Source: an uncultured Actinomycetota bacterium (GTDB lineage: Bacteria > Actinomycetota > Actinomycetes > Propionibacteriales > Nocardioidaceae). Taken from it: a DNA stretch of 64,000 nucleotides. Made by a program: the position numbers and the translations under genes. The notes below the pieces were generated by a model, which ran no database searches, was not told where the DNA came from, and saw nothing but the letters and a program-made list of their open reading frames with translations. Numbering within the stretch: position 1 is the first letter of the stretch; each line of letters opens with the position of its first letter. This document shows, piece by piece, positions 1 through 64,000 of the stretch. The stretch spans positions 1,194,895 to 1,258,894 of the forward strand of contig CAVUMY010000002.1 in NCBI GenBank assembly GCA_963742765.1, read 5' to 3'.

Positions 1-225
1 ATCCGGTGTGCGCGAGCAATCGACGGACCCTCTCAACTCATCGTCAAGTGCATAGCGCCTCAGGTGGTCGGGTCGTTCACAGACAGCACGCCAAGCGGGT
101 CAGAGTGACAGAGGCACCACATACGAGTACATGTGGCTACCACCGTGTCCGAGCGCCATCCCTAGCAACACGACGCCAGCAATGATCGACTGTCCAGCCG
201 TGCACACCTGAACAACCCGAGGCTC

Positions 226-789
226 GTGCAATTGAGCCTATGGGCGCGGCCACTGCACTGGACCAGGTTCAGCGAACGCAGTGGATGGAGACGACTTCAA
301 ACGGAGTGTCGGGATCCGGCGGAGGTGGGGCCGGTCCGGCGGCGCACGCTGACGTGGCAGACCGTACTGACCGCGATCCGACGCGTCGGCCTGCCGGCCA
401 ACGAGGTGCAGGCGCCCCCGTACACACTGGTCAACCTGAAGACGACGTTCTACACGAAGTCGCAGACGGTGGCCCGCTCACTGCACCTGGTCGGGTTCGA
501 CGTCGACGTGGCGGCGACGCCGACGTCATACACCTGGCACTGGGGCGACAGGACCACGTCGACCAGCAGCACGCCCGGCCGCCCATACCCGTCGACCGAT
601 GTCACCCACACCTACGAGCACGCCACCCATGGCCACCGGATCTTGCTTCGCGTCGACACGATCTACACCGCGAAGTACCGGATCGACGGCGGCGGTTGGC
701 AACAGATCCCGAGCCGCCTCACCATCGCCGGTCCGACGACGCGACTGCCGGTCAAACAGGCGGCGGCGGTGCTCGTGGCCGGCGAGTGA
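226..789 (+). CDS. hypothetical protein with PKD-like C-terminal signature; start uncertain
   Basis: 187-aa ORF with a GTG start in the track. Third-position G+C is high from about codon 40 onward. The segment YTWHWGDRT...THTYEHATHGHRILLRV resembles a PKD-type beta-sandwich pattern. Family not recognised with certainty. Confidence 0.4.
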   Translation: MQLSLWARPLHWTRFSERSGWRRLQTECRDPAEVGPVRRRTLTWQTVLTAIRRVGLPANEVQAPPYTLVNLKTTFYTKSQTVARSLHLVGFDVDVAATPTSYTWHWGDRTTSTSSTPGRPYPSTDVTHTYEHATHGHRILLRVDTIYTAKYRIDGGGWQQIPSRLTIAGPTTRLPVKQAAAVLVAGE

Positions 790-846
790 CCCCGCAGAGG
801 AAAGACCGCGCACAGGGAGACCGCGCAGACACCACGCGGACATAGG

Positions 847-884
847 TGTGGGGCCCCTCAAAGTATGAGTTTGAGGGACCCCAC
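847..884 (+). terminator. hairpin downstream of the 226-789 ORF
   Basis: gtggggcccctcaaa (847-861) pairs with tttgagggaccccac (870-884), with one bulge. There is no T-tract, which is common in high-GC actinobacteria. Confidence 0.35.
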
Positions 885-1277
885 GGGTCGATCGAAGTGA
901 AGTGACGTCTCCGACCGATCAGTCGTTCCGTTGAATCCCGCCAGCCTCGTCACCGGCTGTCGCAGTGAGTCGCCTCACCGTGTGGATCCTCGGTTTCCGT
1001 CCGATCCCGCCTTCCCTCTCAGGAGGGCGTGAGAGATTTCTACACGGCTCCGGAGACGTCGCACAACCCTTTCCCACAAAGAATTTCAGCTATTTCTTCG
1101 AGTTGAAGAGTTACCCACAGAAGTCGCCCGTTCATCCACCACAACTGCCCCGCCGTCCACCGAATTCGTGAACTTCTCCACAGGCAGCCCTTCCGGTCGA
1201 CGAACCTTGTCAGCCGTCGCCGGCCACCGATACGGTCGCACGAGGCGCACCCCGTCCATTCCGACCAGGAGGTACGC

Positions 1278-2999
1278 ATGAGGCTCGCCCATCATCGTTC
1301 GATCACCCGTCGCGGCAGGCCCCGACGGCGTACCCGGGCTGCCCTGGGCAGCGTGGTTCTCACCGCCGCCCTCATCGCTGTGCCGATCACCAGCAACGGT
1401 GCGCAAAGTCCACGAACGGACGCTGGCTCCCCAGCCACGTCAGCGTCCCACTCGACTCCCCACCACGTGGTCTTCATCGTGCTCGACCAGCTCCGGCCCG
1501 AGTTCATCGACGCCTTCGACATGACCAACGTCAAGCAGCTGATGAAGGACGGCACGAGCTTCCCCAAGGCCTACCTCGGGCACATGGCGTCCGAGACCGT
1601 GATCAGCCACAACGTCATGACCAGCGGCATCCTGCCCAAGCACATGGGCTGGTCCGACGAGTGGTTCCGCGACGTCGACGGAGTCCTGGGAGATGCCGGC
1701 AAGACCTACGTGAGCGGCTCCCTGTCCGCCGCCCAGTTCGACCTGCTCATCAAACACGGTGGGTACAAGAAGCTCCCCGACTATCTGCACGAGAAGTTCC
1801 CCGGCACGATCGTCGCCACGGTCGGCCAGAAGTCCTACGCGACCAACTCCATGGGCGGCCCAGGAGCCGACATGCGCATCACCTACAGCGGCCGCGACCA
1901 TGACTGTGACGGTGATGGCGTCAATAGCTGGCGCGGCCCCTCAGACGCCGACGGCAACGTCCCGACCTACCTGGCCAGTCCCTACTGCGGCAGGTTCTAC
2001 ATCGACTCCGACAAGGCACACTCACACGGCACCAGCACCACCCCGCCCGCGTGGATGTACCCGCTCGAGGGCAACCGCGACGTGCCGGGCAGCGACCCGG
2101 ATCACTACGGCGGAGACGTGTGGACCGCTGATGCGGCCATGGCCATCATGGACCACGAGAACTGGAGCGGACTCCTCATCACCATGGGCGGCATCGACAA
2201 AGCCGGCCACATGTGGGGCGGCCTCAACGACGTTCCGCCGTACCCCGGAGGTGACGCCGACACCCACATGGCCAGCGTGGCGAAGACCGCCGACGACCAG
2301 GTCGGACGAATCATGGACAAGCTCGACGAGCTCGGGATCCGAGACGACACGCTCGTGGTGCTGACCACCGACCACGCCCAGCTCACCGCCGAGACGTACT
2401 TCGGCAACGACAGCACGGGTCGGGGCAACTACAACTGGTACTACGGCACAGCAACCGGCACGGGCGAGAACTACCTGCTGCCCCAGCCAGAGATCCAAAA
2501 GCTGATCGACGGCACCGGAAACGTGCAGATGAGCATGCAGGACTCCGCGATCCGGACCTGGTTGATCGACCGGTCCACGGCAAAGAAGCAGCAGGCGGCC
2601 GATGTGATGTCGACACTAGGAGGAGTGCGGGCGTCGTACTACCTGGACGGCAACCGGTACAAGCTGCGCTGGGCCGCACCGCGTTCTCAGTGGGGCAACG
2701 ACGCCTGGCAGTGGTACAAGAAGCACGGTCAGGAGATCGTCGACACCGCGGCCGCACCCTACGGGCCTGACGTCATCGGGCTGCTGGCGAACAACACCAG
2801 CTATGGCGTCAAAGGTGACCACGGTGGTGCCCAGGAGTCCGTGCAACGGATCCCGATCATCTTCAGCGGCCCCGGCATCAAGGCGGGGAAGAAGCCGGGG
2901 ATCCAGATGCGGTCGGTGGACATCACGCCCACCATCCTCCGGGAGCTCGGCATCACACCGAGCCGACCACTGGACGGCAAGGCCTACCCGTTGCCGTAG
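1278..2999 (+). CDS. alkaline-phosphatase-superfamily enzyme (nucleotide pyrophosphatase/phosphodiesterase-like), secreted
   Basis: 573-aa ORF. GGAGG lies 6 nt upstream of the ATG and there is an N-terminal signal-like segment. Metal-site motifs VVFIVLDQLR, TTDHAQ and KGDHGG are typical of the AlkP/NPP superfamily. Confidence 0.8.
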   Translation: MRLAHHRSITRRGRPRRRTRAALGSVVLTAALIAVPITSNGAQSPRTDAGSPATSASHSTPHHVVFIVLDQLRPEFIDAFDMTNVKQLMKDGTSFPKAYLGHMASETVISHNVMTSGILPKHMGWSDEWFRDVDGVLGDAGKTYVSGSLSAAQFDLLIKHGGYKKLPDYLHEKFPGTIVATVGQKSYATNSMGGPGADMRITYSGRDHDCDGDGVNSWRGPSDADGNVPTYLASPYCGRFYIDSDKAHSHGTSTTPPAWMYPLEGNRDVPGSDPDHYGGDVWTADAAMAIMDHENWSGLLITMGGIDKAGHMWGGLNDVPPYPGGDADTHMASVAKTADDQVGRIMDKLDELGIRDDTLVVLTTDHAQLTAETYFGNDSTGRGNYNWYYGTATGTGENYLLPQPEIQKLIDGTGNVQMSMQDSAIRTWLIDRSTAKKQQAADVMSTLGGVRASYYLDGNRYKLRWAAPRSQWGNDAWQWYKKHGQEIVDTAAAPYGPDVIGLLANNTSYGVKGDHGGAQESVQRIPIIFSGPGIKAGKKPGIQMRSVDITPTILRELGITPSRPLDGKAYPLP

Positions 3000-3139
3000 C
3001 GACCGGGGAGGCCGGGGCGGTCACGCCCCGGCCTCCGTTCGTCCACAGATCCCTGAGCCGGACGTGGTCGCACTTGCGTCCCGGGGTACCTTGACCGTCG
3101 ACGCGGTGGAAGTTCCGCCGTGCTCACTGTCTCTGGAGC

Positions 3140-4720
3140 GTGCCACGCATGTCCGTCCTCTCACTTCGCCGCAGCGTCGGCCTGCTCGCTGCAGCCGCCA
3201 TCGCCTGCGCGCCCACGACCGTCGCCAGCGCGCAGCCCACCCTGGCCGGCCAGTCGTCAACGCCAGGACTCGGCACGTCCCTGAAAGGCGCAGCCGCCAC
3301 CGTCAAGATCCCGGACAACGTTCGCTTCTACCAGCGCCGGGTGTCCCTGCTGGGCACGCACACCTGGTACCAGCAGCGCTATCAGCACCACGTCGTCATC
3401 GGTGGCTGGTACGCCGTGCACGACTGGGACAACCGCCCCGCCACGACCTGGGACCACCGCCTCAAGGTCCGGAAGCTCGCCAAGACATCGCCAGCGGTCT
3501 CCCCCGCCACCGCGGCGGACAACGTCGACGTACGTGACAAGCAGGCGGCAACGCCGCGGACCATCCCGGGCCTCGTGGTCCTGCCCGGTCGATCCGGCGC
3601 CCCCGCCCGGCTCGTCTGGCGCGTCCTCACCACAAGCGGTTCGGGCGTCATGGCGTCGTACGTCGATGCCGCCAACGGCCGCACCCTGCGCACCGTCCAG
3701 CTCGCCAAGTCAGCCCGTGCGGACGGGTCACGGTCTGCGGCTCGCGGAGCCGCCAACCCTCTCCCCCAGGGCAAGGTGTTCGATCCCAACCCGGTGGTCT
3801 CGTTACAGGACGAGTCGCTGAGGGACCACGGCGACGCCAACAGTGTCGTGCCGGACACGGCCTACCAAACCGTCGACCTGCGCAACTTGCGCGGCAACGA
3901 CACGCTGGTCGGCAAGTGGGCGAAGATCGTCAACGCCCACGCGGCACCGCCCACCCCGGATCCCGGCACCGGCCGTGACACCTACTTCTTCAAGCGCTCG
4001 AGCGACTACTTCGAGCAAGTCAACGCCTACTACGCCGTGAACGCCGAGCAGGAGTACCTGCGGGCGCTCGGGCTCAAGCACGTGAACGCCGGATCGCAGC
4101 CGGTCAAGACCGACGCCTTCCCCGACGACAACTCGTACTACGACCCCTCGGTCGACCAGATCTCGCTCGGCACCGGCGGCGTGGACGACGCTGAGGACGC
4201 CGAGGTCATCTGGCACGAGTACGGCCACGCGATCCAGGATGACCAGGTCCCCGGCTACGGCACCTCGCAACAGGCCGGCTCGATCGGTGAGGGGTTCGGC
4301 GACTACATGGCCGCGGTGATGAGCCAGGCGGCCACCACTCCCAACGACACACCCCTCACCCCCGCCGCCTGCCTGATGGACTGGGACTCGACGTCCTACA
4401 CGTCGACCGCGCCGCACTGCATCCGGCGCACCGACCTGAATCTCGACTTCCGCAAGGACCGCAACGGCGAAGTGCACCACGACGGGCAGATCTGGTCGCG
4501 GGCCCTGTGGGACATGTACCTCAGCCCGGACATCAACACCACGCCTGGGGATGACGTCGCGACCCGCATCATCGTCGAGGCGCAGTTCAACTTCACCCCC
4601 ACCATCTCGATGCCGGCCGCGGCCAAGCGCATCATCAACACCGCCAGGGCGCTCCCGGGCACCGATCCATCCCTGGTGGCCGCGATCAAGACCGCCTTCA
4701 GGGACCGCCACATCCTGTAG
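3140..4720 (+). CDS. secreted zinc metalloprotease (HExxH gluzincin)
   Basis: 526-aa ORF with signal peptide SVLSLRRSVGLLAAAAIACAPTTVASA. It has the motif VIWHEYGHAIQD followed by EGFGDYM. An alternative ATG start is at 3149. Confidence 0.75.
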   Translation: MPRMSVLSLRRSVGLLAAAAIACAPTTVASAQPTLAGQSSTPGLGTSLKGAAATVKIPDNVRFYQRRVSLLGTHTWYQQRYQHHVVIGGWYAVHDWDNRPATTWDHRLKVRKLAKTSPAVSPATAADNVDVRDKQAATPRTIPGLVVLPGRSGAPARLVWRVLTTSGSGVMASYVDAANGRTLRTVQLAKSARADGSRSAARGAANPLPQGKVFDPNPVVSLQDESLRDHGDANSVVPDTAYQTVDLRNLRGNDTLVGKWAKIVNAHAAPPTPDPGTGRDTYFFKRSSDYFEQVNAYYAVNAEQEYLRALGLKHVNAGSQPVKTDAFPDDNSYYDPSVDQISLGTGGVDDAEDAEVIWHEYGHAIQDDQVPGYGTSQQAGSIGEGFGDYMAAVMSQAATTPNDTPLTPAACLMDWDSTSYTSTAPHCIRRTDLNLDFRKDRNGEVHHDGQIWSRALWDMYLSPDINTTPGDDVATRIIVEAQFNFTPTISMPAAAKRIINTARALPGTDPSLVAAIKTAFRDRHIL

Positions 4721-4810
4721 CCGACGCCAAGGATCCGGGTGTTGCATGGCCTGGGCCGCGAAACACCCGGATCTTGACGCCTCCCCGGGTCAGTGATCAG
4801 TGTTGTTTGA

Positions 4811-5218
4811 TCAGTACTGGGGAACGAACAGCTGCTGGCCGATCCGGATCGAGCCCGCGTCCGGCAGCTGGTTGAGATCGACGATGTCGGCGATCACGGT
4901 GCGAGGGTCTTCGCCGGGAGCGATGCGGGTGGCGATGTCCCACAGCGTCTGACCCGCCCCGACCACGACGGTGTGCTGAGTGGCGTGGTGGGTCTGGTCG
5001 GTCGACACCGCCGGGCTCGACAGCAGCGTGAACGCGGCGAAGGCCAGGGCCAGCACGACCATCAGCAGGAGCAGTCGCCCTCGTCGCGTCAATCGCACGG
5101 GCGCGACCTCGCGCGAGACGGCGCGAGATGACCGTGCCGGGGACGCCGGACGCGCGGCTCGCGGCCGGGTGATCCTGACATCGCGCTGGTGCGGTGCAGT
5201 GAGGGTGGCGGTGCTCAT
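4811..5218 (-). CDS. LysM-domain membrane protein (ChiZ/Rv2719c-like position next to lexA)
   Basis: Internal ATG (MSTATLTAPH...) chosen inside the 186-aa track ORF. One TM segment (LLLLMVVLALAFAAF) and a C-terminal LysM motif HTVVVGAGQTLWDIATRI...IRIGQQLFVP. LexA boxes lie upstream. Confidence 0.8.
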   Translation of the reverse strand: MSTATLTAPHQRDVRITRPRAARPASPARSSRAVSREVAPVRLTRRGRLLLLMVVLALAFAAFTLLSSPAVSTDQTHHATQHTVVVGAGQTLWDIATRIAPGEDPRTVIADIVDLNQLPDAGSIRIGQQLFVPQY

Positions 5219-5347
5219 CGGTGACCTCCGGGGAAGGCGATCTGGCTGGTCTCTCGTCTGGTCCAAGGTGTATCGGTGGCCACCGACAGTCGGCGGCCGC
5301 GTGGTCGGCTCGCCCGCATCGGACCCTGGCGGCGTACGCCGAGGGAA

Positions 5348-5379
5348 TCGAATACACGTTCGATCGAACACATGTTTGA
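5348..5379. promoter_or_regulatory. two abutting LexA (SOS) boxes
   Basis: TCGAATACACGTTCGA (5348-5363) is immediately followed by TCGAACACATGTTTGA (5364-5379). Both match the actinobacterial consensus TCGAAC-N4-GTTCGA with 1 mismatch each. Confidence 0.75.
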
Positions 5380-5416
5380 ACCGTAGCAGTCCGGCGCGAC
5401 ATTTCTCGGGAGGTGG

Positions 5417-5432
5417 TCGAACGCGTGTTCGA
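5417..5432. promoter_or_regulatory. LexA (SOS) box upstream of the SRPBCC gene
   Basis: TCGAACGCGTGTTCGA is a perfect match to TCGAAC-N4-GTTCGA and ends 38 nt before the 5471 ATG. Confidence 0.75.
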
Positions 5433-5470
5433 TCGGCGCGTCGCGCAGCGCCGGGTAGCGTGGACGTGTG

Positions 5471-5899
5471 ATGACCCTTTCGCGGACCGTCCAGGTCGAC
5501 AAGCCCATCAGTCGCGTCTACGCCTATCTCAGCGACTTCACGACGAGCGAGGAGTGGGACGCCGGCACCGTGCGGACCACCCGCGTCAGCGGGGACGGCA
5601 GCGTCGGGACGACCTACGCCAACACCTCACGTTTCTTCGGCCGCGAGACCGACCTCACCTACGTCATCACCGCGCTCGAGCCCGAACGCACGATCGCGCT
5701 GCGCGGCGAGAACAAGACCGTGGTCGCCAACGACACCATCGTGCTGACCGGCGACGAGCACCACACCCAGGTCGTCTACACGGCCCAGTTCGAGTTCCAA
5801 GGGTTCGTCAAGTACCTCGAGCCACTCCTCACCCTGACGATGAAGCGCTTCGGCGACGACGCCCAGGCCAGCTTGCAACAGGCGCTGCGGAAGCTCTAA
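5471..5899 (+). CDS. SRPBCC-family (polyketide cyclase/dehydrase-like) protein
   Basis: 142 aa. The N-terminus TLSRTVQVDKPISRVYAYLSDFTTSEEWD is typical of SRPBCC/START-like proteins. The track ORF starts 3 nt earlier at a GTG. Confidence 0.7.
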   Translation: MTLSRTVQVDKPISRVYAYLSDFTTSEEWDAGTVRTTRVSGDGSVGTTYANTSRFFGRETDLTYVITALEPERTIALRGENKTVVANDTIVLTGDEHHTQVVYTAQFEFQGFVKYLEPLLTLTMKRFGDDAQASLQQALRKL

Positions 5900-5967
5900 G
5901 GCCTCTCGGGGCCGCCGAAACCGGTGTCGACGGCCCGTCCTGGTCGCCCGGGTCGCAACACGCCGAT

Positions 5968-5983
5968 TCGAACAAATGTTTGA
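5968..5983. promoter_or_regulatory. LexA (SOS) box upstream of lexA (autoregulation)
   Basis: TCGAACAAATGTTTGA has 1 mismatch to the consensus and lies about 135 nt upstream of the lexA ATG. Confidence 0.7.
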
Positions 5984-6116
5984 AAGCGTCGGCCGGCGGG
6001 TTTAACGTCTGTAGGGAGACGTCAAGCGCCTGGCACCCCTCCCCAGGCAGGCGCTTGACGCTCTCGCGAATCGACCACGATCCGGCTGCGGCCGGGCGAC
6101 TTGAGGGCGTGACGAC

Positions 6117-6869
6117 ATGGCCAAGACGGCGAAGAAGGCAAAGCCGGCCACCGATGCTGCTGCCGGTACCTCGGTACGCGAACTGCCGGACGGCCCACCC
6201 GACGCCACCGGTCTGACGCCGCGCCAACGCCGCGTGCTTGCCGTCATTCGTGACTCGGTCGAGGCGCGCGGCTACCCCCCGAGCATGCGTGAGATCGGGC
6301 AGTCCGTCGGCCTCACCAGCTCGTCCTCGGTGGCCCACCAGCTCCGCGTCCTGGAGACCAAGGGCTACCTCCGTCGTGACCCAAACCGTCCGCGGGCGGT
6401 CGAGGTGCTCATGCCCGACAGCCAGCCCCGACGCTCCGTCGGTTCAGCCACCGAGTCGTCGTACGACGAGACCGGCAGCGGCGACGCCAGGCCGGAGGCC
6501 GTCTTCGTGCCGATGGTCGGCCGGATCGCGGCCGGCGGACCGATCCTGGCCGAGGAGCGTGTCGACGAGATGTTCCCCATGCCGCGGCAGCTCGTCGGCG
6601 ACGGCACCCTCTTCCTGCTCGAGGTGGTCGGCGACTCCATGGTCGACGCGGCCATCTGTGACGGCGACTTCGTCGTCATCCGTCAGCAACCCACCGCCGA
6701 GAACGGCGAGATCGTGGCGGCGATGATCGACGGCGAAGCCACCGTCAAGACGCTGCAGAAGAAGGCCGGCAAGGTGTGGCTGATGCCGCACAACGACGCC
6801 TACGAGCCGATCGACGGCACCGACGCCTCGATCCTCGGCAAGGTCGTCACCGTCATGCGCCGGATCTGA
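6117..6869 (+). CDS. lexA: LexA repressor
   Basis: 250 aa. Winged-helix segment [54 protein letters not shown]24 peptidase part includes the AAG cleavage region, GDSM, and the Lys region GEATVK. Confidence 0.95.
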
Positions 6870-6941
6870 CGCCTCCCACGTTTGCACACCCGCCTGGGCG
6901 GGAACGTCCTTCGACAACGACCGTTGCCGTAGGAGGTGCCC

Positions 6942-7214
6942 ATGCCGGGCCGCAAGAAGCCGGGACCATCCGTCAAGGATGACAAAACGTACGAAGCGTT
7001 GCGCGGCGGGGGTGCCAGCAAGGAGAAGGCCGCCCGGATCGCGAACGCCTCCGCCAGCCAGGGCCGCTCGACGGTGAGCAGACGAGGCGGCAAGGCCGGT
7101 GACTACGAGGACATGAGCAAGCAGCAGCTCTACGACCGCGCGAAGAAGGTTGGCATCGACGGTCGGTCGTCGATGTCCAAATCCCAGCTCATCGACTCGC
7201 TCCGCAACCACTGA
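6942..7214 (+). CDS. small basic protein with Rho-termination-factor N-terminal-like (SAP-like) C-terminal domain
   Basis: AGGAGG lies 5 nt upstream of the ATG at 6942. The C-terminus MSKQQLYDRAKKVGIDGRSSMSKSQLIDSL resembles the Rho_N/SAP helix-extended-helix motif. Confidence 0.65.
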   Translation: MPGRKKPGPSVKDDKTYEALRGGGASKEKAARIANASASQGRSTVSRRGGKAGDYEDMSKQQLYDRAKKVGIDGRSSMSKSQLIDSLRNH

Positions 7215-7225
7215 CCGCACGCGGC

Positions 7226-8536
7226 TCAACCCACGTGGGCGCCCCGCTCTTTCTCCGGCGCGTCCTCGGGCAGGGTCGGCAGATAGACGGTGACCCGGGT
7301 CAGCCCGTCCTGGACCCCCGTGGTGAGCCGTCCACCTTCGGCTTCCGCGAGTGAGCGGGCCAGGGCGAGACCGCGCCCCTCGCGCGGCCCCTGGGTGTCG
7401 GTGTCCTCGACGCGGACAGGGCCGCTCCCATCGGCGGCTCCTTCGTCGAGGATGTCGATGGCAACCGCACCCCCGACGTCACGGGCATGGATCTCCACCA
7501 CGCCGCTCCCGTGGCGATAGGCATTGTCGACGAGGGTCTGCACGACCTGGCGGGCGGCCGGCAGCGACGCGACCACCACCGCACCCTGATCCCCGCGCAG
7601 GCGAAGCGGGCGATCCTGAGCGGCCAAGGTGCCGTGCCATGCCTCCCGCACCCCATCGAGGAGTGCCTCGACGGAGAACGATCCGTTGCCGCCGTCGCCG
7701 CGGGCGACCGCCAAGACATCGTCGACGGTCTGCCCCAGGACGTCGGCCGACGCCAGCGCCTCCTGGACGGCCAGCCGAAGGTCATCGGGCTCACCCTCGA
7801 GACCCCTCTCGAGCTCGAGTCGTAGTCGCGTCAGCGGCGTACGCAACTGATGGGATGCGTCGGCGGTGAATGACCGTTGCCGAGCGATCAGCGCGGACAG
7901 CCGGTCAGCCGTACCGTTCAGCGCGGCACCGGCTTGATCGATCTCCGCGATGCCGCTCGGACCGGCGCGGGCGCCGAGGTTTCCGTCCCCGAGCTCCGTC
8001 GACACCTGCTCGAGCTCGATCAGCGGACGCACCAGCACCGTGCTGAGCCGCCGGGCGAGCAGCAACGCCGAAGCCGCGGCGATGATCGCGATCCCAGCCA
8101 TCCCCGCCCACAGCCACCACACGCGATGCTGGACCACCGACGATGGAGATGACGCGCGTACGACGGCGATCACCTGCTCCCCCGAGCTGACGGGGACAGC
8201 TGCCGCCAGCACCCCATTGCGACTGTCGACGGGAACTCCGTTCAGCGCGTCCCTGAGCGGCTGATCGAGCTGCGCAGGGCCGCGGCCGGTGATCCTCGTT
8301 CCGGCGGTGTCGTAGACCGCGAGCTGCACCGCTGCTTCGGTGCTCGGCAGCTCGATCGGGTCGCCGGACGCAAAGGTCGGGCCAACGTCGACCGCCGCCC
8401 CCAAGGCCAAGCGCTCGAGCTCTCCTTGTTCGTCCGACAGCACCATCCGCTGGACCAGGATCGCGAGGGGAACGCCGAAAACGGTCACCGCCAGCGTCAC
8501 GGCCGCCAAGGCCACCGTGACGATCCGTCTCCGCAT
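7226..8536 (-). CDS. sensor histidine kinase
   Basis: Internal ATG at 8536 (MRRRIVTVALAAV...) chosen within an over-extended 666-aa track ORF. Two TM segments, an H-box FTADASHQLRTPLTRL, and a C-terminal HATPase region (DNAYRHG, GRGLALA). Confidence 0.85.
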   Translation of the reverse strand: MRRRIVTVALAAVTLAVTVFGVPLAILVQRMVLSDEQGELERLALGAAVDVGPTFASGDPIELPSTEAAVQLAVYDTAGTRITGRGPAQLDQPLRDALNGVPVDSRNGVLAAAVPVSSGEQVIAVVRASSPSSVVQHRVWWLWAGMAGIAIIAAASALLLARRLSTVLVRPLIELEQVSTELGDGNLGARAGPSGIAEIDQAGAALNGTADRLSALIARQRSFTADASHQLRTPLTRLRLELERGLEGEPDDLRLAVQEALASADVLGQTVDDVLAVARGDGGNGSFSVEALLDGVREAWHGTLAAQDRPLRLRGDQGAVVVASLPAARQVVQTLVDNAYRHGSGVVEIHARDVGGAVAIDILDEGAADGSGPVRVEDTDTQGPREGRGLALARSLAEAEGGRLTTGVQDGLTRVTVYLPTLPEDAPEKERGAHVG

Positions 8537-8720
8537 CTGGCGCCCTCCGCCCGCTCGACTCACCTCATTGTGTCCCTCGGACTGCGCCACGCACCGCGAT
8601 CGATGCCGGCGAGAACGAAATTTTGCCCTCCTCTTACCTGCAGGTGGCAAGCGGCTGGCCGACGTCGTCCTAGCGTCGAAGAGGAACACGCGAGAGCACT
8701 CCGAGACCACAGGAGCACCG

Positions 8721-9401
8721 ATGACAGCACCCCGTCTGGCCACCGCAACCGGCGTTCTGGCCGCGACCCTGCTCCTGGCCCTGGCGGCGTGCTCGAGCAC
8801 GGCGCCACATGCGACACCGACCCTGAGCACTGCCCCGACCGGCGGTGGATCAGCCAGCGGGACGCCCACCCCGCAGTCCCTACAGACGTCGTCCCCGACG
8901 ACGCCGAGCGGCCCGGCGCCGGCCACGGAGTTCAACCCACCTGGCGACATCCCTGACAACCAGGTGTTCGTGAAGTACCGGCCGCCGGGCAGCACGGTCA
9001 CCATCCAGGTTCCGGAGGGTTGGGCGAGGTCGACCCAGGCGGGCACCGTGACATTCACCGACCACTTCAACTCGGTCGGGATCTCCGAGCGATCGGCGTC
9101 CACGGCGCCGACCGAGCAGTCGGCCATGCACCACGACGTGCGCGCGATCGAACATGCCAACGCGAACGTCAAGGCCGTCCACGTCTCGATGATCACCCGC
9201 GCGGGCCAGCAAGCGGTCCTGATCACCTACCAGGCCGACTCCAAGCCGGATCCGGTGACCAACAAGGTCGTGGTCGATGCTGTCGAGGTCTATGAGTTCT
9301 TCCACCAGGGCCATGAGGCCGTGCTCACCCTGACCGGACCTTCGGGCGCCGACAACGTCGACCCGTGGCGCACCGTGAGCGAGTCACTCGCATGGTCATG
9401 A
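8721..9401 (+). CDS. lipoprotein of unknown function, first gene of the ABC operon
   Basis: ATG at 8721. Signal plus lipobox LLLALAAC|SS, followed by a Pro/Thr/Ser linker. The stop overlaps the next start (ATGA). Confidence 0.65.
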   Translation: MTAPRLATATGVLAATLLLALAACSSTAPHATPTLSTAPTGGGSASGTPTPQSLQTSSPTTPSGPAPATEFNPPGDIPDNQVFVKYRPPGSTVTIQVPEGWARSTQAGTVTFTDHFNSVGISERSASTAPTEQSAMHHDVRAIEHANANVKAVHVSMITRAGQQAVLITYQADSKPDPVTNKVVVDAVEVYEFFHQGHEAVLTLTGPSGADNVDPWRTVSESLAWS

Positions 9402-10084
9402 CGATGCCCGGACCGACGGCACTGACGACGGAAACACCCCTGCGAGCTCGCGAGCTGTACCGGTTCTTCCGAGCGGGAGAAGAGGAGACGCTGGCCCTGC
9501 AAGGCGTCTCGCTCGACCTGAGTCGGGGCGAGCTCGTCGCCGTGGTCGGACCGTCGGGCTCGGGGAAGTCGACCCTCCTCAACCTGCTGGCCGGGCTCGA
9601 CGAACCCTCCGGCGGCACCGTCTGGCTCGGCGGCCTACGGATGAGCCACCAGCCCGAGACCGTAAAAACAGAGTTGCGGTCGCGGCAGCTAGGCGTCCTC
9701 CGGCAAGCAGACAACCTGCTCCCCTACCTCAACATCCGGGCGAACCTGACCATCCTGGCCAGAGTCCGGGGAGTCGACGGTCACGAGGACGAGCTCCTCG
9801 AGTCGCTCGGTATCGCCGGCCAGGCGAGGTCGCTGCCACACCAGCTGTCCGGTGGCGAGCTGGCCCGTGCCGGCCTCGCCTGTGCACTGGTGGGAAGCCC
9901 GCCCGTCCTGCTGGCCGACGAGCCGACAGGAGAGCTCGACGGAGACACCGAGGACGTCGTGCTGGAGCTGCTCCGCCACCAGGCAGCTCAGGGTGTTGCG
10001 GTCCTCGTCGCCAGTCACAGCCCCGCTGTTCATCGCCTGGCTGACCGGGTCGTGGAGCTGCTCGACGGACGGGTACGCCGATGA
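9398..10084 (+). CDS. ABC transporter ATP-binding protein (MacB/FtsE-like)
   Basis: Walker A GPSGSGKST, signature LSGGE, Walker B LLADEPTGELD. ATGA overlaps with both neighbours. Confidence 0.9.
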   Translation: MTMPGPTALTTETPLRARELYRFFRAGEEETLALQGVSLDLSRGELVAVVGPSGSGKSTLLNLLAGLDEPSGGTVWLGGLRMSHQPETVKTELRSRQLGVLRQADNLLPYLNIRANLTILARVRGVDGHEDELLESLGIAGQARSLPHQLSGGELARAGLACALVGSPPVLLADEPTGELDGDTEDVVLELLRHQAAQGVAVLVASHSPAVHRLADRVVELLDGRVRR

Positions 10085-10821
10085 CCAGCTTCGTAGGCCA
10101 CTCACCCCCGCCCCATCCGAGCGGCCCCGACCACCCCTCCATGTCGACGCCACTCGCGGTCTGTGAGCGGGCCGCCCGCACCTTCGGCTCCGGGCGACGG
10201 GCGACGGTCGCAGTCCACGACGCCTCCTGCACCATCCGGGCGGGCGACCGGATCGCACTGGTCGGGCCGTCCGGGTCCGGCAAGTCGACGCTGCTCCATC
10301 TCCTGGGCGGCCTCGACATACCCACGTCCGGTACCGTCCGCTGGCCGGCCCTCGACCACGAAGGCGCGCCCCACGGCAGCGAGGTCGCGACCGTGTTCCA
10401 GGCTGCCAGCCTCGTTCCCTCGTTGACGGTGCTGGAAAACGTCGGACTCCCCTTGCTGCTCGCAGGAAAGACCGCGGCAGAGGCCAACGACGCGGCCACC
10501 GCGGCCCTGGCCCAGCTGGCCATCGGCGAGCTCGCCCAGGCACTCCCCGAGGAGCTGTCGGGGGGGCAGGCACAGCGGGCCTCCGTCGCGCGCGCAGTCG
10601 CGAGCGGCCCACGCCTGCTGCTTGCCGACGAGCCGACGGGCAAGTTGGACCATCGGGCCGCCACCATCGTCATCGACGTTCTCCTCGAGGCCGCTGACGC
10701 GCTGTCGGCTGCGCTGGTGGTGGCGACCCATGACCACGCCATCGCCGAGCGGCTGAAGACCGGCTGGACCATGGAGTCGGGCCGTCTGCACGTAGCGGCG
10801 GCGGTCGTGGGTCGCAGATGA
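10081..10821 (+). CDS. second ABC transporter ATP-binding protein
   Basis: Walker A GPSGSGKST, signature LSGGQAQR, Walker B LLLADEPTGKLD. ATGA overlap with the permease. Confidence 0.9.
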   Translation: MTSFVGHSPPPHPSGPDHPSMSTPLAVCERAARTFGSGRRATVAVHDASCTIRAGDRIALVGPSGSGKSTLLHLLGGLDIPTSGTVRWPALDHEGAPHGSEVATVFQAASLVPSLTVLENVGLPLLLAGKTAAEANDAATAALAQLAIGELAQALPEELSGGQAQRASVARAVASGPRLLLADEPTGKLDHRAATIVIDVLLEAADALSAALVVATHDHAIAERLKTGWTMESGRLHVAAAVVGRR

Positions 10822-13479
10822 CGCTCCTGTGGCTGAAGGGGTTGCTGGCCCGACGGAGTGGACGTCTGATCGCGACAGCGACCGGCATCGCGATCGCTGT
10901 CGCGTTGTTCGCCGGCCTGGGCGCGTTTCTCACCGCGTCCAAGGCGACCATGACCCAGCGCGCGGCCCGGTCGGTCGCCGTCGACTGGCAGGTGGCCGTC
11001 GCACATCCCGCCGACACCAAGAAGGTGCTCGAGGCCGTCCGCGCAGATCCCGGTACGACGGCAACCGCCGCCGTCGAATTCGCCGCGACCTCCGGCCTGA
11101 CCGCCCACACCGGCGGCACCACCCAACAGACCGGCTCCGGCACCGTGGTCGGAATCCCGTCGAACTACGCTCAGCTGTTCCCCGGCAGCCTACGTACGCT
11201 CGCCGGAACCGACCACGGTGTGGTAGTCGCCCAGCAGACCGCCGCCAACCTGCACGTGCAGCCCGGTGACCAGGTCCGCATCGCGCGCGCCGGCTCGAAA
11301 CCGTTCACAGTGGTCGTGGCCGGCGTCGTGGAGATGCCTCAGGCCGACTCGTTCTTCCAGACGGTGGGGGCGCCGCCGCAGTCCCAGCCGACCGCGCCGC
11401 CCGACAACGTCGTGCTGTTGCCCTCAGAGACCTTCTCGACGAAGTACGCCGGCCTGGCATCGTCTCGGCCGGACCTGATCCACACGCAGATCCACGTGGG
11501 TCGAAGCCCTGCGCTGCCGAACGACCCGGCCTCGGCATACACGAGCGAGACCGGACAGGCTCGCAACCTGGAGGCGACCACCGCGGGCGCGGGTGTGGTC
11601 GGGGACAACCTCGGCACCGCCCTCGGCGCGGCACGCGAGGATGCCGCCTACTCTCAGGTGCTGTTCCTCTTCCTCGGCGCTCCCGGCGCCGTTCTCGCCG
11701 GAGCCCTCAGCGCCGCCGTCAGCTCGTCAGGGGCCACACGCCGCCGCCGAGAACAGGCGATCCTTCGCATCCGGGGCGCCAGTGCACGGCAGCTGCGTCG
11801 CCTGATCGCGGTCGAGACCGCGTTGACGGCCAGCCTGGGCGGCATCGCCGGTCTCGGCGCGGCGGCGCTGATCGGCCGGACCACGTTCGGCAGTGCAAGC
11901 TTCGGCGCCGGTTTGTCGTCGCTCATGTGGGCCGGGGTGGCGGTGGCGTTGGGCGCAGTCATCGCCACCGCCGTGATCTGGTGGCCAGCGCGTCGTGACC
12001 TGGCCGCCACGTCGACGGTGTCGGCTCTGGTGACGGTGCCGCGCCCCTCGCGTCCGCGCTGGCTGGGCTACGGGTTCGATCTCGTGCTGCTCGCGACCGC
12101 CGCGCTGATCTTCTGGCTGACGGGTCGCAACAACAACTACACGCTGGTGCTGGCCCCGGAGGGCGTGCCGACGATCTCGGTCAACTACTGGGCGTTCCTG
12201 GCCCCCGCTCTCGGCTGGCTGGGGGCGACCCTGCTGGCCTGGCGGCTCAGCGATGCGCTGCTCTCGCGTGGCCGCGGGCTCGTCGCGCGCGTGCTCCGCC
12301 CGGCTGCAGGCAACCTGGCCGGCATCTCGGCTTCGATGATGAGCCGGCAGCGCACGGTGATCACGCGCTCGGTTGTCCTGATCGGGCTGTCACTGGCCTT
12401 CGCCGCGTCCACCGCCACCTTCAACTCGACCTACCGCCAGCAGGCCGAGGTGGATGCCCAGCTCACGAGCGGGGCTGACGTGACGGTCACGGAGTCCCCT
12501 GGCAACGCGGTCCCACCGTCGTACGCCGCGAAACTGGCCGGCGTGCCCGGCGTTCGTTCGGTCGAACCGCTGCAGCACCGGTTCGCCTACGTCGGTGCGG
12601 ATCTCCAGGACCTGTACGGAATCAACGCCTCGTCGATCGGTCAGGCGACCTCGCTCCAGGACGCCTACTTCCAGGGGGCTTCGGCGGCCACTGTGCTGAA
12701 CCGGCTGTCGACCACCTCCAACGGGGTGCTGGTCAGTGCCGAGACCGTCCTGGACTACCAGCTCAAGCTCGGTGACCTCGTTCGGCTGCGCCTGGTGAAC
12801 AGCCAGTCGGGGCAGGCCGTCACCGTGCCGTTCCACTATGTGGGGATCGTCAACGAGTTCCCGACCGCGCCGCGTGACAGCTTCTTGGTGGCCAATGCGG
12901 CGTACGTCGCTGCGCAGACCGGCTCCAACGCGGTCGGTACGTTCCTCGTCAACACCGGCGGAAGCAACACGCAAGCGGTGGCGGGGTCGGTCAGCCAGCT
13001 CGTGGGCACGTCGGCGACGGTCACCGACATCTCGCAGGCACGAGGGCTGGTCGGGATCCAGTCTCACGTCGGTCGACCTGTCGGGTTTGTCCAAGATCGA
13101 GCTGGGCTTCGCTCTGGCACTCGTGGCAGCCGCTGGTGGTCTGGTGACAGGACTCGGGCTCACCGAACGCAGACGCAGCATGGCGATCGTGAGTGCCCTG
13201 GGCGCGTCGCGGCGACAACTCCGACGCCTCAGCGTGGGAGAGCCCGCGTTCGTCGTCGCGATCGGCCTGGTCGTCGGCGCCGTGGTCGGCGGTGCTTTGT
13301 CCTACCTGTTGGTCAAGATCCTCACCGGCGTCTTCGACCCACCGCCCGCGCAGCTCGCGTGGCCGTGGCTCTACCTCGCGCTGGCAGCTCTGGGCACGGT
13401 CACCGCCGTCGTCGGAGCAGCGGTAGGCGTCGGCAGGCACGTCGCCAGTCACGCTCGGGACCAGCTGCGCGAGCTATGA
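10818..13479 (+). pseudogene. large FtsX/MacB-type ABC permease whose reading frame is interrupted near 13056
   Basis: The frame opened at 10818 reads plausible permease sequence up to ...TDISQARGLVG. After that it becomes Arg-rich nonsense that runs to 13511. The +1 frame (track ORF 12838-13479) continues with SSLTSVDLSGLSKIELGFALALVAAAGG... and the last TM helices of an FtsX domain. A single extra base at or near 13056 explains the switch. Confidence 0.7.
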
Positions 13480-13495
13480 CTCGTAGCATCGAGTC

Positions 13496-14194
13496 ATGCC
13501 CGCCGTCATGATCGTCGAGGACGACCCCACGATCGGCACCATGCTGTCCAACGGCCTGAGCGCGAACGGCCACCAGGTGTCCTGGCAGCGCACTGGCGCC
13601 AGCGCGCTCGAGACGGCCCGGGCACAACCCCCCGACCTGGTGCTGCTCGACCTCGGGCTGCCCGACCTCGATGGCGTTGACGTCTGCCGAGACCTGCGCG
13701 CCATCGCGCCGTTGTCGATCATCGTGATCCTCACCGCCCGGGCCGACGAGATGGATGTGATCGTCGGGCTGGAGTCCGGAGCCGACGACTATCTGACGAA
13801 ACCGTTCCGGATGACGGAGTTGTTGGCGCGGGTACGAGCGCATCTGCGCCGATCGCCGACCACTGATCCGCCCGTGGCGGCCAGCGTCGTGGGTGATCTT
13901 CGCGTCGATCCAGGCAGCCGTCAGTGCTTCGTCCGAGACCGCGAGGTAGTGCTGCGACCCAAGGAGTTCGATCTGCTGGCCCGACTGATCGAGACGCCCG
14001 GGAGCGCCGTGGCCCGCGAGGTACTGATGGCCGAGGTGTGGGACGAGAACTGGTTCGGCTCGACCAAGACGCTCGATGTCCATGTCGCTGCCCTGCGCCA
14101 TGCCCTGAAGGAGGCCGCCGACGGATTCGATCTGACTCTGACGCTGCCGGCGATCACGACGCTGCGCGGGTTCGGCTATCGGCTCGACCCCTGA
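13496..14194 (+). CDS. OmpR-family response regulator
   Basis: Receiver motif VMIVEDDP...DLVLLDLGLPDLDG. The C-terminal winged helix ends in TLRGFGYRL. Confidence 0.9.
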   Translation: MPAVMIVEDDPTIGTMLSNGLSANGHQVSWQRTGASALETARAQPPDLVLLDLGLPDLDGVDVCRDLRAIAPLSIIVILTARADEMDVIVGLESGADDYLTKPFRMTELLARVRAHLRRSPTTDPPVAASVVGDLRVDPGSRQCFVRDREVVLRPKEFDLLARLIETPGSAVAREVLMAEVWDENWFGSTKTLDVHVAALRHALKEAADGFDLTLTLPAITTLRGFGYRLDP

Positions 14195-14206
14195 GGTCGG
14201 CGACCA

Positions 14207-14272
14207 GGGCCACAACCCGCGACTCAACGGGCCACAACCCGCGACTCAACGGGCCGCAACCCGCGACTCAAC
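14207..14272. repeat. 22-bp tandem repeat x3 (GGGCCACAACCCGCGACTCAAC)
   Basis: Units at 14207-14228, 14229-14250 and 14251-14272 (the third has one A>G change). The third unit contains the stop codon of the DinG-like gene (14268-14270). Confidence 0.9.
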
Positions 14273-16400
14273 GAAGGCGGCGGAGGGCGGCGCGGGCGAC
14301 GTCGGGGTCGTAGGTGGTCCACATCGGGGGCAGCGATGCCCGGAGGAAACTGCCGTACCGGGCCGTGGCGAGGCGCGGATCGAGGATGGCCACCACACCG
14401 CGGTCGAGCTGGGTCCGGATCAGCCGGCCGGCCCCCTGGGCGAGCAGCAGCGCGGCATGAGTCGCCGACACGGCCATGAACCCGTTGCCGCCGGCACGCT
14501 CAGCGGCCATGGCGCGGGCCGACATCAGCGGGTCGTCGGGCCGCGGGAACGGTATCCGGTCGATGATCACGAGCTGACACGTCTCTCCCGGAACGTCGAG
14601 GCCCTGCCACAGCGACAACGTGCCGAACAGGCTCACCGCCGGGTTGGCGACGAACTCGGCCTGGAGGTGGGACAGCTGGCCGTCGCCCTGGCACAGGATC
14701 GGCATGTGCGGCAGCGCCTCACGCAACGCCTCGCTGGCGGCCTCTGCCGCGCGGCGGCTCGAGAAGAGCCCCAGGGTGCGACCACCCGCCGCCTCGAGCA
14801 GCTCTCCTATCTCGTCGACCTGCGCCGACCCGAGCCCGTCACGCCCCGGTGGAGGCAAGTGGCGAGCGACATACAGGATGGCTTGCTTCGGGTAGTCGAA
14901 CGGTGAGCCGACGTCGACCCCGCGCCAGGGCTGCGCGATCGGGTCGTCCGCGGCAACTCCCCCGTCGTCGCCCTCCGCCTCTCCCCCGGACTCGGCGCCT
15001 GCCGAGGCACGATCGAGCGGTACGACGGCCACCGCCGACTCGTCAGCCGGGTCGTCGATGGAGTGGTCGACCCGCTCGGTCGGCTTGAGCCCGATCGAGC
15101 TGGCGATCGAGGTGAAGTCACCCCCGAGCTTGAGCGTGGCCGAGGTGAAGATGACCGTCTTCTCCGTCAGCAACCGGTCGCGCAGCTGCCCCCAGACCTG
15201 GAGGGGCGCGACGCACAGCTGGTTGCCGCCACGATGCCGCTCGCGCTCGGCCAGCCAGGTCACGTCCTGCTGGTTGTGTGCCACCAGCCGCTCGGCCACC
15301 TGGCGGATCTCGTCGACCATGCCGCGTGCCTGTTGCCGCGCGGCATCCGCCTCCGCGACCTGGGACTCCTTCGGAAACGCCGAGAACGCGGCGGCGGCCG
15401 CCGCCCGCAGCATCGTGAGGGCATCCGCCAGGGCCTCGGGTACGTCGTCGATCCGACCGGGTGCGACATCGTCCATCGCGGCACGCAAGGCGTCACCGGC
15501 ATCGGACATGTCGTCGGCTTCGCTGCCGTCGAGGAAGTTCCGGGCCCGGCGCGCGGCCCGTTCGATGGCCGGGACGGACAGCTCGTCGGTCGCCGCCTGC
15601 GTGACCCGTGAGGACAGCTCGTGCGCCTCGTCGACCACCACGACGTCGTACTCCGGGATCATCGGCACGCCCTCGATCGCGTCGATCGCCAGCAGGGAGT
15701 GGTTGGTGACGATGAGCTGGGCGGCGTGTGCGCGCTCGCGGCCGCGCTCGGCGAAACACTCCACGGCATACGGGCACTTGCTCGCGCCCAGGCACTCGCG
15801 GTGGCTGACCGACACCTGCTGCCACACCTTCTCGGTGTGGGCAGGGGCGCTGTCGCGGTCGCCGAGACCGCCCGCCTTGGACTCCTCCTCGGCCCACTCG
15901 CGCAACCGCAGCACTTCGGCACCGAGGGTCCCCTCCGGGAGCTCGACCAGTGCGCCCTGGTCGTCCGGGACGCCGTCGCGGATGCGGTGCAGGCAGGCGT
16001 AGTTCGAGCGGCCCTTCAAGACGGCATAGGCAGGTCGCTCACCGAGGACGTCGGCAGCGGCGTCCAGCAGGGCCGGAATGTCGCGCTCGACGAGCTGGTG
16101 CTGCAGGGCGAGCGTCGCCGTGGCCACGACGACGCGTGAGTCGTGCAGGACCGCCGGGACGAGGTAGCCGAGGGACTTGCCCGTGCCGGTACCGGCCTGG
16201 ACCACCAGGTGTTCGCGACGGCGCATCGCATCGCGGACCGCGTGGGCCATCTGGACCTGCCCGGGGCGGTCCTCGCCGCCTACGTTGCTGACGGCAGCGT
16301 GCAGGACCTCGTCGACCGAGGGTAACGCCTGCTCACTCACCGCCTCACTCACCGCGGGAACGCTACCTGACTCCTCCCACCGCGCGCCGCGACGCTCCAC
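14268..16400 (-). CDS. DinG/XPD-family ATP-dependent DNA helicase
   Basis: 710-aa ORF. Walker A QAGTGTGKS, DEAH box VVVDEAHEL, and four Cys (NYAC...HRECLGASKCPYAVEC) in the Fe-S insertion position. The start codon is not certain. Confidence 0.85.
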   Translation of the reverse strand: MERRGARWEESGSVPAVSEAVSEQALPSVDEVLHAAVSNVGGEDRPGQVQMAHAVRDAMRRREHLVVQAGTGTGKSLGYLVPAVLHDSRVVVATATLALQHQLVERDIPALLDAAADVLGERPAYAVLKGRSNYACLHRIRDGVPDDQGALVELPEGTLGAEVLRLREWAEEESKAGGLGDRDSAPAHTEKVWQQVSVSHRECLGASKCPYAVECFAERGRERAHAAQLIVTNHSLLAIDAIEGVPMIPEYDVVVVDEAHELSSRVTQAATDELSVPAIERAARRARNFLDGSEADDMSDAGDALRAAMDDVAPGRIDDVPEALADALTMLRAAAAAAFSAFPKESQVAEADAARQQARGMVDEIRQVAERLVAHNQQDVTWLAERERHRGGNQLCVAPLQVWGQLRDRLLTEKTVIFTSATLKLGGDFTSIASSIGLKPTERVDHSIDDPADESAVAVVPLDRASAGAESGGEAEGDDGGVAADDPIAQPWRGVDVGSPFDYPKQAILYVARHLPPPGRDGLGSAQVDEIGELLEAAGGRTLGLFSSRRAAEAASEALREALPHMPILCQGDGQLSHLQAEFVANPAVSLFGTLSLWQGLDVPGETCQLVIIDRIPFPRPDDPLMSARAMAAERAGGNGFMAVSATHAALLLAQGAGRLIRTQLDRGVVAILDPRLATARYGSFLRASLPPMWTTYDPDVARAALRRLR

Positions 16401-16499
16401 AGCCAGCCGTCTCGATGACCTCCCGGGCGTACTCCCCAGATCCAGCCCCCGCCCCCGGACCTGTATGTGCCCTAGGCAGGTCCCCTGTCCCTGACCCGC

Positions 16500-16543
16500 G
16501 TTTGCCTAGTTCACAAGCCAGCTGGCTTGTGAACTAGGCAAAC
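16500..16543. repeat. family-1 palindromic element, perfect 44-bp copy
   Basis: GTTTGCCTAGTTCACAAGCCAG|CTGGCTTGTGAACTAGGCAAAC is an exact 22+22 palindrome. It lies in the divergent region between the DinG-like gene and the SMP-30 gene. Confidence 0.95.
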
Positions 16544-16660
16544 GTGCGGCCAGGACTGGGAGCTTGCCCCGGGAACATACGGTATGGCGGACGACCGTGG
16601 GCTGCGCCGATGAGTCCCCGGTGAGCTGCCGGTCTGTCAGGGTGAGGGCAGGAGGTCACC

Positions 16661-17542
16661 ATGGCTGGACCCACCGGCACGGCGCGGGTCGGACCCACCG
16701 GCACGCCGCGCCTGGTCATGGCGGGTATCGCGATGGGTGAGTCACCCCGCTGGCACGACGGCAGGTTGTGGTTCTCCGACTGGGGCACCGGTCAGGTCAT
16801 CGCCGTCGATGACGACGGGGTCGACGAGGTCATCGCGTCCGTCCCGTCGTTCCCCATGTGCATCGACTTCCTCCCCGACGGCCGGCTGATCGTCGTCGCC
16901 TCGGAGGGACCACGGTTGCTGCGTCGCGAGCTCGACGGCTCACTCGTGACGCATGCAGACCTGGCAAGCCTCGCGACCCGTCCCTGGAACGACATCGTCG
17001 TCGACGGCCGTGGCAACGCCTACGTCAACAACGTGAACTTCGACTTCTCGGGCGGGGACCCGGTGCCGGGGATCATCGCGCTCGCGACGCCCGACGGACA
17101 GGTCCGCCAGGTGGCCGACGACGTCATGTTCCCCAACGGGATGGCGGTGACGCCGGACAACGCCACGCTGATCGTCGCCGAGTCATACGGCGCGCGACTG
17201 ACTGCGTTCGACATCGCCGACGACGGGTCGCTGTGGGGTCAGCGCGTGTGGGCCGACCTCGGCGACGGCGTACCGGACGGCATCTGCCTCGACGCCGAGG
17301 GCGCCGTCTGGTACGCCGATGTGCCCCACCAGTGCTGTGTCCGCGTGGCCGAAGGCGGGAAGGTGCTGCAGACGATCGACGTCGATCGCGGCTGCTTCGC
17401 CTGCATGCTCGGCGGACCAACCGGCCAGACGCTGTACGTCACCGCGAACGAGTGGAAGGGCGCCGACCAGATGTCCGACGGGTCGCGTACGGGTCAGGTG
17501 CTGGCTGCGGAGGTCTCGACATCAGCAGCAGGCTGGCCCTGA
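16661..17542 (+). CDS. SMP-30/gluconolactonase/LRE-family beta-propeller protein
   Basis: 293 aa. Motifs GESPRWHDGRLWFSD, FPNGMAVTPD and PDGICLDAEGAVWYA are typical of the family. Confidence 0.8.
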   Translation: MAGPTGTARVGPTGTPRLVMAGIAMGESPRWHDGRLWFSDWGTGQVIAVDDDGVDEVIASVPSFPMCIDFLPDGRLIVVASEGPRLLRRELDGSLVTHADLASLATRPWNDIVVDGRGNAYVNNVNFDFSGGDPVPGIIALATPDGQVRQVADDVMFPNGMAVTPDNATLIVAESYGARLTAFDIADDGSLWGQRVWADLGDGVPDGICLDAEGAVWYADVPHQCCVRVAEGGKVLQTIDVDRGCFACMLGGPTGQTLYVTANEWKGADQMSDGSRTGQVLAAEVSTSAAGWP

Positions 17543-17571
17543 GCCACCAAGGCCTGCACCCTCACAAGAGC

Positions 17572-17802
17572 TCAGAAGAGGGAGTGGACCAGCCCGAAGA
17601 ACGGCGGACCGAGGAAGCTGGCCAGCACGAACCAGGCGACGACCCGGTGTGAGAACTTGGCGGAACTGAGCGACCCGGCCATGGCCACCAGCGCGCCCTC
17701 CTCGGTGTTGCGGTCCAGACCCATCTGCTTGGCGTCGTCCGGGATCCCGTGCGTGGAGCGGACGTGCGCCGTCATCTCGACGTACTCGTCGCGATCGTCC
17801 AT
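17572..17802 (-). CDS. small hypothetical membrane protein
   Basis: 76 aa with strong third-position G+C bias and a C-terminal hydrophobic segment VVAWFVLASFLGPPFFGLV. Confidence 0.5.
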   Translation of the reverse strand: MDDRDEYVEMTAHVRSTHGIPDDAKQMGLDRNTEEGALVAMAGSLSSAKFSHRVVAWFVLASFLGPPFFGLVHSLF

Positions 17803-17874
17803 GACCTGATGCTAACCCTCCGCCACCGCACCGCCAGCCGATCGCCCAAGGACAGCCTCGGCTGACACCATGGG

Positions 17875-18540
17875 GTGATGGCGCCCGAGCTCGTGACCGT
17901 GTCGTCCCAGGGGGCCGAGCTGGTAGGACTCACTCCTGCGTTGCTCGGCGACGGCCGGACCATCCTGGGCATCACCGGCGCTCCTGGCTCGGGGAAGTCG
18001 TTACTCGCGCACGGCCTGGTGGGCGCGGTCGGCCGCCGTGCCGCGCTCGTCCCGATGGACGGGTTCCACCTCGGCGACGCCCAGCTCCGACGACTGTCCC
18101 TGCTCGACCGAAAGGGCGCCCCGGAGACGTTCGACGCCTGGGGGTACGCCGCTCTGCTCGGGCGTATCGGCGCCATGCCGGACCACCCGGTGTACGTCCC
18201 AGGCTTCGAGCGCGACCTCGAGCAACCGCTGGCCGCCGCTCTCGTGGTCGAGCCCGACGCCGGCTTGGTCGTGACCGAGGGGAACTACCTGCTGCTGCCG
18301 GGTCCCGAGTGGCAAGCGGTGGCCGCGCAGCTCGACCAGGTCTGGTTCGTGCAGACCGACGAGGCGCTGCGTCGCGACCGCCTGATCGCCCGCCACGTAG
18401 TCTCCGGCAAGCCACTCGACGCTGCCACCTCCTGGGTCGACCGGGTGGACGAGCCCAACGCCCGGTTGATCACCGCGAGCGCTCAGCGGGCCGACGTCGT
18501 CCTCGACCTCTCGTCGTGGCGCGGCACAGTTCCGGTCTGA
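17875..18540 (+). CDS. P-loop nucleoside/nucleotide kinase family protein (uridine/pantothenate-kinase-like)
   Basis: Walker A GITGAPGSGKS followed by PMDGFH, typical of PRK/uridine-kinase-like proteins. Confidence 0.7.
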   Translation: MMAPELVTVSSQGAELVGLTPALLGDGRTILGITGAPGSGKSLLAHGLVGAVGRRAALVPMDGFHLGDAQLRRLSLLDRKGAPETFDAWGYAALLGRIGAMPDHPVYVPGFERDLEQPLAAALVVEPDAGLVVTEGNYLLLPGPEWQAVAAQLDQVWFVQTDEALRRDRLIARHVVSGKPLDAATSWVDRVDEPNARLITASAQRADVVLDLSSWRGTVPV

Positions 18541-18549
18541 GACGGAGGC

Positions 18550-19596
18550 TCAGCAGCCGTTGCCGTCGGCGAAGATGCCGCACAGCGTGGGCAGGAAGGT
18601 TCTCGTGGTCCCGGTGAGGTCTTGCGACGCCTGCCGCACCTGTGCGGGCTCGCCGTAGTCGGTCTCCCCGTCGCTGACGGTCAGGAAGATGGCGTTCCCC
18701 ACCCGGCTCACCACGAAGAACCCACCGCCGAGACCGTATTGAGGGTTGCCGTCGAGGTCGTACGTCCGGTTCCAGTTCCAGGCCATGAAGGACACGTCCG
18801 GCGCCTGGGCGTCCGGCTGGCCCCACCCGGCCACGGCCAGCCTGTCGGTGTCGGTATAGCTCCAGTAGGAGTCGCTGTACGTAACGGCCCTCTCGTCGAC
18901 CCTCCGCTCGGCCGCACACTGCACGATCGCCTGACGGAGCTCAGCCATTGCCGCTGCCGCGCCCTCGCCGGACGAGTAGAGCGCGAGCTGCTCGGACTCG
19001 GCGTACTCGATGCCGTGGTAGCCGATCGAGCGGAGGTCAGTCCGCCCGTCATCGCTCGGGTATCCCGACTTCTCCGTGGCGTCGCACGGCGTGAGCAACC
19101 AGCTGTCCACACTCCGGAGGGCCTCCCAGTCCGAGGAGTCCGATGAGGTTGCCTTCGCGCCCTCGAACGGGAGTGTCAGGTCGTCCGGAAAGGTCGTGAC
19201 CCAGCCACCGCTGGGGGTCGGGCCCGGACTCGCGGATGACTGCAACGCCGGAAACTCAGGGTGATACTCCTGCGCGGTCTTGCCCCTGTCCGGCGGGACG
19301 CTGGACCGGTCCGGCGCCGTTGTCACGCTCGTGGGGGACGGCGGGCCGACCGGTTGCAGGTCGTCGCCGGCGTGATCTGAACCCGGGGCGGCCACCGACC
19401 AGCCGACGCCGACCATGACGGCGGCGACGGCAGCCAACGTGGCCACCTGAGTCCGCCGCCGGCGGGAGGCTCTGCTGCGGATCTCGGGCGCGGTCGAGAC
19501 GCGCGACTGCCGGGCTGCATCGCCGGCCAGAGCCGCCAGCCGGCTGGTCAGGTCGTCGTCGAAACGTTCAGGCGTGTGGTCAGGCAGTTCAGGCAT
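18550..19596 (-). CDS. single-pass membrane protein downstream of an ECF sigma (putative anti-sigma/sensor)
   Basis: ATG at 19596 overlaps the sigma stop by 8 nt (ATGCCTGA). One TM segment (VATLAAVAAVMVGVGWSV) and a large extracytoplasmic domain with no recognised family. Confidence 0.55.
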   Translation of the reverse strand: MPELPDHTPERFDDDLTSRLAALAGDAARQSRVSTAPEIRSRASRRRRTQVATLAAVAAVMVGVGWSVAAPGSDHAGDDLQPVGPPSPTSVTTAPDRSSVPPDRGKTAQEYHPEFPALQSSASPGPTPSGGWVTTFPDDLTLPFEGAKATSSDSSDWEALRSVDSWLLTPCDATEKSGYPSDDGRTDLRSIGYHGIEYAESEQLALYSSGEGAAAAMAELRQAIVQCAAERRVDERAVTYSDSYWSYTDTDRLAVAGWGQPDAQAPDVSFMAWNWNRTYDLDGNPQYGLGGGFFVVSRVGNAIFLTVSDGETDYGEPAQVRQASQDLTGTTRTFLPTLCGIFADGNGC

Positions 19597-20104
19597 GGTG
19601 GGCCTCCCCGTGGGGGTCAGAAGCCGGTGATGTGTGGGGGCCGAGGACCTCGGCCAGGGCGGCGCGCCCGCGGGACAGCCGGGCCTTGACGGTGCCGACC
19701 GGCGCATCGACCTCGGCAGCGACCTGCTCGACCGACAGGTCGCAGAGGTGGTGCAGGACGATCGCCCGTCGCTGGTCGGCACCGATCCGGCTCAATGCGG
19801 CGACGAGGACGGCATGGTCCTCGGTCGGAGGTCGCACATCGGGGTCTGGCCCGCGGCGGCGGTGGGCCCGCAGCCGGGAGGTGGACTGGCGCCACCGGCT
19901 GACGCCGATGTTCCAGGCCACGCGGCGTACCCAGGCGTCGGGCCGCTCGGTCAGATCGAGCCGGCGCCGGTGCAGCCAGGCCCGCACGAAAGCCTCCTGG
20001 ACACAGTCCTGCGCCTCACTGAAGCTGCCGAGCATCGCGGTCAGCTGCCCCACGAGTCTGGGCGCCGTCGCGGCATAGAACTGGTCGAACTCGCCTTCGT
20101 CCAC
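19589..20104 (-). CDS. ECF-type sigma-70 family RNA polymerase sigma factor
   Basis: 171 aa. Region 2 (DCVQEAFVRAW, PDAWVRRVAWN) and region 4 HTH (LSVEQVAAEVDAPVGTVKARLSRGR). Confidence 0.9.
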   Translation of the reverse strand: MDEGEFDQFYAATAPRLVGQLTAMLGSFSEAQDCVQEAFVRAWLHRRRLDLTERPDAWVRRVAWNIGVSRWRQSTSRLRAHRRRGPDPDVRPPTEDHAVLVAALSRIGADQRRAIVLHHLCDLSVEQVAAEVDAPVGTVKARLSRGRAALAEVLGPHTSPASDPHGEAHHA

Positions 20105-20196
20105 CGCTCCCCCTTGCGATCATGGGCCGTTTCGAGGAGTACGCCGCTCAGGGGTGTCCGGGTTGCATGCCTCGGGGGACTTTGTGCCGCCGATCC

Positions 20197-21822
20197 TCAG
20201 GCGGGAGCCGCTCCGTACTGCGCCAGCTCGCCCGCGAGGCTCGGGTTGACGCGCGCGCGAACGCGTGTGCCGTCGCCCGTGTGGTCGACGCTCAGCACTT
20301 CGCCGTGCTCATGGATCTTGTTCATCAGGTCGCCGCGCTCGTAGGGCAGCAACGCGTCGACCTCGACCGACGGACGAGGCAGGTCGGCCTCAATCGCGCG
20401 CAGCGCGTCGGCGATGCCTTCACCGGTGCGGGCGGACACGACCACGGCGTGCGGTTCGCGCGCGAGCAGCCGCTGGATGACGTGCGGGTCGGCGGCGTCG
20501 GACTTGTTGATGACCACGAGCTCGGGCACCTGGTCGGCGCCGATCTCGGCGAAGACCTCACGGACGGCGGCGAGCTGGCCTTCGGGATCGGCGTGCGCGC
20601 CGTCGACGACGTGGATGACGAGGTCGGAGTCGGCGACCTCCTCGAGCGTGGAGCGGAATGCCTCGACGATCTGGTGCGGCAGGTGGCGGACGAAGCCGAC
20701 GGTGTCGGACAAGGTGTAGACCCGGCCGTCCGTGGTCGTCGTACGCCGCGTGGTCGGGTCGAGCGTTGCGAAGAGCGCGTCCTCGACGAGCACCCCGGCT
20801 CCGGTGAGCCGGTTGAGCAGCGACGACTTGCCCGCGTTGGTGTATCCCGCGATCGCGACGGCCGGGATCTCACGGCGTACGCGCTCGGCCTTCTTCGTCA
20901 CCCGGGCGGTCGCCATGTGCTTGAGCTCACGACGCAGCTTGGCCATCCGGGTGGTGATCCGGCGGCGATCGGTCTCGAGCTTGGTCTCACCGGGACCGCG
21001 ACCACCGATACCGCCACCCTGGACACCGACACGTCCACCGGCCTGGCGGGAGAGGTTGCCACCCCAACCACGGAGGCGTTGCTTCAGGTACTCGAGCTGG
21101 GCGAGCTCGACCTGCGCCTTGCCCTCCTTGGAGCGCGCGTGCTGGGCGAAGATGTCGAGGATCAGCGCCGTACGGTCGACGACCTTCACCTTGACCTTGT
21201 CCTCGAGGTTGCGCAGCTGGGACGGGCTCAGCTCTCCGTCACAGATGACGGTGTCGGCCCCGGTCTCGGCCACGACGATGCGGAGGTGGTCGACCTTGCC
21301 CGGTCCGATGTAGGTGGCCGGGTCGGGCTTCTGCCGGCGCTGCGACAAGGCGTCGAGCACCTGCGACCCAGCCGTCTCGGCCAGCAGCTTGAGCTCGGCC
21401 AGCGAGTTGTCGGCGTCCTGGACGCTGCCTTCGGTCCAGACGCCGACCAGCACCACGCGTTCGAGCCGCAGCTGGCGGTACTCGACCTCGGAGATGTCCT
21501 CGAGCTCGGTGGAGAGTCCCGCGACCCGTCGCAGGGCATGCCGCTCCTCGAGCTCGTAGTCGCCCTGGCTGTCATCGCCACCCTGCCGATCCGCAGAGCC
21601 CCCGAAGGTGTCCTCACCGTCGCTGCCCCAGTCGAAGTCGTCATCGGACTCGCGGATGAGGTGCCCCGTCTCGGCTGTCCCGGCTGTCCCCGCGGCCTCG
21701 CCGCTGTGGACACTCCCGCCAGTGAAGAAGTCGTCACGCAGCTCGATGTCTGCGCTGTCGGTGTCGAGGTCGTCGCCCGTGAAGTCCGGCTCGTCGGCAT
21801 ACGCACGTTTGTTCACTGTCAT
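20197..21822 (-). CDS. hflX: GTPase HflX with acidic N-terminal extension
   Basis: ATG at 21822 (MTVNKRAYADE...) chosen inside a 619-aa track ORF. HflX N-domain motif QLEYLKQRL, G1 GYTNAGKSSL, G3 DTVGF, G4 NKSD. Confidence 0.9.
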   Translation of the reverse strand: MTVNKRAYADEPDFTGDDLDTDSADIELRDDFFTGGSVHSGEAAGTAGTAETGHLIRESDDDFDWGSDGEDTFGGSADRQGGDDSQGDYELEERHALRRVAGLSTELEDISEVEYRQLRLERVVLVGVWTEGSVQDADNSLAELKLLAETAGSQVLDALSQRRQKPDPATYIGPGKVDHLRIVVAETGADTVICDGELSPSQLRNLEDKVKVKVVDRTALILDIFAQHARSKEGKAQVELAQLEYLKQRLRGWGGNLSRQAGGRVGVQGGGIGGRGPGETKLETDRRRITTRMAKLRRELKHMATARVTKKAERVRREIPAVAIAGYTNAGKSSLLNRLTGAGVLVEDALFATLDPTTRRTTTTDGRVYTLSDTVGFVRHLPHQIVEAFRSTLEEVADSDLVIHVVDGAHADPEGQLAAVREVFAEIGADQVPELVVINKSDAADPHVIQRLLAREPHAVVVSARTGEGIADALRAIEADLPRPSVEVDALLPYERGDLMNKIHEHGEVLSVDHTGDGTRVRARVNPSLAGELAQYGAAPA

Positions 21823-22031
21823 CGTGCTTCCACTGTACGGCGCGGCAGCGGCCCGCCACGAACGGTTTACGCCAGTTCGCGGGACCCGGCCACCAGGAGC
21901 CGGACACCGTCTGGCGCGGAAACTGGTCGGGCGGCCGCGACTCGAAGAGGGTCCGCGACCCGGCGGCACTATCATCAGTTGATGCCGGGCGTTCGCGGGT
22001 GGCCGCGTCATCGTTGGACTGAGGGGGACCC

Positions 22032-23489
22032 ATGACCAGCGACCTACAACCCTCACCGCCTGACGAACCCGAAGTCACGGCTGGCGCCCCCGCCGGCTAC
22101 CGCTACCGCTGGATGGTGCTGTTCATCGTCTTGGTGGCCGATGTGATGGATCTGCTCGACGCCACGATCGCCAACCTGGCCGGACCGTCCATCAGAGCCG
22201 ACCTGGGTGGAGGCGACAGCACACTGCAGTGGGTGCTGGCGGCGTACACGCTGGCCTTCGCGATCGGGCTCGTCACCTCCGGACGGCTGGGTGACCTGAT
22301 CGGCCGCCGTGAGATGTTCCTCATCGGCATGGTCGGCTTCACCGCGGCGTCGCTGGCGAGTGGGCTGGCGCCGTCTGCCGGGCTGCTGATCGGCGCCCGG
22401 GTGGCGCAGGGACTGTTCGGCGCGACGATGATCCCGCAGGGCCTGGCGATGGTGAAGCAGGCGTTCCCGCCTCAGGACCTGGCGAAGGCGTTCATCCCGT
22501 TCGGTCCGGTGCTGGGGTTGGCTGCGGTGCTCGGGCCGATCATCGCCGGCGTCCTCATCGACGCTGACCTGTTCGGAAGCGGCTGGCGCATGGTGTTCCT
22601 CATCAACCTGCCGGTCGGTGCGGTCGCCACCCTCCTGGCGTTCCGCTACCTGCCGGAGATGCCGTCGTCTGAGCGTCGCCATCGGCTCGACCTGGTCGGC
22701 AGCGCGCTGATCACGGCGGCGTCGGCAGCCCTCATCTACCCGTTGGTGCAGGGTCGAGAGGCGGGCTGGCCGGGGTGGACGTTTGCGCTGATGGGCGCGT
22801 CTGTCGTCCTGTTCGCCCTCTTCATCTGGAACGAGCGCCGCTCGGCGCACCCGGTGATCGAGCCGTCGCTGTTCAAGCACCGGGGATACGTCGCGGGGCT
22901 GCTGCTCTTGTTGACGTTCTTTGCCGGGTTGTCGGGGTTCATGCTGTCGTTCAACCTGTTCGTCCAGCTTGGCCTCGGCTTCAGACCACTCGACGCCGGG
23001 CTCGCCCTGACGCCGTTCGCGCTCGGGATCGCCGTCGGCTCGGCGCTGTCCGGCGCCTGGCTTGGCGCGCGGTTGGGACGTCCCGTCATGCACGTAGGCC
23101 TCATCGGCATCCTGCTCGGCATCATCATGCTCGGGCTGACCATCGAGCAGTGGGACCTCGACGTCACCGGCTGGCAGCTCGCCCCGGGAACCCTGGTCGC
23201 CGGTGTCGGCGCCGGACTGATCTTCCCGCCGATGTTCGACCTGATCCTGGCCGATCTGGACGAGAACGAGGTCGGCACCGGTGCCGGGCTGCTCAACGCC
23301 GTCCAGCAGTTCGGCGGAGCCGCCGGCGTGGCCGTGCTCGGGACGATCTTCTTCCAGCTGCTGCCGACAGATGGCTTCAGTGATGCGTTCGGTGGCGTGC
23401 TGGGCGTGGCAATCGGGTGTTGGGTGGCGTCGTTCGCGGTCGTGTTCCTGCTCCCGAAGCGGGCGCGCGAGGAGATGGCTACTCCCTGA
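22032..23489 (+). CDS. MFS transporter, 14-TMS DHA2/EmrB-like
   Basis: 485 aa with many TM segments. MFS motif A-like GRLGDLIGRREMF. Confidence 0.88.
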   Translation: MTSDLQPSPPDEPEVTAGAPAGYRYRWMVLFIVLVADVMDLLDATIANLAGPSIRADLGGGDSTLQWVLAAYTLAFAIGLVTSGRLGDLIGRREMFLIGMVGFTAASLASGLAPSAGLLIGARVAQGLFGATMIPQGLAMVKQAFPPQDLAKAFIPFGPVLGLAAVLGPIIAGVLIDADLFGSGWRMVFLINLPVGAVATLLAFRYLPEMPSSERRHRLDLVGSALITAASAALIYPLVQGREAGWPGWTFALMGASVVLFALFIWNERRSAHPVIEPSLFKHRGYVAGLLLLLTFFAGLSGFMLSFNLFVQLGLGFRPLDAGLALTPFALGIAVGSALSGAWLGARLGRPVMHVGLIGILLGIIMLGLTIEQWDLDVTGWQLAPGTLVAGVGAGLIFPPMFDLILADLDENEVGTGAGLLNAVQQFGGAAGVAVLGTIFFQLLPTDGFSDAFGGVLGVAIGCWVASFAVVFLLPKRAREEMATP

Positions 23490-23516
23490 CGCGGCGGGGT
23501 ACGCCGCTGGTCGGGC

Positions 23517-23628
23517 GGCGTACCAGGTGAGCGGCGTACCAGGTGAGCGGCGTACCAGGTGAGCGGCGTACCAGGTGAGCGGCGTACCAGGTGAGCGGCG
23601 TACCAGGTGAGCGGCGTACCAGGTGAGC
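23517..23628. repeat. 16-bp tandem repeat x7 (GGCGTACCAGGTGAGC)
   Basis: Seven identical head-to-tail units by direct reading. Intergenic, between the convergent MFS and dapF genes. Confidence 0.95.
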
Positions 23629-23655
23629 GAGGCAAGCACCCAGTGACCGCGTCAG

Positions 23656-23699
23656 GTTTGCCTAGTTCACAGGCCAGCTGGCTTGTGAACTAGGCAAAC
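23656..23699. repeat. family-1 palindromic element, 1 mismatch
   Basis: GTTTGCCTAGTTCACAGGCCAGCTGGCTTGTGAACTAGGCAAAC carries one A>G change in the left arm. Confidence 0.9.
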
Positions 23700-23723
23700 G
23701 CGGAGGGCCAGGTGGGCAGGGAC

Positions 23724-24584
23724 CTACGAGGGGGTCCAGGTGCCGGTGGCGACGAGGACGGCGTCGCCCTTGAGGTGGATGTGGTCGTCGACGTCCCAGA
23801 TGACGGTGAGCGTCCCGCCCGGCACGTCGACACGGTAGGACGCGGGCAAGGTGGCACCGGCGTCGGCCGTGATGGCCGCCGCGACGACGGCGCAGGCGCC
23901 GGTGCCGCACGACCACGTCTCACCCGCCCCGCGCTCGAACACCCGCATCGCCAGGTGCCGGTCGCCGCGGCGGACGACGAACTCGACATTGACGCCATCG
24001 GGGTACTCCGCACTGCAGAAGATCGGCGAACGCGCGAGCTCGCCCAGCGCGGCCAGATCATCCACGACGACCACGGCGTGAGGGTTGCCCATGTCGACCT
24101 TGTGCCCCGCCATCGCATGCCCGTTCAGCGACACGGTCACGTCACCGGCCACCTTCGGGTTGCCCATGTCGACGCTGATCTCGCCGTCGTCGCAGAACGT
24201 GACGAGCTTGATCCCGTCTCGCGTGTCGATCGGGAGCGGAGCCGTCAGGCGGGCTACCTCGACCAGGCCGGCCTCGGCAAGGTACCGAGCGAAGACGCGG
24301 ATGCCGTTGCCACACATCTCCGACACGGAGCCGTCGGCGTTGCGATAGTCCATGAACCAGTCCGCCCCCCCGTCGACGTCCCCGCGGAGCACGCGGAGCA
24401 CGCCGTCCGCGCCGATCCCGCCGCGGCGGTCACACAGTGCGGCCACCACGTCCGGCGTCAGGTCACCGTGCATGGTGCCGTCGAGGTCCGGCAGCACCAC
24501 GAAGTCGTTGTGGGTGCCGTGACCCTTGACGAACGGGAAGTTCACCCCTCGATCGTACGGCCCCGGCGGCGGCGCCGAGCTCAC
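23724..24584 (-). CDS. dapF: diaminopimelate epimerase
   Basis: Motifs FVKGHGTHNDFVV, catalytic Cys contexts EMCGNGIR and SCGTGACA. An alternative GTG start at 24545 (VNFPFVKGHG) is plausible. Confidence 0.9.
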   Translation of the reverse strand: MSSAPPPGPYDRGVNFPFVKGHGTHNDFVVLPDLDGTMHGDLTPDVVAALCDRRGGIGADGVLRVLRGDVDGGADWFMDYRNADGSVSEMCGNGIRVFARYLAEAGLVEVARLTAPLPIDTRDGIKLVTFCDDGEISVDMGNPKVAGDVTVSLNGHAMAGHKVDMGNPHAVVVVDDLAALGELARSPIFCSAEYPDGVNVEFVVRRGDRHLAMRVFERGAGETWSCGTGACAVVAAAITADAGATLPASYRVDVPGGTLTVIWDVDDHIHLKGDAVLVATGTWTPS

Positions 24585-25495
24585 GCGAGTCCCGTCACGA
24601 GCGCCGAAGCGCGGGCAGCCAGGTCAGCGGCGTCATACGGCAGCCAGCTGATCCGCGGGTCACGGCGGAACCAGGTGTCCTGGCGGCGGGCGAACTTCCG
24701 GGTCCCCCGCACCGTGTCCTCGCGGGCTTCCGCCTCCGAGCACTCCCCGGCGAGGAACCGCAGCACCTGGGCGTACCCGAGCGCCCGGCTCGCCGTTCGA
24801 CCCTCGCGCAGCCCCAGCGACTCCAACCGGCGTACCTCGTCGACCAAGCCGCCGTCCCACATCTGACCGACCCGATGCTCGATCCGCTGGTCCAGGAGGT
24901 CCCGGGGTACGTCGATGCCGATCTGGACTGCCAGCTCGAAGGCGTAGCGATGGTCCGGCAGCCGCGCCTGGAAGGGGCGCCCGGTGATCTCGAGAACTTC
25001 GAGAGCCCGGACGATCCGCCGCGCGTTGCCCGGCAGGATCACCTCGGCCGCGGCGGCGTCGACCGACCGCAGCCGTTCGTGCATGGCCGGCGCGCCCACG
25101 GAAGCGAGCTCGCTCTCCAGCCGCGCCCGCACGTCCGGGTCGGCCCCGGGGAAGTCGAACTGGTCCAGGACTGCCCGCAGGTACAGGGCCGAGCCCCCGA
25201 CGAGCACCGGCAGCCGGCCGCGGCGTCGACAGTCCTCGATGGCACTCCGCGCCCAGCCCTGGAACTCCGCCACCGTCGCCGGCTCGGTCACGTCGAGCCG
25301 GTCCAGCAAGTGGTGCGGTACACCGCGGCGTTGGGCTGGTGCGAGCTTGGCGGTGCCGATGTCCATCCCGCGGTAGAGCTGCATCGAGTCACCGTTGACG
25401 ACCTCGCCCCCCAGCTCCAGCGCCAGGTCGACCGCCAGGTCGCTCTTGCCCGCGGCCGTGGGTCCGACCACGGCGACGACAGGTGGCGTGGGCAT
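24581..25495 (-). CDS. miaA: tRNA dimethylallyltransferase
   Basis: P-loop VVGPTAAGKSDLAV, then DSMQLYRGMDIGTAK and GGSALYL. Conserved synteny next to dapF. Confidence 0.93.
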   Translation of the reverse strand: MPTPPVVAVVGPTAAGKSDLAVDLALELGGEVVNGDSMQLYRGMDIGTAKLAPAQRRGVPHHLLDRLDVTEPATVAEFQGWARSAIEDCRRRGRLPVLVGGSALYLRAVLDQFDFPGADPDVRARLESELASVGAPAMHERLRSVDAAAAEVILPGNARRIVRALEVLEITGRPFQARLPDHRYAFELAVQIGIDVPRDLLDQRIEHRVGQMWDGGLVDEVRRLESLGLREGRTASRALGYAQVLRFLAGECSEAEAREDTVRGTRKFARRQDTWFRRDPRISWLPYDAADLAARASALVTGLA

Positions 25496-25510
25496 CCGCC
25501 CATGATCTCA

Positions 25511-25564
25511 CCGAGGTGTCAGAACCCAGTCGGCCTATCGCGCCACCTGGTTCTGACACCGCGG
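25511..25564. repeat. family-2 hairpin element, copy 1
   Basis: CCGAGGTGTCAGAACC-N22-GGTTCTGACACCGCGG. It lies 15 nt upstream of the miaA ATG on the minus strand and has the same orientation as copies 2 and 3. Confidence 0.85.
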
Positions 25565-25624
25565 TTGGGTATGAGCCCTCGGCACACCACAATGGTCGTA
25601 CGGGGCACGCTGAGGAGGACACGC

Positions 25625-25843
25625 ATGGGGTTCCTGGACAAGTTCAAGACCAAGGCCACCGAAGCCGTCGACAAACACGGCAACAAGATCAACTCAGGAC
25701 TCGGCAAGGCCGGTGAGTTCGTCGACAAGAGGACCGGGGGCAAGCACCACGACAAGATCGAGTCGGCCAAGTCGAAGGCGGCCGAAGCCCTCGACAAGCT
25801 CGACGGCAAGAACGACGACCTGCCCGACACCCCGCCGAAGTAG
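25625..25843 (+). CDS. small Lys-rich protein resembling the Rv0909/CsbD-like helical family
   Basis: 72 aa, MGFLDKFKTKATEAVDKHGNKINSGLGKAGEFVDKRTGGKHHDKIESAKSKA... The ATG lies inside a long shadow ORF. Confidence 0.6.
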   Translation: MGFLDKFKTKATEAVDKHGNKINSGLGKAGEFVDKRTGGKHHDKIESAKSKAAEALDKLDGKNDDLPDTPPK

Positions 25844-25872
25844 GCCAGCTCGGCTGTCCGGCTGCTGTTGCG

Positions 25873-26610
25873 TCAGCGCACGGCGTAGGTGACGGCCCAC
25901 TCGACCACGGCGTACCCGACGCCATAGGGCGCCGCGTCGTAGGGCACGGTCGCGCTGATGGTGCCGCCCGTGTCGTACGTCGTCTGAGCGGCACCGGCCA
26001 GCACCTGCCACACCGGACGGCCGGTCGACCACAACGCTGCATCGAGGTCCGGGTCGAGCGCGAGCAAGGCGTCGACGTCGCCGCGAGCCAACGCGGTCAC
26101 CGCGCTCTCGTCGTAGCCGACCGCGCGCTCGTCGAGGTAACCCGGTGACTGGGTGGTGCGGCGGGCGCTCCCGTCGGCCATAGCGAGCACGGTCACCGGT
26201 TCGGGCGAGCCGACGAGGTCCCGCCCGAGCTGGGCACACGTGGACGGCGCCGTCCCCCCCGCCACAGCTACGTAGCGGCGACCAGAGGCGGGCCAGCCGG
26301 CCACGTCGAGCAGGTAGGCGCCGACCGTGAGCGACAAGGGCAGCACGATCTCGGGCCCCCCGAACGAGACGTCGCTTCCGAAGGCCCGCAGGTCGCCACC
26401 GGCCCCGCCATCCCAGTCGCCCGCCGTGGCGGCCGCTCCGACGACGACGACCCGAGGTGGCTCCTGCTCGGTGCCCGGGGCGGCGACGGCAAGCCGTCGT
26501 ACGGCGTCCTGGCAACAGGTCCGCAGGTCGGCGGTCTCCGCTGCGGCGCCGGACGCCAGGGCCGGTACCAGAAGCGGCGGGTGGGGGCAGACCGCAGCAG
26601 CGACGAGCAT
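25873..26610 (-). CDS. class III extradiol dioxygenase subunit-B-like / MEMO-like domain protein (Rv2728c-like position)
   Basis: 245 aa. The N-terminus MLVAAAVCPHPPLLVP and its position between miaA and miaB match the conserved actinobacterial gene. Function unknown. Confidence 0.55.
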   Translation of the reverse strand: MLVAAAVCPHPPLLVPALASGAAAETADLRTCCQDAVRRLAVAAPGTEQEPPRVVVVGAAATAGDWDGGAGGDLRAFGSDVSFGGPEIVLPLSLTVGAYLLDVAGWPASGRRYVAVAGGTAPSTCAQLGRDLVGSPEPVTVLAMADGSARRTTQSPGYLDERAVGYDESAVTALARGDVDALLALDPDLDAALWSTGRPVWQVLAGAAQTTYDTGGTISATVPYDAAPYGVGYAVVEWAVTYAVR

Positions 26611-26665
26611 GCAGCGACCCTAGGCGGCGCGGCGGTCGTCAGGAGCGGCGGCCTAGGCTCTCCCC

Positions 26666-27139
26666 GTGTCAGAACGCTTCCGGGTCGTGCCCGCCGCCTA
26701 CGTGATCCTGCGCCGTGACGACGAGGTGCTGTTGCAGCTGCGCGAGGGCACCGGCTTCATGGACGGGCACTGGGCGACTGCGGCAGCCGGTCATGTGGAG
26801 TCCGGTGAGGCAGTCCATGAGGCAGCGGTCCGCGAGGCGACGGAAGAGCTCGGGGTGCGGATCGACGTGACCGACCTCGAACCGCTCTGCGGCATGCACC
26901 GCACCGGTGCCACCGGCCGCCCGATCGACGAACGGGTCGACTGGTTCTTCGCCTGCCGGCGCTGGCAGGGCGAGCCCCGCGTGGTCGAGTCGCACAAGAC
27001 CGCCGACCTTCAGTGGTTCGCGCTCGACACGCTGCCCGAGCCGGTGGTGCCGCACGAGAGATACGTCTACGAGCAGCTCCGGGCCGGGACGCTGGCCCCG
27101 GTCGTGGCCTTCGGCTTCGCCGGCGGTCCGCACGCCTGA
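26666..27139 (+). CDS. NUDIX hydrolase
   Basis: Nudix box GHVESGEAVHEAAVREATEELGV. GTG start. Confidence 0.85.
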   Translation: MSERFRVVPAAYVILRRDDEVLLQLREGTGFMDGHWATAAAGHVESGEAVHEAAVREATEELGVRIDVTDLEPLCGMHRTGATGRPIDERVDWFFACRRWQGEPRVVESHKTADLQWFALDTLPEPVVPHERYVYEQLRAGTLAPVVAFGFAGGPHA

Positions 27140-27260
27140 CCGCGGCTCGTCCTGCTCGGCCCCGCCACCCGCGAATTGCGGGAAGGTGCAGGCGTCGTAC
27201 GGCGTGTCGGCCTGCGCTTTCCCGCATTCCGGGCGACGGGTCCGGCGGCATCGCCCCCGG

Positions 27261-28655
27261 TCAGGAGTCGAAGCCCAGCCCCAGCCGGTCGAGCGTGCGC
27301 AGCCACAGGTCCCGCCGCCCTTCGTTGCGGTCGGCCCGCGCGATCGATGCGCGGGTGATCTGCACCCCGGCGTACGCGAACGGCTCGGGCGGGAACGGCA
27401 CGGGTTTGGTCCGGACCAGCTTCGTCGCGGTCCGCTCTGTCTCTTCCCCCGACAGCAGGTCGAGCATCACCTGGGCGCCGAACCGGGTCGCACCGACCCC
27501 AAGGCCGGTGAAGCCTGCGGCGTACGCCGTCTGCCCGCCATGAGCCGTACCGAAGAACGCGCAGAAGCGGCTGCACAGGTCGATGGCGCCACCCCAGGCG
27601 TGGCTGAAGCTCAGTCCCTCCAGCTGGGGGAAGGTCGTGAAGAAGTGGTCGGACAGCAGGTCGAAGGTGGCTGGCCGTGAGTCCAGCGCGGGGCTGATCT
27701 TGCCGCCGAAGTGGTAGATCGCGTCGTAGCCGCCGAACAGGATCCGGTTGTCCGGGGTCAGCCGGTAGTAGTGGAACTGGTTGGCCGTGTCGCCGATGCC
27801 CTGCCGGTTGCGCCAGCCGATGGCGGCGAGCTGCTCGGCCGAGAGGGGCTCGGTGACGAGGGCGTAGTCGTACACCGGGGCGATGAACGGCCGCAGGCGT
27901 TTGACCAGTGCCGGGAACGCGTTGGTCGCGAGCACGACTTGCCGCGCCGTGAGAGATGCGTGCTTGGTCTGCAGGCGGATGCCGTCCGGCTCGCGCTTGA
28001 TCCCTTTGACGTAGGTGCCCTCGAAGATCCTGACGCCGAGGTCCTCGACGGCGCGCGCCAGACCCCAGGCCAGCTTGCCGGGGTGCACCATGACCGTGCC
28101 GTGCTCGTCCCAGAGTCCGGCCTGGTAGGTCGGGGAGGCGACCTCGCGACGTACCTCGTCGCGGTCGAGGAAGCGGCCGCCACCGGCCTCAGCGGCTTCG
28201 CGCAGGTCGGCCACCTGGTACCCCTCGGTGGCGACGTTGAGCTCACCGGTGCGCTCGAGGTCGCACTCGATGTCGTACTTGTCGAGGTCGGCCAGCAAAC
28301 CGTCGAGGTTCTCGTCGCCGAGCCGCTTGAGGGTGTCGAACTCATCGGGGAAACGGTCGCGGCCGTTGGCGTCGCCGTGGGTGATGCTGGCGTCGCAGAA
28401 GCCGCCGTTGCGTCCGCTCGCCGCCCAGCCGACCCGGCAGGCGTCGACCACCACCACGTCGCGGTCCGGATCTTGTTGCTTAGCGAGGAGGGCGGCCCAC
28501 AGGCCCGAGTACCCCGCGCCGACGATGGCCAGGTCGGTCCTGGTGGCCCGATCGAGGTGGGGGCGCTGGGGCGGCCGGATCGAGTCGTCCAGCCAGAACG
28601 ACGTACTGCTGGTCCCCCGCCACGACGACTCTTGCGCACCGGCAGCACTACCCAT
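27261..28655 (-). CDS. FAD-dependent oxidoreductase (DAO family)
   Basis: 464 aa with dinucleotide-binding motif DLAIVGAGYSGLWAAL. Confidence 0.85.
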   Translation of the reverse strand: MGSAAGAQESSWRGTSSTSFWLDDSIRPPQRPHLDRATRTDLAIVGAGYSGLWAALLAKQQDPDRDVVVVDACRVGWAASGRNGGFCDASITHGDANGRDRFPDEFDTLKRLGDENLDGLLADLDKYDIECDLERTGELNVATEGYQVADLREAAEAGGGRFLDRDEVRREVASPTYQAGLWDEHGTVMVHPGKLAWGLARAVEDLGVRIFEGTYVKGIKREPDGIRLQTKHASLTARQVVLATNAFPALVKRLRPFIAPVYDYALVTEPLSAEQLAAIGWRNRQGIGDTANQFHYYRLTPDNRILFGGYDAIYHFGGKISPALDSRPATFDLLSDHFFTTFPQLEGLSFSHAWGGAIDLCSRFCAFFGTAHGGQTAYAAGFTGLGVGATRFGAQVMLDLLSGEETERTATKLVRTKPVPFPPEPFAYAGVQITRASIARADRNEGRRDLWLRTLDRLGLGFDS

Positions 28656-28685
28656 GCCTCCATCCTGCCCGACCTGGCCGTAGGC

Positions 28686-28771
28686 GTTTGCCTAGTTCAC
28701 AAGCCAGGTGGCTGCAGAACTAGGCAAATTCGCCTCGAGAACAGGGCCTTTGCCTTGTTAACTAGGCAAAC
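28686..28771. repeat. two degenerate family-1 palindromic copies
   Basis: 28686-28728 is GTTTGCCTAGTTCACAAGCCAGGTGGCTGCAGAACTAGGCAAA, with a diverged right arm. 28749-28771 is TTTGCCTTGTTAACTAGGCAAAC, a mini-version that keeps only the outer arms. Confidence 0.8.
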
Positions 28772-28804
28772 GCGGCGGCCACCATCCGCAGTGGCGGCAG
28801 GCCG

Positions 28805-30349
28805 CTAGGACGTGGTGCAGGCGGGCGTGTCGACCGTCGGGAGGTCAGTGGGTACGCCGATCGACGGCATGCCGAGCGAGACTCCACCGCCGGACGGCGA
28901 GCCGCTCCCACCGGACGTGGCGCCACCGCCTCTAGTTCCAGCGGTCGCCCCGGAGGTGCGGGCCTCCCAGGCGTCACCCGCACGGGTTCGACGCACGGCC
29001 GTCACCGGGGTGTCGCTGACCAGGTGGTGCGGCGCGCCATACGTCACGTCGACCTCGACCACGTCTCCGGGGCGCACCGTCACCGAGGGGTCCGGGACGA
29101 AGTGCACGAGCCGGTTGTCGTGCGCCCGGCCGGACAGCCGCGCCTTGGCCGCGTCCTTGCGACCTTCCCCCCCGGCGACCAGCACCTCGAGGCGCCGGCC
29201 GACCAGCCGCTTGTTCTCGTCCCACGCGATCTCGTTGACGAGGTCGACCAACCGCACGTACCGCTCCTGCACCATGTCATGCGGGAGCTGATCGTCCATC
29301 GTGGCTGCGGGCGTCCCGGGCCGCTGGGAGTACAGGAACGTGAACGCTCCGCTGAACCGCGCTTCCCGCACGAGCGACAACGTCTGCTGGAAGTCGTCCT
29401 CGGTCTCGCCCGGGAAGCCGACGATGATGTCCGTCGTGATGGCGGCCTCGGGGATCTGCTCGCGCACGCGGTCGAGGATGCCGAGGTATCGATCGCGGCG
29501 GTAGGACCGGCGCATCGCCTTGAGCACCGTGTCGGACCCGGACTGAAGCGGCATGTGCAGCGAGGGCATCACGTTGGGCGTCTCGGCCATCGCCGCGATC
29601 ACGTCATCGGTGAAGTCACGCGGATGTGGTGAGGTGAACCGCACCCGCTCCAGGCCCTCGATCTCGCCGCACGCCCGCAGCAGCTTGCCGAACGCCTGCC
29701 GGTCGCCGAACTCGACGCCGTAGGAGTTGACGTTCTGGCCGAGCAGAGTGACCTCGATGACGCCCTCGCCGACCAGGGCCTCGACCTCGGCGAGCACGTC
29801 ACCCGGCCGGCGATCCTTCTCGGTCCCGCGCAGCGACGGCACGATGCAGAACGTGCAGGTGTTGTTGCACCCCACGCTGATCGCCACCCAGGCGGCGTAC
29901 GCCGACTCGCGGCGGGTCGGCAGCGTCGACGGGAACACTTCGAGCGACTCGAGGATCTCGACCTGCGCCTCGCGGTTGACGCGCGACCGCTCGAGCAGGG
30001 CCGGCAAGGAACCGATGTTGTGCGTACCGAAGACGACGTCGACCCAGGGCGCGCGTCGGGTGATCTCGGACCGGTCCTTCTGCGCCAGGCAGCCGCCGAC
30101 GGCAATCTGCATGTGCTTGTCGGCCGCCTTGCGCGGGGCGAGCTGGCCGAGGTTGCCGTACAGCTTGTTGTCGGCATTCTCGCGCACGGCACAGGTGTTG
30201 AAGACGACGACGTCGGCGTCAGTGCCCGGCGTCGCCCGCAGGTAGCCGGCGTCCTCGAGCAGGCCGGACAGCCGCTCGGAGTCGTGCACGTTCATCTGGC
30301 AACCGTGGGTCCGCACCTCGTACGTGCGGGGCTGGGCGTTTGGTTTCAT
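28805..30349 (-). CDS. miaB: tRNA-2-methylthio-N6-dimethylallyladenosine synthase; first ~7 codons supplied by the inserted element
   Basis: ATG at 30349 ([25 protein letters not shown]...). Contains the UPF0004 N-domain, the radical-SAM motif [11 protein letters not shown], a TRAM-like C-terminal part, and a Gly/Ser-rich tail. Confidence 0.92.
30107..30334. repeat. attL (miaB-derived direct repeat, left copy)
   Basis: Aligns without gaps to 35978-36205 at an offset of 5871 nt. The core 30228-30328 is 101 nt of perfect identity. There are 11 substitutions overall. Confidence 0.9.
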
Positions 30350-30368
30350 CAGACGAAAAGAGTATCTG

Positions 30369-31115
30369 GTGACCATCCGAGCACAGTTGGACCGCACGGC
30401 AATAGAGAAGGGGCTTCGGCAGAGCACTTACCTCTCGTACCTCAGACTCCTTGGCAGCTTGGGGATTCTCGACATGGAGACAGTGTCGGAAGACGAGGTG
30501 TTTTCACGCCTTTGGGCGCTTGAGAACCCCAACACGCGCCGCGCCGCCGTCATTGCCGTGAGGTCCGTGCTCGGCTTCAAGATGCGAATTCCCAAGGCCG
30601 TGCCTCGTCGGTATCAGCTGGAGTCCGAAGACACCCTGAGAATGGCTCTGATGCTGTCGCCGCATGAGTCCCGGGGACTGCTGATGATGTACGCGGGCCT
30701 GCGCATCGGAGAGGCGTGCGCAATCACGGGGAAGGACCGTGCAGGCGATAGACTGCGCGTAGACAAGCAGGTCCAAGAGTTGTACCAGACCGGCAAACCT
30801 CGTTCAGTCACGGTCGGCCCGGTCAAGACAAATGAGGCCAGCATCGTCATCCCGCACTGGTTGGCTCCGTACATCGACGCTCTGGACCAACGCCCTATAC
30901 CGTCATCTGTCCGAGAGTCACTCCGCCGTGCTGGAAGCAAGCTCGGCATACACCTCAACCCGCACATGCTCAGGCACTGGTACTGCACGACGTTGCTGGA
31001 ACGCGGTGTTTCCCTTGCCCTCGTGTCGCGTCAGATGAGGCACAGTGATGTAGCCGTGACGCTGAGGACCTACGCACAGACCAACGACGGAGATATCCAC
31101 AGAGCAATCGGCTGA
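30369..31115 (+). CDS. tyrosine recombinase/integrase (small, XerC/D-like)
   Basis: Catalytic signature GLRIGEA (Arg I), HMLRHWY (His-x-x-Arg II), and [13 protein letters not shown] (His...Tyr). The start is uncertain: GTG at 30369, or GTG at 30324 inside attL. Confidence 0.85.
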
Positions 31116-31535
31116 GGAAATCCCGCAAGGTACGGCTGGCTTCGAGACAGACGATGACGCGTCCACCGGAGGCCCGTCATTCACTGTCTTCTTTCGCCCT
31201 CATAGTGCAGTCTATTGGTACACATTCATCTACCAGCGCAACGTTAGAAAATTCCGGAGACGGACTAAACAGCGCCCTTCGCCGGGCATCTGCCTAGGGA
31301 TAGTGCGCACACAGATGACGCCGCCGGCTGGTCCCTAAGACAGGACCTAGCAGACCTCACCTTCCCCACTAGTCCCGTTCTGTCTCACCTGCAACGAGAT
31401 GCTTGCACCCTTACGGCGTCTCCGCTCACACTTGGGCAAGTGGAGTAGTTACACCGTTGTAGTTCTCCACGTCAAGTGCCCGTCCAAGTCTTGTCGGGTA
31501 CACCAGCATCACGAGAAGAAAGGTAGGCAACGAAG

Positions 31536-31700
31536 ATGAGGTGCCAAATTTGGAGGTCCACGAGCGGACAGTTCTTCGTCCGGGTCGTGGCGAGCAACGG
31601 GGCGATTCTTGCCCACAGTGAAACCTACGTGGCGAAGGTGGACGCACGTACCTGCGCCAACATCATCGCCAACGGAGGCACGGTTGAGGACAACGCCTAG
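31536..31700 (+). CDS. DUF1508 (YegP-like) small protein
   Basis: 54-aa ORF below the track threshold: MRCQIWRSTSGQFFVRVVASNGAILAHSETYVAKVDARTCANIIANGGTVEDNA. It matches the YegP repeat pattern (..G.y.F.l.a.NG.il..Se.Y..k......i..v). GAAAGG lies upstream. Confidence 0.6.
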   Translation: MRCQIWRSTSGQFFVRVVASNGAILAHSETYVAKVDARTCANIIANGGTVEDNA

Positions 31701-31723
31701 CTGCTGAGTCCTGTAAGCCGCGA

Positions 31724-31774
31724 GGCCCGAAGACGCGTCCGGATGCTTGACGGTCATCTGGAAGTCTTCGGGCC
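31724..31774 (+). terminator. long hairpin between the DUF1508 and recombinase genes
   Basis: GGCCCGAAGAC (31724-31734) pairs perfectly with GTCTTCGGGCC (31764-31774), with a 29-nt loop. It could be a terminator or a regulatory structure. Confidence 0.3.
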
Positions 31775-31854
31775 TTCGCGTTCTCAATCTAGCCCCTGGA
31801 CATCGCTATCGCCGGCTCAAACTCGAAATCCCTCCGAGCCTCGTTGACCGTGTG

Positions 31855-31882
31855 CATACATTAATCGTCCGTTTAATGTATG
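31855..31882. promoter_or_regulatory. 28-bp palindromic site immediately upstream of the serine recombinase gene
   Basis: CATACATTAA-tcgtccgt-TTAATGTATG has perfect 10-bp arms and ends 8 nt before the ATG at 31891. TTGACC lies at 31844-31849. Confidence 0.45.
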
Positions 31883-31890
31883 CTGTGGAC

Positions 31891-32556
31891 ATGAAGAAGC
31901 GAGCAGAAAAGGTCATCGGCTACCTCCGGGTGTCTACCGAGGAGCAGGCAATCAGCGGTCTCGGCCTGGCCGACCAGCGAGCAGTCATCGACGCAGAGGC
32001 CTCACGTCGTGACTGGTCTGAGGTGGAGTACTTGGCTGATGAGGGGTACTCAGCAAGGAACTTGTCGCGTCCAGCCATCTCGACAGCGCTCGATGCACTC
32101 CGCACGGGCGATGCCTCGGTGCTGGTCGTCTCGAAACTTGACCGGCTCTCTCGTTCGCTGCTGGACTTCGCCACCTTGATGGAGCGGGCGAACAAGGAGG
32201 GGTGGCAGTTGGTCGTTCTCGACCTGGCGCTTGACACCACCAGCCCATCAGGACAACTTATGGCCAACGTGATGGCGTGCTTCGCACAGTACGAGAGGCA
32301 ACTCATCGGAGCCAGGACCAGTGCGGCTCTCCAACAGTTGAAGAGGCAGGGTGTGCGACTTGGCCGACCCCGTTCGCTACCGGCCGCCGTTGTGGAGCGC
32401 ATAGTGGCGGAACGTCAGTCAGGAAGGACGATGGCAGCCATTGCCGATGGTCTTAACTCGGACGATGTGGCTACCGCACGTGGGGGAGCGCGTTGGTATC
32501 CGTCGACCGTCAAGGCTGTGCTCAGGTCCGCCCAACTGGATGCCAAGGCTGCCTGA
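31891..32556 (+). CDS. small serine recombinase (resolvase/invertase type)
   Basis: ATG at 31891. Catalytic N-terminus VIGYLRVSTEEQ, then VSKLDRLSRS and FAQYERQLIGARTS. The C-terminal part has GGARWYPSTVKAVL. Confidence 0.9.
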   Translation: MKKRAEKVIGYLRVSTEEQAISGLGLADQRAVIDAEASRRDWSEVEYLADEGYSARNLSRPAISTALDALRTGDASVLVVSKLDRLSRSLLDFATLMERANKEGWQLVVLDLALDTTSPSGQLMANVMACFAQYERQLIGARTSAALQQLKRQGVRLGRPRSLPAAVVERIVAERQSGRTMAAIADGLNSDDVATARGGARWYPSTVKAVLRSAQLDAKAA

Positions 32557-32638
32557 CAAGTCACTTACATCCGATGAGCGGTCAGGGCGCTCGGGGGCAA
32601 TCCACGAAAATGGCGAGGAAGAGGTCGTACCTCACAAG

Positions 32639-32968
32639 ATGACACTAGGAGCGGCTGAGACTGCGAAGCGGGTCCCGCCGACGACTCTCGTGACCACCGT
32701 CCTGGTCTTTGTGAACCTTGTGGCCGTCTACATCGAACTGCTTCTCGTGCTGGCGCACTATGAAGACCATGAGACGACCAACTATCTCCTACCCCAAGAC
32801 ATTTGGTTGCCGTTTATGACGTTGGTTCTTGGGCAGAGCCTCGTGAACGGGCTACTCCTTCTGACGTCGCCCAGAGTCCGCCGAATCGGCGCAGGCCTGC
32901 TGCTCGGAACAATGGGCGCCGTCGCTGCCTGGCTCTGCTGTGTAGCAGTGTTCGGGCCGGGCTCCTGA
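32639..32968 (+). CDS. small membrane protein (3 predicted TM segments)
   Basis: Internal ATG at 32639 (MTLGAAETAKRVPP...). Hydrophobic stretches LVTTVLVFVNLVAVYIELLLVLA, LPFMTLVLGQSLVNGLLLL and GLLLGTMGAVAAWLCCVAVF. Confidence 0.45.
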   Translation: MTLGAAETAKRVPPTTLVTTVLVFVNLVAVYIELLLVLAHYEDHETTNYLLPQDIWLPFMTLVLGQSLVNGLLLLTSPRVRRIGAGLLLGTMGAVAAWLCCVAVFGPGS

Positions 32969-33094
32969 CGGCGTCCGGACTTGCGGGCGTGGGCTCTGAA
33001 CTCCTAACCCGCCTGTTTGTCACTGCCCATCGTGGTGGGGTTGTGACTCTCTGCCAAGCCCTCTACCATGACACCACGCTAGGCTCCCTAGCGT

Positions 33095-33121
33095 CAGATA
33101 AATAAAGTGGGACCGGGGTCC
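33095..33121 (-). terminator. intrinsic-terminator-like hairpin plus T-tract on the minus strand
   Basis: The minus strand reads GGACCCCGGTCC followed by CACTTTATTTATCTG. It lies directly after the stop of the 33127-33294 candidate ORF. An 8-bp hairpin, ACGCTAGG-ctc-CCTAGCGT, lies next to it at 33076-33094. Confidence 0.4.
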
Positions 33122-33126
33122 AGCGA

Positions 33127-33294
33127 CTATTTTCTGGGCCTCGAAACAGTCTTACGCTGCTTCCTACGCTTAACTGATGGGTTCCGCCCAGTTGATTGGG
33201 GAAAGGTCTTTACCTGCCGTCGATGCGAACCCAGTGCATTAACCTTTTCATCTAGAGCGGTGTGGCCGCCATAGGTGGAGGTTGCGTACGTCAT
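33127..33294 (-). CDS. candidate 55-aa basic protein (very tentative)
   Basis: AGGAG lies 10 nt upstream of the ATG at 33294. Sequence: MTYATSTYGGHTALDEKVNALGSHRRQVKTFPQSTGRNPSVKRRKQRKTVSRPRK. The stop abuts the minus-strand terminator. No family recognised. Confidence 0.25.
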   Translation of the reverse strand: MTYATSTYGGHTALDEKVNALGSHRRQVKTFPQSTGRNPSVKRRKQRKTVSRPRK

Positions 33295-33560
33295 CGGCCG
33301 CAATCTCCTGGCGGTACGTCTTGAAGTTGCCTGCCCTGCCACTGAACATTCAATTTCTAACTTCCTGTTCACTTTTCCTGTTCAGCACAAACCAGCGGCA
33401 TGATGTACTTTACATATTCTTCCTCCAAGGGTCATAGATAGTTTTTCCTTTCTTTAGATACCTCGCTACGCTCGGGCACACGCTCTCTTCGTTCGCATGT
33501 GGCTTCTTTACTTTCTTTCAGTCTCATCTTTTCAGTCAGGGGAACGTAGTGACCCTGACC

Positions 33561-33590
33561 GGACGCTTGCGTCCGTTCTTTTCTTTCCTT
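33561..33590 (+). terminator. intrinsic-terminator-like hairpin plus T-tract on the plus strand
   Basis: GGACG-cttg-CGTCC followed by GTTCTTTTCTTTCCTT. It is preceded by a second hairpin, GTCAGGG-N11-CCCTGAC (33535-33559). Confidence 0.4.
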
Positions 33591-34164
33591 GTATATCTAT
33601 TTTTGGACAAGGCTATCCCTTGTAGGGACTTTTTATTGTCCAGCCTAGAGGTCGCTAACACTTTTCTAGGTAGCATTCCTGCTACGTGCTTAGGGCAAGT
33701 TACTTTACATCCAACCCGGTTACCACCACGTCTGGTTATACCGCCAGACCTGCTCGGTGGGGGCATAAAAAGTGTCCCCTGCAAGAACCGACTAAAGACC
33801 ATGCAGGGGACCAAACGATTCGCTTGAATCTATTAACGAGCGTCTTTCTGCTAGTCGGTTGCTTACATCTTCAAGTATACAGTAGAATGTCGGGTCTGTC
33901 AAGTTAAGACATGTTATAGGTAACTAGTTATAAATGACTTATATACGCCCTAGTTATGGCATTCGCTAGAAGGGCCATGATTTGAGAAAAATAGGGGGTC
34001 GACCTCTGGTCCGCCCGCTATCTATTAGGCGCTTAGACGGGCACGCAGAGCCTCCTAGCGTGCATCTAGCTTCCATAGGGCCAGAGATGCCATTGCTGAA
34101 AGTGGTGTAGTCCATGTGGTTAGCAAGGCGGCCGCATGAAGTGCTAGGAGAGGCTCAACGTCTC

Positions 34165-34584
34165 CTAGTTCACTCGTTCGAAGACTCCAACAACGCGGTC
34201 ATCGGCGTTGTAGAAACGCAGTTGGTCTCCTCCTAGGGATACGCGCACAACTGTGAGCATCGGGTTCGCCGCCGCCTTGACGCCATCCCAGCGAGAACCG
34301 CATCCGATTTGTGTACTTCCGAACGTCGGTATCACTGTCCCATCGGCAAGTAGGTCAAACTGCCCGCCAGCCGAATTGCAAGCGAAGGGCGCATCCCAAG
34401 TCAGCTGACCGTTCAACCGACTGAAGTCCAGACGGTCTAAGTTGCTCGGACGTGACTCGTCAACGGTGACGAGTTTGCCCTCTAGCTGGACCGCCTGCCA
34501 CGTGCCGATGAGTTCGTCCTCGGTCGGAGCCCTTGCCCTCAGTCCGGTCCGGTCGTGGGGCCGCTCACCGTGAGAATCGCGCAC
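34165..34584 (-). CDS. META-domain (HslJ-like) protein; start uncertain
   Basis: LIGTWQAVQLEG...FACNSAGGQF...GSTQIGC fits the META pattern (GxW...GCN..xGxy...T.maC). The only ATG overlaps the upstream gene by 46 nt. Confidence 0.5.
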   Translation of the reverse strand: MRDSHGERPHDRTGLRARAPTEDELIGTWQAVQLEGKLVTVDESRPSNLDRLDFSRLNGQLTWDAPFACNSAGGQFDLLADGTVIPTFGSTQIGCGSRWDGVKAAANPMLTVVRVSLGGDQLRFYNADDRVVGVFERVN

Positions 34585-35150
34585 GCCTTAGCGCTGGCGT
34601 TGGCGGTGCACAACAGATAGGGGCCGGCGGATGTGTCGGGAACAACAATCCGGTCCGGACCGGGACCGCTGACACCTATGTCGAACCAGCCCTTGTTTGC
34701 GCCGTTGTCGACGCGCCACCAATCCGGCTTCCAGCCAAGCCCGTCGCCGCCGTCTGACGTCAAGTAATACTCCGGGTCGGCCCAGGCGCTTCCGGTCCAC
34801 GAGGCGAGCGAGTACGCAACCCCTCTGCTACTGGTCGAAGGGAAGTGCATCGCAACAATGGCACCTGGTGGCGCGGTCGACGGTTCGAGCGTCATAGTGC
34901 CCTGCCATCGGCTGTCGAGCGTTGGCTCAGTCGCGTCCGCCGGCGCCGGGCCGCCATTCGCACCTGGACGGATGAGGAGCGCAACCCCAATGACGGCGAC
35001 TAGAGCGGCGGTGGACAGAGACGCGGCGAGGACCGAGCGTCGCCGCCTCATGTGCTGACCCTCTCGGCGGGCTTCCTCTATCGGGGCATGGCCGACCTCG
35101 ATTTGCTCGACCCGTTCGGCCAGCCTCGTCCTGACCTCTGACTCGTTCAT
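34539..35150 (-). CDS. single-pass membrane protein downstream of the element ECF sigma (putative anti-sigma)
   Basis: ATGA overlap with the sigma gene. TM segment VLAASLSTAALVAVIGVALLI and an extracytoplasmic domain of unknown family. Confidence 0.55.
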   Translation of the reverse strand: MNESEVRTRLAERVEQIEVGHAPIEEARREGQHMRRRRSVLAASLSTAALVAVIGVALLIRPGANGGPAPADATEPTLDSRWQGTMTLEPSTAPPGAIVAMHFPSTSSRGVAYSLASWTGSAWADPEYYLTSDGGDGLGWKPDWWRVDNGANKGWFDIGVSGPGPDRIVVPDTSAGPYLLCTANASAKACAILTVSGPTTGPD

Positions 35151-35653
35151 GTTGGACTCCTGTCTGGTCCGCCTGCGAGGTGCCGACTCGCGGCCAGTTG
35201 CCGAAGGGCCCTGGACTGTCTGCTCTTGACCGTGCCGACCGGCAGACCAAGAGCGGCCGCTGTCTCGGCCTCCGTGAGGTCCGCGTAGAACCGAAGCACG
35301 ACGACTGCTCGTTGGCTGTCGTCCAGGTCTCGTAGGGCGCGGTCGACAGCGTCGGACCGGTCCACAGCCTCGGCCGGCTCCGCACTGGTCGCGGGTTCTG
35401 GCATGACTGCCGTCGGTCGCTCACCCCACCAGCGACGACGGCGACTGTCGTTGTAAGCATTCACCAGAACCCTGTACACGTATGCCTCTCGGTCATCGGC
35501 GCGCGCGACCTTCGACCACGACATGTAGCAGCGGGCCAGTGCCGTCTGGGCGATGTCCTCGGCATCGTGCGGTGAGCAGCCCAGCAGCACGGCGGTGCGT
35601 ACCAGCGCAGGCCAGCGCGCCGACATGTAGGCGGCGAACTCCTCGGCGTCCAC
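35147..35653 (-). CDS. ECF sigma factor (SigE-like subgroup) carried by the element
   Basis: 168 aa. Region 2 (DAEDIAQTALARCYMSW, EAYVYRVLVNAY) and region 4 (AVVVLRFYADLTEAETAAALGLPVGTVKSRQSRALRQL). Confidence 0.88.
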   Translation of the reverse strand: MDAEEFAAYMSARWPALVRTAVLLGCSPHDAEDIAQTALARCYMSWSKVARADDREAYVYRVLVNAYNDSRRRRWWGERPTAVMPEPATSAEPAEAVDRSDAVDRALRDLDDSQRAVVVLRFYADLTEAETAAALGLPVGTVKSRQSRALRQLAASRHLAGGPDRSPT

Positions 35654-35682
35654 GGGCCCCCAATCTGTCCTGACACCACAAT

Positions 35683-35709
35683 GACGGGTCAGGAGGCGTC
35701 AAGGGTTCC
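35683..35709 (-). promoter_or_regulatory. ECF-type promoter candidate upstream of the element sigma gene
   Basis: The minus strand reads GGGAACC-N16-CCGTC (GGAAC...CGTC). It lies 30-56 nt upstream of the sigma ATG, consistent with an autoregulated ECF promoter. Confidence 0.3.
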
Positions 35710-35965
35710 CCTTGCGTACAAAACGTGTCAGGTTGGCCTGGCGGGTGGACAGGAGTGAACACCGATGTCGCAGATGCACCCCGCGGATTCGTCAGCACCC
35801 GCCGCAGTGCCCTCGCGTTGGTTTTCCAGTGAACAACCCCCCTGTCGCCGGAGCATTCCAGTCCGTCAAACGGCTCCTGAGGCCTTCCCAGAGGGTGCTC
35901 CGGGCTGGCTTCGACGGCATGGCGGTCGACTCAGGTAGAGTCCCATCTACAAATCCACACTGAAA

Positions 35966-36229
35966 CTAAACGCTGCGCTGCATGTGCTTGTCGGCCGCCT
36001 TACGTGGGGCCAGCTGGCCGAGGTTGCCGTACAGCTTGTTGTCGGCGTTCTCGCGGACGGCGCAGGTGTTGAAGACGACGACGTCCGCGTCCGTACCGGG
36101 CGTCGCCCGCAGGTAGCCGGCGTCCTCGAGCAGGCCGGACAGCCGCTCGGAGTCGTGCACGTTCATCTGGCAACCGTGGGTCCGCACCTCGTACGTGCGT
36201 GGCTGCGCTGCCGTGGGAGTCGCCGTCAT
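35966..36229 (-). pseudogene. miaB: native 5' fragment of miaB left behind by the insertion
   Basis: 87 codons: [32 protein letters not shown]...AADKHMQ, then RSV-stop. It is identical at the protein level to residues 6-81 of the intact gene. Confidence 0.88.
35978..36205. repeat. attR (miaB-derived direct repeat, right copy)
   Basis: See attL. The perfect core is at 36099-36199. Confidence 0.9.
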
Positions 36230-36254
36230 AACCGCCCCAGCCTAAGCGACCGCA

Positions 36255-36308
36255 CCGAGTTGTCAGAACCGAGCCGGCCTATGGCGCTACTGGGTTCTGA
36301 CAACTCGG
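36255..36308. repeat. family-2 hairpin element, copy 2
   Basis: CCGAGTTGTCAGAACC-N22-GGTTCTGACAACTCGG has perfect 16-bp arms. It lies 25 nt upstream of the native miaB ATG (36229) and 5 nt downstream of the VOC gene stop. Confidence 0.9.
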
Positions 36309-36313
36309 ACGGG

Positions 36314-36715
36314 CTATTCGCCGGGGTAGTCGCCGAAGCTCCACTGGTTGCCTTCGGGGTCCTGGACGACGAAGTTGCGGCCGCCGTAGTCCTGCGCGGT
36401 CAGCGGTCGGACCACCTTCGCCCCGGCCGCCGTCGCGCGCGAGAAAAGCTCGTCGAGGTCGATCGTGTCATCCACGACGCAGTACGCCGAGGCGTGGCCG
36501 GTCGGGTCGGTCATGCCGTCGGGGCGCGGCCCGGAGCCGAGCATGATGCCGCCACCCGGCGGCCAGTCCAGCTGGGCGTGCATGATCTTCGTGGGGTCCG
36601 ACTCGTCGTAGTAGACCCCATGGGCGACGAAGCCGAAGGCGGCGGACAGGAACTCGACGGCGGCCGGCGCATCGCGGTAGCTCAGCGAGTGCCACACGGT
36701 GGGAGACGGGCTCAT
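36314..36715 (-). CDS. VOC (glyoxalase/bleomycin-resistance) family protein
   Basis: 133 aa with the paired beta-alpha-beta-beta-beta pattern (VWHSLSYRDAPAAVEFL...FVVQDPEGNQWSFG). One-nt TGATG overlap with the AraC gene. Confidence 0.8.
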   Translation of the reverse strand: MSPSPTVWHSLSYRDAPAAVEFLSAAFGFVAHGVYYDESDPTKIMHAQLDWPPGGGIMLGSGPRPDGMTDPTGHASAYCVVDDTIDLDELFSRATAAGAKVVRPLTAQDYGGRNFVVQDPEGNQWSFGDYPGE

Positions 36716-37596
36716 CAGGACTCCTTCAGGTTCGGGTCGAAGCGGATGACTTCAGCATCTCCGCCAGCGCCCGCGCCGTCTTGAACGAATGGGAGCTCGG
36801 CCCGGATCCACTCCCCCGGCGTGTATCCACACAGGTCTCGCCACTCGCGCGTCATGTGCGCCTGGTCAGCGAACCCACAGGCAAAGCCGACCTCGGCGAT
36901 CGGCTGCGCCAGCTGTCGCATCATGGCGTGCGACCGTTCGAAGCGCGCGAGCCGCCGCGCGTCCGTGGGGGACAGCCCGGTCTCCGCGCGGAACTGCTCA
37001 CCCAGGTGGCGACGGCTCCAGCCGACATCGGACGCCACCTCCGCCACGCGCGGCGCAGCACCGCCGGGTCCGGTCAACCGTGCCCAGGCGTGCGCCACCT
37101 CGGCCCGGGCGGGCTGGGTGTCCTCGCCGACGGCTGCCAGCTCGGTCAGCCCTCGACCGAGCGCCGCGAACCGTTCCGGCCAACCGGCCGCGTCCGCCAC
37201 GACGTCGTACAGCCGGCGGCCCCGGGCACCGAGAACGTCATCGACGGACACCAGCTGACCCTGCACAGCGGAGGCAGGTAGCCCCAGGAGCAGCCTGGCA
37301 CCTGCGAGCGTGAGGCCGAGCGAGATGCCCTCCTGCCGGCCCCACTGGCGGACATCTGCGGCCTCGACCGACAGGCCCGACACGACTGCCCAGAAGCGCT
37401 GCTGAGTCTCGGCGCGCCCGTACCACCCCACGTCGAGCGGCTGACCGAAAGCGAGCACGACCGTCAAGGTCGTGGACGGCATGCCGCGGTGGGCGGTCTG
37501 GGCACCCGCGTCGTAGCAGTAGCCGGACGCCTGCGTGACGTACGGACGCAGCGCAGCGGGCGGCCGCCACGAAGCCCCGCGACCCAACTCGGACAC
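36715..37596 (-). CDS. AraC-family transcriptional regulator
   Basis: C-terminal HTH region SDVGWSRRHLGEQFRAETGLSP...GFADQAHMTREWRDLCGYTP. A GTG start at 37596 was chosen so that the repeat element is not translated. The track ORF extends to 37665. Confidence 0.78.
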   Translation of the reverse strand: MSELGRGASWRPPAALRPYVTQASGYCYDAGAQTAHRGMPSTTLTVVLAFGQPLDVGWYGRAETQQRFWAVVSGLSVEAADVRQWGRQEGISLGLTLAGARLLLGLPASAVQGQLVSVDDVLGARGRRLYDVVADAAGWPERFAALGRGLTELAAVGEDTQPARAEVAHAWARLTGPGGAAPRVAEVASDVGWSRRHLGEQFRAETGLSPTDARRLARFERSHAMMRQLAQPIAEVGFACGFADQAHMTREWRDLCGYTPGEWIRAELPFVQDGAGAGGDAEVIRFDPNLKES

Positions 37597-37616
37597 ACCC
37601 CGAGCGTACGACGATT

Positions 37617-37670
37617 CCGAGGTGTCAGAACCCAGTCGGCCTATAGCGCTACCGGGTTCTGACAAGTCGG
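37617..37670. repeat. family-2 hairpin element, copy 3
   Basis: CCGAGGTGTCAGAACC-N22-GGTTCTGACAAGTCGG. It lies 20 nt upstream of the AraC GTG and 1 nt downstream of the oxidoreductase stop. Confidence 0.85.
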
Positions 37671-37671
37671 G

Positions 37672-38604
37672 TCAGACGGTGACGACGACCTTGCCGCGCA
37701 CGTGACCGGCCCTGTTGGCCGCCAACGCGTCACCGGCGCGGTCGAGAGGGAACTGCTCGGCGATCTCCACCCGCAGCGACCCGTCGGCGACCAGCGCGAG
37801 CAGGTCGGCCAGCATCGGGCCGTTCGGCCGGACGAAGATGTAGCGCCCACCCAGCTTCTTGACGGTGTCGGCGTCGACGATCGAGCCAAGACGGCCGCCG
37901 TCCGCGAGCACGTCGGGGGCGGACTCGAGCGAGTCGCCACCGATGAAGTCCAGCACCACGTCCACGCCGTCGGGAGCGACCTTGCGCACGTTGGCGGTCA
38001 GCTCGGCGGCGGATTCGCCGTACTCGACGGGCTCGGCACCGATCGAGCGGACGTAGTCGTGGTTGCGGGCGCTCGCCGTGCCGATCACGCGAGCACCACG
38101 CAGCTTCGCCAGTTGAACGCCGATACCGCCGACGCCGCCCGCGGCCGCATGCACGAGCACCGTGTCACCCTCGCCGACCTCAGTGGCGTCGATGAGCTGC
38201 TGGGCAGTCAGGCCGACCAGCGGGAGCGCGCCGGCGCTGACGAGGTCGACACCGTCCGGCACCTTGGCCACCGCGCGGATGTGCGCGGCCACGAGCTCGG
38301 CAAACGTTCCGTTCTGCACATGGTCCTTGCGGTTGTAGGCCGCCACCCGGTCTCCCGGAGCGACCTCGGTCACTGCGGGTCCGACGGCGACGACCTCGCC
38401 GGCGACGTCCCAGCCGGGGATCAGTGGCAGGTGATGCGGGAAGGCGCCCTGCAGGTAGCCGGCCACGACCTTCCAGTCGACGGGGTTCACCCCGGCAGCA
38501 GCGACCTTGATCAGGACGTAGTCGGGGCCGACCAACGGGTCGTCGACCTCTGCGGTCTCGACGACGTCAGGGTCTCCATAGGCTCGAATCACAGCGGCTC
38601 TCAT
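37672..38604 (-). CDS. NADPH:quinone oxidoreductase / zinc-type alcohol dehydrogenase-like (MDR) protein
   Basis: 310 aa. N-terminus MRAAVIRAYGDPDVV and Rossmann motif VHAAAGGVGGIGVQLAK. Confidence 0.88.
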   Translation of the reverse strand: MRAAVIRAYGDPDVVETAEVDDPLVGPDYVLIKVAAAGVNPVDWKVVAGYLQGAFPHHLPLIPGWDVAGEVVAVGPAVTEVAPGDRVAAYNRKDHVQNGTFAELVAAHIRAVAKVPDGVDLVSAGALPLVGLTAQQLIDATEVGEGDTVLVHAAAGGVGGIGVQLAKLRGARVIGTASARNHDYVRSIGAEPVEYGESAAELTANVRKVAPDGVDVVLDFIGGDSLESAPDVLADGGRLGSIVDADTVKKLGGRYIFVRPNGPMLADLLALVADGSLRVEIAEQFPLDRAGDALAANRAGHVRGKVVVTV

Positions 38605-38683
38605 GTCACGGCCAACACGAGAGCCGCTGTGATATTCCGGCTGGGCGGCCGGTGCGACTCAGGTCACGCGGCGTACGTGGCTC

Positions 38684-39727
38684 TCAGCCGCTCGAGCCGA
38701 GATCACGACCAGGGCCGAACCAGTGCGCCCGATCGAGCGTGCAGACGACCTCGGTGTCGACGCCCTCCCCGCTCACGCTGGGCGCGTCGATCCAGTTCCC
38801 GGCCACGAACCCACACTTGGCCAGCGCCCGCAGCGACGCGGCGTTGCGGTGGTCGGGGCTGGCGACGAAGCGAGGTGCGTCCGGGTAGGAGGGCACGAGC
38901 ACGTCCCGGCAGAACGTCCAGATCATGCGCGTCCCGATCCCCTGCCCGACCAGGGCAGGGTCGCCCAGCACGTAGTCGAAGCCGATGGCGTCGGGGTCCC
39001 CGGTCTTGACGGCGTACTCGTCGTAGTCGCCGACGCGGTAGGCCTGTACGTAACCCACAGCCAGACCGTCGATCTCGACCACCCACATCCGGGTGGGGTG
39101 CTCACCCTCGATCCGCGGTCCGTAGCGCTCGCGAGCAGCTGCCGGTGTCATCGCGTCACCGTGGAACCACCGAGCGGCGTGCGGCGCCTGCTGCCAGGCG
39201 ACGACCGCAGTCAGGTCGTCGTAGCGCATCGGCCGGAACGACACCGCGATCGTGGGGACGCTGGAACCCCGCCCGACCTGGCCGTCGGCCACCCAGCCCG
39301 GCAACAGGCGCTCGCGGCAGGCCTCGGGTGGCAACCACTCGTAGCGATCGTGCTCCGGATCGACGAGGTCGATCTCGGTCTCGCGCTCGACGTCGGCGCC
39401 GAAGATGGCCCAGTGGTACGGCGGCAGGCCTTCCCGCGGAGGCGCCGACAAGGAGAGATCCAGTGCGAAGACGTCCAGACCGGTCAGCCCGGCCTCCTCC
39501 GCAAGCTCGCGGAGTGCGGCGGGATACACGGCTTCGCCGGGCTGCCGCGATCCGGCCGGGGCAGTCCACGCCCAGTCGCCCTCGTAGTCGGGACCGTAGT
39601 GGTTGCGATGCAACAGCAGCAGCTCGACCGCCCCGGCGGTCGTCCGCCGGCGGACGACCACGGTCGCGCCGCGGGGATCGTCGGCTGCGATCTCCAGGCC
39701 GTCCCAGGTATGGGTGAGATCGGTCAT
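38684..39727 (-). CDS. NUDIX hydrolase fused to a GNAT (aminoglycoside-6'-N-acetyltransferase-like) domain
   Basis: N-terminal Nudix box PAGSRQPGEAVYPAALRELAEEAGL. The C-terminal half (FRPMRYDDL...GQGIGTRMIWTF...NAASLRALAKCGF) is GNAT-like. Confidence 0.7.
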   Translation of the reverse strand: MTDLTHTWDGLEIAADDPRGATVVVRRRTTAGAVELLLLHRNHYGPDYEGDWAWTAPAGSRQPGEAVYPAALRELAEEAGLTGLDVFALDLSLSAPPREGLPPYHWAIFGADVERETEIDLVDPEHDRYEWLPPEACRERLLPGWVADGQVGRGSSVPTIAVSFRPMRYDDLTAVVAWQQAPHAARWFHGDAMTPAAARERYGPRIEGEHPTRMWVVEIDGLAVGYVQAYRVGDYDEYAVKTGDPDAIGFDYVLGDPALVGQGIGTRMIWTFCRDVLVPSYPDAPRFVASPDHRNAASLRALAKCGFVAGNWIDAPSVSGEGVDTEVVCTLDRAHWFGPGRDLGSSG

Positions 39728-39764
39728 GCCGACACCCTAGTAACGCCGCCGGGCTGCCGCCCGC

Positions 39765-40121
39765 TCAGGCGATGATGCCCTCACAGTTGGGGTCGATGAT
39801 GTCGTGCTGGTCGACCGCATAGCTGTAGGCGACCACGTCGTTGCCGGTCCCGCAGTGGATCCGGTCGACCAGGCCGTCGTTCAGCAGGAAGATGTAGTCG
39901 TCACCGCCCGCAGCACGGACGATGTCGGTGCCGCGACCGGGCCGGATCCGGTCGTCTCCGCCCCGTCCACCGATGAGGTCCGGACCGCTGGTTCCCCGGA
40001 TGTCGTCGCCGCCCATGGTGCCGTGAATCTTGTGATAGCCGCCTGCGTAGGCCGCCGGACTCGACAGCGTCAACACCACGGCTGTGACAGCGAGCGTGGT
40101 GGTGGTGATGATTCCCCGCAT
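39765..40121 (-). CDS. secreted calcium-binding protein with RTX-like GGxGxD repeats
   Basis: ATG at 40121. Signal peptide MRGIITTTTLAVTAVVLTLSSPAAYA, followed by GGDDIRGTSGPDLIGGRGGDDRIRPGRGTDIVRAAGGDDYI. Confidence 0.65.
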   Translation of the reverse strand: MRGIITTTTLAVTAVVLTLSSPAAYAGGYHKIHGTMGGDDIRGTSGPDLIGGRGGDDRIRPGRGTDIVRAAGGDDYIFLLNDGLVDRIHCGTGNDVVAYSYAVDQHDIIDPNCEGIIA

Positions 40122-40330
40122 GCAGCCCTCCCATACCTGGTCGCACCGAGTCGAACCTCCGTCGAGGCCCGTCCGAACAGGGTGCCTGACCGCGGCGGGG
40201 GCAGCAACGGCTCGGGCGAGACCGGCGACCGGTCTCGGCGTGTCGAGGCGAGTCGTGTCAGCACGTGACGGAACCAACACGTTCGGTCAGAAGAGGTAAA
40301 CGGCCGTGACGGTGGTGGCGGAAGTGACGA

Positions 40331-40921
40331 TCAGTCCTCGATCTCCCCGAAACCGAGGTCTGGCTGCGCTTCCTCCGTCACCACCGCGGCGCTCGCGTCG
40401 CGTTTCAGCGCCTCGCGCACCACTGCAGCGGACAGACCGGGTGGATAGCCCTTCCGCGCGAGCATCCCGACCAGCCGCCGGGTCCGTTTGACGTGGTCGA
40501 GGTTCGTGGTCGCCCGCAGCTTGCGAGCGACCAGCGCTTCTGCGGCCGCTCGCTCGGAGTCGGGGTCGATCTGCTCGAGCGAGTCGGCGATCACCTGGTC
40601 GTCGACACCCTTCCTACGCAGCTCATGGCTGAGCGCGCGTCGGGACAACCCTCGGGCCTCGTGGCGGGACCGCACCCACGTGTCAGCGAACACCGCGTCG
40701 TCGACCAGCCCGACCTGCTCGAACCGGTCGAGAACCGACGTCGCGACCTCGGGCGGTACATCCTTGGCCGCCAGTGCGTCCGCCAGCTCGCGGCGCGACT
40801 TAGCGGACGCCGTCAGCTTGGTGAGCAAGATCGTCCGCGCCACCGACTCCGGGTCGGCGGCCGGACCGAGGTCGCGACCCGGGTCGTCGGGCTCGCGTTG
40901 TCGCCGTCGGTGGGTGGCCAT
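40331..40921 (-). CDS. recX: recombination regulator RecX
   Basis: 196 aa of helical repeats (ARTILLTKLTASAKSRRELADAL...) lying immediately downstream of recA. Confidence 0.9.
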   Translation of the reverse strand: MATHRRRQREPDDPGRDLGPAADPESVARTILLTKLTASAKSRRELADALAAKDVPPEVATSVLDRFEQVGLVDDAVFADTWVRSRHEARGLSRRALSHELRRKGVDDQVIADSLEQIDPDSERAAAEALVARKLRATTNLDHVKRTRRLVGMLARKGYPPGLSAAVVREALKRDASAAVVTEEAQPDLGFGEIED

Positions 40922-40927
40922 CGCTCG

Positions 40928-41968
<1,041 letters not shown>

Positions 41969-42121
41969 CTGGAGCCATCCCTTGTCCGGGTCGGATCGGG
42001 CCTCGTGAGACCCACGAACGTTGTCGAGAAGGACGCTAGAGGGACCCACCGACAGAACCGCCACGGACGGCGCGGGTGTGGAGGAGGGACCTGGTCACGC
42101 GCTTCTGTGGACCAGGTTATC

Positions 42122-42137
42122 TAGAACAGGTGTTCGA
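42122..42137. promoter_or_regulatory. LexA (SOS) box upstream of recA
   Basis: TAGAACAGGTGTTCGA has 1 mismatch to TCGAAC-N4-GTTCGA and lies about 155 nt upstream of the recA ATG. Confidence 0.6.
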
Positions 42138-42169
42138 AACGAGCGCGACACGCCCACCCAGCCACTCAC

Positions 42170-42200
42170 TTAGTCGTCGCTTAGTCGTCACTTAGTCGTC
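42170..42200. repeat. TTAGTCGTC repeated three times with 11-bp period
   Basis: Copies at 42170-42178, 42181-42189 and 42192-42200. On the minus strand each reads GACGACTAA (Asp-Asp-stop). The third copy is the real stop of the TolB-like gene. Confidence 0.85.
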
Positions 42201-43250
42201 GTCATCGTCGCAGCCGGACGACCCCCAGTCGGGATAGCTGTCGTACGCCACCGTGCGGGTGACCGGTCGCTCGCCCGTGCCGTTGACACGCATGATGAAG
42301 ACGTCGGCAGCGTTGGCCGCGTCTCCCCCCGTGGCCGGGCGACGTGCGAACGTGATGAACTTGCCGTTCGGTGAGTACGACGACCCGAGGTACTGGATGA
42401 GACCGCCGCTGGCGAACGTCAGCTGCTTGAGGTGGCTCCCGTCGGCGCGAATCGTGTAGAGGTTCGCTGACTCGTCGGACACGTCCACGTTGTCGTGGAA
42501 CAGGATGTACCGTCCGTCCGGCGACCAGTCCGGAGTGTCGCCCGCGCGGAGCGGGTAAGGCGTGACTCGTCGCTCGTGACCCGTCAGCAGGTCGACAGTC
42601 CAGATGGCAACGCCGTAGGTCGGCTCGGCCGTGCGCACATTGCGGCGCTGGAACAGGATCTGATCTCCGTTCGGAGACCATTGGGGGTCGGTGTCCTCAC
42701 CGGTGGCGGGGAGGTGTCGCTGAGTGATCCGCCTGACGTCCGAGCCGTCCGCCCGCATGACGTAGATCGCCTGCCGCTGGACTAAGTCGTCGACCACGGG
42801 ACCGGATGCCCGGGAAAAAGTGATCCAGTTGCCGTCGGGCGACCAGGCAGGCGAGCCGTTGCATGCGCCACTCGTGGGTCGACAGGTGCCGTGGGAGGAC
42901 CCGACTCCGGTCAGTCTGGTGAGGTCGGAGCCGTCGGCGTCGACCACGTAGATGTCGTCCACGAAGCAGGTGGGTCCGCAGTCATTGGCCTCGCGCTCGA
43001 AGACGATCTGTTCGCCGTCCGGGGACACGTCGGGGTTCCGGTCGACGTAACCGAACGGCGGGTTCGTGACCTGCACCTCGTGCTTGCCGTTGGGGTTGAT
43101 GGTGAACACCGCGCCCCAGGTCTTGTCGACGTTGAAGAACCTGCGGAACGCGATCCGTCCGTTGTCGCCGTGGAATGTGCCCTGTGCGTCCTGGACCTGC
43201 AGGCCGACTCCGGTCAGCAGCAGGATGACGAAGACGGCTAGTCGCTTCAT
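42192..43250 (-). CDS. secreted TolB-like/PD40 beta-propeller repeat protein
   Basis: ATG at 43250 and signal peptide MKRLAVFVILLLTGVGLQV. Repeated motifs: PDVSPDGEQIVF, PAWSPDGNWITF, PQWSPNGDQILF, PDWSPDGRYILF and YSPNGKFITF. Confidence 0.8.
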   Translation of the reverse strand: MKRLAVFVILLLTGVGLQVQDAQGTFHGDNGRIAFRRFFNVDKTWGAVFTINPNGKHEVQVTNPPFGYVDRNPDVSPDGEQIVFEREANDCGPTCFVDDIYVVDADGSDLTRLTGVGSSHGTCRPTSGACNGSPAWSPDGNWITFSRASGPVVDDLVQRQAIYVMRADGSDVRRITQRHLPATGEDTDPQWSPNGDQILFQRRNVRTAEPTYGVAIWTVDLLTGHERRVTPYPLRAGDTPDWSPDGRYILFHDNVDVSDESANLYTIRADGSHLKQLTFASGGLIQYLGSSYSPNGKFITFARRPATGGDAANAADVFIMRVNGTGERPVTRTVAYDSYPDWGSSGCDDDDD

Positions 43251-43408
43251 GGCTACTCCCCTTGGTGTGCGCACAGTCGCATAACCGGGTGCAAGCCACG
43301 CTGGATGGACTATTCGTTCTAGAGGTACTCCCGCCGGACGGCCGGGGCAAGACCAGCGTCGCTTCTCTTTGGCCAGAGGTTAAAGGCCCTACGGACACCG
43401 AGCCTCGG

Positions 43409-43603
43409 CTAGCGCTCGCGGGGTGGCAGCTCGAGCGCCTTCCAGACGGCGCGCCAGACGGTCTTCGCGTCCTCACCCTCGTCGAACGCCTGCGCCACCG
43501 TGCGCCCACCCAGCCCCTCGATCACCTGCTCGCGGGACCACACCTGGGCGTACGCCGCTCCCAACGCCGCCTCCATCCGGGTCCAGAACTCACTGTGTCG
43601 CAC
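43409..43603 (-). CDS. DUF3046-family protein (conserved recA-upstream gene)
   Basis: 64 aa, MRHSEFWTRMEAALGAAYAQVWSREQV... This is the typical small gene found upstream of recA in Actinobacteria. Confidence 0.8.
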   Translation of the reverse strand: MRHSEFWTRMEAALGAAYAQVWSREQVIEGLGGRTVAQAFDEGEDAKTVWRAVWKALELPPRER

Positions 43604-43696
43604 CCGAGCGAGCGTAGCCGCTCCGTCCGAGCGAATCCTGGCTTGCTCCGCCGTTCCGTGGCCCGGGCAGGACCGGATGGGGAAGCCACGAGAGCT

Positions 43697-44935
43697 CTAA
43701 ACGGGCGCACGCACGGTACGGAAAGTTGACGTGGCGAGCCCGACCGCCACGAGCGCGAAGATGGCTGCTGCCAGCAGGAGGGTCGGTCGGATTCCCCAGC
43801 CGTCGGCCAGGATTCCGGCGAGCGGGGCGGCGATCACCATGACGGCCCGGTTGAAGGAGCGCAGCGTGGTGTTGGTCCGGGCCTGGAGCTCGTCAGGGGT
43901 GATGAGCTGGCGAAAGCTCATCTCGTGGGAGTTGCTCATGCCCATCGCAAGCCCATAGAGCCCCTGCCCGACGGCAAGCACCGCTACCGCAGCCCACGCT
44001 GGTCCGGGCTCGCCGGCGATCACCATCACGAGCACACCCACGACGGTGATGAGGTGGGCGGTGATGATCGTCCAGCCGGTCCCGAGCCGCAGACCCACCC
44101 AGGTGGTGACGGCGGTTCCGAGGAGCGCCCCGATCCCACCGACGCCGCCGATGACGCCGAACTGGAACGGCGACAGGCTCAGCGCGCGCAGCGCGTACGG
44201 CGCCAGGACCACACCGATGATGGCGTTGCCGATGAACCAGACGTGCGTGTAGACGGCCAAGGTCCTCAGCCCGGAACCGCCATATGCCCACCGAACGCCG
44301 TCACGTATCTCCTGCACCAGGTCTCGGGCCGTGGCTCCTGCCCTGGACCGGGGCTCGGTCACGTGGATCCGGCTCAGCGTCACGGCAGAGTAGACATAAG
44401 TCATGGCGTCCGCGAGGACGGCGAGCGGGGCACCCAAAGCACTCACCAGCAGTCCGCCAAGCGCCGGGCCGGCGCTCATGGCCGCCGCGTCGGCGCCATC
44501 AACCCGGGCATGAGCGCGCTGGAGGTGCCCAGGCTGCACCAGCCGAGGGAGGAAAGCCATGTCGGCTGCACCGTTGATCACCGATGCAGTCCCGTACGCC
44601 ATCACGATCACGAGCAGTCCCGGAAATGTCAGGAGGTCCCGCCACCACAGCAGCGGGATCGCCGCCAGCAGGACCGCCTGAGCCAGGTCGGTGGCGATCA
44701 TGATCGGGCGTCGAGCATGGCGATCGACCAGCGCTCCCACCACGACACCGACGACCAGGAAGGGCAACCAGCGGGCCGAGTTCAGCCAGCCCACCTGAAC
44801 CGTCGAGCCATCCAGCGTCAGCACCACCAAGGTCTGCAGCGCGAGCAGGGTGATGTAGCTGCCGAAGCCCGAGACGGCATTGGCCCGCCAGTACAGCAGG
44901 AACGACCGCGACGGAAACCTCTGGTCGCGGTCCAT
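43697..44935 (-). CDS. MFS transporter (EntS/MFS_3-like, 12 TMS)
   Basis: 412 aa, hydrophobic throughout. N-terminus FLLYWRANAVSGFGSYITLLAL. Confidence 0.85.
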   Translation of the reverse strand: MDRDQRFPSRSFLLYWRANAVSGFGSYITLLALQTLVVLTLDGSTVQVGWLNSARWLPFLVVGVVVGALVDRHARRPIMIATDLAQAVLLAAIPLLWWRDLLTFPGLLVIVMAYGTASVINGAADMAFLPRLVQPGHLQRAHARVDGADAAAMSAGPALGGLLVSALGAPLAVLADAMTYVYSAVTLSRIHVTEPRSRAGATARDLVQEIRDGVRWAYGGSGLRTLAVYTHVWFIGNAIIGVVLAPYALRALSLSPFQFGVIGGVGGIGALLGTAVTTWVGLRLGTGWTIITAHLITVVGVLVMVIAGEPGPAWAAVAVLAVGQGLYGLAMGMSNSHEMSFRQLITPDELQARTNTTLRSFNRAVMVIAAPLAGILADGWGIRPTLLLAAAIFALVAVGLATSTFRTVRAPV

Positions 44936-44991
44936 GCCGTCATGCTCTCAAACGCTCGGCGCCACCGCTCACCGACGCCGGCAGAAGGCCT

Positions 44992-45501
44992 TCACATGCC
45001 GACGGCACCATCCGTCGTCTCACGCAACAAGTCGAGATGACCGCAATGCCGTGCCGTCTCCTGGATCATGTGGATCATCGCGTAGCGCAGGGTGAAGTCC
45101 ATGTCCTCCCCGCGGGCGGCGTCGTCGAGGTGGGAATCCGCAACCGCCCGTCGAGAGTTCGCGCACTCCTCGACGTAGTCGGCCACGATCTCGGCGAGCG
45201 TGTCGCCGGGCTCGATCCGGAAGTTGCTGTGGAGGTCGTCGTCGGTCCACGGCCAGGTCACGTCCAGGTCCGCGAAGTCGATGCTGAACCAGAACCGCTC
45301 CGTTCCAGTCAGGTGCTTGACCACGGTGGCCGGCGTCAGGGTGGACGGCGAGACGGCCGCGGTGAACGCCTGGGTGTCGGTGAGACCTGCCACCTTGTTG
45401 ACCACTGTGGCCCGATAGAAGTCGAGCATGCTCTCCAGCATCGTCCTCTCGGAGCCGTGCTGGATCGGTCGTGACCGCACCACCGCCTTTACATCGGACA
45501 T
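44992..45501 (-). CDS. DinB-family / DUF664 (mycothiol-transferase-like) protein
   Basis: 169 aa. Motifs LDFYRATVVNKVAGL, HLTGTERFWF and MIQETARHCGHLDLLRE. Confidence 0.78.
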   Translation of the reverse strand: MSDVKAVVRSRPIQHGSERTMLESMLDFYRATVVNKVAGLTDTQAFTAAVSPSTLTPATVVKHLTGTERFWFSIDFADLDVTWPWTDDDLHSNFRIEPGDTLAEIVADYVEECANSRRAVADSHLDDAARGEDMDFTLRYAMIHMIQETARHCGHLDLLRETTDGAVGM

Positions 45502-45523
45502 GGCGACATCCTAGGCAACCGAC

Positions 45524-45988
45524 TCAGCGACCTCGACGGTCCACACGCTCCCAGGGCCAGTCGGTGGCGAGCCAGCGTGCAACGGCGTCGGCGAGCGGCA
45601 CGTCGAGGCTCGATCTGTCCGCCCGCACCCACGAATGCACCGTGACGTCCCACTCCTCGGAGGCCGAGGGGTACAGGTAGACGCAGCCGATCACGTCGTT
45701 GTCGCCGGGGTCGAGGACGGTGAACGTAAAACCGGCGCCCCGCGTGAAGTCGTCGGCGTGGCCGCGCAGGTCGGAGAGGTTCTCCTCGAGCGTCATGCCG
45801 CTGAGTGGTGGCCAGCTGCTCTCGGCATAGCCGGGGGTGGAGCGGATGTGCTCGATGCTCGACATCCAGGCGGCATGGTCGGCCTCGTTGTGCTGTGGCC
45901 CCAATGGTTCGAGGCGGAAGTGGTCGGTGGCGAGAGAGGTCGGCGGCTCGAAGTCGACCGGCACGAACGCGTCCGAAGGCATGGCCAC
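45524..45988 (-). CDS. GNAT-like acetyltransferase (tentative)
   Basis: 154 aa. HFRLEPLGPQHNEADHAAW...VIGCVYLY resembles RimJ/RimL-type GNAT N-terminal regions. The assignment is weak. Confidence 0.5.
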   Translation of the reverse strand: MAMPSDAFVPVDFEPPTSLATDHFRLEPLGPQHNEADHAAWMSSIEHIRSTPGYAESSWPPLSGMTLEENLSDLRGHADDFTRGAGFTFTVLDPGDNDVIGCVYLYPSASEEWDVTVHSWVRADRSSLDVPLADAVARWLATDWPWERVDRRGR

Positions 45989-46034
45989 GACCGTACGCGG
46001 ATGCCCGGCGGGCAGCTGCCGACGGAGACACCGG

Positions 46035-47144
46035 CTAGCGCGGCAACTGCACCAGGAAGCGGCATCCGCCGCCCACGTTGTGGACGCTCACGGTGCCGCG
46101 ATGCGCTTCGGCGATACCGCGCACGATGGCGAGGCCTAGTCCCGACCCGGCTGCCGCCTCCGGGGTACGAGCGTGGCTGCCGCGCCAGGCCACTTCGAAG
46201 ACGCGGTCGAGGTCGGGCTCCGGGATCCCGCCACACGCGTCGCTCACGGAGAACTCGACCCCGGCCGCACCCTGTCGCGCCGTCACCTCGACGACGCCTT
46301 CGCTCGGCGTGTGCCGGATCGCGTTCGTGACGAGGTTGCCGATCATCCGCGCGAGCTCACGTGGGTCGGCCCGGACGGCCACCCCCGGCTCGGCGTAACC
46401 ACCCAGCCGTACGCCGTTGGCGAGCGCCACCGGCCCGCTCACCGCCAGCGCCTCACTGATCGCGTCCTCGATCGGCACGAGCTCGAGGCTGAGCTGCAGC
46501 GCCCCGGAGTGAATGCGCGACAGCTCGAACAGGTCGTCGACCATCCGGGTCATCCGGTCGACGGTCTCGCGCATCTGCTGGTGGTACCGCGCCGGGTCGT
46601 CCGCCATCCCGTCCTCGAGCGCCTCGGCCATCGCGCGCAGCCCCGCCAGAGGCGTGCGCAAGTCGTGGGAGACCCAGGCCACGAGCTCGCGGCGGGACGC
46701 CTCGAGCGCACGCTCACGCTCCCGGGACGCCTCCAGCCTGGTCGACGTCTCGGCCAGCTGGCTCGATACGGCAGACAGCTCCGACGACGTTCCTGCCGGT
46801 GCCACGAAGGACCCGTGCTCGCCGAGGGCGCGCGTGGCCTCCTGCACGGCACGGGAGCCGCGGACGGTCATGCTCGCCACCAGGAGCGAGAAGGCGAGGG
46901 ACACCAACCCTGCGACCGCCGCCACCCAGAGCACGACCTGGAAGTCGTGCGCGGACAGGAACATGGCTCGCGCGGTGCCGACGATGCCGGCGACCAGGCC
47001 GAGGACCCCGATCATCGCGACGATCGCAAACGACCACCGCAGGGAGCTGGTGCGCGTCACATGAGCGAGGAGCAGCCCGACAACCCCCACCGCAGCGGCG
47101 AGTGCCGCGGCGATGAGGATGACCTGGATGGTCCCCTCAGACAT
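46035..47144 (-). CDS. sensor histidine kinase
   Basis: Two TM segments, H-box ELVAWVSHDLRTPLAGL, and N/G boxes NLVTNAIRHTP and GSGLGLAIVRGI. The start overlaps the RR stop by 8 nt. Confidence 0.9.
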   Translation of the reverse strand: MSEGTIQVILIAAALAAAVGVVGLLLAHVTRTSSLRWSFAIVAMIGVLGLVAGIVGTARAMFLSAHDFQVVLWVAAVAGLVSLAFSLLVASMTVRGSRAVQEATRALGEHGSFVAPAGTSSELSAVSSQLAETSTRLEASRERERALEASRRELVAWVSHDLRTPLAGLRAMAEALEDGMADDPARYHQQMRETVDRMTRMVDDLFELSRIHSGALQLSLELVPIEDAISEALAVSGPVALANGVRLGGYAEPGVAVRADPRELARMIGNLVTNAIRHTPSEGVVEVTARQGAAGVEFSVSDACGGIPEPDLDRVFEVAWRGSHARTPEAAAGSGLGLAIVRGIAEAHRGTVSVHNVGGGCRFLVQLPR

Positions 47145-47823
47145 TGGCGGGCTCCCAGCGGTAGCCGGTCCCCCAGACCGTCACCAGCCGCTTCGGCATC
47201 GTCGGGTCGAGCTCGATCTTTTCGCGCAGCCGCCGCACGTGCACGGTCACCGTCGACTGGTCGCCGAACGACCAGCCCCAGACCTTGTCGAGCAGCTCGA
47301 CACGGGTGAAGGCCACGTTGGGGTTCGCGACGAAGAAGCGGAGCAGGTCGAACTCGCGCATCGTCAGCGGTACCGGCCGACCGTCGAGGGTGACCTGCCG
47401 GCTCGGACCGTCGATGCAGAGAGATCCGTCCTGCAGGACCCTCGGGTCCGGTGAGACCGTTTCGCCGACTCTCCGCAGCACCGACCCCACGCGCAGCACG
47501 AGCTCACGTGGGCTGAACGGCTTGGTCAGGTAGTCGTCGGCGCCGAGCTCGAGGCCCACGACCCGGTCGGCCTCGGCACCAAGAGCGGTGAGCATGATCA
47601 CCGGGACGTCGCCCTCCTTGCGCAGCCGACGGCACACCTCGAGACCGTCCACACCTGGCAGCATGACATCGAGGACCACCAGGTCGGGCTTTTCTCGCGC
47701 CACCAACGTCAGTGCCGTCTCGCCGTCGGCAGCCTCTTGGACGTCGTACTGCTCAGCGCGCAGGTAGGTCAGCACCACCTCTCGCACAGTCGGGTCGTCG
47801 TCGACAACCAAGACCCGGGTCAT
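47137..47823 (-). CDS. OmpR-family response regulator
   Basis: ATG at 47823 (MTRVLVVDDDPTVREV...). Motifs DLVVLDVMLPGVDG and a C-terminal VWGTGYRW. Confidence 0.92.
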   Translation of the reverse strand: MTRVLVVDDDPTVREVVLTYLRAEQYDVQEAADGETALTLVAREKPDLVVLDVMLPGVDGLEVCRRLRKEGDVPVIMLTALGAEADRVVGLELGADDYLTKPFSPRELVLRVGSVLRRVGETVSPDPRVLQDGSLCIDGPSRQVTLDGRPVPLTMREFDLLRFFVANPNVAFTRVELLDKVWGWSFGDQSTVTVHVRRLREKIELDPTMPKRLVTVWGTGYRWEPANV

Positions 47824-48314
47824 GACCCACCTGTCCGCGTGACCGTCGGGAAGTCCGCATCGGCTCCAGTATGACCGCCGGGCTCGACGGGGTTGACGTG
47901 CTCGTCCACGCGCAGCAGCTGCCGCCTGTTCCACCACGAGGCGGCTACCACCCCCGCGGCGACGAGCGCTGCGAGCACCAGCCACCCGGTGGTGTAGTTG
48001 CGGTCCAGGAGCGTCGGGTTGTCAGCCCGGGCACCGAACCGGCCCAGGACCGGTATCGCCATGATCGTGGCGCTGCCGAGCACGACGAAGCCGCCAACGA
48101 CCGGAGCCCTGGCCCAGCGGGGCAAGACTCGCACCGTCATGACCCCCAGCACCACCACGACCGGCGCGAGCAGACCGTCGTGAGCGATGACACCGCCGAT
48201 CAGCCAGAACGTCGTGTGCGTGAGGTTGTCGACACCCCGGTCGACGAGCTTCATCACGCCGACGGCGCCGAGCAGGATCCCGACCAGCCCGATGAGGGCC
48301 CGCATCGTTCTCAT
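47820..48314 (-). CDS. membrane protein of unknown function
   Basis: ATG at 48314 (MRTMRALIGLVGILLGAV...). Four or five TM segments and ATGA overlaps on both sides. Confidence 0.6.
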   Translation of the reverse strand: MRTMRALIGLVGILLGAVGVMKLVDRGVDNLTHTTFWLIGGVIAHDGLLAPVVVVLGVMTVRVLPRWARAPVVGGFVVLGSATIMAIPVLGRFGARADNPTLLDRNYTTGWLVLAALVAAGVVAASWWNRRQLLRVDEHVNPVEPGGHTGADADFPTVTRTGGS

Positions 48315-49516
48315 GCCTGCACCTCTAAAGCGTTGACCCACTTGGTCTGCTTCACGCCGGGGCGGTTGGGTGCGATCAGCCGGCACGGGTACCCATGGTC
48401 GATCGACAGCGGCGAACCGTTGAGCTCCAGCGCCAGCAGGGTGAGCGGGTCACGCGCGAACTGCTGCGGAAGCAGGCTCACGCCGTAGTAGCCGACCTGC
48501 TGGAGGGACCGGACGAGCACGTCCGAGCCCGCCGGTGCCTGGACGAGCGAGAGCAGGTCGACCATGCGAACACCCCGCCAGTCACCCGAGGCACTCCAGC
48601 CCTCTACGCAGGCGATCGGCAACGTCGCCGAAGTCTGCGGCATCGCACGCAGGTCGTCGAGGGTGAGCTCGACCTTGCTGGTCCCGAACGAGACCGACAT
48701 CCGGTAGTCGGGGTCGATCGCGGCCGAGGTGACCTGCGCGGCACGCGCGCTCTTGTTGATCGGGATCCCTTGGGGGCCGTCGCCCGACCGGACGCCGAAC
48801 ACGGAGACCTTTCGCAGCCACGGCACTGTCTCGCCCGCCATCGACAGCGCTACGACTCCGGTCGCCAACCAGGTCGTGCGCAACAATCCGCGCCGCGTCA
48901 GACCGGGTGTCGCCTCCGCCGCCGGTTGACGGTGGTCGTCCGGCCCGACGTCCGCGTCGACCGGAGACGTGAGCGCCGCACGGATGAGCGGCAGCTTGAC
49001 CGCGATGTGCAGCACCAGCGCGCCGATGGCGATCCAGGCCACGGCGTAGTGGGTGGCCCGGAACGAGAAGCTCCACGGGTACCACTGGGCGGAGTTGGCC
49101 AGGCCGGTCGAGAGCTGGAAGACCGAGGCCGACACGAGCACCGCGATCGAGATGCGTTCGAGCACCTGCAGGGTCAACCGGCGTACGTGCGTGAGGTCGA
49201 AGCGCTCGAACAGCTTGGGGTAGACCGACCACAGCTTCACGAGTAGCAGCGGCACCGCCGCTGAACCGCTGATCACGTGGAGTCCCTGGGTGAAGCGGTA
49301 CAGCGAGACGGGCCGGGTGGGCAGCGTGAGCCAGCCGGTCGGGTTCTGCGCGAAATGCGAGTACAGGCCGGTCAGGAACGCGAGGCCGAAGCAGACCCCC
49401 AGCCAGAGCCCGACGCGCGCGGTGACGGCCGGGCTGCGCAGCCGGGAGGAGAAGGACTCCGGCGTCGGTGCCAAGGCCGCGACCTTCTCGAGCACGGAGA
49501 TCCGGGACGCGACCAT
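48311..49516 (-). CDS. molybdopterin-dependent oxidoreductase (sulfite-oxidase-fold) with N-terminal membrane domain
   Basis: The C-terminal part has LPIACVEGWSASGDWRGVRMVDLL and DHGYPCRLIAPNRPGVKQTKWV, typical of Oxidored_molyb domains. The N-terminal part has about 5 TM helices. The start at 49516 was chosen for its TGATG coupling. Confidence 0.78.
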   Translation of the reverse strand: MVASRISVLEKVAALAPTPESFSSRLRSPAVTARVGLWLGVCFGLAFLTGLYSHFAQNPTGWLTLPTRPVSLYRFTQGLHVISGSAAVPLLLVKLWSVYPKLFERFDLTHVRRLTLQVLERISIAVLVSASVFQLSTGLANSAQWYPWSFSFRATHYAVAWIAIGALVLHIAVKLPLIRAALTSPVDADVGPDDHRQPAAEATPGLTRRGLLRTTWLATGVVALSMAGETVPWLRKVSVFGVRSGDGPQGIPINKSARAAQVTSAAIDPDYRMSVSFGTSKVELTLDDLRAMPQTSATLPIACVEGWSASGDWRGVRMVDLLSLVQAPAGSDVLVRSLQQVGYYGVSLLPQQFARDPLTLLALELNGSPLSIDHGYPCRLIAPNRPGVKQTKWVNALEVQA

Positions 49517-50211
49517 CACGACGAGCTCTTCTGCAGGGCCGCGAACCAACGTCCGTCGTGCTCGACCACCTCGAGCACGCGCAGCGACGCCTCGGCCGCC
49601 AGTTGCTCGATCCGGTCAGCCGGCACGATCGCCCACGGGAACGGCTGCGATCGACGGCCGGCGACCTCCAGCCCGATGTGGTGCACGCTCACGTGTCCCC
49701 CCGGCCTCGAGAGGTCGATGACCACACGGCCACCGTCGACGATGAGCTCTGCGACCCGGCGGAGGAGACGGACCGGGTCGCCACCGATCCCGATGTTCCC
49801 ATCGGCGAGCAAGGCTGTCTCCCATCGGCCTTCTGCGGGCAGTGGCGAGAACACATCACGCTGCAACGCGAGCGCGCCGCGGCGACGCGTCTGCCGGACG
49901 GCTTCTTGTACGACGTCGATGCCCAGCGCACGCACGCCGAGGCAGAGCAACGCATGTGTCATCCGACCGGGGCCGCACCCGATGTCGACCGTGCTCCCCT
50001 GACAGCGGGCGAGCAGCTGGTGGTCGCCTGCGTCCGCGTCACCACGCCAACGCCAAGCAGGCATGGCCTGGACGTCGTGGCCGAGCCCGAAGATGCGGCA
50101 GTGCTCACCGCGGAGCGCAGCGGTGAACGCCCCTCCGGGTGACAACGTGCTTCGGTGTACGTCGACCAGCTCACCTGCGGCCTCCAGCTCGGCGACGTCC
50201 GAGGCCTTCAC
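49516..50211 (-). CDS. class I SAM-dependent methyltransferase
   Basis: Motif I VDIGCGPGRMTHAL. GTGA overlap with the upstream gene. Confidence 0.85.
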   Translation of the reverse strand: MKASDVAELEAAGELVDVHRSTLSPGGAFTAALRGEHCRIFGLGHDVQAMPAWRWRGDADAGDHQLLARCQGSTVDIGCGPGRMTHALLCLGVRALGIDVVQEAVRQTRRRGALALQRDVFSPLPAEGRWETALLADGNIGIGGDPVRLLRRVAELIVDGGRVVIDLSRPGGHVSVHHIGLEVAGRRSQPFPWAIVPADRIEQLAAEASLRVLEVVEHDGRWFAALQKSSS

Positions 50212-50933
50212 CGGGTGGCCCCTCGCCGGCCGGCGCCTGTCGCGTGCCGGTACACCTGCGCGAAGAGCCGGCTGAACGCCAGCTGTGGAAACTGCTGCGT
50301 CACTGCGTGTGCGTCCGCGACGGTGTCGACGTCGGTGAGCTCATGCAGGATGGTGACGGTGGCGCCGCCTCGGCGCAGCGCTTGGGCGGTCAGGTGGCCG
50401 GTGTCGGCACGCGACATCGGCACACCGGCCAGGCTGTCCGCGAGACCCGGGCGACCGGTCGCCAGCCCCCACCAGCCACCATCTGCGGCGGGTCCGAGTG
50501 CACACGCCTGGCTGTCGCCGCGCGCCACGTGCGTCAGCCGGGTGAGGTCAGCACCGGACACCTGCGGTGTATCGGTCCCGATCTGCACGACCACGTGGTC
50601 TCCCCACATCGCCGCAGCGTCCCGATGGGCGTTGACCAACCGCTCGGCGAAGCCTGCACCACGCTGATCGACCCGGTGCCAGCTGTCGAGTCGGTCGGCG
50701 AGCTGCTCTCCGGCTGCGGCATGGGCCAGGTCCCCCGTGAAGGCCAGGAGTCGATGGTCCGACCCCGCCACGGCTTCGACGGCATCGAGCGTGTCGAGCA
50801 GCGCCGCAGCCGCCAGCTCGGCGGCGGTGACGTCGCCCAGGGTGACGGCGAGCCTGGTCTTGGCCAGTCCCGGTACGGGCGCCTTGGCCATCACGAGGAC
50901 GCGGACCGGCGCGGCCTCGTGCGCGTGGCTCAT
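50208..50933 (-). CDS. DUF2064-family (TIGR04282-like) nucleotidyl/glycosyl-transferase-like protein
   Basis: Hallmark N-terminus VRVLVMAKAPVPGLAKTRL. Confidence 0.78.
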   Translation of the reverse strand: MSHAHEAAPVRVLVMAKAPVPGLAKTRLAVTLGDVTAAELAAAALLDTLDAVEAVAGSDHRLLAFTGDLAHAAAGEQLADRLDSWHRVDQRGAGFAERLVNAHRDAAAMWGDHVVVQIGTDTPQVSGADLTRLTHVARGDSQACALGPAADGGWWGLATGRPGLADSLAGVPMSRADTGHLTAQALRRGGATVTILHELTDVDTVADAHAVTQQFPQLAFSRLFAQVYRHATGAGRRGATR

Positions 50934-51589
50934 GGCAGCATCCGGGCGAAGTCGCGGGCTGTCCGGAGCGTGCCTCGGACCGATCCCGAGACCTTGGACG
51001 ACGTACCGGCGGCCCGCGGCCGGTAGGTGATGTCGTGCTCGGTCAGCACCCAGCCGGCGGACTGTGCCTTGACGAGCAGCTCGACGGGGTAGCCGAATCG
51101 TCGGTCTTCCAGGCCGAGGGCGAGAAGGTCGGCGGTCCGGCAGACCCGCATCGGAGCGATGTCGCGCACGGCCAGCCCGGTACGACGGCGCAGCCAGGCC
51201 AGCACGAGTGCGTTACCCCACCGGGCGTGCCACGGATGGGCTGCCGAGGACACCGGGCGCCGGCGGCCGACGGCCATGGTGGCTCGGCCCTGTTCGACGT
51301 CGTCGAGGAGAAGCAGGAGGTCAGCAGGGTTCATCGAGCCATCGCCGTCCATCACCGCGACGAACTCGGCCGAGGCCGCCTCGATCCCCCTGTGCACGGC
51401 CGCGCCGTACCCGGCCAGCTCCTCGTGGACGACCCGGGCCCCGAGCGCCCGGGCGACATCGGCGGTGCCGTCGCGCGAGCCGTTGTCGACCACGATCACG
51501 TCGAACGCGTCGGGCACCGCGGCGATGACCGTGGGAAGCGCCGCCGCCTCATCACGGCACGGCAGTACCAGGTCGCATCGCGGTGACAT
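50930..51589 (-). CDS. family-2 glycosyltransferase (TIGR04283-like partner of DUF2064)
   Basis: ATG at 51589 (MSPRCDLVLPCRDEAAAL...). Motifs VIVVDNGSRDGTADVA and VMDGDGS. Confidence 0.83.
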   Translation of the reverse strand: MSPRCDLVLPCRDEAAALPTVIAAVPDAFDVIVVDNGSRDGTADVARALGARVVHEELAGYGAAVHRGIEAASAEFVAVMDGDGSMNPADLLLLLDDVEQGRATMAVGRRRPVSSAAHPWHARWGNALVLAWLRRRTGLAVRDIAPMRVCRTADLLALGLEDRRFGYPVELLVKAQSAGWVLTEHDITYRPRAAGTSSKVSGSVRGTLRTARDFARMLP

Positions 51590-51687
51590 GGCTCCACCGT
51601 AGGGAAGAAGCACGGCAAACACCCGCGAGAGCGGCTTACGGAACTGTGACGACGGCCCCCTGCCCCCGCGGGGCTCGCCGGGTCCGC

Positions 51688-52449
51688 TCAGAGATTGAGG
51701 TGATCCTTGAGCAGGGCGTAGCCGACGAACGCGACGACATCGAGCAAGGTGTGAGCGATGACCAACGGCAGGATCCGGCCCTTGCGATGGAAGTAGCCGG
51801 CGAAGACGAGCCCCATGACAGCGTTGCCGAGGAACGCACCGAACCCCTGGTAGAGGTGGTAGCTGCCCCGAAGTACAGCGCTCGCCGACAGCACCCAGGC
51901 CGGCGTCCACCCGAGCTGCCGCAGCCGGGTGATCAGGTAGCCGACGACCACGACCTCCTCGAGGAGCGCGTTCTGGGCTGCCGCCAGCACCAGGACCGGG
52001 AGCGTCCACCAGTGCTCGTTGAGCGCGGTCGGGACGACGGTGGCGTTGAGGTTCAGCGCCTTGGCCAGGTAGTAGAGCCCCAGCCCCGGTATGCCGATCA
52101 CGGCCGCCAGCCCGGCCCCCCAGGCGAGGTCGTGGACGACCTGGGCCCTACTGCGCACGTCGAGGCCGAGCCGGCGCACGGCCGACCGGCCCTGTTCGGT
52201 CAGCAGGTAGACCACGAGGGCCACCGGGACCAGCGCGACCAGGATGCCGGTCAGCTGGTAGGTCAGGTCCAGCAGCGGCCGCGGCGTGTAGGACTCGTTG
52301 AGTGTCGCGGTCTGCTGGGAGAGCTTGCCGGGCTCGGTGAGCTTCGCGACCAGGCTGATGACGGAGTAGACGGCCGACGCCCCCAGGGAGAGCCCGAGCA
52401 CGATGACGATCTCCCACCGCATCCGCTTCGCCGCGGGGGCGTTCAACAC
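51688..52449 (-). CDS. CPBP-family intramembrane glutamic endopeptidase (CAAX protease-like)
   Basis: Motifs LLEEVVVVGYL, RGSYHLYQG and AHTLLDVVAF in a polytopic protein. Confidence 0.8.
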   Translation of the reverse strand: MLNAPAAKRMRWEIVIVLGLSLGASAVYSVISLVAKLTEPGKLSQQTATLNESYTPRPLLDLTYQLTGILVALVPVALVVYLLTEQGRSAVRRLGLDVRSRAQVVHDLAWGAGLAAVIGIPGLGLYYLAKALNLNATVVPTALNEHWWTLPVLVLAAAQNALLEEVVVVGYLITRLRQLGWTPAWVLSASAVLRGSYHLYQGFGAFLGNAVMGLVFAGYFHRKGRILPLVIAHTLLDVVAFVGYALLKDHLNL

Positions 52450-52575
52450 GCGGTCGCCGCGGCCGGCGTCGGCCGCAGTTCGCGGCGACGTCGTCGGACG
52501 GCGTACGGGCAGACGAGCTCACGGGGGCAAGTCTGCCGTGAGCCACCAAGAAGCGGCTGAGGTTGTCGTCGACCG

Positions 52576-53124
52576 GTGGGTACGCTCGACGCCATGAGCC
52601 AGCCGGTCGAGCCGTCCGTCCCCCAGGGTTCTGAGGATCCGACCAGGTCTGCGCCGGCCGAGCAGGGACGCGTCATCGTGGTCACCTACAACCACATCGC
52701 AGCGGCGATCGCCGCCATGGCCACCGTCGTGGGACGGCCCGTTGTGGTGCTCGACCATCGGGGTGGACATCCGGAGCCGACCGCGTGGCTGGACGAGAAC
52801 GCGTTGCTGGCCGACGACTCCCTGGTCGTGTGCGACCACGATGCCCCCGGCGCCCTCGACCTGTTGAGGGCGGGGCTGCGTGGTCCGGGCGGCTACGTCG
52901 CGATGATGGGAAGCCGGCGCCGGGCCGAGCACGTGTTCGCCATGCTGCGTGACGAGGGCTTCACACCGGACGAGAAGGCGCGGCTGCGTGTGCCGGCCGG
53001 GCTGGACATCGGCGGCAAGGCACCCGGTGAGATCGCCCTGTCGGTGCTGGCCGAGATCGTCGCGACGTCGTACGCGCGTCCCGGCGGTCCGATGAGCGCC
53101 GCGGTCACGCGCGACCACACGTGA
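52576..53124 (+). CDS. XdhC/CoxI-family accessory protein (Rossmann-like C-terminal domain)
   Basis: Motifs YVAMMGSRRRAEHVF and RLRVPAGLDIGGKAPGEIALSVLAEIVA. An alternative ATG is at 52594. Confidence 0.7.
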   Translation: MGTLDAMSQPVEPSVPQGSEDPTRSAPAEQGRVIVVTYNHIAAAIAAMATVVGRPVVVLDHRGGHPEPTAWLDENALLADDSLVVCDHDAPGALDLLRAGLRGPGGYVAMMGSRRRAEHVFAMLRDEGFTPDEKARLRVPAGLDIGGKAPGEIALSVLAEIVATSYARPGGPMSAAVTRDHT

Positions 53125-54506
53125 CGATGCCTACCCGCGTCGACGTGCGGGCGCTGGTCCGGGGACCGGCGATCATCGGCCTGGCGGTTGCTGTCCTGTT
53201 GATGCTGCTGGCCGGCTTGATCCCTGTGGTGCTGAGCTGGGACGTGCACATGCGGTCGTGGCCGCCTCTGCACGTCTACAAGGACCCACGGGTCGGTCCG
53301 GGGACGGCCCCGGCCGTGCTGATCGCGGTGCTCGGCGTGATCTACGCGGCCAGGTTCGCGCAGACCGCATCGTGGCGGATGCTGCTCCTCGGCAGCTACG
53401 GCACCGCCCTGGCGTGGTTGGCGAGCCTGGCGCTGGTCGACGGCAACAGCGGCATCGGCGTCATCCTCAACTACAAGTACGAGTACCTCAACACGGCACG
53501 CACGATCGACTCCTGGTCGGCGTTGTCGACGATGCTGCACGAGTACGTCGCCCGGATCGACGCTGATCACCCGCACAACTGGCCGACCCACATCGCCGGA
53601 CACCCGCCTGGCGCGGTCATGTTCTTCATCGCACTGGTGGCGATCGGCCTGGGCAGCGGTCTCGCCGCCGGCTGGGTCGTCATCATCGTGTCGTCCACGA
53701 CGGCTGTCGCCGTCCTGCAGACCCTTCGGGTACTGGATCAGGAGGATGTGGCCCGCCGGGCGGCGCCGTTCCTCGTGCTCGGTCCGGCCGCGATCTGGAT
53801 GGCGGTCTCGGCCGACGCCGTGTTCGGGACGGTCGCTGCCTGGGGCACGTGCTGTCTCGCGGTCGCCGCGACCAGGTCGACGACCAGAGGGACCGCCCTG
53901 TGGTCTGTGCTGGCAGGCCTGTTGCTCGGCTACTGCGTCATGATGTCCTACGGCCTCGCGCTGCTCGCAGTCCTGGCCGTCGCCGTGTTGGTCATCACGC
54001 GACGATGGTCCCCACTCCCCTGGGTCGCCGGAGCCGGCGTTGCGGTCCTGCTCGCCTTCTACGTGGCCGGCTTCGCCTGGTGGGACGGTCTTCCGGCGTT
54101 GCACGTGCGCCAGTTCCGCGGGGTGGCCGCGAGTCGGCCGCAGCAGTACTACCTGTGGGGCAACCTGGCTGCGCTCGCCTGGAGCGCCGGCCCTGTCATG
54201 TACTCGGGCCTCGCAGTAGTGGTGGGCCGACGCTGGTCGTCGTGGCGTGAACTGTTGGCGGCACGGTCAGGTGCCCTGGCCTCGACCCGGGTCGTCGCGC
54301 TGTTGTCGCTGGCGGGGGTGGCCATGGTGTTCGGCGCTGACGTGTCCGGGGCGAGCCGTGGTGAGGTCGAGCGGATCTGGTTGCCGTTCGTTCCCTGGCT
54401 GCTGGTCGCGACGGCACTCCTGCCACGTCCGTGGCGGCGGGTCGGGCTGTTCCTCCAGGTGACCGTCGCCCTGCTCGCCCAGCACTTGCTGCACCCGGAC
54501 TGGTAG
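53121..54506 (+). CDS. polytopic membrane protein, possibly GT-C-type glycosyltransferase
   Basis: 461 aa with at least 10 TM segments. GTGA overlap with the XdhC gene. No firm family motif. Confidence 0.5.
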   Translation: MTMPTRVDVRALVRGPAIIGLAVAVLLMLLAGLIPVVLSWDVHMRSWPPLHVYKDPRVGPGTAPAVLIAVLGVIYAARFAQTASWRMLLLGSYGTALAWLASLALVDGNSGIGVILNYKYEYLNTARTIDSWSALSTMLHEYVARIDADHPHNWPTHIAGHPPGAVMFFIALVAIGLGSGLAAGWVVIIVSSTTAVAVLQTLRVLDQEDVARRAAPFLVLGPAAIWMAVSADAVFGTVAAWGTCCLAVAATRSTTRGTALWSVLAGLLLGYCVMMSYGLALLAVLAVAVLVITRRWSPLPWVAGAGVAVLLAFYVAGFAWWDGLPALHVRQFRGVAASRPQQYYLWGNLAALAWSAGPVMYSGLAVVVGRRWSSWRELLAARSGALASTRVVALLSLAGVAMVFGADVSGASRGEVERIWLPFVPWLLVATALLPRPWRRVGLFLQVTVALLAQHLLHPDW

Positions 54507-54507
54507 C

Positions 54508-55569
54508 TCAGTCGTCTCGAAGCGGCGCTGTGGCAAAGGCCCGCAGCCCGTCGGACGGCGCGATCTCCGCGGTGAACCCCAGGACGTCCCGCGCGCGTTC
54601 GGGGCTCGCCACGATGTGGCGCACGTCGCCCGCCCTGAACTGGCCGGTGACCCGTGGGGCCAGCTCGTCGCGCCCGGTGCCCGACGCGACCAGCTGCGCC
54701 ACCTCGGCGATCCGCACCGGCTGTCCCGAGCACACGTTGAACGCCTCGAACGTGTCGACGTCGAGGTCCATCACCCGCTCGATCGCCCGCACGTTCGCGC
54801 GTCCGACGTCGTCGACGTGCACGAAGTCGCGCATCTGGCCGCCGTCCTCGTACACCGTGGGCGCCTGGCCAGCCTCCAGGGACGACCGGAACATGGCCGC
54901 GACTCCCGAGTAGGGCGTGTCCCGTGGCATGCCGGGTCCGTAGACGTTGTGGTAGCGCAAGGCCACGACCGAGCCGGGCAACTGCCGGGCCCACGCCAGG
55001 GCGTAGTGCTCCTGCGCGAGCTTGCTCGCGGCGTAGCTGCTGCGCGGCTGAAGCCGGGCATCTTCGTCGACAGGCGCCCAGGTCATCGCTCGGCCGCATC
55101 GGGGGCAGCCGACCTCGAACGAACCGGCCGCCAGGTCGTCCAGACCACGGGCCGAGGCGTCCTGGTCATCGTGGTCCGGACAGCGGTACCGGCCGTCTCC
55201 GTACACAACCATCGACGACGCCAGGGCCAGCCGAGCGACGCCCGCATCGGCCATGGTGGCGAGCAGCACCGCAGTGCCCAGGTCGTTGTGACCGGCGTAC
55301 AACGGCAGGTCGGCCGGCGTGACTCCGGATCCCACCATCGCCGCCTGGTGACAGACGACATCGACCCCGGCGAGCAGTGGCGCGAGCGCGTCGGCTGCCC
55401 GCACGTCGACGCGGAGGATCGCACCGGCCCGCGCATGCCGCATGCCGCCACCCGTGTGGGCCTGTGGGATGAACGCATCGAGGGGGACGACCTCGTGACC
55501 GGCCAGCTCCAGCTGCGACCAGACGGCGCCGCCGATGAAGCCTCCGGCGCCGGTGAGCAACACCCTCAT
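54508..55569 (-). CDS. NAD-dependent epimerase/dehydratase
   Basis: N-terminus MRVLLTGAGGFIGGAV and the YAASK catalytic motif. Confidence 0.9.
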   Translation of the reverse strand: MRVLLTGAGGFIGGAVWSQLELAGHEVVPLDAFIPQAHTGGGMRHARAGAILRVDVRAADALAPLLAGVDVVCHQAAMVGSGVTPADLPLYAGHNDLGTAVLLATMADAGVARLALASSMVVYGDGRYRCPDHDDQDASARGLDDLAAGSFEVGCPRCGRAMTWAPVDEDARLQPRSSYAASKLAQEHYALAWARQLPGSVVALRYHNVYGPGMPRDTPYSGVAAMFRSSLEAGQAPTVYEDGGQMRDFVHVDDVGRANVRAIERVMDLDVDTFEAFNVCSGQPVRIAEVAQLVASGTGRDELAPRVTGQFRAGDVRHIVASPERARDVLGFTAEIAPSDGLRAFATAPLRDD

Positions 55570-56261
55570 CGAGACATTTCCACGTTCCGTCCGGCCAGTG
55601 CGACGTGGATGCCGTCCTGCTGGATGTCCAGCGCCGTGATGGTGAAGCTTGGTGGGAGGCCATACACCGGGTGTGAGCTGCTGACGAGCGAGGTCAACAG
55701 GGGTCGCAGGTTGGGCGGGATCGGCGCAATGCGCGTGGCGCCGTTGGTGCCGACGAACGTGATGGTCCCCTCGGAAACGGCCACGCCGACGTCAACGCTG
55801 AGAGTCTTCGGGAGTCCGGACTTCTTGTCGGGCTTGAGCGAGATGACGCCGACGTCCTGCGGCGTCTGACCGCCGTACGCCGCCGTGAACGGCCCCAGCG
55901 CGCTGACGGAGCTGTAGGGAATCAAGGCGCTGCCGGTCATCTGGGTCGCCGTCACCTGGGTGAGGCGTTGCTTCGTGTGTACGTCGGTGAAGGTCACCGA
56001 GACGTCCTCGATGCGGATCTCCTTCGTGCGACCCGTCTTGGCTTTGACGGAGGGAAGCGTCATCGTGACCTTGGAGATGTCGTTCGACAGCACCTGGGTC
56101 AGGAACGGGAAGCCTTTGATCTCGACGTTGGGCTTCGACTCGAGGTTCTCGCGATGCATCACATACGTGGCCACCTTGTTCTCGACGTAGTGCACCGCCA
56201 GGCGGTCGCCGCCGATGAGGACCCCCGCAAGCACCACGAAGCCGATCAGGATTCTGCGCAC
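55566..56261 (-). CDS. DUF2993 / LmeA-like lipid-binding envelope protein
   Basis: N-terminal TM segment, then GDRLAVHYVENKVATYV...VEIKGFPFLTQVL. Confidence 0.72.
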   Translation of the reverse strand: MRRILIGFVVLAGVLIGGDRLAVHYVENKVATYVMHRENLESKPNVEIKGFPFLTQVLSNDISKVTMTLPSVKAKTGRTKEIRIEDVSVTFTDVHTKQRLTQVTATQMTGSALIPYSSVSALGPFTAAYGGQTPQDVGVISLKPDKKSGLPKTLSVDVGVAVSEGTITFVGTNGATRIAPIPPNLRPLLTSLVSSSHPVYGLPPSFTITALDIQQDGIHVALAGRNVEMSR

Positions 56262-56304
56262 AGTTGTGGTTCTCCTCGGTAACGGGGTGGGCGCCGGGTG
56301 GGCG

Positions 56305-57102
56305 TCATGGCAGGGTGACAGGCAGGTCGAAACCGTCGAGCGAGTGTTCGCAGGAGCAGCCGGTACGGGTGACGGGGAGCTTGTCGATCACGCCGACCAG
56401 GAGGTCGCGAAGCCGCTCCAGGTTGTCAGCGAAGGCGGCGAACACCTCTGCCTGGCTGACCGCCTGGCCGCTGCTGATCCCGGCATCGCGGTCGGTGACC
56501 AGCGCGATGGCGGCGTAGCAGAGCGCCAGCTCGCGGGCGAGGACGGCTTCGGGATGACCGGTCATGTTGACGAGTGACCACCCCTGAGCGGCGTACCACT
56601 GCGACTCGGCCCTCGTGGAGAAGCGTGGTCCCTCGATCACGACCATGGCTCCGCCGTCGACGATCTCGTCGTCAGCGGCGGTCAGCGCGTGGCGCAGGCT
56701 CGGACAGTACGGGTCGGCGAAGCCGACGTGGCAGGCGCCGGAGTCGAAGTACGTCTGCACCCGCGAGGTCGTCCGGTCGACCAGCTGGTCGGGCACGACG
56801 ACCGCGCCCGGTCCGAGCTCGGGCTGGAGGCTACCGACCGCACACGGGGCGAGGATGCGACGGACGCCGACAGATCGCAGCGCCCACAGGTTTGCCCGGT
56901 AGTTGACCCGATGCGCCGGGAACTCGTGCCGACGACCATGACGGGGCAGGAACGCAACGGCTCGGCCGTTGACCTGACCGATCGAGACCGAGGCTGACGG
57001 GTCTCCGTAGGGAGTCGACATGGGGACGTCCGTCGGCGAGCCGAGGAACTCATAGAAACCCGACCCACCGATGACGGCGATGTCAGCCTGGACGTCAGAC
57101 AT
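56305..57102 (-). CDS. mtnP: S-methyl-5'-thioadenosine phosphorylase
   Basis: ATG at 57102. Motifs IAVIGGSGFY, FLPRHGRRHEFPAHRVNYRANLWAL and LVNMTGHPEAVLARE. Confidence 0.88.
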   Translation of the reverse strand: MSDVQADIAVIGGSGFYEFLGSPTDVPMSTPYGDPSASVSIGQVNGRAVAFLPRHGRRHEFPAHRVNYRANLWALRSVGVRRILAPCAVGSLQPELGPGAVVVPDQLVDRTTSRVQTYFDSGACHVGFADPYCPSLRHALTAADDEIVDGGAMVVIEGPRFSTRAESQWYAAQGWSLVNMTGHPEAVLARELALCYAAIALVTDRDAGISSGQAVSQAEVFAAFADNLERLRDLLVGVIDKLPVTRTGCSCEHSLDGFDLPVTLP

Positions 57103-57198
57103 GCGCGCCAGTCTTACACCTCCGCGCGCCCACTCCGTGCCGCCGTGCCGCTGAGAGGCCAACCGGACGACATGCGCGCGACAGGAGCCGTGCACCGC

Positions 57199-59409
57199 TC
57201 AGGTGCTTCGGGAACCAGCACCCACCAGCTCGTCGACAGGACCGATTGGTGCGACATGTCCGTCGTGCTCACGCAGGCCGTGCCTCTCCCACCACCGGCG
57301 CAACGGACCCGGAGCCCACCAGTTGGCGTCACCGAGCAGGCGCATCGTCGCCGGCACGAGCAGGGCTCGGACGACGGTGGCGTCGAGCAGCACCGCCACG
57401 AGCATGCCGATCCCGATCATCTTCAGGAAGACGATGCCGGAAGTGGCGAAGCCACCGATCACGACCGCCAGCAGGAGCGCCGCGCTGGTGATGATGCGAC
57501 CACTGCGCTCGAGCCCGGCGGCCACCGACGCGGTGTTGTCGTGGGTGCGATCCCACTCCTCGCGAACGCGGGAGAGCAGGAAGACCTCGTAGTCCATCGA
57601 GAGTCCGAACAGGATTCCGAGCATGAGGATGGGCTGCGTCGCGTCCAGGAAGCCGGGCGAAGTGAAGCCCAACAGTCCCGAGAGGTGCCCGTCGGCGAAG
57701 ATCCACGTGACGACACCGAACGACGCGCCGATCGAGACGGCGTTCATGAGGACGGCCTTGATCGGAAGCACCAGCGATCCGAAGGCGAGGAACAAGAGCA
57801 CGAGCATGATCGCGGCCACGATGAGACCCATCCAGGGCAGGTGGTCGCCGATCGAGCGGATCAGGTCGACGCTCTCCGCTGCAGATCCGCCGACCAGTGC
57901 CGAGGCGCCGGGCCCTGGGTCGATGTCACGCAGCTGCTGCACGATCTGGTGTGAGCGTTCGGTCTGGCTGTTGCCGCTCCACCTGACCTGGATGAGCGCC
58001 GTGCTGTCCGCCGGATCTCCCGTTCCTTCGATGACGTGCGCCGCCGACACGCTATCGACGGCGCCGAGCGCGGCGACGTACGACGCTGTCTGGGTGCTGC
58101 TGGCGCCGCTCAGCATGACGCTGGCGGTGGACGTCTCACCACCGAAACGCTCCGCCTGGACGAGGGCGGCCTGATGGCTGGGCGCGCTGGCCGGTAGGAC
58201 GCGGTAGTCGACGCTGCCCCAGCTGGTGGACAGGAACGGGGTGGCCAGCGCAAACAACGCCGCCGTGATGGCTACGAGGTAGACGACCGGTCGCCGCATC
58301 ACGCTGTGGGCCACCCTGGCCCACCGGGAGCCGACCGGAGACCCGGTCACGAGCGCGGTCCGTCGCCCACGTCGCCACGGCATCCGGCCCTTTTCGATGC
58401 GTGGCCCGAGGAGCGCGAGCACAGCCGGCAGGATCGTCAGGGCAGCGGTCATCGCGACGAGCACGGCGGCGACACCTCCGTACCCCATCGAGCGCAAGAA
58501 GTTCTGCGGGAAGATCAGCAGCGACGACATCGAGGCGGCGACGATGAGGCCGGAGAAGAGCACGGTGCGCCCAGCTGTCGACATCGTCTGCACGACGGCA
58601 GCGTGGACGTGCTCGCGCTCGGAGCCCGGCTGCGCGTCGAGCTCCTCCCGGAACCGGCTCACGATGAACAGTGCGTAGTCGATCGCCAGGCCCATGCCGA
58701 TCAGCGTGATGATGTTGATCGCGAAGACGGACACATCTGTCACGTTCGTCAGCAGGCGCAGCGCTGCGAAGGCTCCGAACACGGCGATCCCGCCGACGAG
58801 GGTAGGCATCAGAGCCGCGACCATGCTGCCGAAGATGACCAGGCTGAGGAGGAACACGATCGGCATCGTGAGGGACTCGGCTCTGGCGATGTCGGCGCTC
58901 ACCGACTCGTTCACGTCGCCGAAGACCGCCCACGGGCCCCCGACGTTGGTCGTGAGACCGACGGCGTCGAGCTTGTCCTTGACAGCGTCATAGCTTGCGG
59001 ACTTGTCGTCCTGGGTAACGCCGTTGAGCGTCAGGACGATCATGGCGGCGTGTCCGTCGGAGCTCGTGAGTCCCTGCGCGCGCGGTGCGTAGTACGGCTG
59101 GACGCGTACGATGGCGTCAGCCGGGAGACCCGCGACGACGTTCTTCACGGAGTCCTCGAAGGCGGGATCGGTGGCCACCAGGTCGGCACTCGAATAGATG
59201 GCCACGACGTCGGCGTCATGGCTGGTGAAGGCCGCCGACTCCGCGGCTACCTCTTTGGCCGACTCGCTGGCAGGATCGTCGAACCCGCCGTTGCTCAGCG
59301 CACCGAAGACCCCGACGCCATATCCGATGCACAGCACCAGGACTGCCACCCCGCTGACAAGGACCGCTGTTGCTCGGCGTGCCACCAGGGCACCCCACTG
59401 CCGGATCAT
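57199..59409 (-). CDS. MMPL-family (RND superfamily) transporter
   Basis: 736 aa with two six-TM bundles and repeated LGMGLAIDYALFIVSRFREE / FGLSMDYEVFLLSRVREE motifs. Confidence 0.92.
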   Translation of the reverse strand: MIRQWGALVARRATAVLVSGVAVLVLCIGYGVGVFGALSNGGFDDPASESAKEVAAESAAFTSHDADVVAIYSSADLVATDPAFEDSVKNVVAGLPADAIVRVQPYYAPRAQGLTSSDGHAAMIVLTLNGVTQDDKSASYDAVKDKLDAVGLTTNVGGPWAVFGDVNESVSADIARAESLTMPIVFLLSLVIFGSMVAALMPTLVGGIAVFGAFAALRLLTNVTDVSVFAINIITLIGMGLAIDYALFIVSRFREELDAQPGSEREHVHAAVVQTMSTAGRTVLFSGLIVAASMSSLLIFPQNFLRSMGYGGVAAVLVAMTAALTILPAVLALLGPRIEKGRMPWRRGRRTALVTGSPVGSRWARVAHSVMRRPVVYLVAITAALFALATPFLSTSWGSVDYRVLPASAPSHQAALVQAERFGGETSTASVMLSGASSTQTASYVAALGAVDSVSAAHVIEGTGDPADSTALIQVRWSGNSQTERSHQIVQQLRDIDPGPGASALVGGSAAESVDLIRSIGDHLPWMGLIVAAIMLVLLFLAFGSLVLPIKAVLMNAVSIGASFGVVTWIFADGHLSGLLGFTSPGFLDATQPILMLGILFGLSMDYEVFLLSRVREEWDRTHDNTASVAAGLERSGRIITSAALLLAVVIGGFATSGIVFLKMIGIGMLVAVLLDATVVRALLVPATMRLLGDANWWAPGPLRRWWERHGLREHDGHVAPIGPVDELVGAGSRST

Positions 59410-59438
59410 CTCTTCGCCTCCCGCGACATGATGTCACT

Positions 59439-59459
59439 ACGGTTAACGGCATTAACTGT
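59439..59459. promoter_or_regulatory. candidate TetR operator in the mmpL-tetR divergent region
   Basis: ACGGTTAA-cggca-TTAACTGT is an imperfect inverted repeat with 1 mismatch, in a locally AT-rich 108-bp intergenic region. Confidence 0.35.
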
Positions 59460-59517
59460 TTACGATGTTCACAAGATTGTCAAGCGTTTATGATGGACGA
59501 GTTGGAGAGGAGTCCCG

Positions 59518-60351
59518 ATGACCGAAGCAGTTCCGGTTGCAGAGGCCGTCGAGGTCCCGCTGACCCGCCGCGAACGTCAGCGCCAGGCGACGTACGACGA
59601 GATCGTCGAGGTGTCTCGTCGCCTGATGGGCGGGGGCGACGGTCTGTCGCTGCGCGCGGTGGCTGCCGAGATGGGCATGACGGCCCCGGCGCTGTACCGC
59701 TACGTAGACAGCTACCAGGAGCTCGTGCTTCTCATTGGCCGCTCTATCTATGCCGACGTGCTTGCCACCATGACGCACTGGCGGGACCGTTTCCCCGACG
59801 ACGACCCGGGCGCCCAGATCATCGCCGCCGCGTACGGGTTCCGAGACTGGGCGTTGAATCACCGCGAGGAGTTCAGCCTGTTGTTCGCCAACCCGGCGGT
59901 GTCGAAGGAGGACGGGACCGAGCCGGACGACGGCATCCGGGAGTTCGCACAGTTCTACGGCGAGATCTACCAGCGGCTGTGGGACCGGTATGCGTTCCCC
60001 GTCCCCGCGGACGACGAGCTGGATCCCGATGCGTTGAGCTCGCTGAACGCGCAGCGCTCGGCAGGAGTGCTGCCCTGCGACTTCCCCGACATGCCGATCG
60101 GCCTGAACTGGGTCTTGATCCGGGCCTGGACCCGGCTCTATGGAACCGTCACCCTCGAGGTCTTCCAGCACGTGGACTCCGGTCTCATCGAGTCCGGTGC
60201 CTTGTTCCGTGCCATGCTCGAGGACAACGGGCGCGACCTGAACTTCGGTGACGACTGGCCCCGACTGCGTGAGCTGCTCGCGGAGGTGGCGCGCTCCCCC
60301 GAGCCGGCGTACCCCGACGCCCAGGCAGAAGCGAGCAAGGCAAACATGTAG
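59518..60351 (+). CDS. TetR-family transcriptional regulator
   Basis: N-terminal HTH ATYDEIVEVSRRLMGGGDGLSLRAVAAEMGMTAPALYRYV. Divergent from the MMPL gene. Confidence 0.9.
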   Translation: MTEAVPVAEAVEVPLTRRERQRQATYDEIVEVSRRLMGGGDGLSLRAVAAEMGMTAPALYRYVDSYQELVLLIGRSIYADVLATMTHWRDRFPDDDPGAQIIAAAYGFRDWALNHREEFSLLFANPAVSKEDGTEPDDGIREFAQFYGEIYQRLWDRYAFPVPADDELDPDALSSLNAQRSAGVLPCDFPDMPIGLNWVLIRAWTRLYGTVTLEVFQHVDSGLIESGALFRAMLEDNGRDLNFGDDWPRLRELLAEVARSPEPAYPDAQAEASKANM

Positions 60352-60363
60352 TACGCGATGCGC

Positions 60364-60406
60364 GGTTGCTTGGTGAGGAAGCCACCTGGCTTGTGAACTA
60401 GGCAAG
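60364..60406. repeat. family-1 palindromic element, degenerate left arm
   Basis: The right arm CTGGCTTGTGAACTAGGCAAGC matches the consensus at 21 of 22 positions. The left arm matches at about 11 of 18 positions. Confidence 0.7.
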
Positions 60407-60438
60407 CGCACGGCCAGGGAGGCACATGCTTCCTGGGG

Positions 60439-61275
60439 CTACTTGAGGAGGAGGGTGCTGACGCGCCGGCCTGCGACGAACAGGCCCACCAGGCCCATCG
60501 TGGTCAGGTAGATCACCGCGATCACGGCGTCCCAGCCCATCGTGCCGAGGGCCATCTCGCGGCACAGCACGACCCCCTGGTACAGCGGCGTCCAGCGCAC
60601 GATCGCCTCGACCGCGTCGGGGTACGTGGAGAGCGGGAAGAACGTGGCGGAGAACAGGAACATCGGCGTGATCGACAGCTGGATGTACTCGAAGTCCTGC
60701 CACGTGCGCATCCACGTCGTCAACGCCATCCCGGCCCCGGCGAAGGCGAACCCGATCAGCATCGTCGCCGGCAGCGCCAGCAGCATCCACCACGAGGACA
60801 CCAAGCCGAGCGCGAGCATGACCACGATGAACACCGACGAGTAGATAGCTCCACGCAACAGCGCCCAGGTGATCTCGCCGCGAGCTACATCGGTGGGCCG
60901 GATCGGCGTGGCCAGCATGGCGTCGTAGAGCTTCGCGTACTTCATCCGGAAGAAGATGTTGTACGTCGAGTCGAACAACGCGCCGTTCATCGCCGAGGCG
61001 GCCAACATCGCGGGCGCGACGAAGGCGACGTATCCGACCCGGCTGCCGTCGGCCAAGGTGAAGTCACCCACGAGACCGCCGACGCCGATGCCGATCGACA
61101 GCAGGTAGAGGATCGGCTCGAGCATGCCGGTGACGAACACGAACCAGCCGCGCTTGTAGACCAGGTAGTTGCGTTCGACGATGCGCCACGGACGCCCACC
61201 CAGAAACGGCAGGCTGATGCGCGGGCCGAGGCTTCGGCGCTCGTAGTCCGGCGCGGTGCCGGTCGGGGCGGTCAT
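60439..61275 (-). CDS. ABC-2-type transporter permease
   Basis: ATG at 61275 (MTAPTGTAPDYERR...), six TM segments, and ATGA overlap with the upstream permease. Confidence 0.85.
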   Translation of the reverse strand: MTAPTGTAPDYERRSLGPRISLPFLGGRPWRIVERNYLVYKRGWFVFVTGMLEPILYLLSIGIGVGGLVGDFTLADGSRVGYVAFVAPAMLAASAMNGALFDSTYNIFFRMKYAKLYDAMLATPIRPTDVARGEITWALLRGAIYSSVFIVVMLALGLVSSWWMLLALPATMLIGFAFAGAGMALTTWMRTWQDFEYIQLSITPMFLFSATFFPLSTYPDAVEAIVRWTPLYQGVVLCREMALGTMGWDAVIAVIYLTTMGLVGLFVAGRRVSTLLLK

Positions 61276-62132
61276 GACGAGAGCTTCTTTGCGAAGCCGG
61301 TGATGCAGTAGTACCACCCGACGAGCAACCACAGCAGCAGGTAGGCGAGATGACCGACCGCCGGCAGCCACGACGCGGTTCCGAGCGTCAGGCTGCGCGA
61401 CAGCTCGACACCGTGCCAGATCGGTGTCGCGTAGGCGATCCAGGTGATCGCCTGAGGGAGCTGCGAGATCGGGAAGAAGGCCCCGCTGAACAAGAACATC
61501 GGCATCAGACCGAGACGGAAGACCAACGAGAATCCACTGTCGCTCTTGAGCCGCGACGACAATCCCATGATCGGCGTCGTGTAGGCCAGCCCCACGAGCA
61601 CGGAGACACCGAGAGCCGCGAGGCCGCCGAGCGGACCGGCGAGCGCTCCGTACGCCGCCAGCACGCCCAGGAAGACCGTGCAGGTCAGGGCGATGCGGAA
61701 GGCCACGAACGCCAGCTGCCCGGCCGCCACGTCCGCGACCCGCAACGGGGTGGCCGCCATCGAGTAGTAGAAGCGTTGCCACTTGAAGCCGGCCATCACC
61801 GGATAGGTCGACTCACCGACCCCTGCCTGCATGGCCGTGGTGGCCAGCAGGCCCGGCGCGATGAACGCCAAGTAGCTGGCCCCGCCCAACGCGTCAGACG
61901 CAGCGTTCTTGTCGACGAAACTGCCGAGCCCGACGCCCATCGCGGTGAGATAGAGGAACGGCATGAGGAAGCTGGTGATCACCGACCCACGCCAGGTCCG
62001 CTTGTAGACCGTCACCCAGTAGTCCGTGGTTCGCGGCACGAGCCGGGGGACGAACTCGTCCCACCTCAGAGGACGGCGGGCCGACTGACCGGCCGGTGCG
62101 ACCTTCCCACCCGTCGTCGTGCCCTGGGTCAC
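61272..62132 (-). CDS. ABC-2-type transporter permease
   Basis: 286 aa with six TM segments. It is a paralogue of the downstream permease (DrrB/DrrC-like pair). Confidence 0.85.
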   Translation of the reverse strand: MTQGTTTGGKVAPAGQSARRPLRWDEFVPRLVPRTTDYWVTVYKRTWRGSVITSFLMPFLYLTAMGVGLGSFVDKNAASDALGGASYLAFIAPGLLATTAMQAGVGESTYPVMAGFKWQRFYYSMAATPLRVADVAAGQLAFVAFRIALTCTVFLGVLAAYGALAGPLGGLAALGVSVLVGLAYTTPIMGLSSRLKSDSGFSLVFRLGLMPMFLFSGAFFPISQLPQAITWIAYATPIWHGVELSRSLTLGTASWLPAVGHLAYLLLWLLVGWYYCITGFAKKLSS

Positions 62133-62179
62133 CGTGTCACCTCCATCGCGCTGTCACCATCGGTGCTTTCACGTCCACG

Positions 62180-63160
62180 TCAGTCGACCAACGTGCGTCC
62201 GGTGAGCCGGAGGAACACGTCCTCGAGCGTGGCCCGACGCACGAGCGAGGACAGCGGATGAAGCCCCCGGTCGTGGACAGCAACGGCGCCGGCCTCACCG
62301 TCGTCGGTGTAGAGCAGCAGCCGGTCGGGAAGCACCTCGACCCGCTGCGCGAGGTCGGTCACCTTGGCCGCCATCGACTCGTTGTCGCCGACACCGAAGC
62401 GCAGCTCGAGCACCTCCCGGGTCGAGTGCTCACGGATCAGCTGGAGCGGCGACCCCTCGGCGACGATGACACCCTTGTCCATCACGACGAGGCGATCACA
62501 GAGCTGCTCGGCCTCATCCATGTAGTGGGTGGTCAGCACGAGCGTCACGCCCTGTTGCTTGAGCCGGAACAGACGGTCCCAGAGCTGATGACGAGCCTGC
62601 GGGTCGAGGCCGGTGGTCGGCTCGTCGAGCAGCAGCAGATCGGGCTTGTTGACCAGCGATCGCGCGATCGTGAGTCGCCGCTTCATGCCGCCGGACAGGT
62701 CGTCGACCTTGGCTTTGCGCTTGTCGGTGAGCTGGACGAAGTCGAGCAGCTCCTCGGTTCGGCGCGACGCCTCGGCGCGGCTGAGGCCGAAGTAGCGGCC
62801 GTAGACGACGAGGTTGTCGAACACCGTCAGTTCGTTGTCGAGCGTGTTCTCCTGGGGACAGACACCGAGCCGGGCTCGGATCGCCGATCCGTCAGTGGCC
62901 GGGTCCATGCCAAGGATCTCCAACGACCCCCCGGACACCGGCGAGACCGCCCCGATCATGCGCATCGTCGAGGACTTGCCGGCACCGTTGGGGCCGAGGA
63001 ACCCGAACGCTTCGCCCTGGTGGACCTCGACGTCGATGCCCTTGACCGCCTCGAACGAGCCATAGGACTTGCGCAGTCCGCGCGCCACGATCATCGCGGC
63101 CGCGGCCGGAGAGCCACTCGGCACGGAGGTGGCCGGAAGGTCAGGCGTATCGGTGGTCAC
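62180..63160 (-). CDS. ABC transporter ATP-binding protein (DrrA-like)
   Basis: Walker A GPNGAGKSS, signature LSGGMKRRL, Walker B LLLLDEPTTGLD. The start is either GTG at 63160 or ATG at 63094. Confidence 0.9.
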   Translation of the reverse strand: MTTDTPDLPATSVPSGSPAAAAMIVARGLRKSYGSFEAVKGIDVEVHQGEAFGFLGPNGAGKSSTMRMIGAVSPVSGGSLEILGMDPATDGSAIRARLGVCPQENTLDNELTVFDNLVVYGRYFGLSRAEASRRTEELLDFVQLTDKRKAKVDDLSGGMKRRLTIARSLVNKPDLLLLDEPTTGLDPQARHQLWDRLFRLKQQGVTLVLTTHYMDEAEQLCDRLVVMDKGVIVAEGSPLQLIREHSTREVLELRFGVGDNESMAAKVTDLAQRVEVLPDRLLLYTDDGEAGAVAVHDRGLHPLSSLVRRATLEDVFLRLTGRTLVD

Positions 63161-63543
63161 GAGGCCCGAGCCTAAGCCCGACCACCGACGCTTCCCAACA
63201 TCATGTCGGCATGGTTCGTGTCGTTTCACCTCTTGGCGGCCTCGGCCATCTCGGCCGCACCGACCCGGGGCGTGGGTCCCTGGCCCGGTGCGCTGAGATG
63301 GCAGGATGGAAGGCGCGCCGCTCCGGACAATCCGGTCGTCGTCGTCCGTGCGCGGCACGAACCGGACGTCGTACGCCGAAAAGTTCGCGGCCGGGGCAAC
63401 CACGAAGCACCGCGATGCGTCCTCGGGTCACGATGACCACGATCACGACCTGCACGCTCGGCCCCGCGGCGACGATGCCACTGGGTGAGAGCTGGTCCGC
63501 GCCCGCGGTGCCGCACGACGGGCAGCGGACGGGGGCAGAGCAG

Positions 63544-64000
63544 GTGCGAGACGACGAGCGCGCGGCGTTCGACGCCTTCGTGCGCGCCCGGCTGCCGGAG
63601 CTCCTCCGCTTCGGCCGGGCTCTGACCGGTTCACCCGAGGCGGCCGCCGATCTTGTGCAGGACGCCCTCGAACGCACCTTGCTGTCCTGGTCGCGGCTGA
63701 AGTCCAGGAACGAGCCCGAAGGCTATGTCCGCCGCATCATGGTCAATCGCAACATCAGCATCTGGCGCAAGCACGGCCGCGAACGTCCCACCGACGTGAT
63801 CACCGAGCACGGCACCGAGGACCGGCACTTCGACAGCGATCTGTGGCAGGCGATCCAGCAGCTGCCCACGAAACAGCGCGCGGTGATCGCGTTGCGCTAC
63901 TACGACGACATGTCCGAGGCCGAGATCGCCCGCACCCTGGGTTGCTCGGTCGGCACGGTCAAGAGCCAGGCCTCCAAGGCACTCGACAAGCTCCGGCGGC
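63544..64000 (+). CDS. ECF sigma factor (SigE-like subgroup), 3' end outside the window
   Basis: The open frame runs off the window, so it is absent from the track. Region 2 is AADLVQDALERTLLSW, EGYVRRIMVNRNI. Region 4 is AVIALRYYDDMSEAEIARTLGCSVGTVKSQASKALDKL. The GTG at 63544 gives an N-terminus like the other two sigmas. In-frame ATGs at 63433 and 63475 are alternatives. Confidence 0.8.
   Translation, partial: MRDDERAAFDAFVRARLPELLRFGRALTGSPEAAADLVQDALERTLLSWSRLKSRNEPEGYVRRIMVNRNISIWRKHGRERPTDVITEHGTEDRHFDSDLWQAIQQLPTKQRAVIALRYYDDMSEAEIARTLGCSVGTVKSQASKALDKLRR

Follow-up and report, generated by a model that had tools for sequence, protein, structure and literature searches.

This locus raises the question of how a segment of ~5.6 kb with a GC content of 0.59, against 0.69 outside, came to lie between two copies of the 5′ end of the tRNA-modification gene miaB, and whether the gene survived the event. 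The window, meaning the whole 64,000-nucleotide stretch of DNA that was analysed, belongs to a Nocardioides-like actinobacterium. We consider it highly probable that positions 30338-35977 of the window are a small integrative island, inserted by its own arm-less tyrosine integrase through an attachment site (attP) that mimics miaB, with MiaB restored in the process.

The repeated 5′ end of miaB and its empty counterparts

A repeat search returned a direct repeat of 231 nt, free of gaps and 95% identical, at positions 30107-30337 and 35978-36208, both copies being read on the minus strand. The initial annotation had described two gapless miaB-derived repeats with an offset of 5871, a 101-nt core and 11 substitutions, and realignment confirmed these values: the core at 30228-30328 is identical to 36099-36199, and the copies differ at exactly 11 of 228 nt, one at 30329 and ten within 30131-30227. 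Codon comparison placed all 11 differences at third codon positions, where they are synonymous, and both copies encode the same residues from QPRTYEV to KHMQ.

The integrase-proximal copy forms the junction of a rebuilt, full-length miaB (28805-30349, minus strand; 514 aa), which contains the Pfam domains UPF0004 and Radical_SAM and is 86% identical to the orthologues of relatives. Read in the sense of miaB, it passes from an element-derived start and first codons through the shared core into the host miaB body. The distal copy forms the junction of a displaced stub of 87 codons (35966-36229, minus strand) with UPF0004 only; here the host upstream region, presumably with the promoter, and the native N-terminus (MTATPT...) are followed by the core and then by element-borne miaB to approximately codon 84, and the stub terminates as RSV and a stop codon directly after KHMQ. 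The same division into a full gene on the left and a stub on the right had been proposed initially, and both ORF calls and Pfam agree with it. A native -10-like hexamer, TAGGCT, is found 9 nt upstream of the stub ATG, and five native sites show a TANNNT hexamer at the same distance of 9 nt ahead of the ATG. To the rebuilt gene the element contributes the residues MKPNAQ and, at the native spacing, the -10-like hexamer TACTCT; orthologues vary in their N-terminal residues ahead of RTYEV. The target gene is predicted to be complete after insertion, encoding a 514-aa MiaB with both domains.

In three of the four closest relatives found, the junction between the glyoxalase gene and miaB is uninterrupted, and both window repeat copies map onto it. 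The gene order in one of these, locus L021 (MiaB 86% identical), is AraC-glyoxalase-miaB-DAO with no insertion; window positions 37525-35978 and 30334-27260 both align to L021, their overlap at L021 positions 10025-10252 is exactly the repeat, and the distal copy is contiguous with this empty site. The gene is also uninterrupted in L028 (MiaB 85% identical) and L027 (82%), and in all three the empty site is joined within the repeat. Because relatives with an uninterrupted glyoxalase-miaB junction match both repeat copies, we regard the window segment as an insertion. The empty sites and the rebuilt 5′ end also agree with the earlier proposal of site-specific integration by an element that brings a surrogate gene end.

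The integrase, its attachment sites and the island genes

The integrase (30369-31115, plus strand; 248 aa; PF00589, E 4.5e-14) starts at a GTG that lies 19 nt from the miaB start codon, and not at 30324 as first annotated. The catalytic residues of its R-K-HxxR-H-Y set (R111, K152, H198, R201, H224 and Y234) show no variation among 24 homologues, and the family numbers 406 homologues of ~250 aa each. An AlphaFold2 model with a pLDDT of 86.7 predicts helices at 2-67, forming a four-helix core-binding domain, and a catalytic fold at 86-247; its best structural matches are XerA, IntI4, residues 82-397 of Tn1549 Int (without the arm domain) and Brujita Int. As modelled, the enzyme belongs to the simple class of integrases, with core-binding and catalytic domains only and without an N-terminal arm-binding domain. 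No prior description of a miaB-targeting integrase family was found in the literature, and no recombination directionality factor was found.

Mismatches inside the repeats of four related elements (L034, L032, L022 and L048), together with the repeat end of a fifth (L007), leave only TGYCAGATGA, the stretch coding for Cys-Gln-Met in GCQMN, for strand exchange. We infer that strand exchange is confined to this segment, which in the rebuilt miaB reads TGCCAGATGA (30292-30301, minus strand; twin at 36163-36172), a mapping that presupposes no gene conversion after integration. Across the family, a motif search found three copies of a 14-bp motif, GATGAAnCnnCACG, in attP, far above chance: a direct copy (site A), the core, and an inverted copy (site B). 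Site A of the window, GATGAAACCAAACG (30337-30350, minus strand), includes the surrogate ATG of the rebuilt miaB and carries a different base from that of L022, the closest relative, at 3 of 14 positions. Of 17 reconstructed attPs, 15 have the site A motif at a distance of 49-84 nt on the upstream side of the crossover, against a chance expectation of 0.003 per 40-nt window. Site B, TACAAATCCACACT (35948-35961, plus strand), is 211 nt from the crossover in the window versus 47-85 nt in relatives. A divergent site A or a displaced site B could cripple excision. Our binding-site model is incomplete, because no obvious inverted half-site was found on the left side of the presumed core.

Integron attI sites carry accessory IntI-binding repeats, DR1 and DR2. 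The window attP resembles them in pairing a simple tyrosine recombinase with a site flanked by extra core-like motifs, as opposed to arm sites of a separate domain, and IntI4 (2a3v) is among the top structural matches of the integrase. However, function, target and site arrangement differ, and the A and B motifs here are putative integrase sites.

The genes called initially between the repeats, namely a tyrosine recombinase, a DUF1508 ORF, a serine recombinase and an ECF sigma factor, were all recovered with Pfam. The DUF1508-like ORF (31536-31700, plus strand; 54 aa) scores 25.5 bits against a cutoff of 22. The small serine recombinase (31891-32556, plus strand; 221 aa; Resolvase domain, E 7e-37) is the second gene conserved across the island lineage and shows 65-75% DNA identity to the recombinases of six related loci (L022, L015, L026, L019, L011 and L001). 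Its ATG is preceded, 8 nt upstream, by a 30-bp palindrome (31854-31883; 14 + 2 + 14) that related islands conserve and that probably serves this recombinase as a binding site or operator. An ORF call then gives a predicted small membrane protein (32639-32968, plus strand; 109 aa from the ATG at 32639), for which Pfam, NCBIfam and PHROGs held no family match.

Beyond it lies an AT-rich segment (33090-34160; GC 0.45-0.49, no ORF longer than 92 aa) without a match in phage or plasmid collections. Sequence comparison identified within it a conserved non-coding motif of ~118 nt (33643-33760, plus strand), which is common to a glnA-targeting mini-phage (L044-46) and two phage contigs of 49% GC (L088 and L126) and matched no Rfam family. 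This phage-shared motif is the only hint of a link to a helper. The remaining cargo is an operon on the minus strand (34165-35653; Pfam and NCBIfam) encoding an ECF sigma factor of the SigE family (35147-35653, above the cutoff of the NCBIfam SigE model), a single-pass anti-sigma candidate (34539-35150) and a protein with a weak META-domain match (34165-34584). Non-coding DNA makes up approximately 2 kb of the island's 5.6 kb. The description of all island genes as visibly lower in GC holds for the integrase and serine recombinase (~0.60) and for the AT-rich segment, but not for the ECF sigma and anti-sigma genes, at 0.66-0.675 against 0.70 in the host.

As the initial annotation had stated, no replication, transfer or phage structural genes were detected. 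Searches of the island ORFs against Pfam, NCBIfam and PHROGs found no FtsK/TraB-type translocase, Rep protein, relaxase or capsid gene and no known defence gene, and no window ORF had a PADLOC match. We rejected an integrative conjugative or mobilisable element, given that translocase, Rep and relaxase domains are all absent, and likewise a known anti-phage defence island, given the PADLOC result. Since the island encodes nothing for replication, transfer or packaging, its movement between cells would have to depend on a helper.

Related elements and known systems

The element family, left unrecognised in the initial annotation, can be recognised by sequence through its integrase, which is common to mini-phages and MulchRoom-type satellites. 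A miaB core is present at most 260 nt upstream of int in 33 of 45 non-redundant related loci, and these miaB-linked loci include islands of 2.5-10 kb, mini-phage genomes of ~16 kb and MulchRoom-like capsid-forming satellites in Nocardia. Ten further elements are flanked by repeats of 29-90 bp of the same miaB segment, with GC below the flanks and different cargo in each, and the same junction with different cargo recurs in many genera. An ancient fixed locus, the possibility against which the first reading was to be checked, does not fit, as cargo differs in every related element and GC is ~0.1 below the flanks in all. Non-integrated genomes of ~16 kb (GC 0.51) carry a free attP, with int next to a miaB mimic of 20-26 codons and without the miaB body; such free relatives lend indirect support to excision as a circle. 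At least 13 loci pair the integrase with a serine recombinase, and structural-gene homologues were found in none where tested; cargo among relatives includes restriction-modification-like and ImmA/DUF4411 genes, and larger relatives encode terminase, portal, capsid or Rep/helicase-like genes. From these comparisons, one widespread integrase family appears to direct islands, mini-phages and phage satellites alike into miaB.

The window repeat is 3-8 times longer than the repeats of these relatives, the extra miaB amounting to ~150 nt (codons ~22-84), and we read the long repeat as an anomaly from captured miaB DNA. As none of the 11 differences alters a residue and each falls at a third position, the extra DNA would have been taken from the functional gene of a former host, most simply by imprecise excision. 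The chance of 11 synonymous changes out of 11 is near 1e-6, a rough estimate in which ~28% of random substitutions are taken as synonymous. The synonymous-only divergence of the window copy would be a record of host-gene capture, showing attachment sites lengthening over time.

The nearest phage-database match of the window integrase is that of MulchRoom, at 36.6% identity. MulchRoom and MiniFlayer are capsid-forming satellites of Streptomyces phages, and the MulchRoom paper reports no attachment site (PMC10690885). No miaB mimic was seen in MulchRoom's own genome. Two Nocardia loci (L006 and L008) and two IMG/VR contigs (L065 and L066) carry MulchRoom-like terS, terL, portal, scaffold, capsid and adaptor genes together with integrases 59-60% identical to that of the window; a miaB stub lies just upstream of int in L006 and L008, and the contigs L065 and L066 end right at int. 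The window island itself was rejected as a MulchRoom-type capsid-forming satellite, there being no terminase, portal, scaffold or capsid match in the window.

DusA-associated integrases are a dedicated tyrosine-integrase family that targets the 5′ end of dusA, a tRNA-modification gene; their elements replace the displaced 5′ end and supply promoter-like signals, leaving the gene intact, and the module serves islands and prophages (Farrugia et al. 2015, PMC4482086). The present family is alike in its target at the 5′ end of a tRNA-modification gene, in gene restoration and in a module common to islands and phages. Here, however, the hosts are Actinomycetota and the enzyme is a 248-aa two-domain protein without an arm-binding domain, and with miaB in place of dusA as the target we set it apart from that family. 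SXT/R391 elements, the subject of work by Hochhut and Waldor in 1999, reportedly insert in the 5′ coding end of prfC and supply a new promoter and N-terminus, and SXT, at roughly 100 kb, is said to be conjugative and to encode both an excisionase and an integrase of the lambda type. The island described here likewise occupies the 5′ coding end of a housekeeping gene, but it is 5.6 kb long and without transfer genes.

The IntBrujita subgroup comprises mycobacteriophage simple integrases (PMC8138268; structure 5vfz). Brujita Int and the window integrase both have core-binding and catalytic domains only and both come from actinobacterial hosts; the family profile matches 5vfz at E 1e-08, with 20% identity in structural alignment, and Cluster N mycobacteriophage integrases are ~31% identical to the window integrase. 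Identity to Brujita-type integrases is therefore only ~20-31%, and the window family differs in its A and B motif copies and its protein-coding target. Brujita, treated by Lunt and Hatfull in 2016, reportedly uses a small attP to integrate at a tRNA gene. PICMIs are similar small islands, with an integrase and few other genes and with helper phage-dependent spread; those are found in Vibrionaceae and have experimental helper induction, whereas the helper dependence of the window island is hypothetical.

Route of entry, present state and significance

In the mechanism that we propose, the attP of the island would imitate the first codons of miaB, and the island's own arm-less integrase would catalyse entry into the chromosome, with exchange in the invariant TGYCAGATGA. 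Integration would split miaB, leaving the native upstream region (presumably the promoter) and the first ~19 codons behind as the stub, while a replacement -10-like element, the start codon and the opening few codons would come from the island, such that a complete MiaB would still be encoded; the extra miaB codons would descend from a working copy of the gene in a previous host. The repeat, the empty sites, the link of integrase and target across the family, the free forms of attP, the intact catalytic residues and the motif architecture are shown directly, whereas the exact place of the crossover, the use of the promoter, activity today and the route of transfer are points that we infer.

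It is possible, though doubtful, that the island is now an immobilised remnant of a mini-phage or satellite that has lost its structural and replication genes and can no longer excise. Such decay would be in keeping with the lack of replication, packaging and transfer genes that larger relatives possess in part, with the large non-coding share and its phage-like segment of 0.49 GC bearing the phage-shared motif, and with the divergent site A and displaced site B. Nevertheless, neither recombinase ORF is disrupted and their catalytic residues are conserved, the 101-nt core has no mismatch, and the synonymous-only divergence of the captured miaB implies a move to a new host after capture; the loci that pair integrase and serine recombinase without structural homologues point to a maintained lineage, not repeated decay.

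Unlikely, in our view, is an entry of this copy in which RecA paired the 228 nt of miaB on the island with the host gene and joined them by homologous (Campbell-type) recombination, exchange being possible anywhere in the 101-nt identical tract. Lying inside 231 nt of homology, that tract is long enough for RecA, and this insertion therefore need not have used the integrase; one difference 5′ and ten 3′ of the tract fit a single crossover anywhere within it, and the displaced site B may weaken integrase-mediated recombination. However, an intact integrase adjoins the junction, the ten relatives that are integrated at this position have just 29-90 bp of homology, and, as either route gives an identical product, nothing requires RecA.

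We would also like to put forward, as a conjecture rather less likely still, that the island and its integrase/serine-recombinase relatives live as minimalist hitchhikers that depend on actinobacterial phages or satellites as helpers. Their entire self-encoded toolkit would consist of an arm-less integrase with a three-site attP mimicking miaB, a serine recombinase with its 30-bp palindrome, which would resolve concatemers or tandem copies or else autoregulate, and a phage-derived structured non-coding motif acting as a packaging, replication or regulatory signal. That the miaB 5′ end was duplicated long ago as a segment and passed on vertically, without any mobile element, is extremely improbable, as nothing speaks for it except the duplication itself and the near-host GC of the ECF module, and against it stand the empty sites in three close relatives, the fall in GC by 0.1, the integrase directly beside the junction, the recurrence of that junction with other cargo across many genera, and the 11 of 11 synonymous changes, which neutral decay of an in-situ duplicate would not yield.

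Understood as a miaB-restoring integrative island, the locus extends current understanding without overturning it: gene-restoring integration at a 5′ end, known from dusA and prfC, is extended to a new gene, integrase clade and phylum. Integrative elements of Actinomycetota have mostly been catalogued at tRNA genes. The module described here is compact (a 248-aa integrase and roughly 150 bp of attP) and its target is predictable, with the target sequence occurring in practically all examined miaB genes of Nocardioidaceae and Mycobacteriales. It provides an annotation marker for islands, mini-phages and satellites in Actinomycetota and a candidate tool for single-copy integration in actinomycetes without inactivation of the target gene, and, for MulchRoom-type satellites, it makes the connection to a landing site in the chromosome, a point left open in their description.

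Insertion at the 5' end of miaB

The two miaB-derived direct repeats claimed in the initial annotation were recovered by alignment and repeat search as a gapless pair (30107-30337 and 35978-36208) at an offset of 5871 nt, with 95% identity overall and an identical core (30228-30328 = 36099-36199). The copies differ at 11 positions, one at 30329 and ten within 30131-30227, and all 11 differences are synonymous and fall at third codon positions. Gene calls and domain matches likewise agree with the proposed full-length miaB on the left and 87-codon stub on the right. The left repeat copy continues into the body of a 514 aa gene on the minus strand (28805-30349) with UPF0004 and Radical_SAM domains, referred to here as the rebuilt miaB, and the right copy belongs to the stub (35966-36229), which keeps only the start of UPF0004. 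No tRNA or tmRNA genes were found in the window, and an Rfam search over 28000-38000 gave no match at E <= 1. The lower G+C content ascribed to the whole island holds in part: GC is ~0.70 in the flanks and drops to 0.60 across the recombinase genes and to 0.49 within the AT-rich segment (33090-34160), but the ECF sigma and anti-sigma genes, at 0.66-0.675, are close to the host value.

In a database search, the window's MiaB was nearest to proteins of Nocardioidaceae genomes and metagenome bins, with a top identity of 86%, and we compared the miaB locus of four such relatives (fetched loci L021, L028, L027, and L020). L021 has the gene order AraC, glyoxalase, miaB, DAO, and window positions 37525-35978 and 30334-27260 both align to it, overlapping within its miaB at L021 10025-10252, which corresponds to the repeat. 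In L028 (85%), genes are ordered as in the window flanks and glyoxalase and miaB are direct neighbours, and miaB is likewise intact in L027 (82%). The uninterrupted miaB that the initial annotation had anticipated in relatives is thus present in these three, and neither an integrase nor a stub was found at the glyoxalase-miaB locus of L020. The empty sites, together with the use of the same target by most of the integrase loci compared, support site-specific insertion, and the comparison with relatives shows that the ~5.6-kb segment in miaB is an insertion.

The L020 locus (GCA_038259225.1) carries a separate 3.1-kb cassette in its glyoxalase-miaB spacer. The cassette codes for a META-containing protein of 487 aa and an ECF sigma factor that shares 53% identity with the island's, and has neither a recombinase nor a miaB stub. 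It is bounded by ~128-bp direct repeats (2 mismatches) of an intergenic terminator-hairpin region, at ~6750-6880 and ~9870-10000, and represents a second event, by a different mechanism, that placed a similar module at the same spot. The presence of a similar module in L020 could suggest that the ECF module is ancestral at the miaB locus; we rejected this given the level of sigma factor identity and the separate insertion of the L020 cassette with its own repeats. Per precomputed Pfam hits, the RecA of L020 (1-1971) also contains a LAGLIDADG_2 insertion in an intein-type arrangement, and the RecA proteins of L021 and L027 are ordinary.

The integrase family and its targets

The island's 248 aa tyrosine integrase begins with a GTG at 30369, 19 nt from the rebuilt miaB start codon on the opposite strand, and matches only the PF00589 catalytic-domain model. 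A database search retrieved 406 homologues, the best 120 of which are nearly all ~250 aa long (213-300 aa) at 58-100% identity, and the catalytic R, K, HxxR, H, and Y residues are invariant in an alignment of 24 homologues. An AlphaFold2 model (pLDDT 86.7) predicts the catalytic fold preceded by an N-terminal domain of four helices; an arm-binding domain would not fit. The top structural and profile matches were archaeal XerA, IntI4, Tn1549 Int minus its arm domain, and mycobacteriophage Brujita Int. Because of its domain content and these best matches, we class the integrase as a 'simple' tyrosine recombinase in the classification of PMC8138268, the enzyme class of the arm-less Brujita-type integrases. 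No excisionase-like ORF was found between the integrase and the DUF1508 gene.

We scanned species-representative genomes, metagenomes, and IMG/VR for integrase homologues and obtained 60 loci; targets were counted in the 45 that were non-redundant and had sufficient sequence upstream. The miaB segment TGYCAGATGA (the Cys-Gln-Met codons of the GCQMN motif) lies <=260 nt from the integrase start in 33 of the 45; in 27 of these the integrase and miaB diverge, the arrangement also seen in the window, and in 6 the integrase runs in the same direction after a short stub. In six other loci the integrase sits where a glutamine-synthetase-like gene (MGKQEDFVLRALEERD...) begins, and in the last 6 the target is other or undetected. 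Ten further miaB-targeting elements (L007, L016, L019, L022/23, L026, L032, L034, L041, L042, and L048) are delimited by 29-90-bp direct repeats and span 2.5-10 kb, and L011, at the glnA-like site, has a 52-bp bounding repeat. Element GC is ~0.1 under that of the flanks wherever measured. Cargo varies between elements and includes a restriction-modification-like pair, ImmA/IrrE with DUF4411, a Dam-type methylase, an AAA_25 helicase-like protein, a Rep-like HTH protein, Lsr2, and a second recombinase.

The integrases that target the glutamine-synthetase-like gene form a sub-clade (~50-60% identity; L009, L011, L043-L046, L049, and L054) and lie at the gene's start codon; the L011 repeat includes that start (MGKQEDFVLRALEERD...). 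The ImmA and DUF4411 cargo is common to L011 and the miaB-targeting L026.

The family extends to phage-like genomes. Five IMG/VR contigs (L059-L062 and L064) have a GC of ~0.51 throughout and all encode the integrase, with L059 and L060 also encoding a replication initiator, an HNH nuclease, a large terminase, a portal, and a protease-capsid fusion. L059 ends 60 nt upstream of the integrase; in the other four the integrase adjoins a 20-26-codon mimic of the miaB start, and kilobases of upstream sequence contain no body of the gene. These mimics are the attP sites of non-integrated ~16-kb genomes. The same configuration of integrase and miaB mimic is found at high GC in L063 and L040. We would like to note that the 29-kb IMG/VR contig behind L060 (1-20741 vs L059) holds more than one unit of the ~16-kb mini-phage, the units being 84-98% identical, and could reflect two related elements in tandem, a concatemer, or a chimeric assembly.

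Two Nocardia loci (L006 and L008) and two IMG/VR contigs (L065 and L066) encode an integrase 59-60% identical to the window's alongside structural genes similar to those of MulchRoom, a capsid-forming phage satellite of Streptomyces, with homologues of terS, terL, portal, scaffold, capsid, and adaptor. L006 and L008 (13.8-20.7 kb) have inserted into the 5' end of miaB, where a stub of 20-30 codons immediately precedes the integrase; L065 and L066 end right at the integrase. The description of MulchRoom mentions integrated relatives and gives no attachment site (PMC10690885). We found no miaB-like attP in the MulchRoom genome and no MulchRoom structural genes in the window island. The EPIPs, phage satellites of Mycobacteriaceae, use serine integrases and are unrelated.

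Strand exchange, attP architecture, and history of the window copy

Because the repeat mismatches in L034, L032, L022, and L048 lie 5' of GGGTGCCAGATGA and the L007 repeat ends at CAGATGA, strand exchange can be placed within TGYCAGATGA (window 30292-30301 / 36163-36172), if there was no later gene conversion. In L048, identity is interrupted on either side of TGTCAGATGAA. A crossover within the upstream palindrome CGCAC-CTACGAG-GTGCG was rejected, as L034, L032, and L048 have mismatches within or 3' of that palindrome, which put the exchange further 3'.

We rebuilt the attP of each element from its two junctions and compared these with the free forms. A 14-bp motif, GATGAAnCnnCACG, occurs at three places: directly oriented 49-84 nt upstream of the exchange (site A), within the miaB sequence at +5, and inverted at +47 to +85 (site B). 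Of 17 attPs, 15 have it at the A position and 11 have it at the B position; the loose motif has a frequency of 8e-5 per nt in the comparison loci, giving 0.003 expected per 40-nt interval. We infer that the three copies are putative integrase-binding sites, comparable to the accessory repeats at integron attI sites. In the window, site A (30337-30350) departs from that of the island's closest relative (L022 731-744) at 3 of 14 positions (CCAAACG vs CTCCACG) and also provides the rebuilt miaB with its start codon, making it a dual-use sequence under two constraints.

The window repeat is 3-8x longer than any relative's because the stub runs ~190 nt past the exchange, to codon 84, and this extension also leaves site B (35948-35961) 211 nt from the exchange. 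That the differences between the copies are exclusively synonymous is unlike the neutral decay of a duplicate formed in situ and resembles the divergence of two orthologous functional genes. In the simplest history compatible with these sequences, imprecise excision in a former host, or repair templated on the adjacent gene, would have added that host's miaB codons ~22-84 to the island, which would then have been transferred to the present host. Entry could have been through the integrase at the core or through homologous recombination in the 101-nt identical tract, and the sequence fits both equally.

Accessory genes, regulatory signals, and relation to known systems

The 221 aa serine recombinase (31891-32556) is the sole gene besides the integrase conserved at the DNA level among islands (65-75% identity) and accompanies this integrase in at least 13 loci. 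The serine recombinases of L007, L034, and L048 are distant, being an HTH_7-type resolvase by Pfam in L007 and L034 and ~30% identical by tblastn in L034 and L048. Eight nt upstream of the window gene's ATG is a 30-bp palindrome with perfect arms (14 + 2 + 14; 31854-31883), which overlaps a TANNNT hexamer. Its position and half-sites are kept in five to six related islands, including L022, L015, L026, L019, and L011, and its central dinucleotide varies among islands; no second copy was found in the window. We read the palindrome as the recombinase's candidate operator and possibly its crossover site, and resolving tandem or concatemeric copies is one possible role for the pair.

The window island's cargo comprises a SigE-family ECF sigma factor, a single-pass anti-sigma candidate, and a weak META-domain protein. 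No terminator was predicted between the stub and the ECF operon, and transcription that starts in the native miaB upstream region may therefore continue into the operon. The META ORF shares 46 nt with the anti-sigma candidate in another reading frame (34539-34584), an overlap that may reflect a frameshifted single gene (compare the single 487-aa META protein of L020) or a mis-called start. Two more ECF sigma paralogues occur in the window, at 63568-63993 (43% identical to the island's and running off the window end) and 19625-20104 (29%). At 5 of 5 native sites, a TANNNT hexamer lies 9 nt upstream of the miaB ATG; the rebuilt miaB has TACTCT at the native spacing, and several relatives instead have a copy of the native-type TACCCT.

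Within the AT-rich segment, a non-coding motif of about 118 nt (33643-33760, plus strand) shares 75-85% identity with sequences of the glnA-targeting mini-phage L044-46 (L045 1807-1928, minus strand) and two 49%-GC phage contigs (L088 219-320, minus strand; L126 5347-5441, plus strand). Its core reads CCGGTTAtCC...TGGTTATACCGCCAG...CCTGCnCGGT, one of its hairpins shows compensatory changes (GTCTGG/CCAGAC vs GCTTGG/CCAAGC), and terminator-like hairpins follow it in L088 and L126. Searched alone in Rfam, the motif retrieved only chance-level matches and no family. A 14-mer scan of IMG/VR gave mostly chance matches, with L088 and L126 the only real ones; a stricter two-block pattern returned the same two, and a covariance model found no more copies among the comparison loci. 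The AT-rich segment as a whole had no match in phage and plasmid collections and no convincing translated match, and its folding z-scores reach only about -3. A sigma-70-like promoter at 33902-33874 (minus strand) was a single prediction that did not rise above shuffled sequences.

The element SXT targets the 5' end of the housekeeping gene prfC and supplies a replacement start. The DusA-associated integrases likewise act at the 5' end of their housekeeping target gene, whose start is replaced (PMC4482086). The window island follows the 5'-end, gene-restoring strategy of both systems. No paper describing miaB as an attachment site in Actinomycetota came up in our literature search. Within the literature searched, the miaB target, this integrase clade, and its common use by islands, mini-phages, and MulchRoom-like satellites appear to be new. 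The principle itself is not new; the miaB-targeting attachment site and its integrase family are a useful and well-delimited addition to it.

Follow-up and report, generated by a model that had tools for sequence, protein, structure and literature searches.

It is in the miaB gene of an uncultured actinomycetote of the Nocardioidaceae where we located a 5,871-bp inserted mobile element, within the 64,000-nucleotide stretch of DNA that was analysed as a whole and that we call the window. The intact miaB lies on the minus strand (28805-30349) and scores 453 bits with the TIGR01574 MiaB equivalog model, against a cut-off of 355. Its 5' end is duplicated by two 231-nt direct repeats, 95% identical and 5,871 nt apart, that form the boundaries of the element: the left repeat (30107-30337) is the element-borne miaB 5' end, which now serves as the working 5' end of the gene, and the right repeat (35978-36208) is part of the displaced host miaB 5' remnant, an N-terminal fragment of 87 aa on the minus strand (35966-36229). 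These flanking repeats, together with the gene map, confirm that the AT-rich segment studied here is located inside an integrated element, as an earlier note made from the sequence alone had claimed.

The plus-strand operon of the element begins with a tyrosine integrase divergent from miaB (30324-31115; PF00589, E = 4.5e-14), continues with a DUF1508 protein (31536-31700) and a small serine recombinase of the resolvase/invertase type (31852-32556; PF00239, E = 6.7e-37), and finishes with an orphan hydrophobic protein of 109 aa (32639-32968) that has a coding signature (G+C of 0.65/0.44/0.71 by codon position) and whose sole match in the homology search was itself. Converging on it, the minus-strand operon (34165-35653) encodes a SigE-family ECF sigma factor (35147-35653; TIGR02983, 161.7 bits vs. 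a cut-off of 141.55), a putative anti-sigma factor (34539-35150), and a META-domain protein (34165-34584). According to profile searches, the gene content of the element consists of recombinases and cargo, without transfer genes, and none of its genes matched a replication-protein family. The two convergent operons leave between them an ORF-free, AT-rich gap of about 1.2 kb (32969-34164; 1,202 nt in the survey of gaps) with a G+C of 0.50 and without any coding-like ORF; the segment that the earlier note had placed at 33100-34160 is real, and the true gap extends slightly beyond it.

Composition and coding potential of the gap

The drop in G+C described before was reproduced, with 0.49 in 33100-34160 against 0.68 for the window, and the lowest 100-nt bins are those of 33901-34000 (0.37) and 33401-33700 (0.44-0.46). 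The AT-richest spacer (33903-33985, about 37% G+C) contains the palindrome TAACTAGTTA (33921-33930) and two copies of CTAGTTAT (33924 and 33950), and the pyrimidine skew of the plus strand is likewise present, amounting to 62-67% pyrimidines in 33301-33600. Regarding the tetramer CTAG, the 13 copies counted previously are obtained when the range is widened to 33071-34170, the strict range of 33100-34160 having 10; against dinucleotide shuffles, these counts correspond to 13 vs. 6.4 ± 2.3 (p = 0.007) and 10 vs. 5.9 ± 2.2 (p = 0.06), respectively, and several other tetramers of the segment likewise have an observed/expected ratio near 2.4. CTAG stands out more clearly when the segment is set beside the host DNA, which has 27 CTAG where 166 are predicted from base composition, a six-fold avoidance that the segment does not share. 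The description of the segment as AT-rich, non-coding, and compositionally foreign is therefore upheld, its composition and oligonucleotide usage being unlike those of the host and its location being inside a mobile element. No self-similarity of the segment was found elsewhere in the window.

The segment is also as poor in ORFs as had been stated, since the four overlapping ORFs of 73-92 aa do exist and carry no coding signature. The candidate ORFs of the gap have a flat G+C by codon position (about 0.5/0.5/0.5), and the genuine genes of the element show a GC3 of 0.65-0.80 and a GC2 of 0.44-0.60. The longest stop-free frame has 129 codons, a length matched by 19% of the shuffles that keep the local composition. 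A longer plus-strand frame of 194 codons with a single TAG (33243-33824) has a Phe/Leu-rich, membrane-protein-like translation; we considered it as a pseudogene and rejected it because its length is within chance in the local-composition shuffles (p = 0.09), and it should be remembered that a pyrimidine-rich strand has few stop codons and gives hydrophobic translations by default. Weak three-base G+C periodicity was seen at 33300-33480 and just downstream of the META gene.

Searches of six to ten frames of the segment per library against Pfam, PHROGs, and NCBIfam gave no match, and an exhaustive HMMER search of the 129-aa frame against 1.84 billion representatives retrieved nothing else than the ORF call of this same element. 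The gene-called ORFs of 92 and 55 aa in the segment are singleton clusters, and tblastn of an 84-aa frame against phages and plasmids was empty. The concatenated stop-free frames (1,182 aa) found nothing in a 5.8-billion-protein collection, a result to which we give no weight because the search also missed the segment's own ORF calls, which that collection contains. In the frames tested, we found neither residual homology nor a codon-position signature of a former gene.

Hairpins, a promoter-like site, and repeats

The hairpins reported at 33535-33559, 33604-33643, and 34144-34168 are all in the sequence. In sliding-window folding, the z-score falls to between -3 and -3.5 at four places, which coincide with terminator-like hairpins; 33340-33540 and 33820-33980 lie unstructured between them, a pattern that speaks against a single large folded RNA. 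Accordingly, the large structured RNA that the earlier note had listed among the candidate roles found no support: across the whole window, there was no match to the Rfam covariance models at the gathering score, and two chance eukaryotic matches (E about 8) were all that appeared at E <= 10. No tRNA was found in the segment.

On the plus strand, a terminator-like hairpin formed by CGGACGcttgCGTCCG and followed by a T-run lies at 33560-33585 (-10.6 kcal/mol, z = -2.8), and a nested terminator-like hairpin, also followed by a T-run, lies at 33604-33643 (-14.7 kcal/mol, z = -1.7), with outer arms TGGACAA/TTGTCCA and an inner TCCCTtgtAGGGA followed by CTTTTTATT; this is the second and weaker terminator-like site of the strand (33616-33637). 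The strongest terminator-like hairpin of the gap is on the minus strand (33811-33766), where GTCCCCTGCA and TGCAGGGGAC pair through 10-nt arms of 100% complementarity (-21.6 kcal/mol, z = -3.0) and are followed by ACUUUUUAU, a U run that ends at about 33766. Another, weaker one (34023-33984; -17.4 kcal/mol, z = -1.6) lies about 150 nt past the META gene on the same strand, with UAUUUUUCUC coming after it. These sites match the consensus of intrinsic terminators, that is, a G+C-rich stem-loop plus a T- or U-run downstream of a transcription unit, and their number, four to five vs. 2.2 ± 1.8 in shuffles, is not significant when taken alone.

The minus strand of the gap also has a sigma-70-type promoter-like site, TTGACA-17-TATACT (33902-33874), which agrees with the consensus at 11 of 12 positions. 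Among dinucleotide shuffles of the region, 1.7% score as high (p about 0.017), and no other sigma-70-type match occurs in 32500-34700. The site stands about 55 nt upstream of the strongest minus-strand terminator stem. Promoter and terminator motifs spaced 50-300 nt apart on one strand are what is looked for in a small RNA gene, and the pair found here would delimit a candidate small RNA of about 100 nt (33867-33766, minus strand), with both ends predicted from the motifs and a fold of -35.5 kcal/mol (z = -2.8). No homologue of this candidate was found, the diverged elements being devoid of the segment and the other copies being 99.8-99.9% identical.

Concerning repeats, the two direct repeats noted before, TTCCTGTTCA (33362 and 33375) and TTTCAGTC (33516 and 33530), are indeed present, each twice, and as 8-mers they are at chance level. 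In the segment, no repeat family exceeds two copies, and no tandem repeat was detected by Tandem Repeats Finder. With no such arrays, a single 8/9 DnaA box in place of a cluster, and no match to a replication-protein family, the proposal of an origin or iteron region was not sustained. Two palindromic sites were also considered as targets of the serine recombinase: the perfect 8-3-8 palindrome ACGCTAGGctcCCTAGCGT (33076-33094), about 110 nt after the last plus-strand gene, and a degenerate copy of it (34043-34061), 967 nt apart and bracketing the segment almost exactly; in addition, three of the four exact CCTAGCGT words of the window fall within the segment. A 16/21 match such as that between the two palindrome copies is, by our estimate, expected by chance in 1.4 kb. 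No site like that of 33076-33094 was found in 12 related loci that encode a homologue of the recombinase, which is 72-83% identical in 7 of them. We have rejected the pair as recombinase sites on both grounds, and the suggested recombinase target region, for which this palindrome was the lone candidate, is left without support. The suggestion of a sigma-factor target region fared no better, given that the ECF-type pattern GGAAC-N15-19-CGTC occurs at chance frequency overall and that its only matches are upstream of the sigma gene itself.

Copies and relatives of the element

The small serine recombinase is the conserved gene of a whole family of elements, with hundreds of homologues at 70-83% identity, mostly in Nocardioides and other Actinomycetota, many of them on contigs of 4-7 kb. 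By context look-ups and two collection scans, we recovered about 25 family members, which share an integrase of 38-84% amino acid identity and/or a serine recombinase of 52-83%; the integrase studied here is 84% identical to that of locus L086 and 63% to that of L002. Many members carry a miaB 5' fragment beside the integrase, several have both ends, and their sizes range from about 3.9 to 7.6 kb. At the position of the segment, the cargo varies among members and includes ImmA/IrrE with DUF4411, HEPN_LA2681, RelA_SpoT, or a sigma factor with a PASTA-domain partner.

The segment itself is missing from all of the approximately 25 related elements. The earlier note had called it the core of the element, a view that this absence contradicts, and had itself named a lack of conservation among related elements as evidence against its reading. 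By blastn and tblastx, the segment resembled none of about 110 fetched loci, which included the family members (L001-L003, L086-L089, and L090-L108), and it had no 12-mers in common with the AT-rich gaps of relatives beyond what shuffles give by chance; nor did the gaps of different family members share motifs in excess of the shuffles. No similarity was found in the INPHARED phage collection, nor by blastn among the 72,556 plasmids of PLSDB, a weak negative given the thin coverage of environmental Actinomycetota there. Of two 20-mers taken from the segment, one was absent from the JGI metagenome contigs and the other from IMG/VR.

The only other copies of the segment that were found belong to this same element, at 99.8-99.9% identity. 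One locus (L004) covers 30306-33436 and is 99.8% identical; the other (L085) covers the whole element at 99.9% identity, with six differing positions inside it, one of which is the length of a G-run within the segment (33429-33431). Identity falls to about 90% in the chromosomal flank of L085 and in its attR remnant, which derives from the host; as one would expect of host DNA, the differences become dense starting at 35987. An element that is 99.9% identical beside flanks of about 90% shows a recent move between species, and copies so near to identity after so recent a move make the segment too young to inform on selection. Its orientation is the same in the three assemblies that cover the left palindrome and in the two that span the whole segment.

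As a separate observation, other family members have AT-rich, ORF-poor gaps of their own, of 0.3-1.4 kb and not homologous to the segment; at least one of these gaps holds a plausible small gene, and the AT-rich dip of locus L018 is covered by ORFs with ATG starts. The recurrence of AT-rich gaps across the family might hint at a function tied to composition.

Interpretation and comparison with known systems

On balance, we consider it probable, without great confidence, that the segment consists of accessory or decayed non-coding DNA, specific to this lineage, in which two convergent transcription units terminate. The segment would be either of foreign origin or decayed until no gene is recognisable in it, and it would fill the meeting place of the two units, ending both of them. 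The plus-strand unit, made up of the integrase, DUF1508, serine recombinase, and orphan membrane protein genes, would be ended by the hairpins at about 33560-33640, and the minus-strand unit, comprising the ECF sigma factor, the anti-sigma factor, and the META protein, by those at about 34023-33984 and 33811-33766. Judging from its motifs, the promoter-like site of 33902-33874 may additionally drive a small RNA of about 100 nt up to the strongest terminator. The low G+C and the un-avoided CTAG would exist because this DNA is non-coding, foreign, and recently arrived, and the youth of the element, as seen from its 99.9% identity in a second genome, would mean that useless DNA has not yet been deleted. 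What counts against this reading is that the 1.2-kb spacer makes up 20% of a very small element, which is much to carry if it has no function, and that AT-rich gaps recur in other family members.

A reading that overlaps with the previous one takes the segment as the remains of one or two cargo genes that once stood at the operon ends, mutated past recognition and possibly silenced by an Lsr2-type protein. The equivalent positions of the relatives do hold intact cargo genes, some of them AT-rich, and the 194-codon, membrane-protein-like frame with its single TAG and the weak three-base periodicity point the same way; however, that frame does not go beyond the local-composition shuffles, homology was found in no frame tested and in no library, and a young element has had little time for total decay in place, which leaves this reading rather unlikely. 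We regard as improbable that excision, the recombinases, or the sigma-factor operon are regulated by a large structured non-coding RNA, or by several small RNAs, made from the segment. The near-consensus promoter just upstream of a strong terminator stem, the stable fold of the 100-nt candidate, and the four places with low folding z-scores argue for it, but the folding signals are local, with unstructured stretches among them, Rfam gave no match even at E <= 10, and the absence of the segment from relatives leaves no homologue for covariation.

It is quite unlikely, in our estimation, that the segment is a cis-acting hitch-hiking site, whether an oriT, a clt-like site, or a packaging site, recognised by a helper conjugative element or phage. 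Such a site would explain how an element encoding only recombinases and cargo moved between two species without transfer genes, the element being 99.9% identical in two genomes with flanks of about 90%, and no other non-coding, hairpin-rich stretch of the element is as large as the segment. Nevertheless, no helper element was identified, there is no similarity to PLSDB plasmids or INPHARED phages, and the related elements, presumably mobile too, lack a homologous segment. In actinobacteria, FtsK-like transfer relies on short repeats rich in G+C, and the segment has no array of them. A precedent exists in the oriT-only genomic islands, or iOriTs, which lack a relaxase and have been reported to be common (bioRxiv 10.64898/2026.01.13.699239). 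It would surprise us greatly if the segment turned out to be the replication origin of an excised circle, or an invertible or excisable cassette between serine-recombinase sites at 33076-33094 and 34043-34061, even though it is AT-rich, bracketed by these palindrome-like sites, and home to most of the CCTAGCGT words, and even though recombinases about 45% identical to this one occur on Nocardia and Rhodococcus plasmids of 5.8-7.6 kb. The lack of a replication-protein match, of repeat families with more than two copies, of tandem arrays, and of more than one 8/9 DnaA box speaks against an origin; the chance-level similarity of the two sites, the absence of the site beside recombinases of 72-83% identity, and the constant orientation of the segment speak against a cassette. 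More generally, we see a slim chance that the segment is something new, either a cis-acting transfer or packaging site that lets the element spread, or an element-specific regulatory RNA (33867-33766, minus strand) controlling excision or the convergent ECF sigma-factor operon, and either would account for an element that is 99.9% identical in two genomes about 10% apart.

Taken alone, the segment is of little consequence, an orphan among sequences of a familiar kind: an AT-rich non-coding piece with candidate terminators and perhaps one small RNA. More interesting is the element around it, a member of an abundant family of integrative elements of Actinomycetota, 4-8 kb in size, that targets the 5' end of miaB, combines a tyrosine integrase and a strongly conserved small serine recombinase, and swaps its cargo, some of which is defence-module-like (ImmA/IrrE with DUF4411, HEPN, RelA/SpoT, and ECF sigma/anti-sigma pairs). 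In the literature searched, we found no description of this miaB-targeting family. If the segment were the site or the RNA by which such a minimal element moves, it would offer a handle on how these elements spread.

Several known systems resemble parts of this arrangement. The segment is like the AT-rich, horizontally acquired intergenic DNA of high-G+C actinobacterial elements, the targets of Lsr2-type silencers, in that it is about 20 G+C points below its host, lies within att-type repeats, does not avoid CTAG, and is non-coding; unlike such targets, it sits between convergent operons and not at a promoter. With the Rho-independent termination zones of convergent operons, it shares G+C-rich stems and T-runs facing each other on both strands, whereas its length of about 1.2 kb is far beyond the need of termination and its nearest terminator-like sites are 150-600 nt from the stop codons. 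The small RNA genes that run from promoter to terminator, including those embedded in 3'-UTRs, have their counterpart here in near-consensus -35 and -10 elements downstream of the META operon and about 55 nt before a terminator stem, although neither a homologue beyond the near-identical copies nor an Rfam family was found for this candidate. The iOriT islands (bioRxiv 10.64898/2026.01.13.699239) are comparable as regards a small element without transfer genes that moved between species and has one sizeable non-coding region, but the segment shows no oriT similarity to known plasmids and its relatives do without it. Finally, the islands with dusA-specific integrases insert into a tRNA-modification gene at its 5' end and make that gene whole again (PMC4482086), just as the element described here enters the 5' end of miaB and restores it with an element-borne copy; the two differ in target gene, integrase family, and phylum, and the present element is far smaller and carries an additional, conserved serine recombinase.

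Probable recent transfer of the element, and its miaB-targeting relatives

A second genome from metagenome data carries the integrated element at 99.9% identity (window 30319-36258 against positions 1-5942 of locus L085), whereas the chromosomal flank of that locus (window 36295-39688 against 6432-9857) and the displaced host miaB remnant at its attR end share only about 90% identity. This comparison of sequences points to the element having recently crossed from one species to another, although it encodes no transfer functions.

In Actinomycetota, elements of 3.9-7.6 kb integrated at the 5' end of miaB form an abundant family, seen here at window 30107-36208 and at loci L002, L086, L088, L089, L093, L095, L096, L101, and L102, where miaB is restored by a copy of its 5' end carried on the element. 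The family members encode a tyrosine integrase together with a small serine recombinase (about 221 aa) that is highly conserved, and their cargo is variable, comprising ImmA/IrrE with DUF4411, HEPN_LA2681, RelA_SpoT, or an ECF sigma factor partnered by a PASTA or META protein. Members also differ in which side of the recombinase the cargo lies on and in which direction it is oriented.

The AT-rich gap and the orphan gene preceding it

On the 5' side of the AT-rich gap lies a gene for a hydrophobic protein of 109 aa (window 32639-32968), which has a clear coding signature and for which a search of 5.8 billion protein clusters returned no homologue except itself. Inside the gap, the window reads GGG at 33429-33431, and the two other copies of the element, L085 and L004, read GGGG; given that two independent Logan short-read contigs terminate at about 33436-33438, we suggest that the populations sampled are truly polymorphic at this site. 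At 33410-33427 the purine-rich minus strand also carries a Shine-Dalgarno-like GGAGG and, 6 nt after it, a start-stop mini-ORF, ATG-TAA.

Regulatory-like sequences outside the gap

An ECF-type promoter-like motif, GGGAAC-N18-CGTC (35683-35709, minus strand), stops some 30 nt short of the start codon of the sigma-factor gene, on its upstream side, and is likely an auto-regulated promoter of that gene, but matches to this pattern are no more frequent in the window than chance predicts. Directly 3' of the integrase gene, a 44-nt patch (31203-31246) is 77% identical to positions 1002-1045 of L086, the closest relative, and the remaining intergenic region downstream of the integrase is not alignable between the two; this patch may have a role in regulation or in recombination directionality. 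Further out, an inverted repeat of 19 nt, 95% complementary and with a 16-nt loop (36255-36308), sits directly upstream of the displaced remnant of the miaB 5' end, where the native leader or promoter of miaB lies.

The serine recombinase and small plasmids

The small serine recombinase of the family shows 70-83% identity over hundreds of metagenome proteins. Very small actinobacterial plasmids, namely the 5,841-bp NC_013538.1 from Nocardia and the 7,616-bp NZ_CP017302.1 from Rhodococcus, carry serine recombinases about 45% identical to that of the element, and this likeness hints that the family recombinase may derive from, or behave like, a plasmid multimer resolvase.
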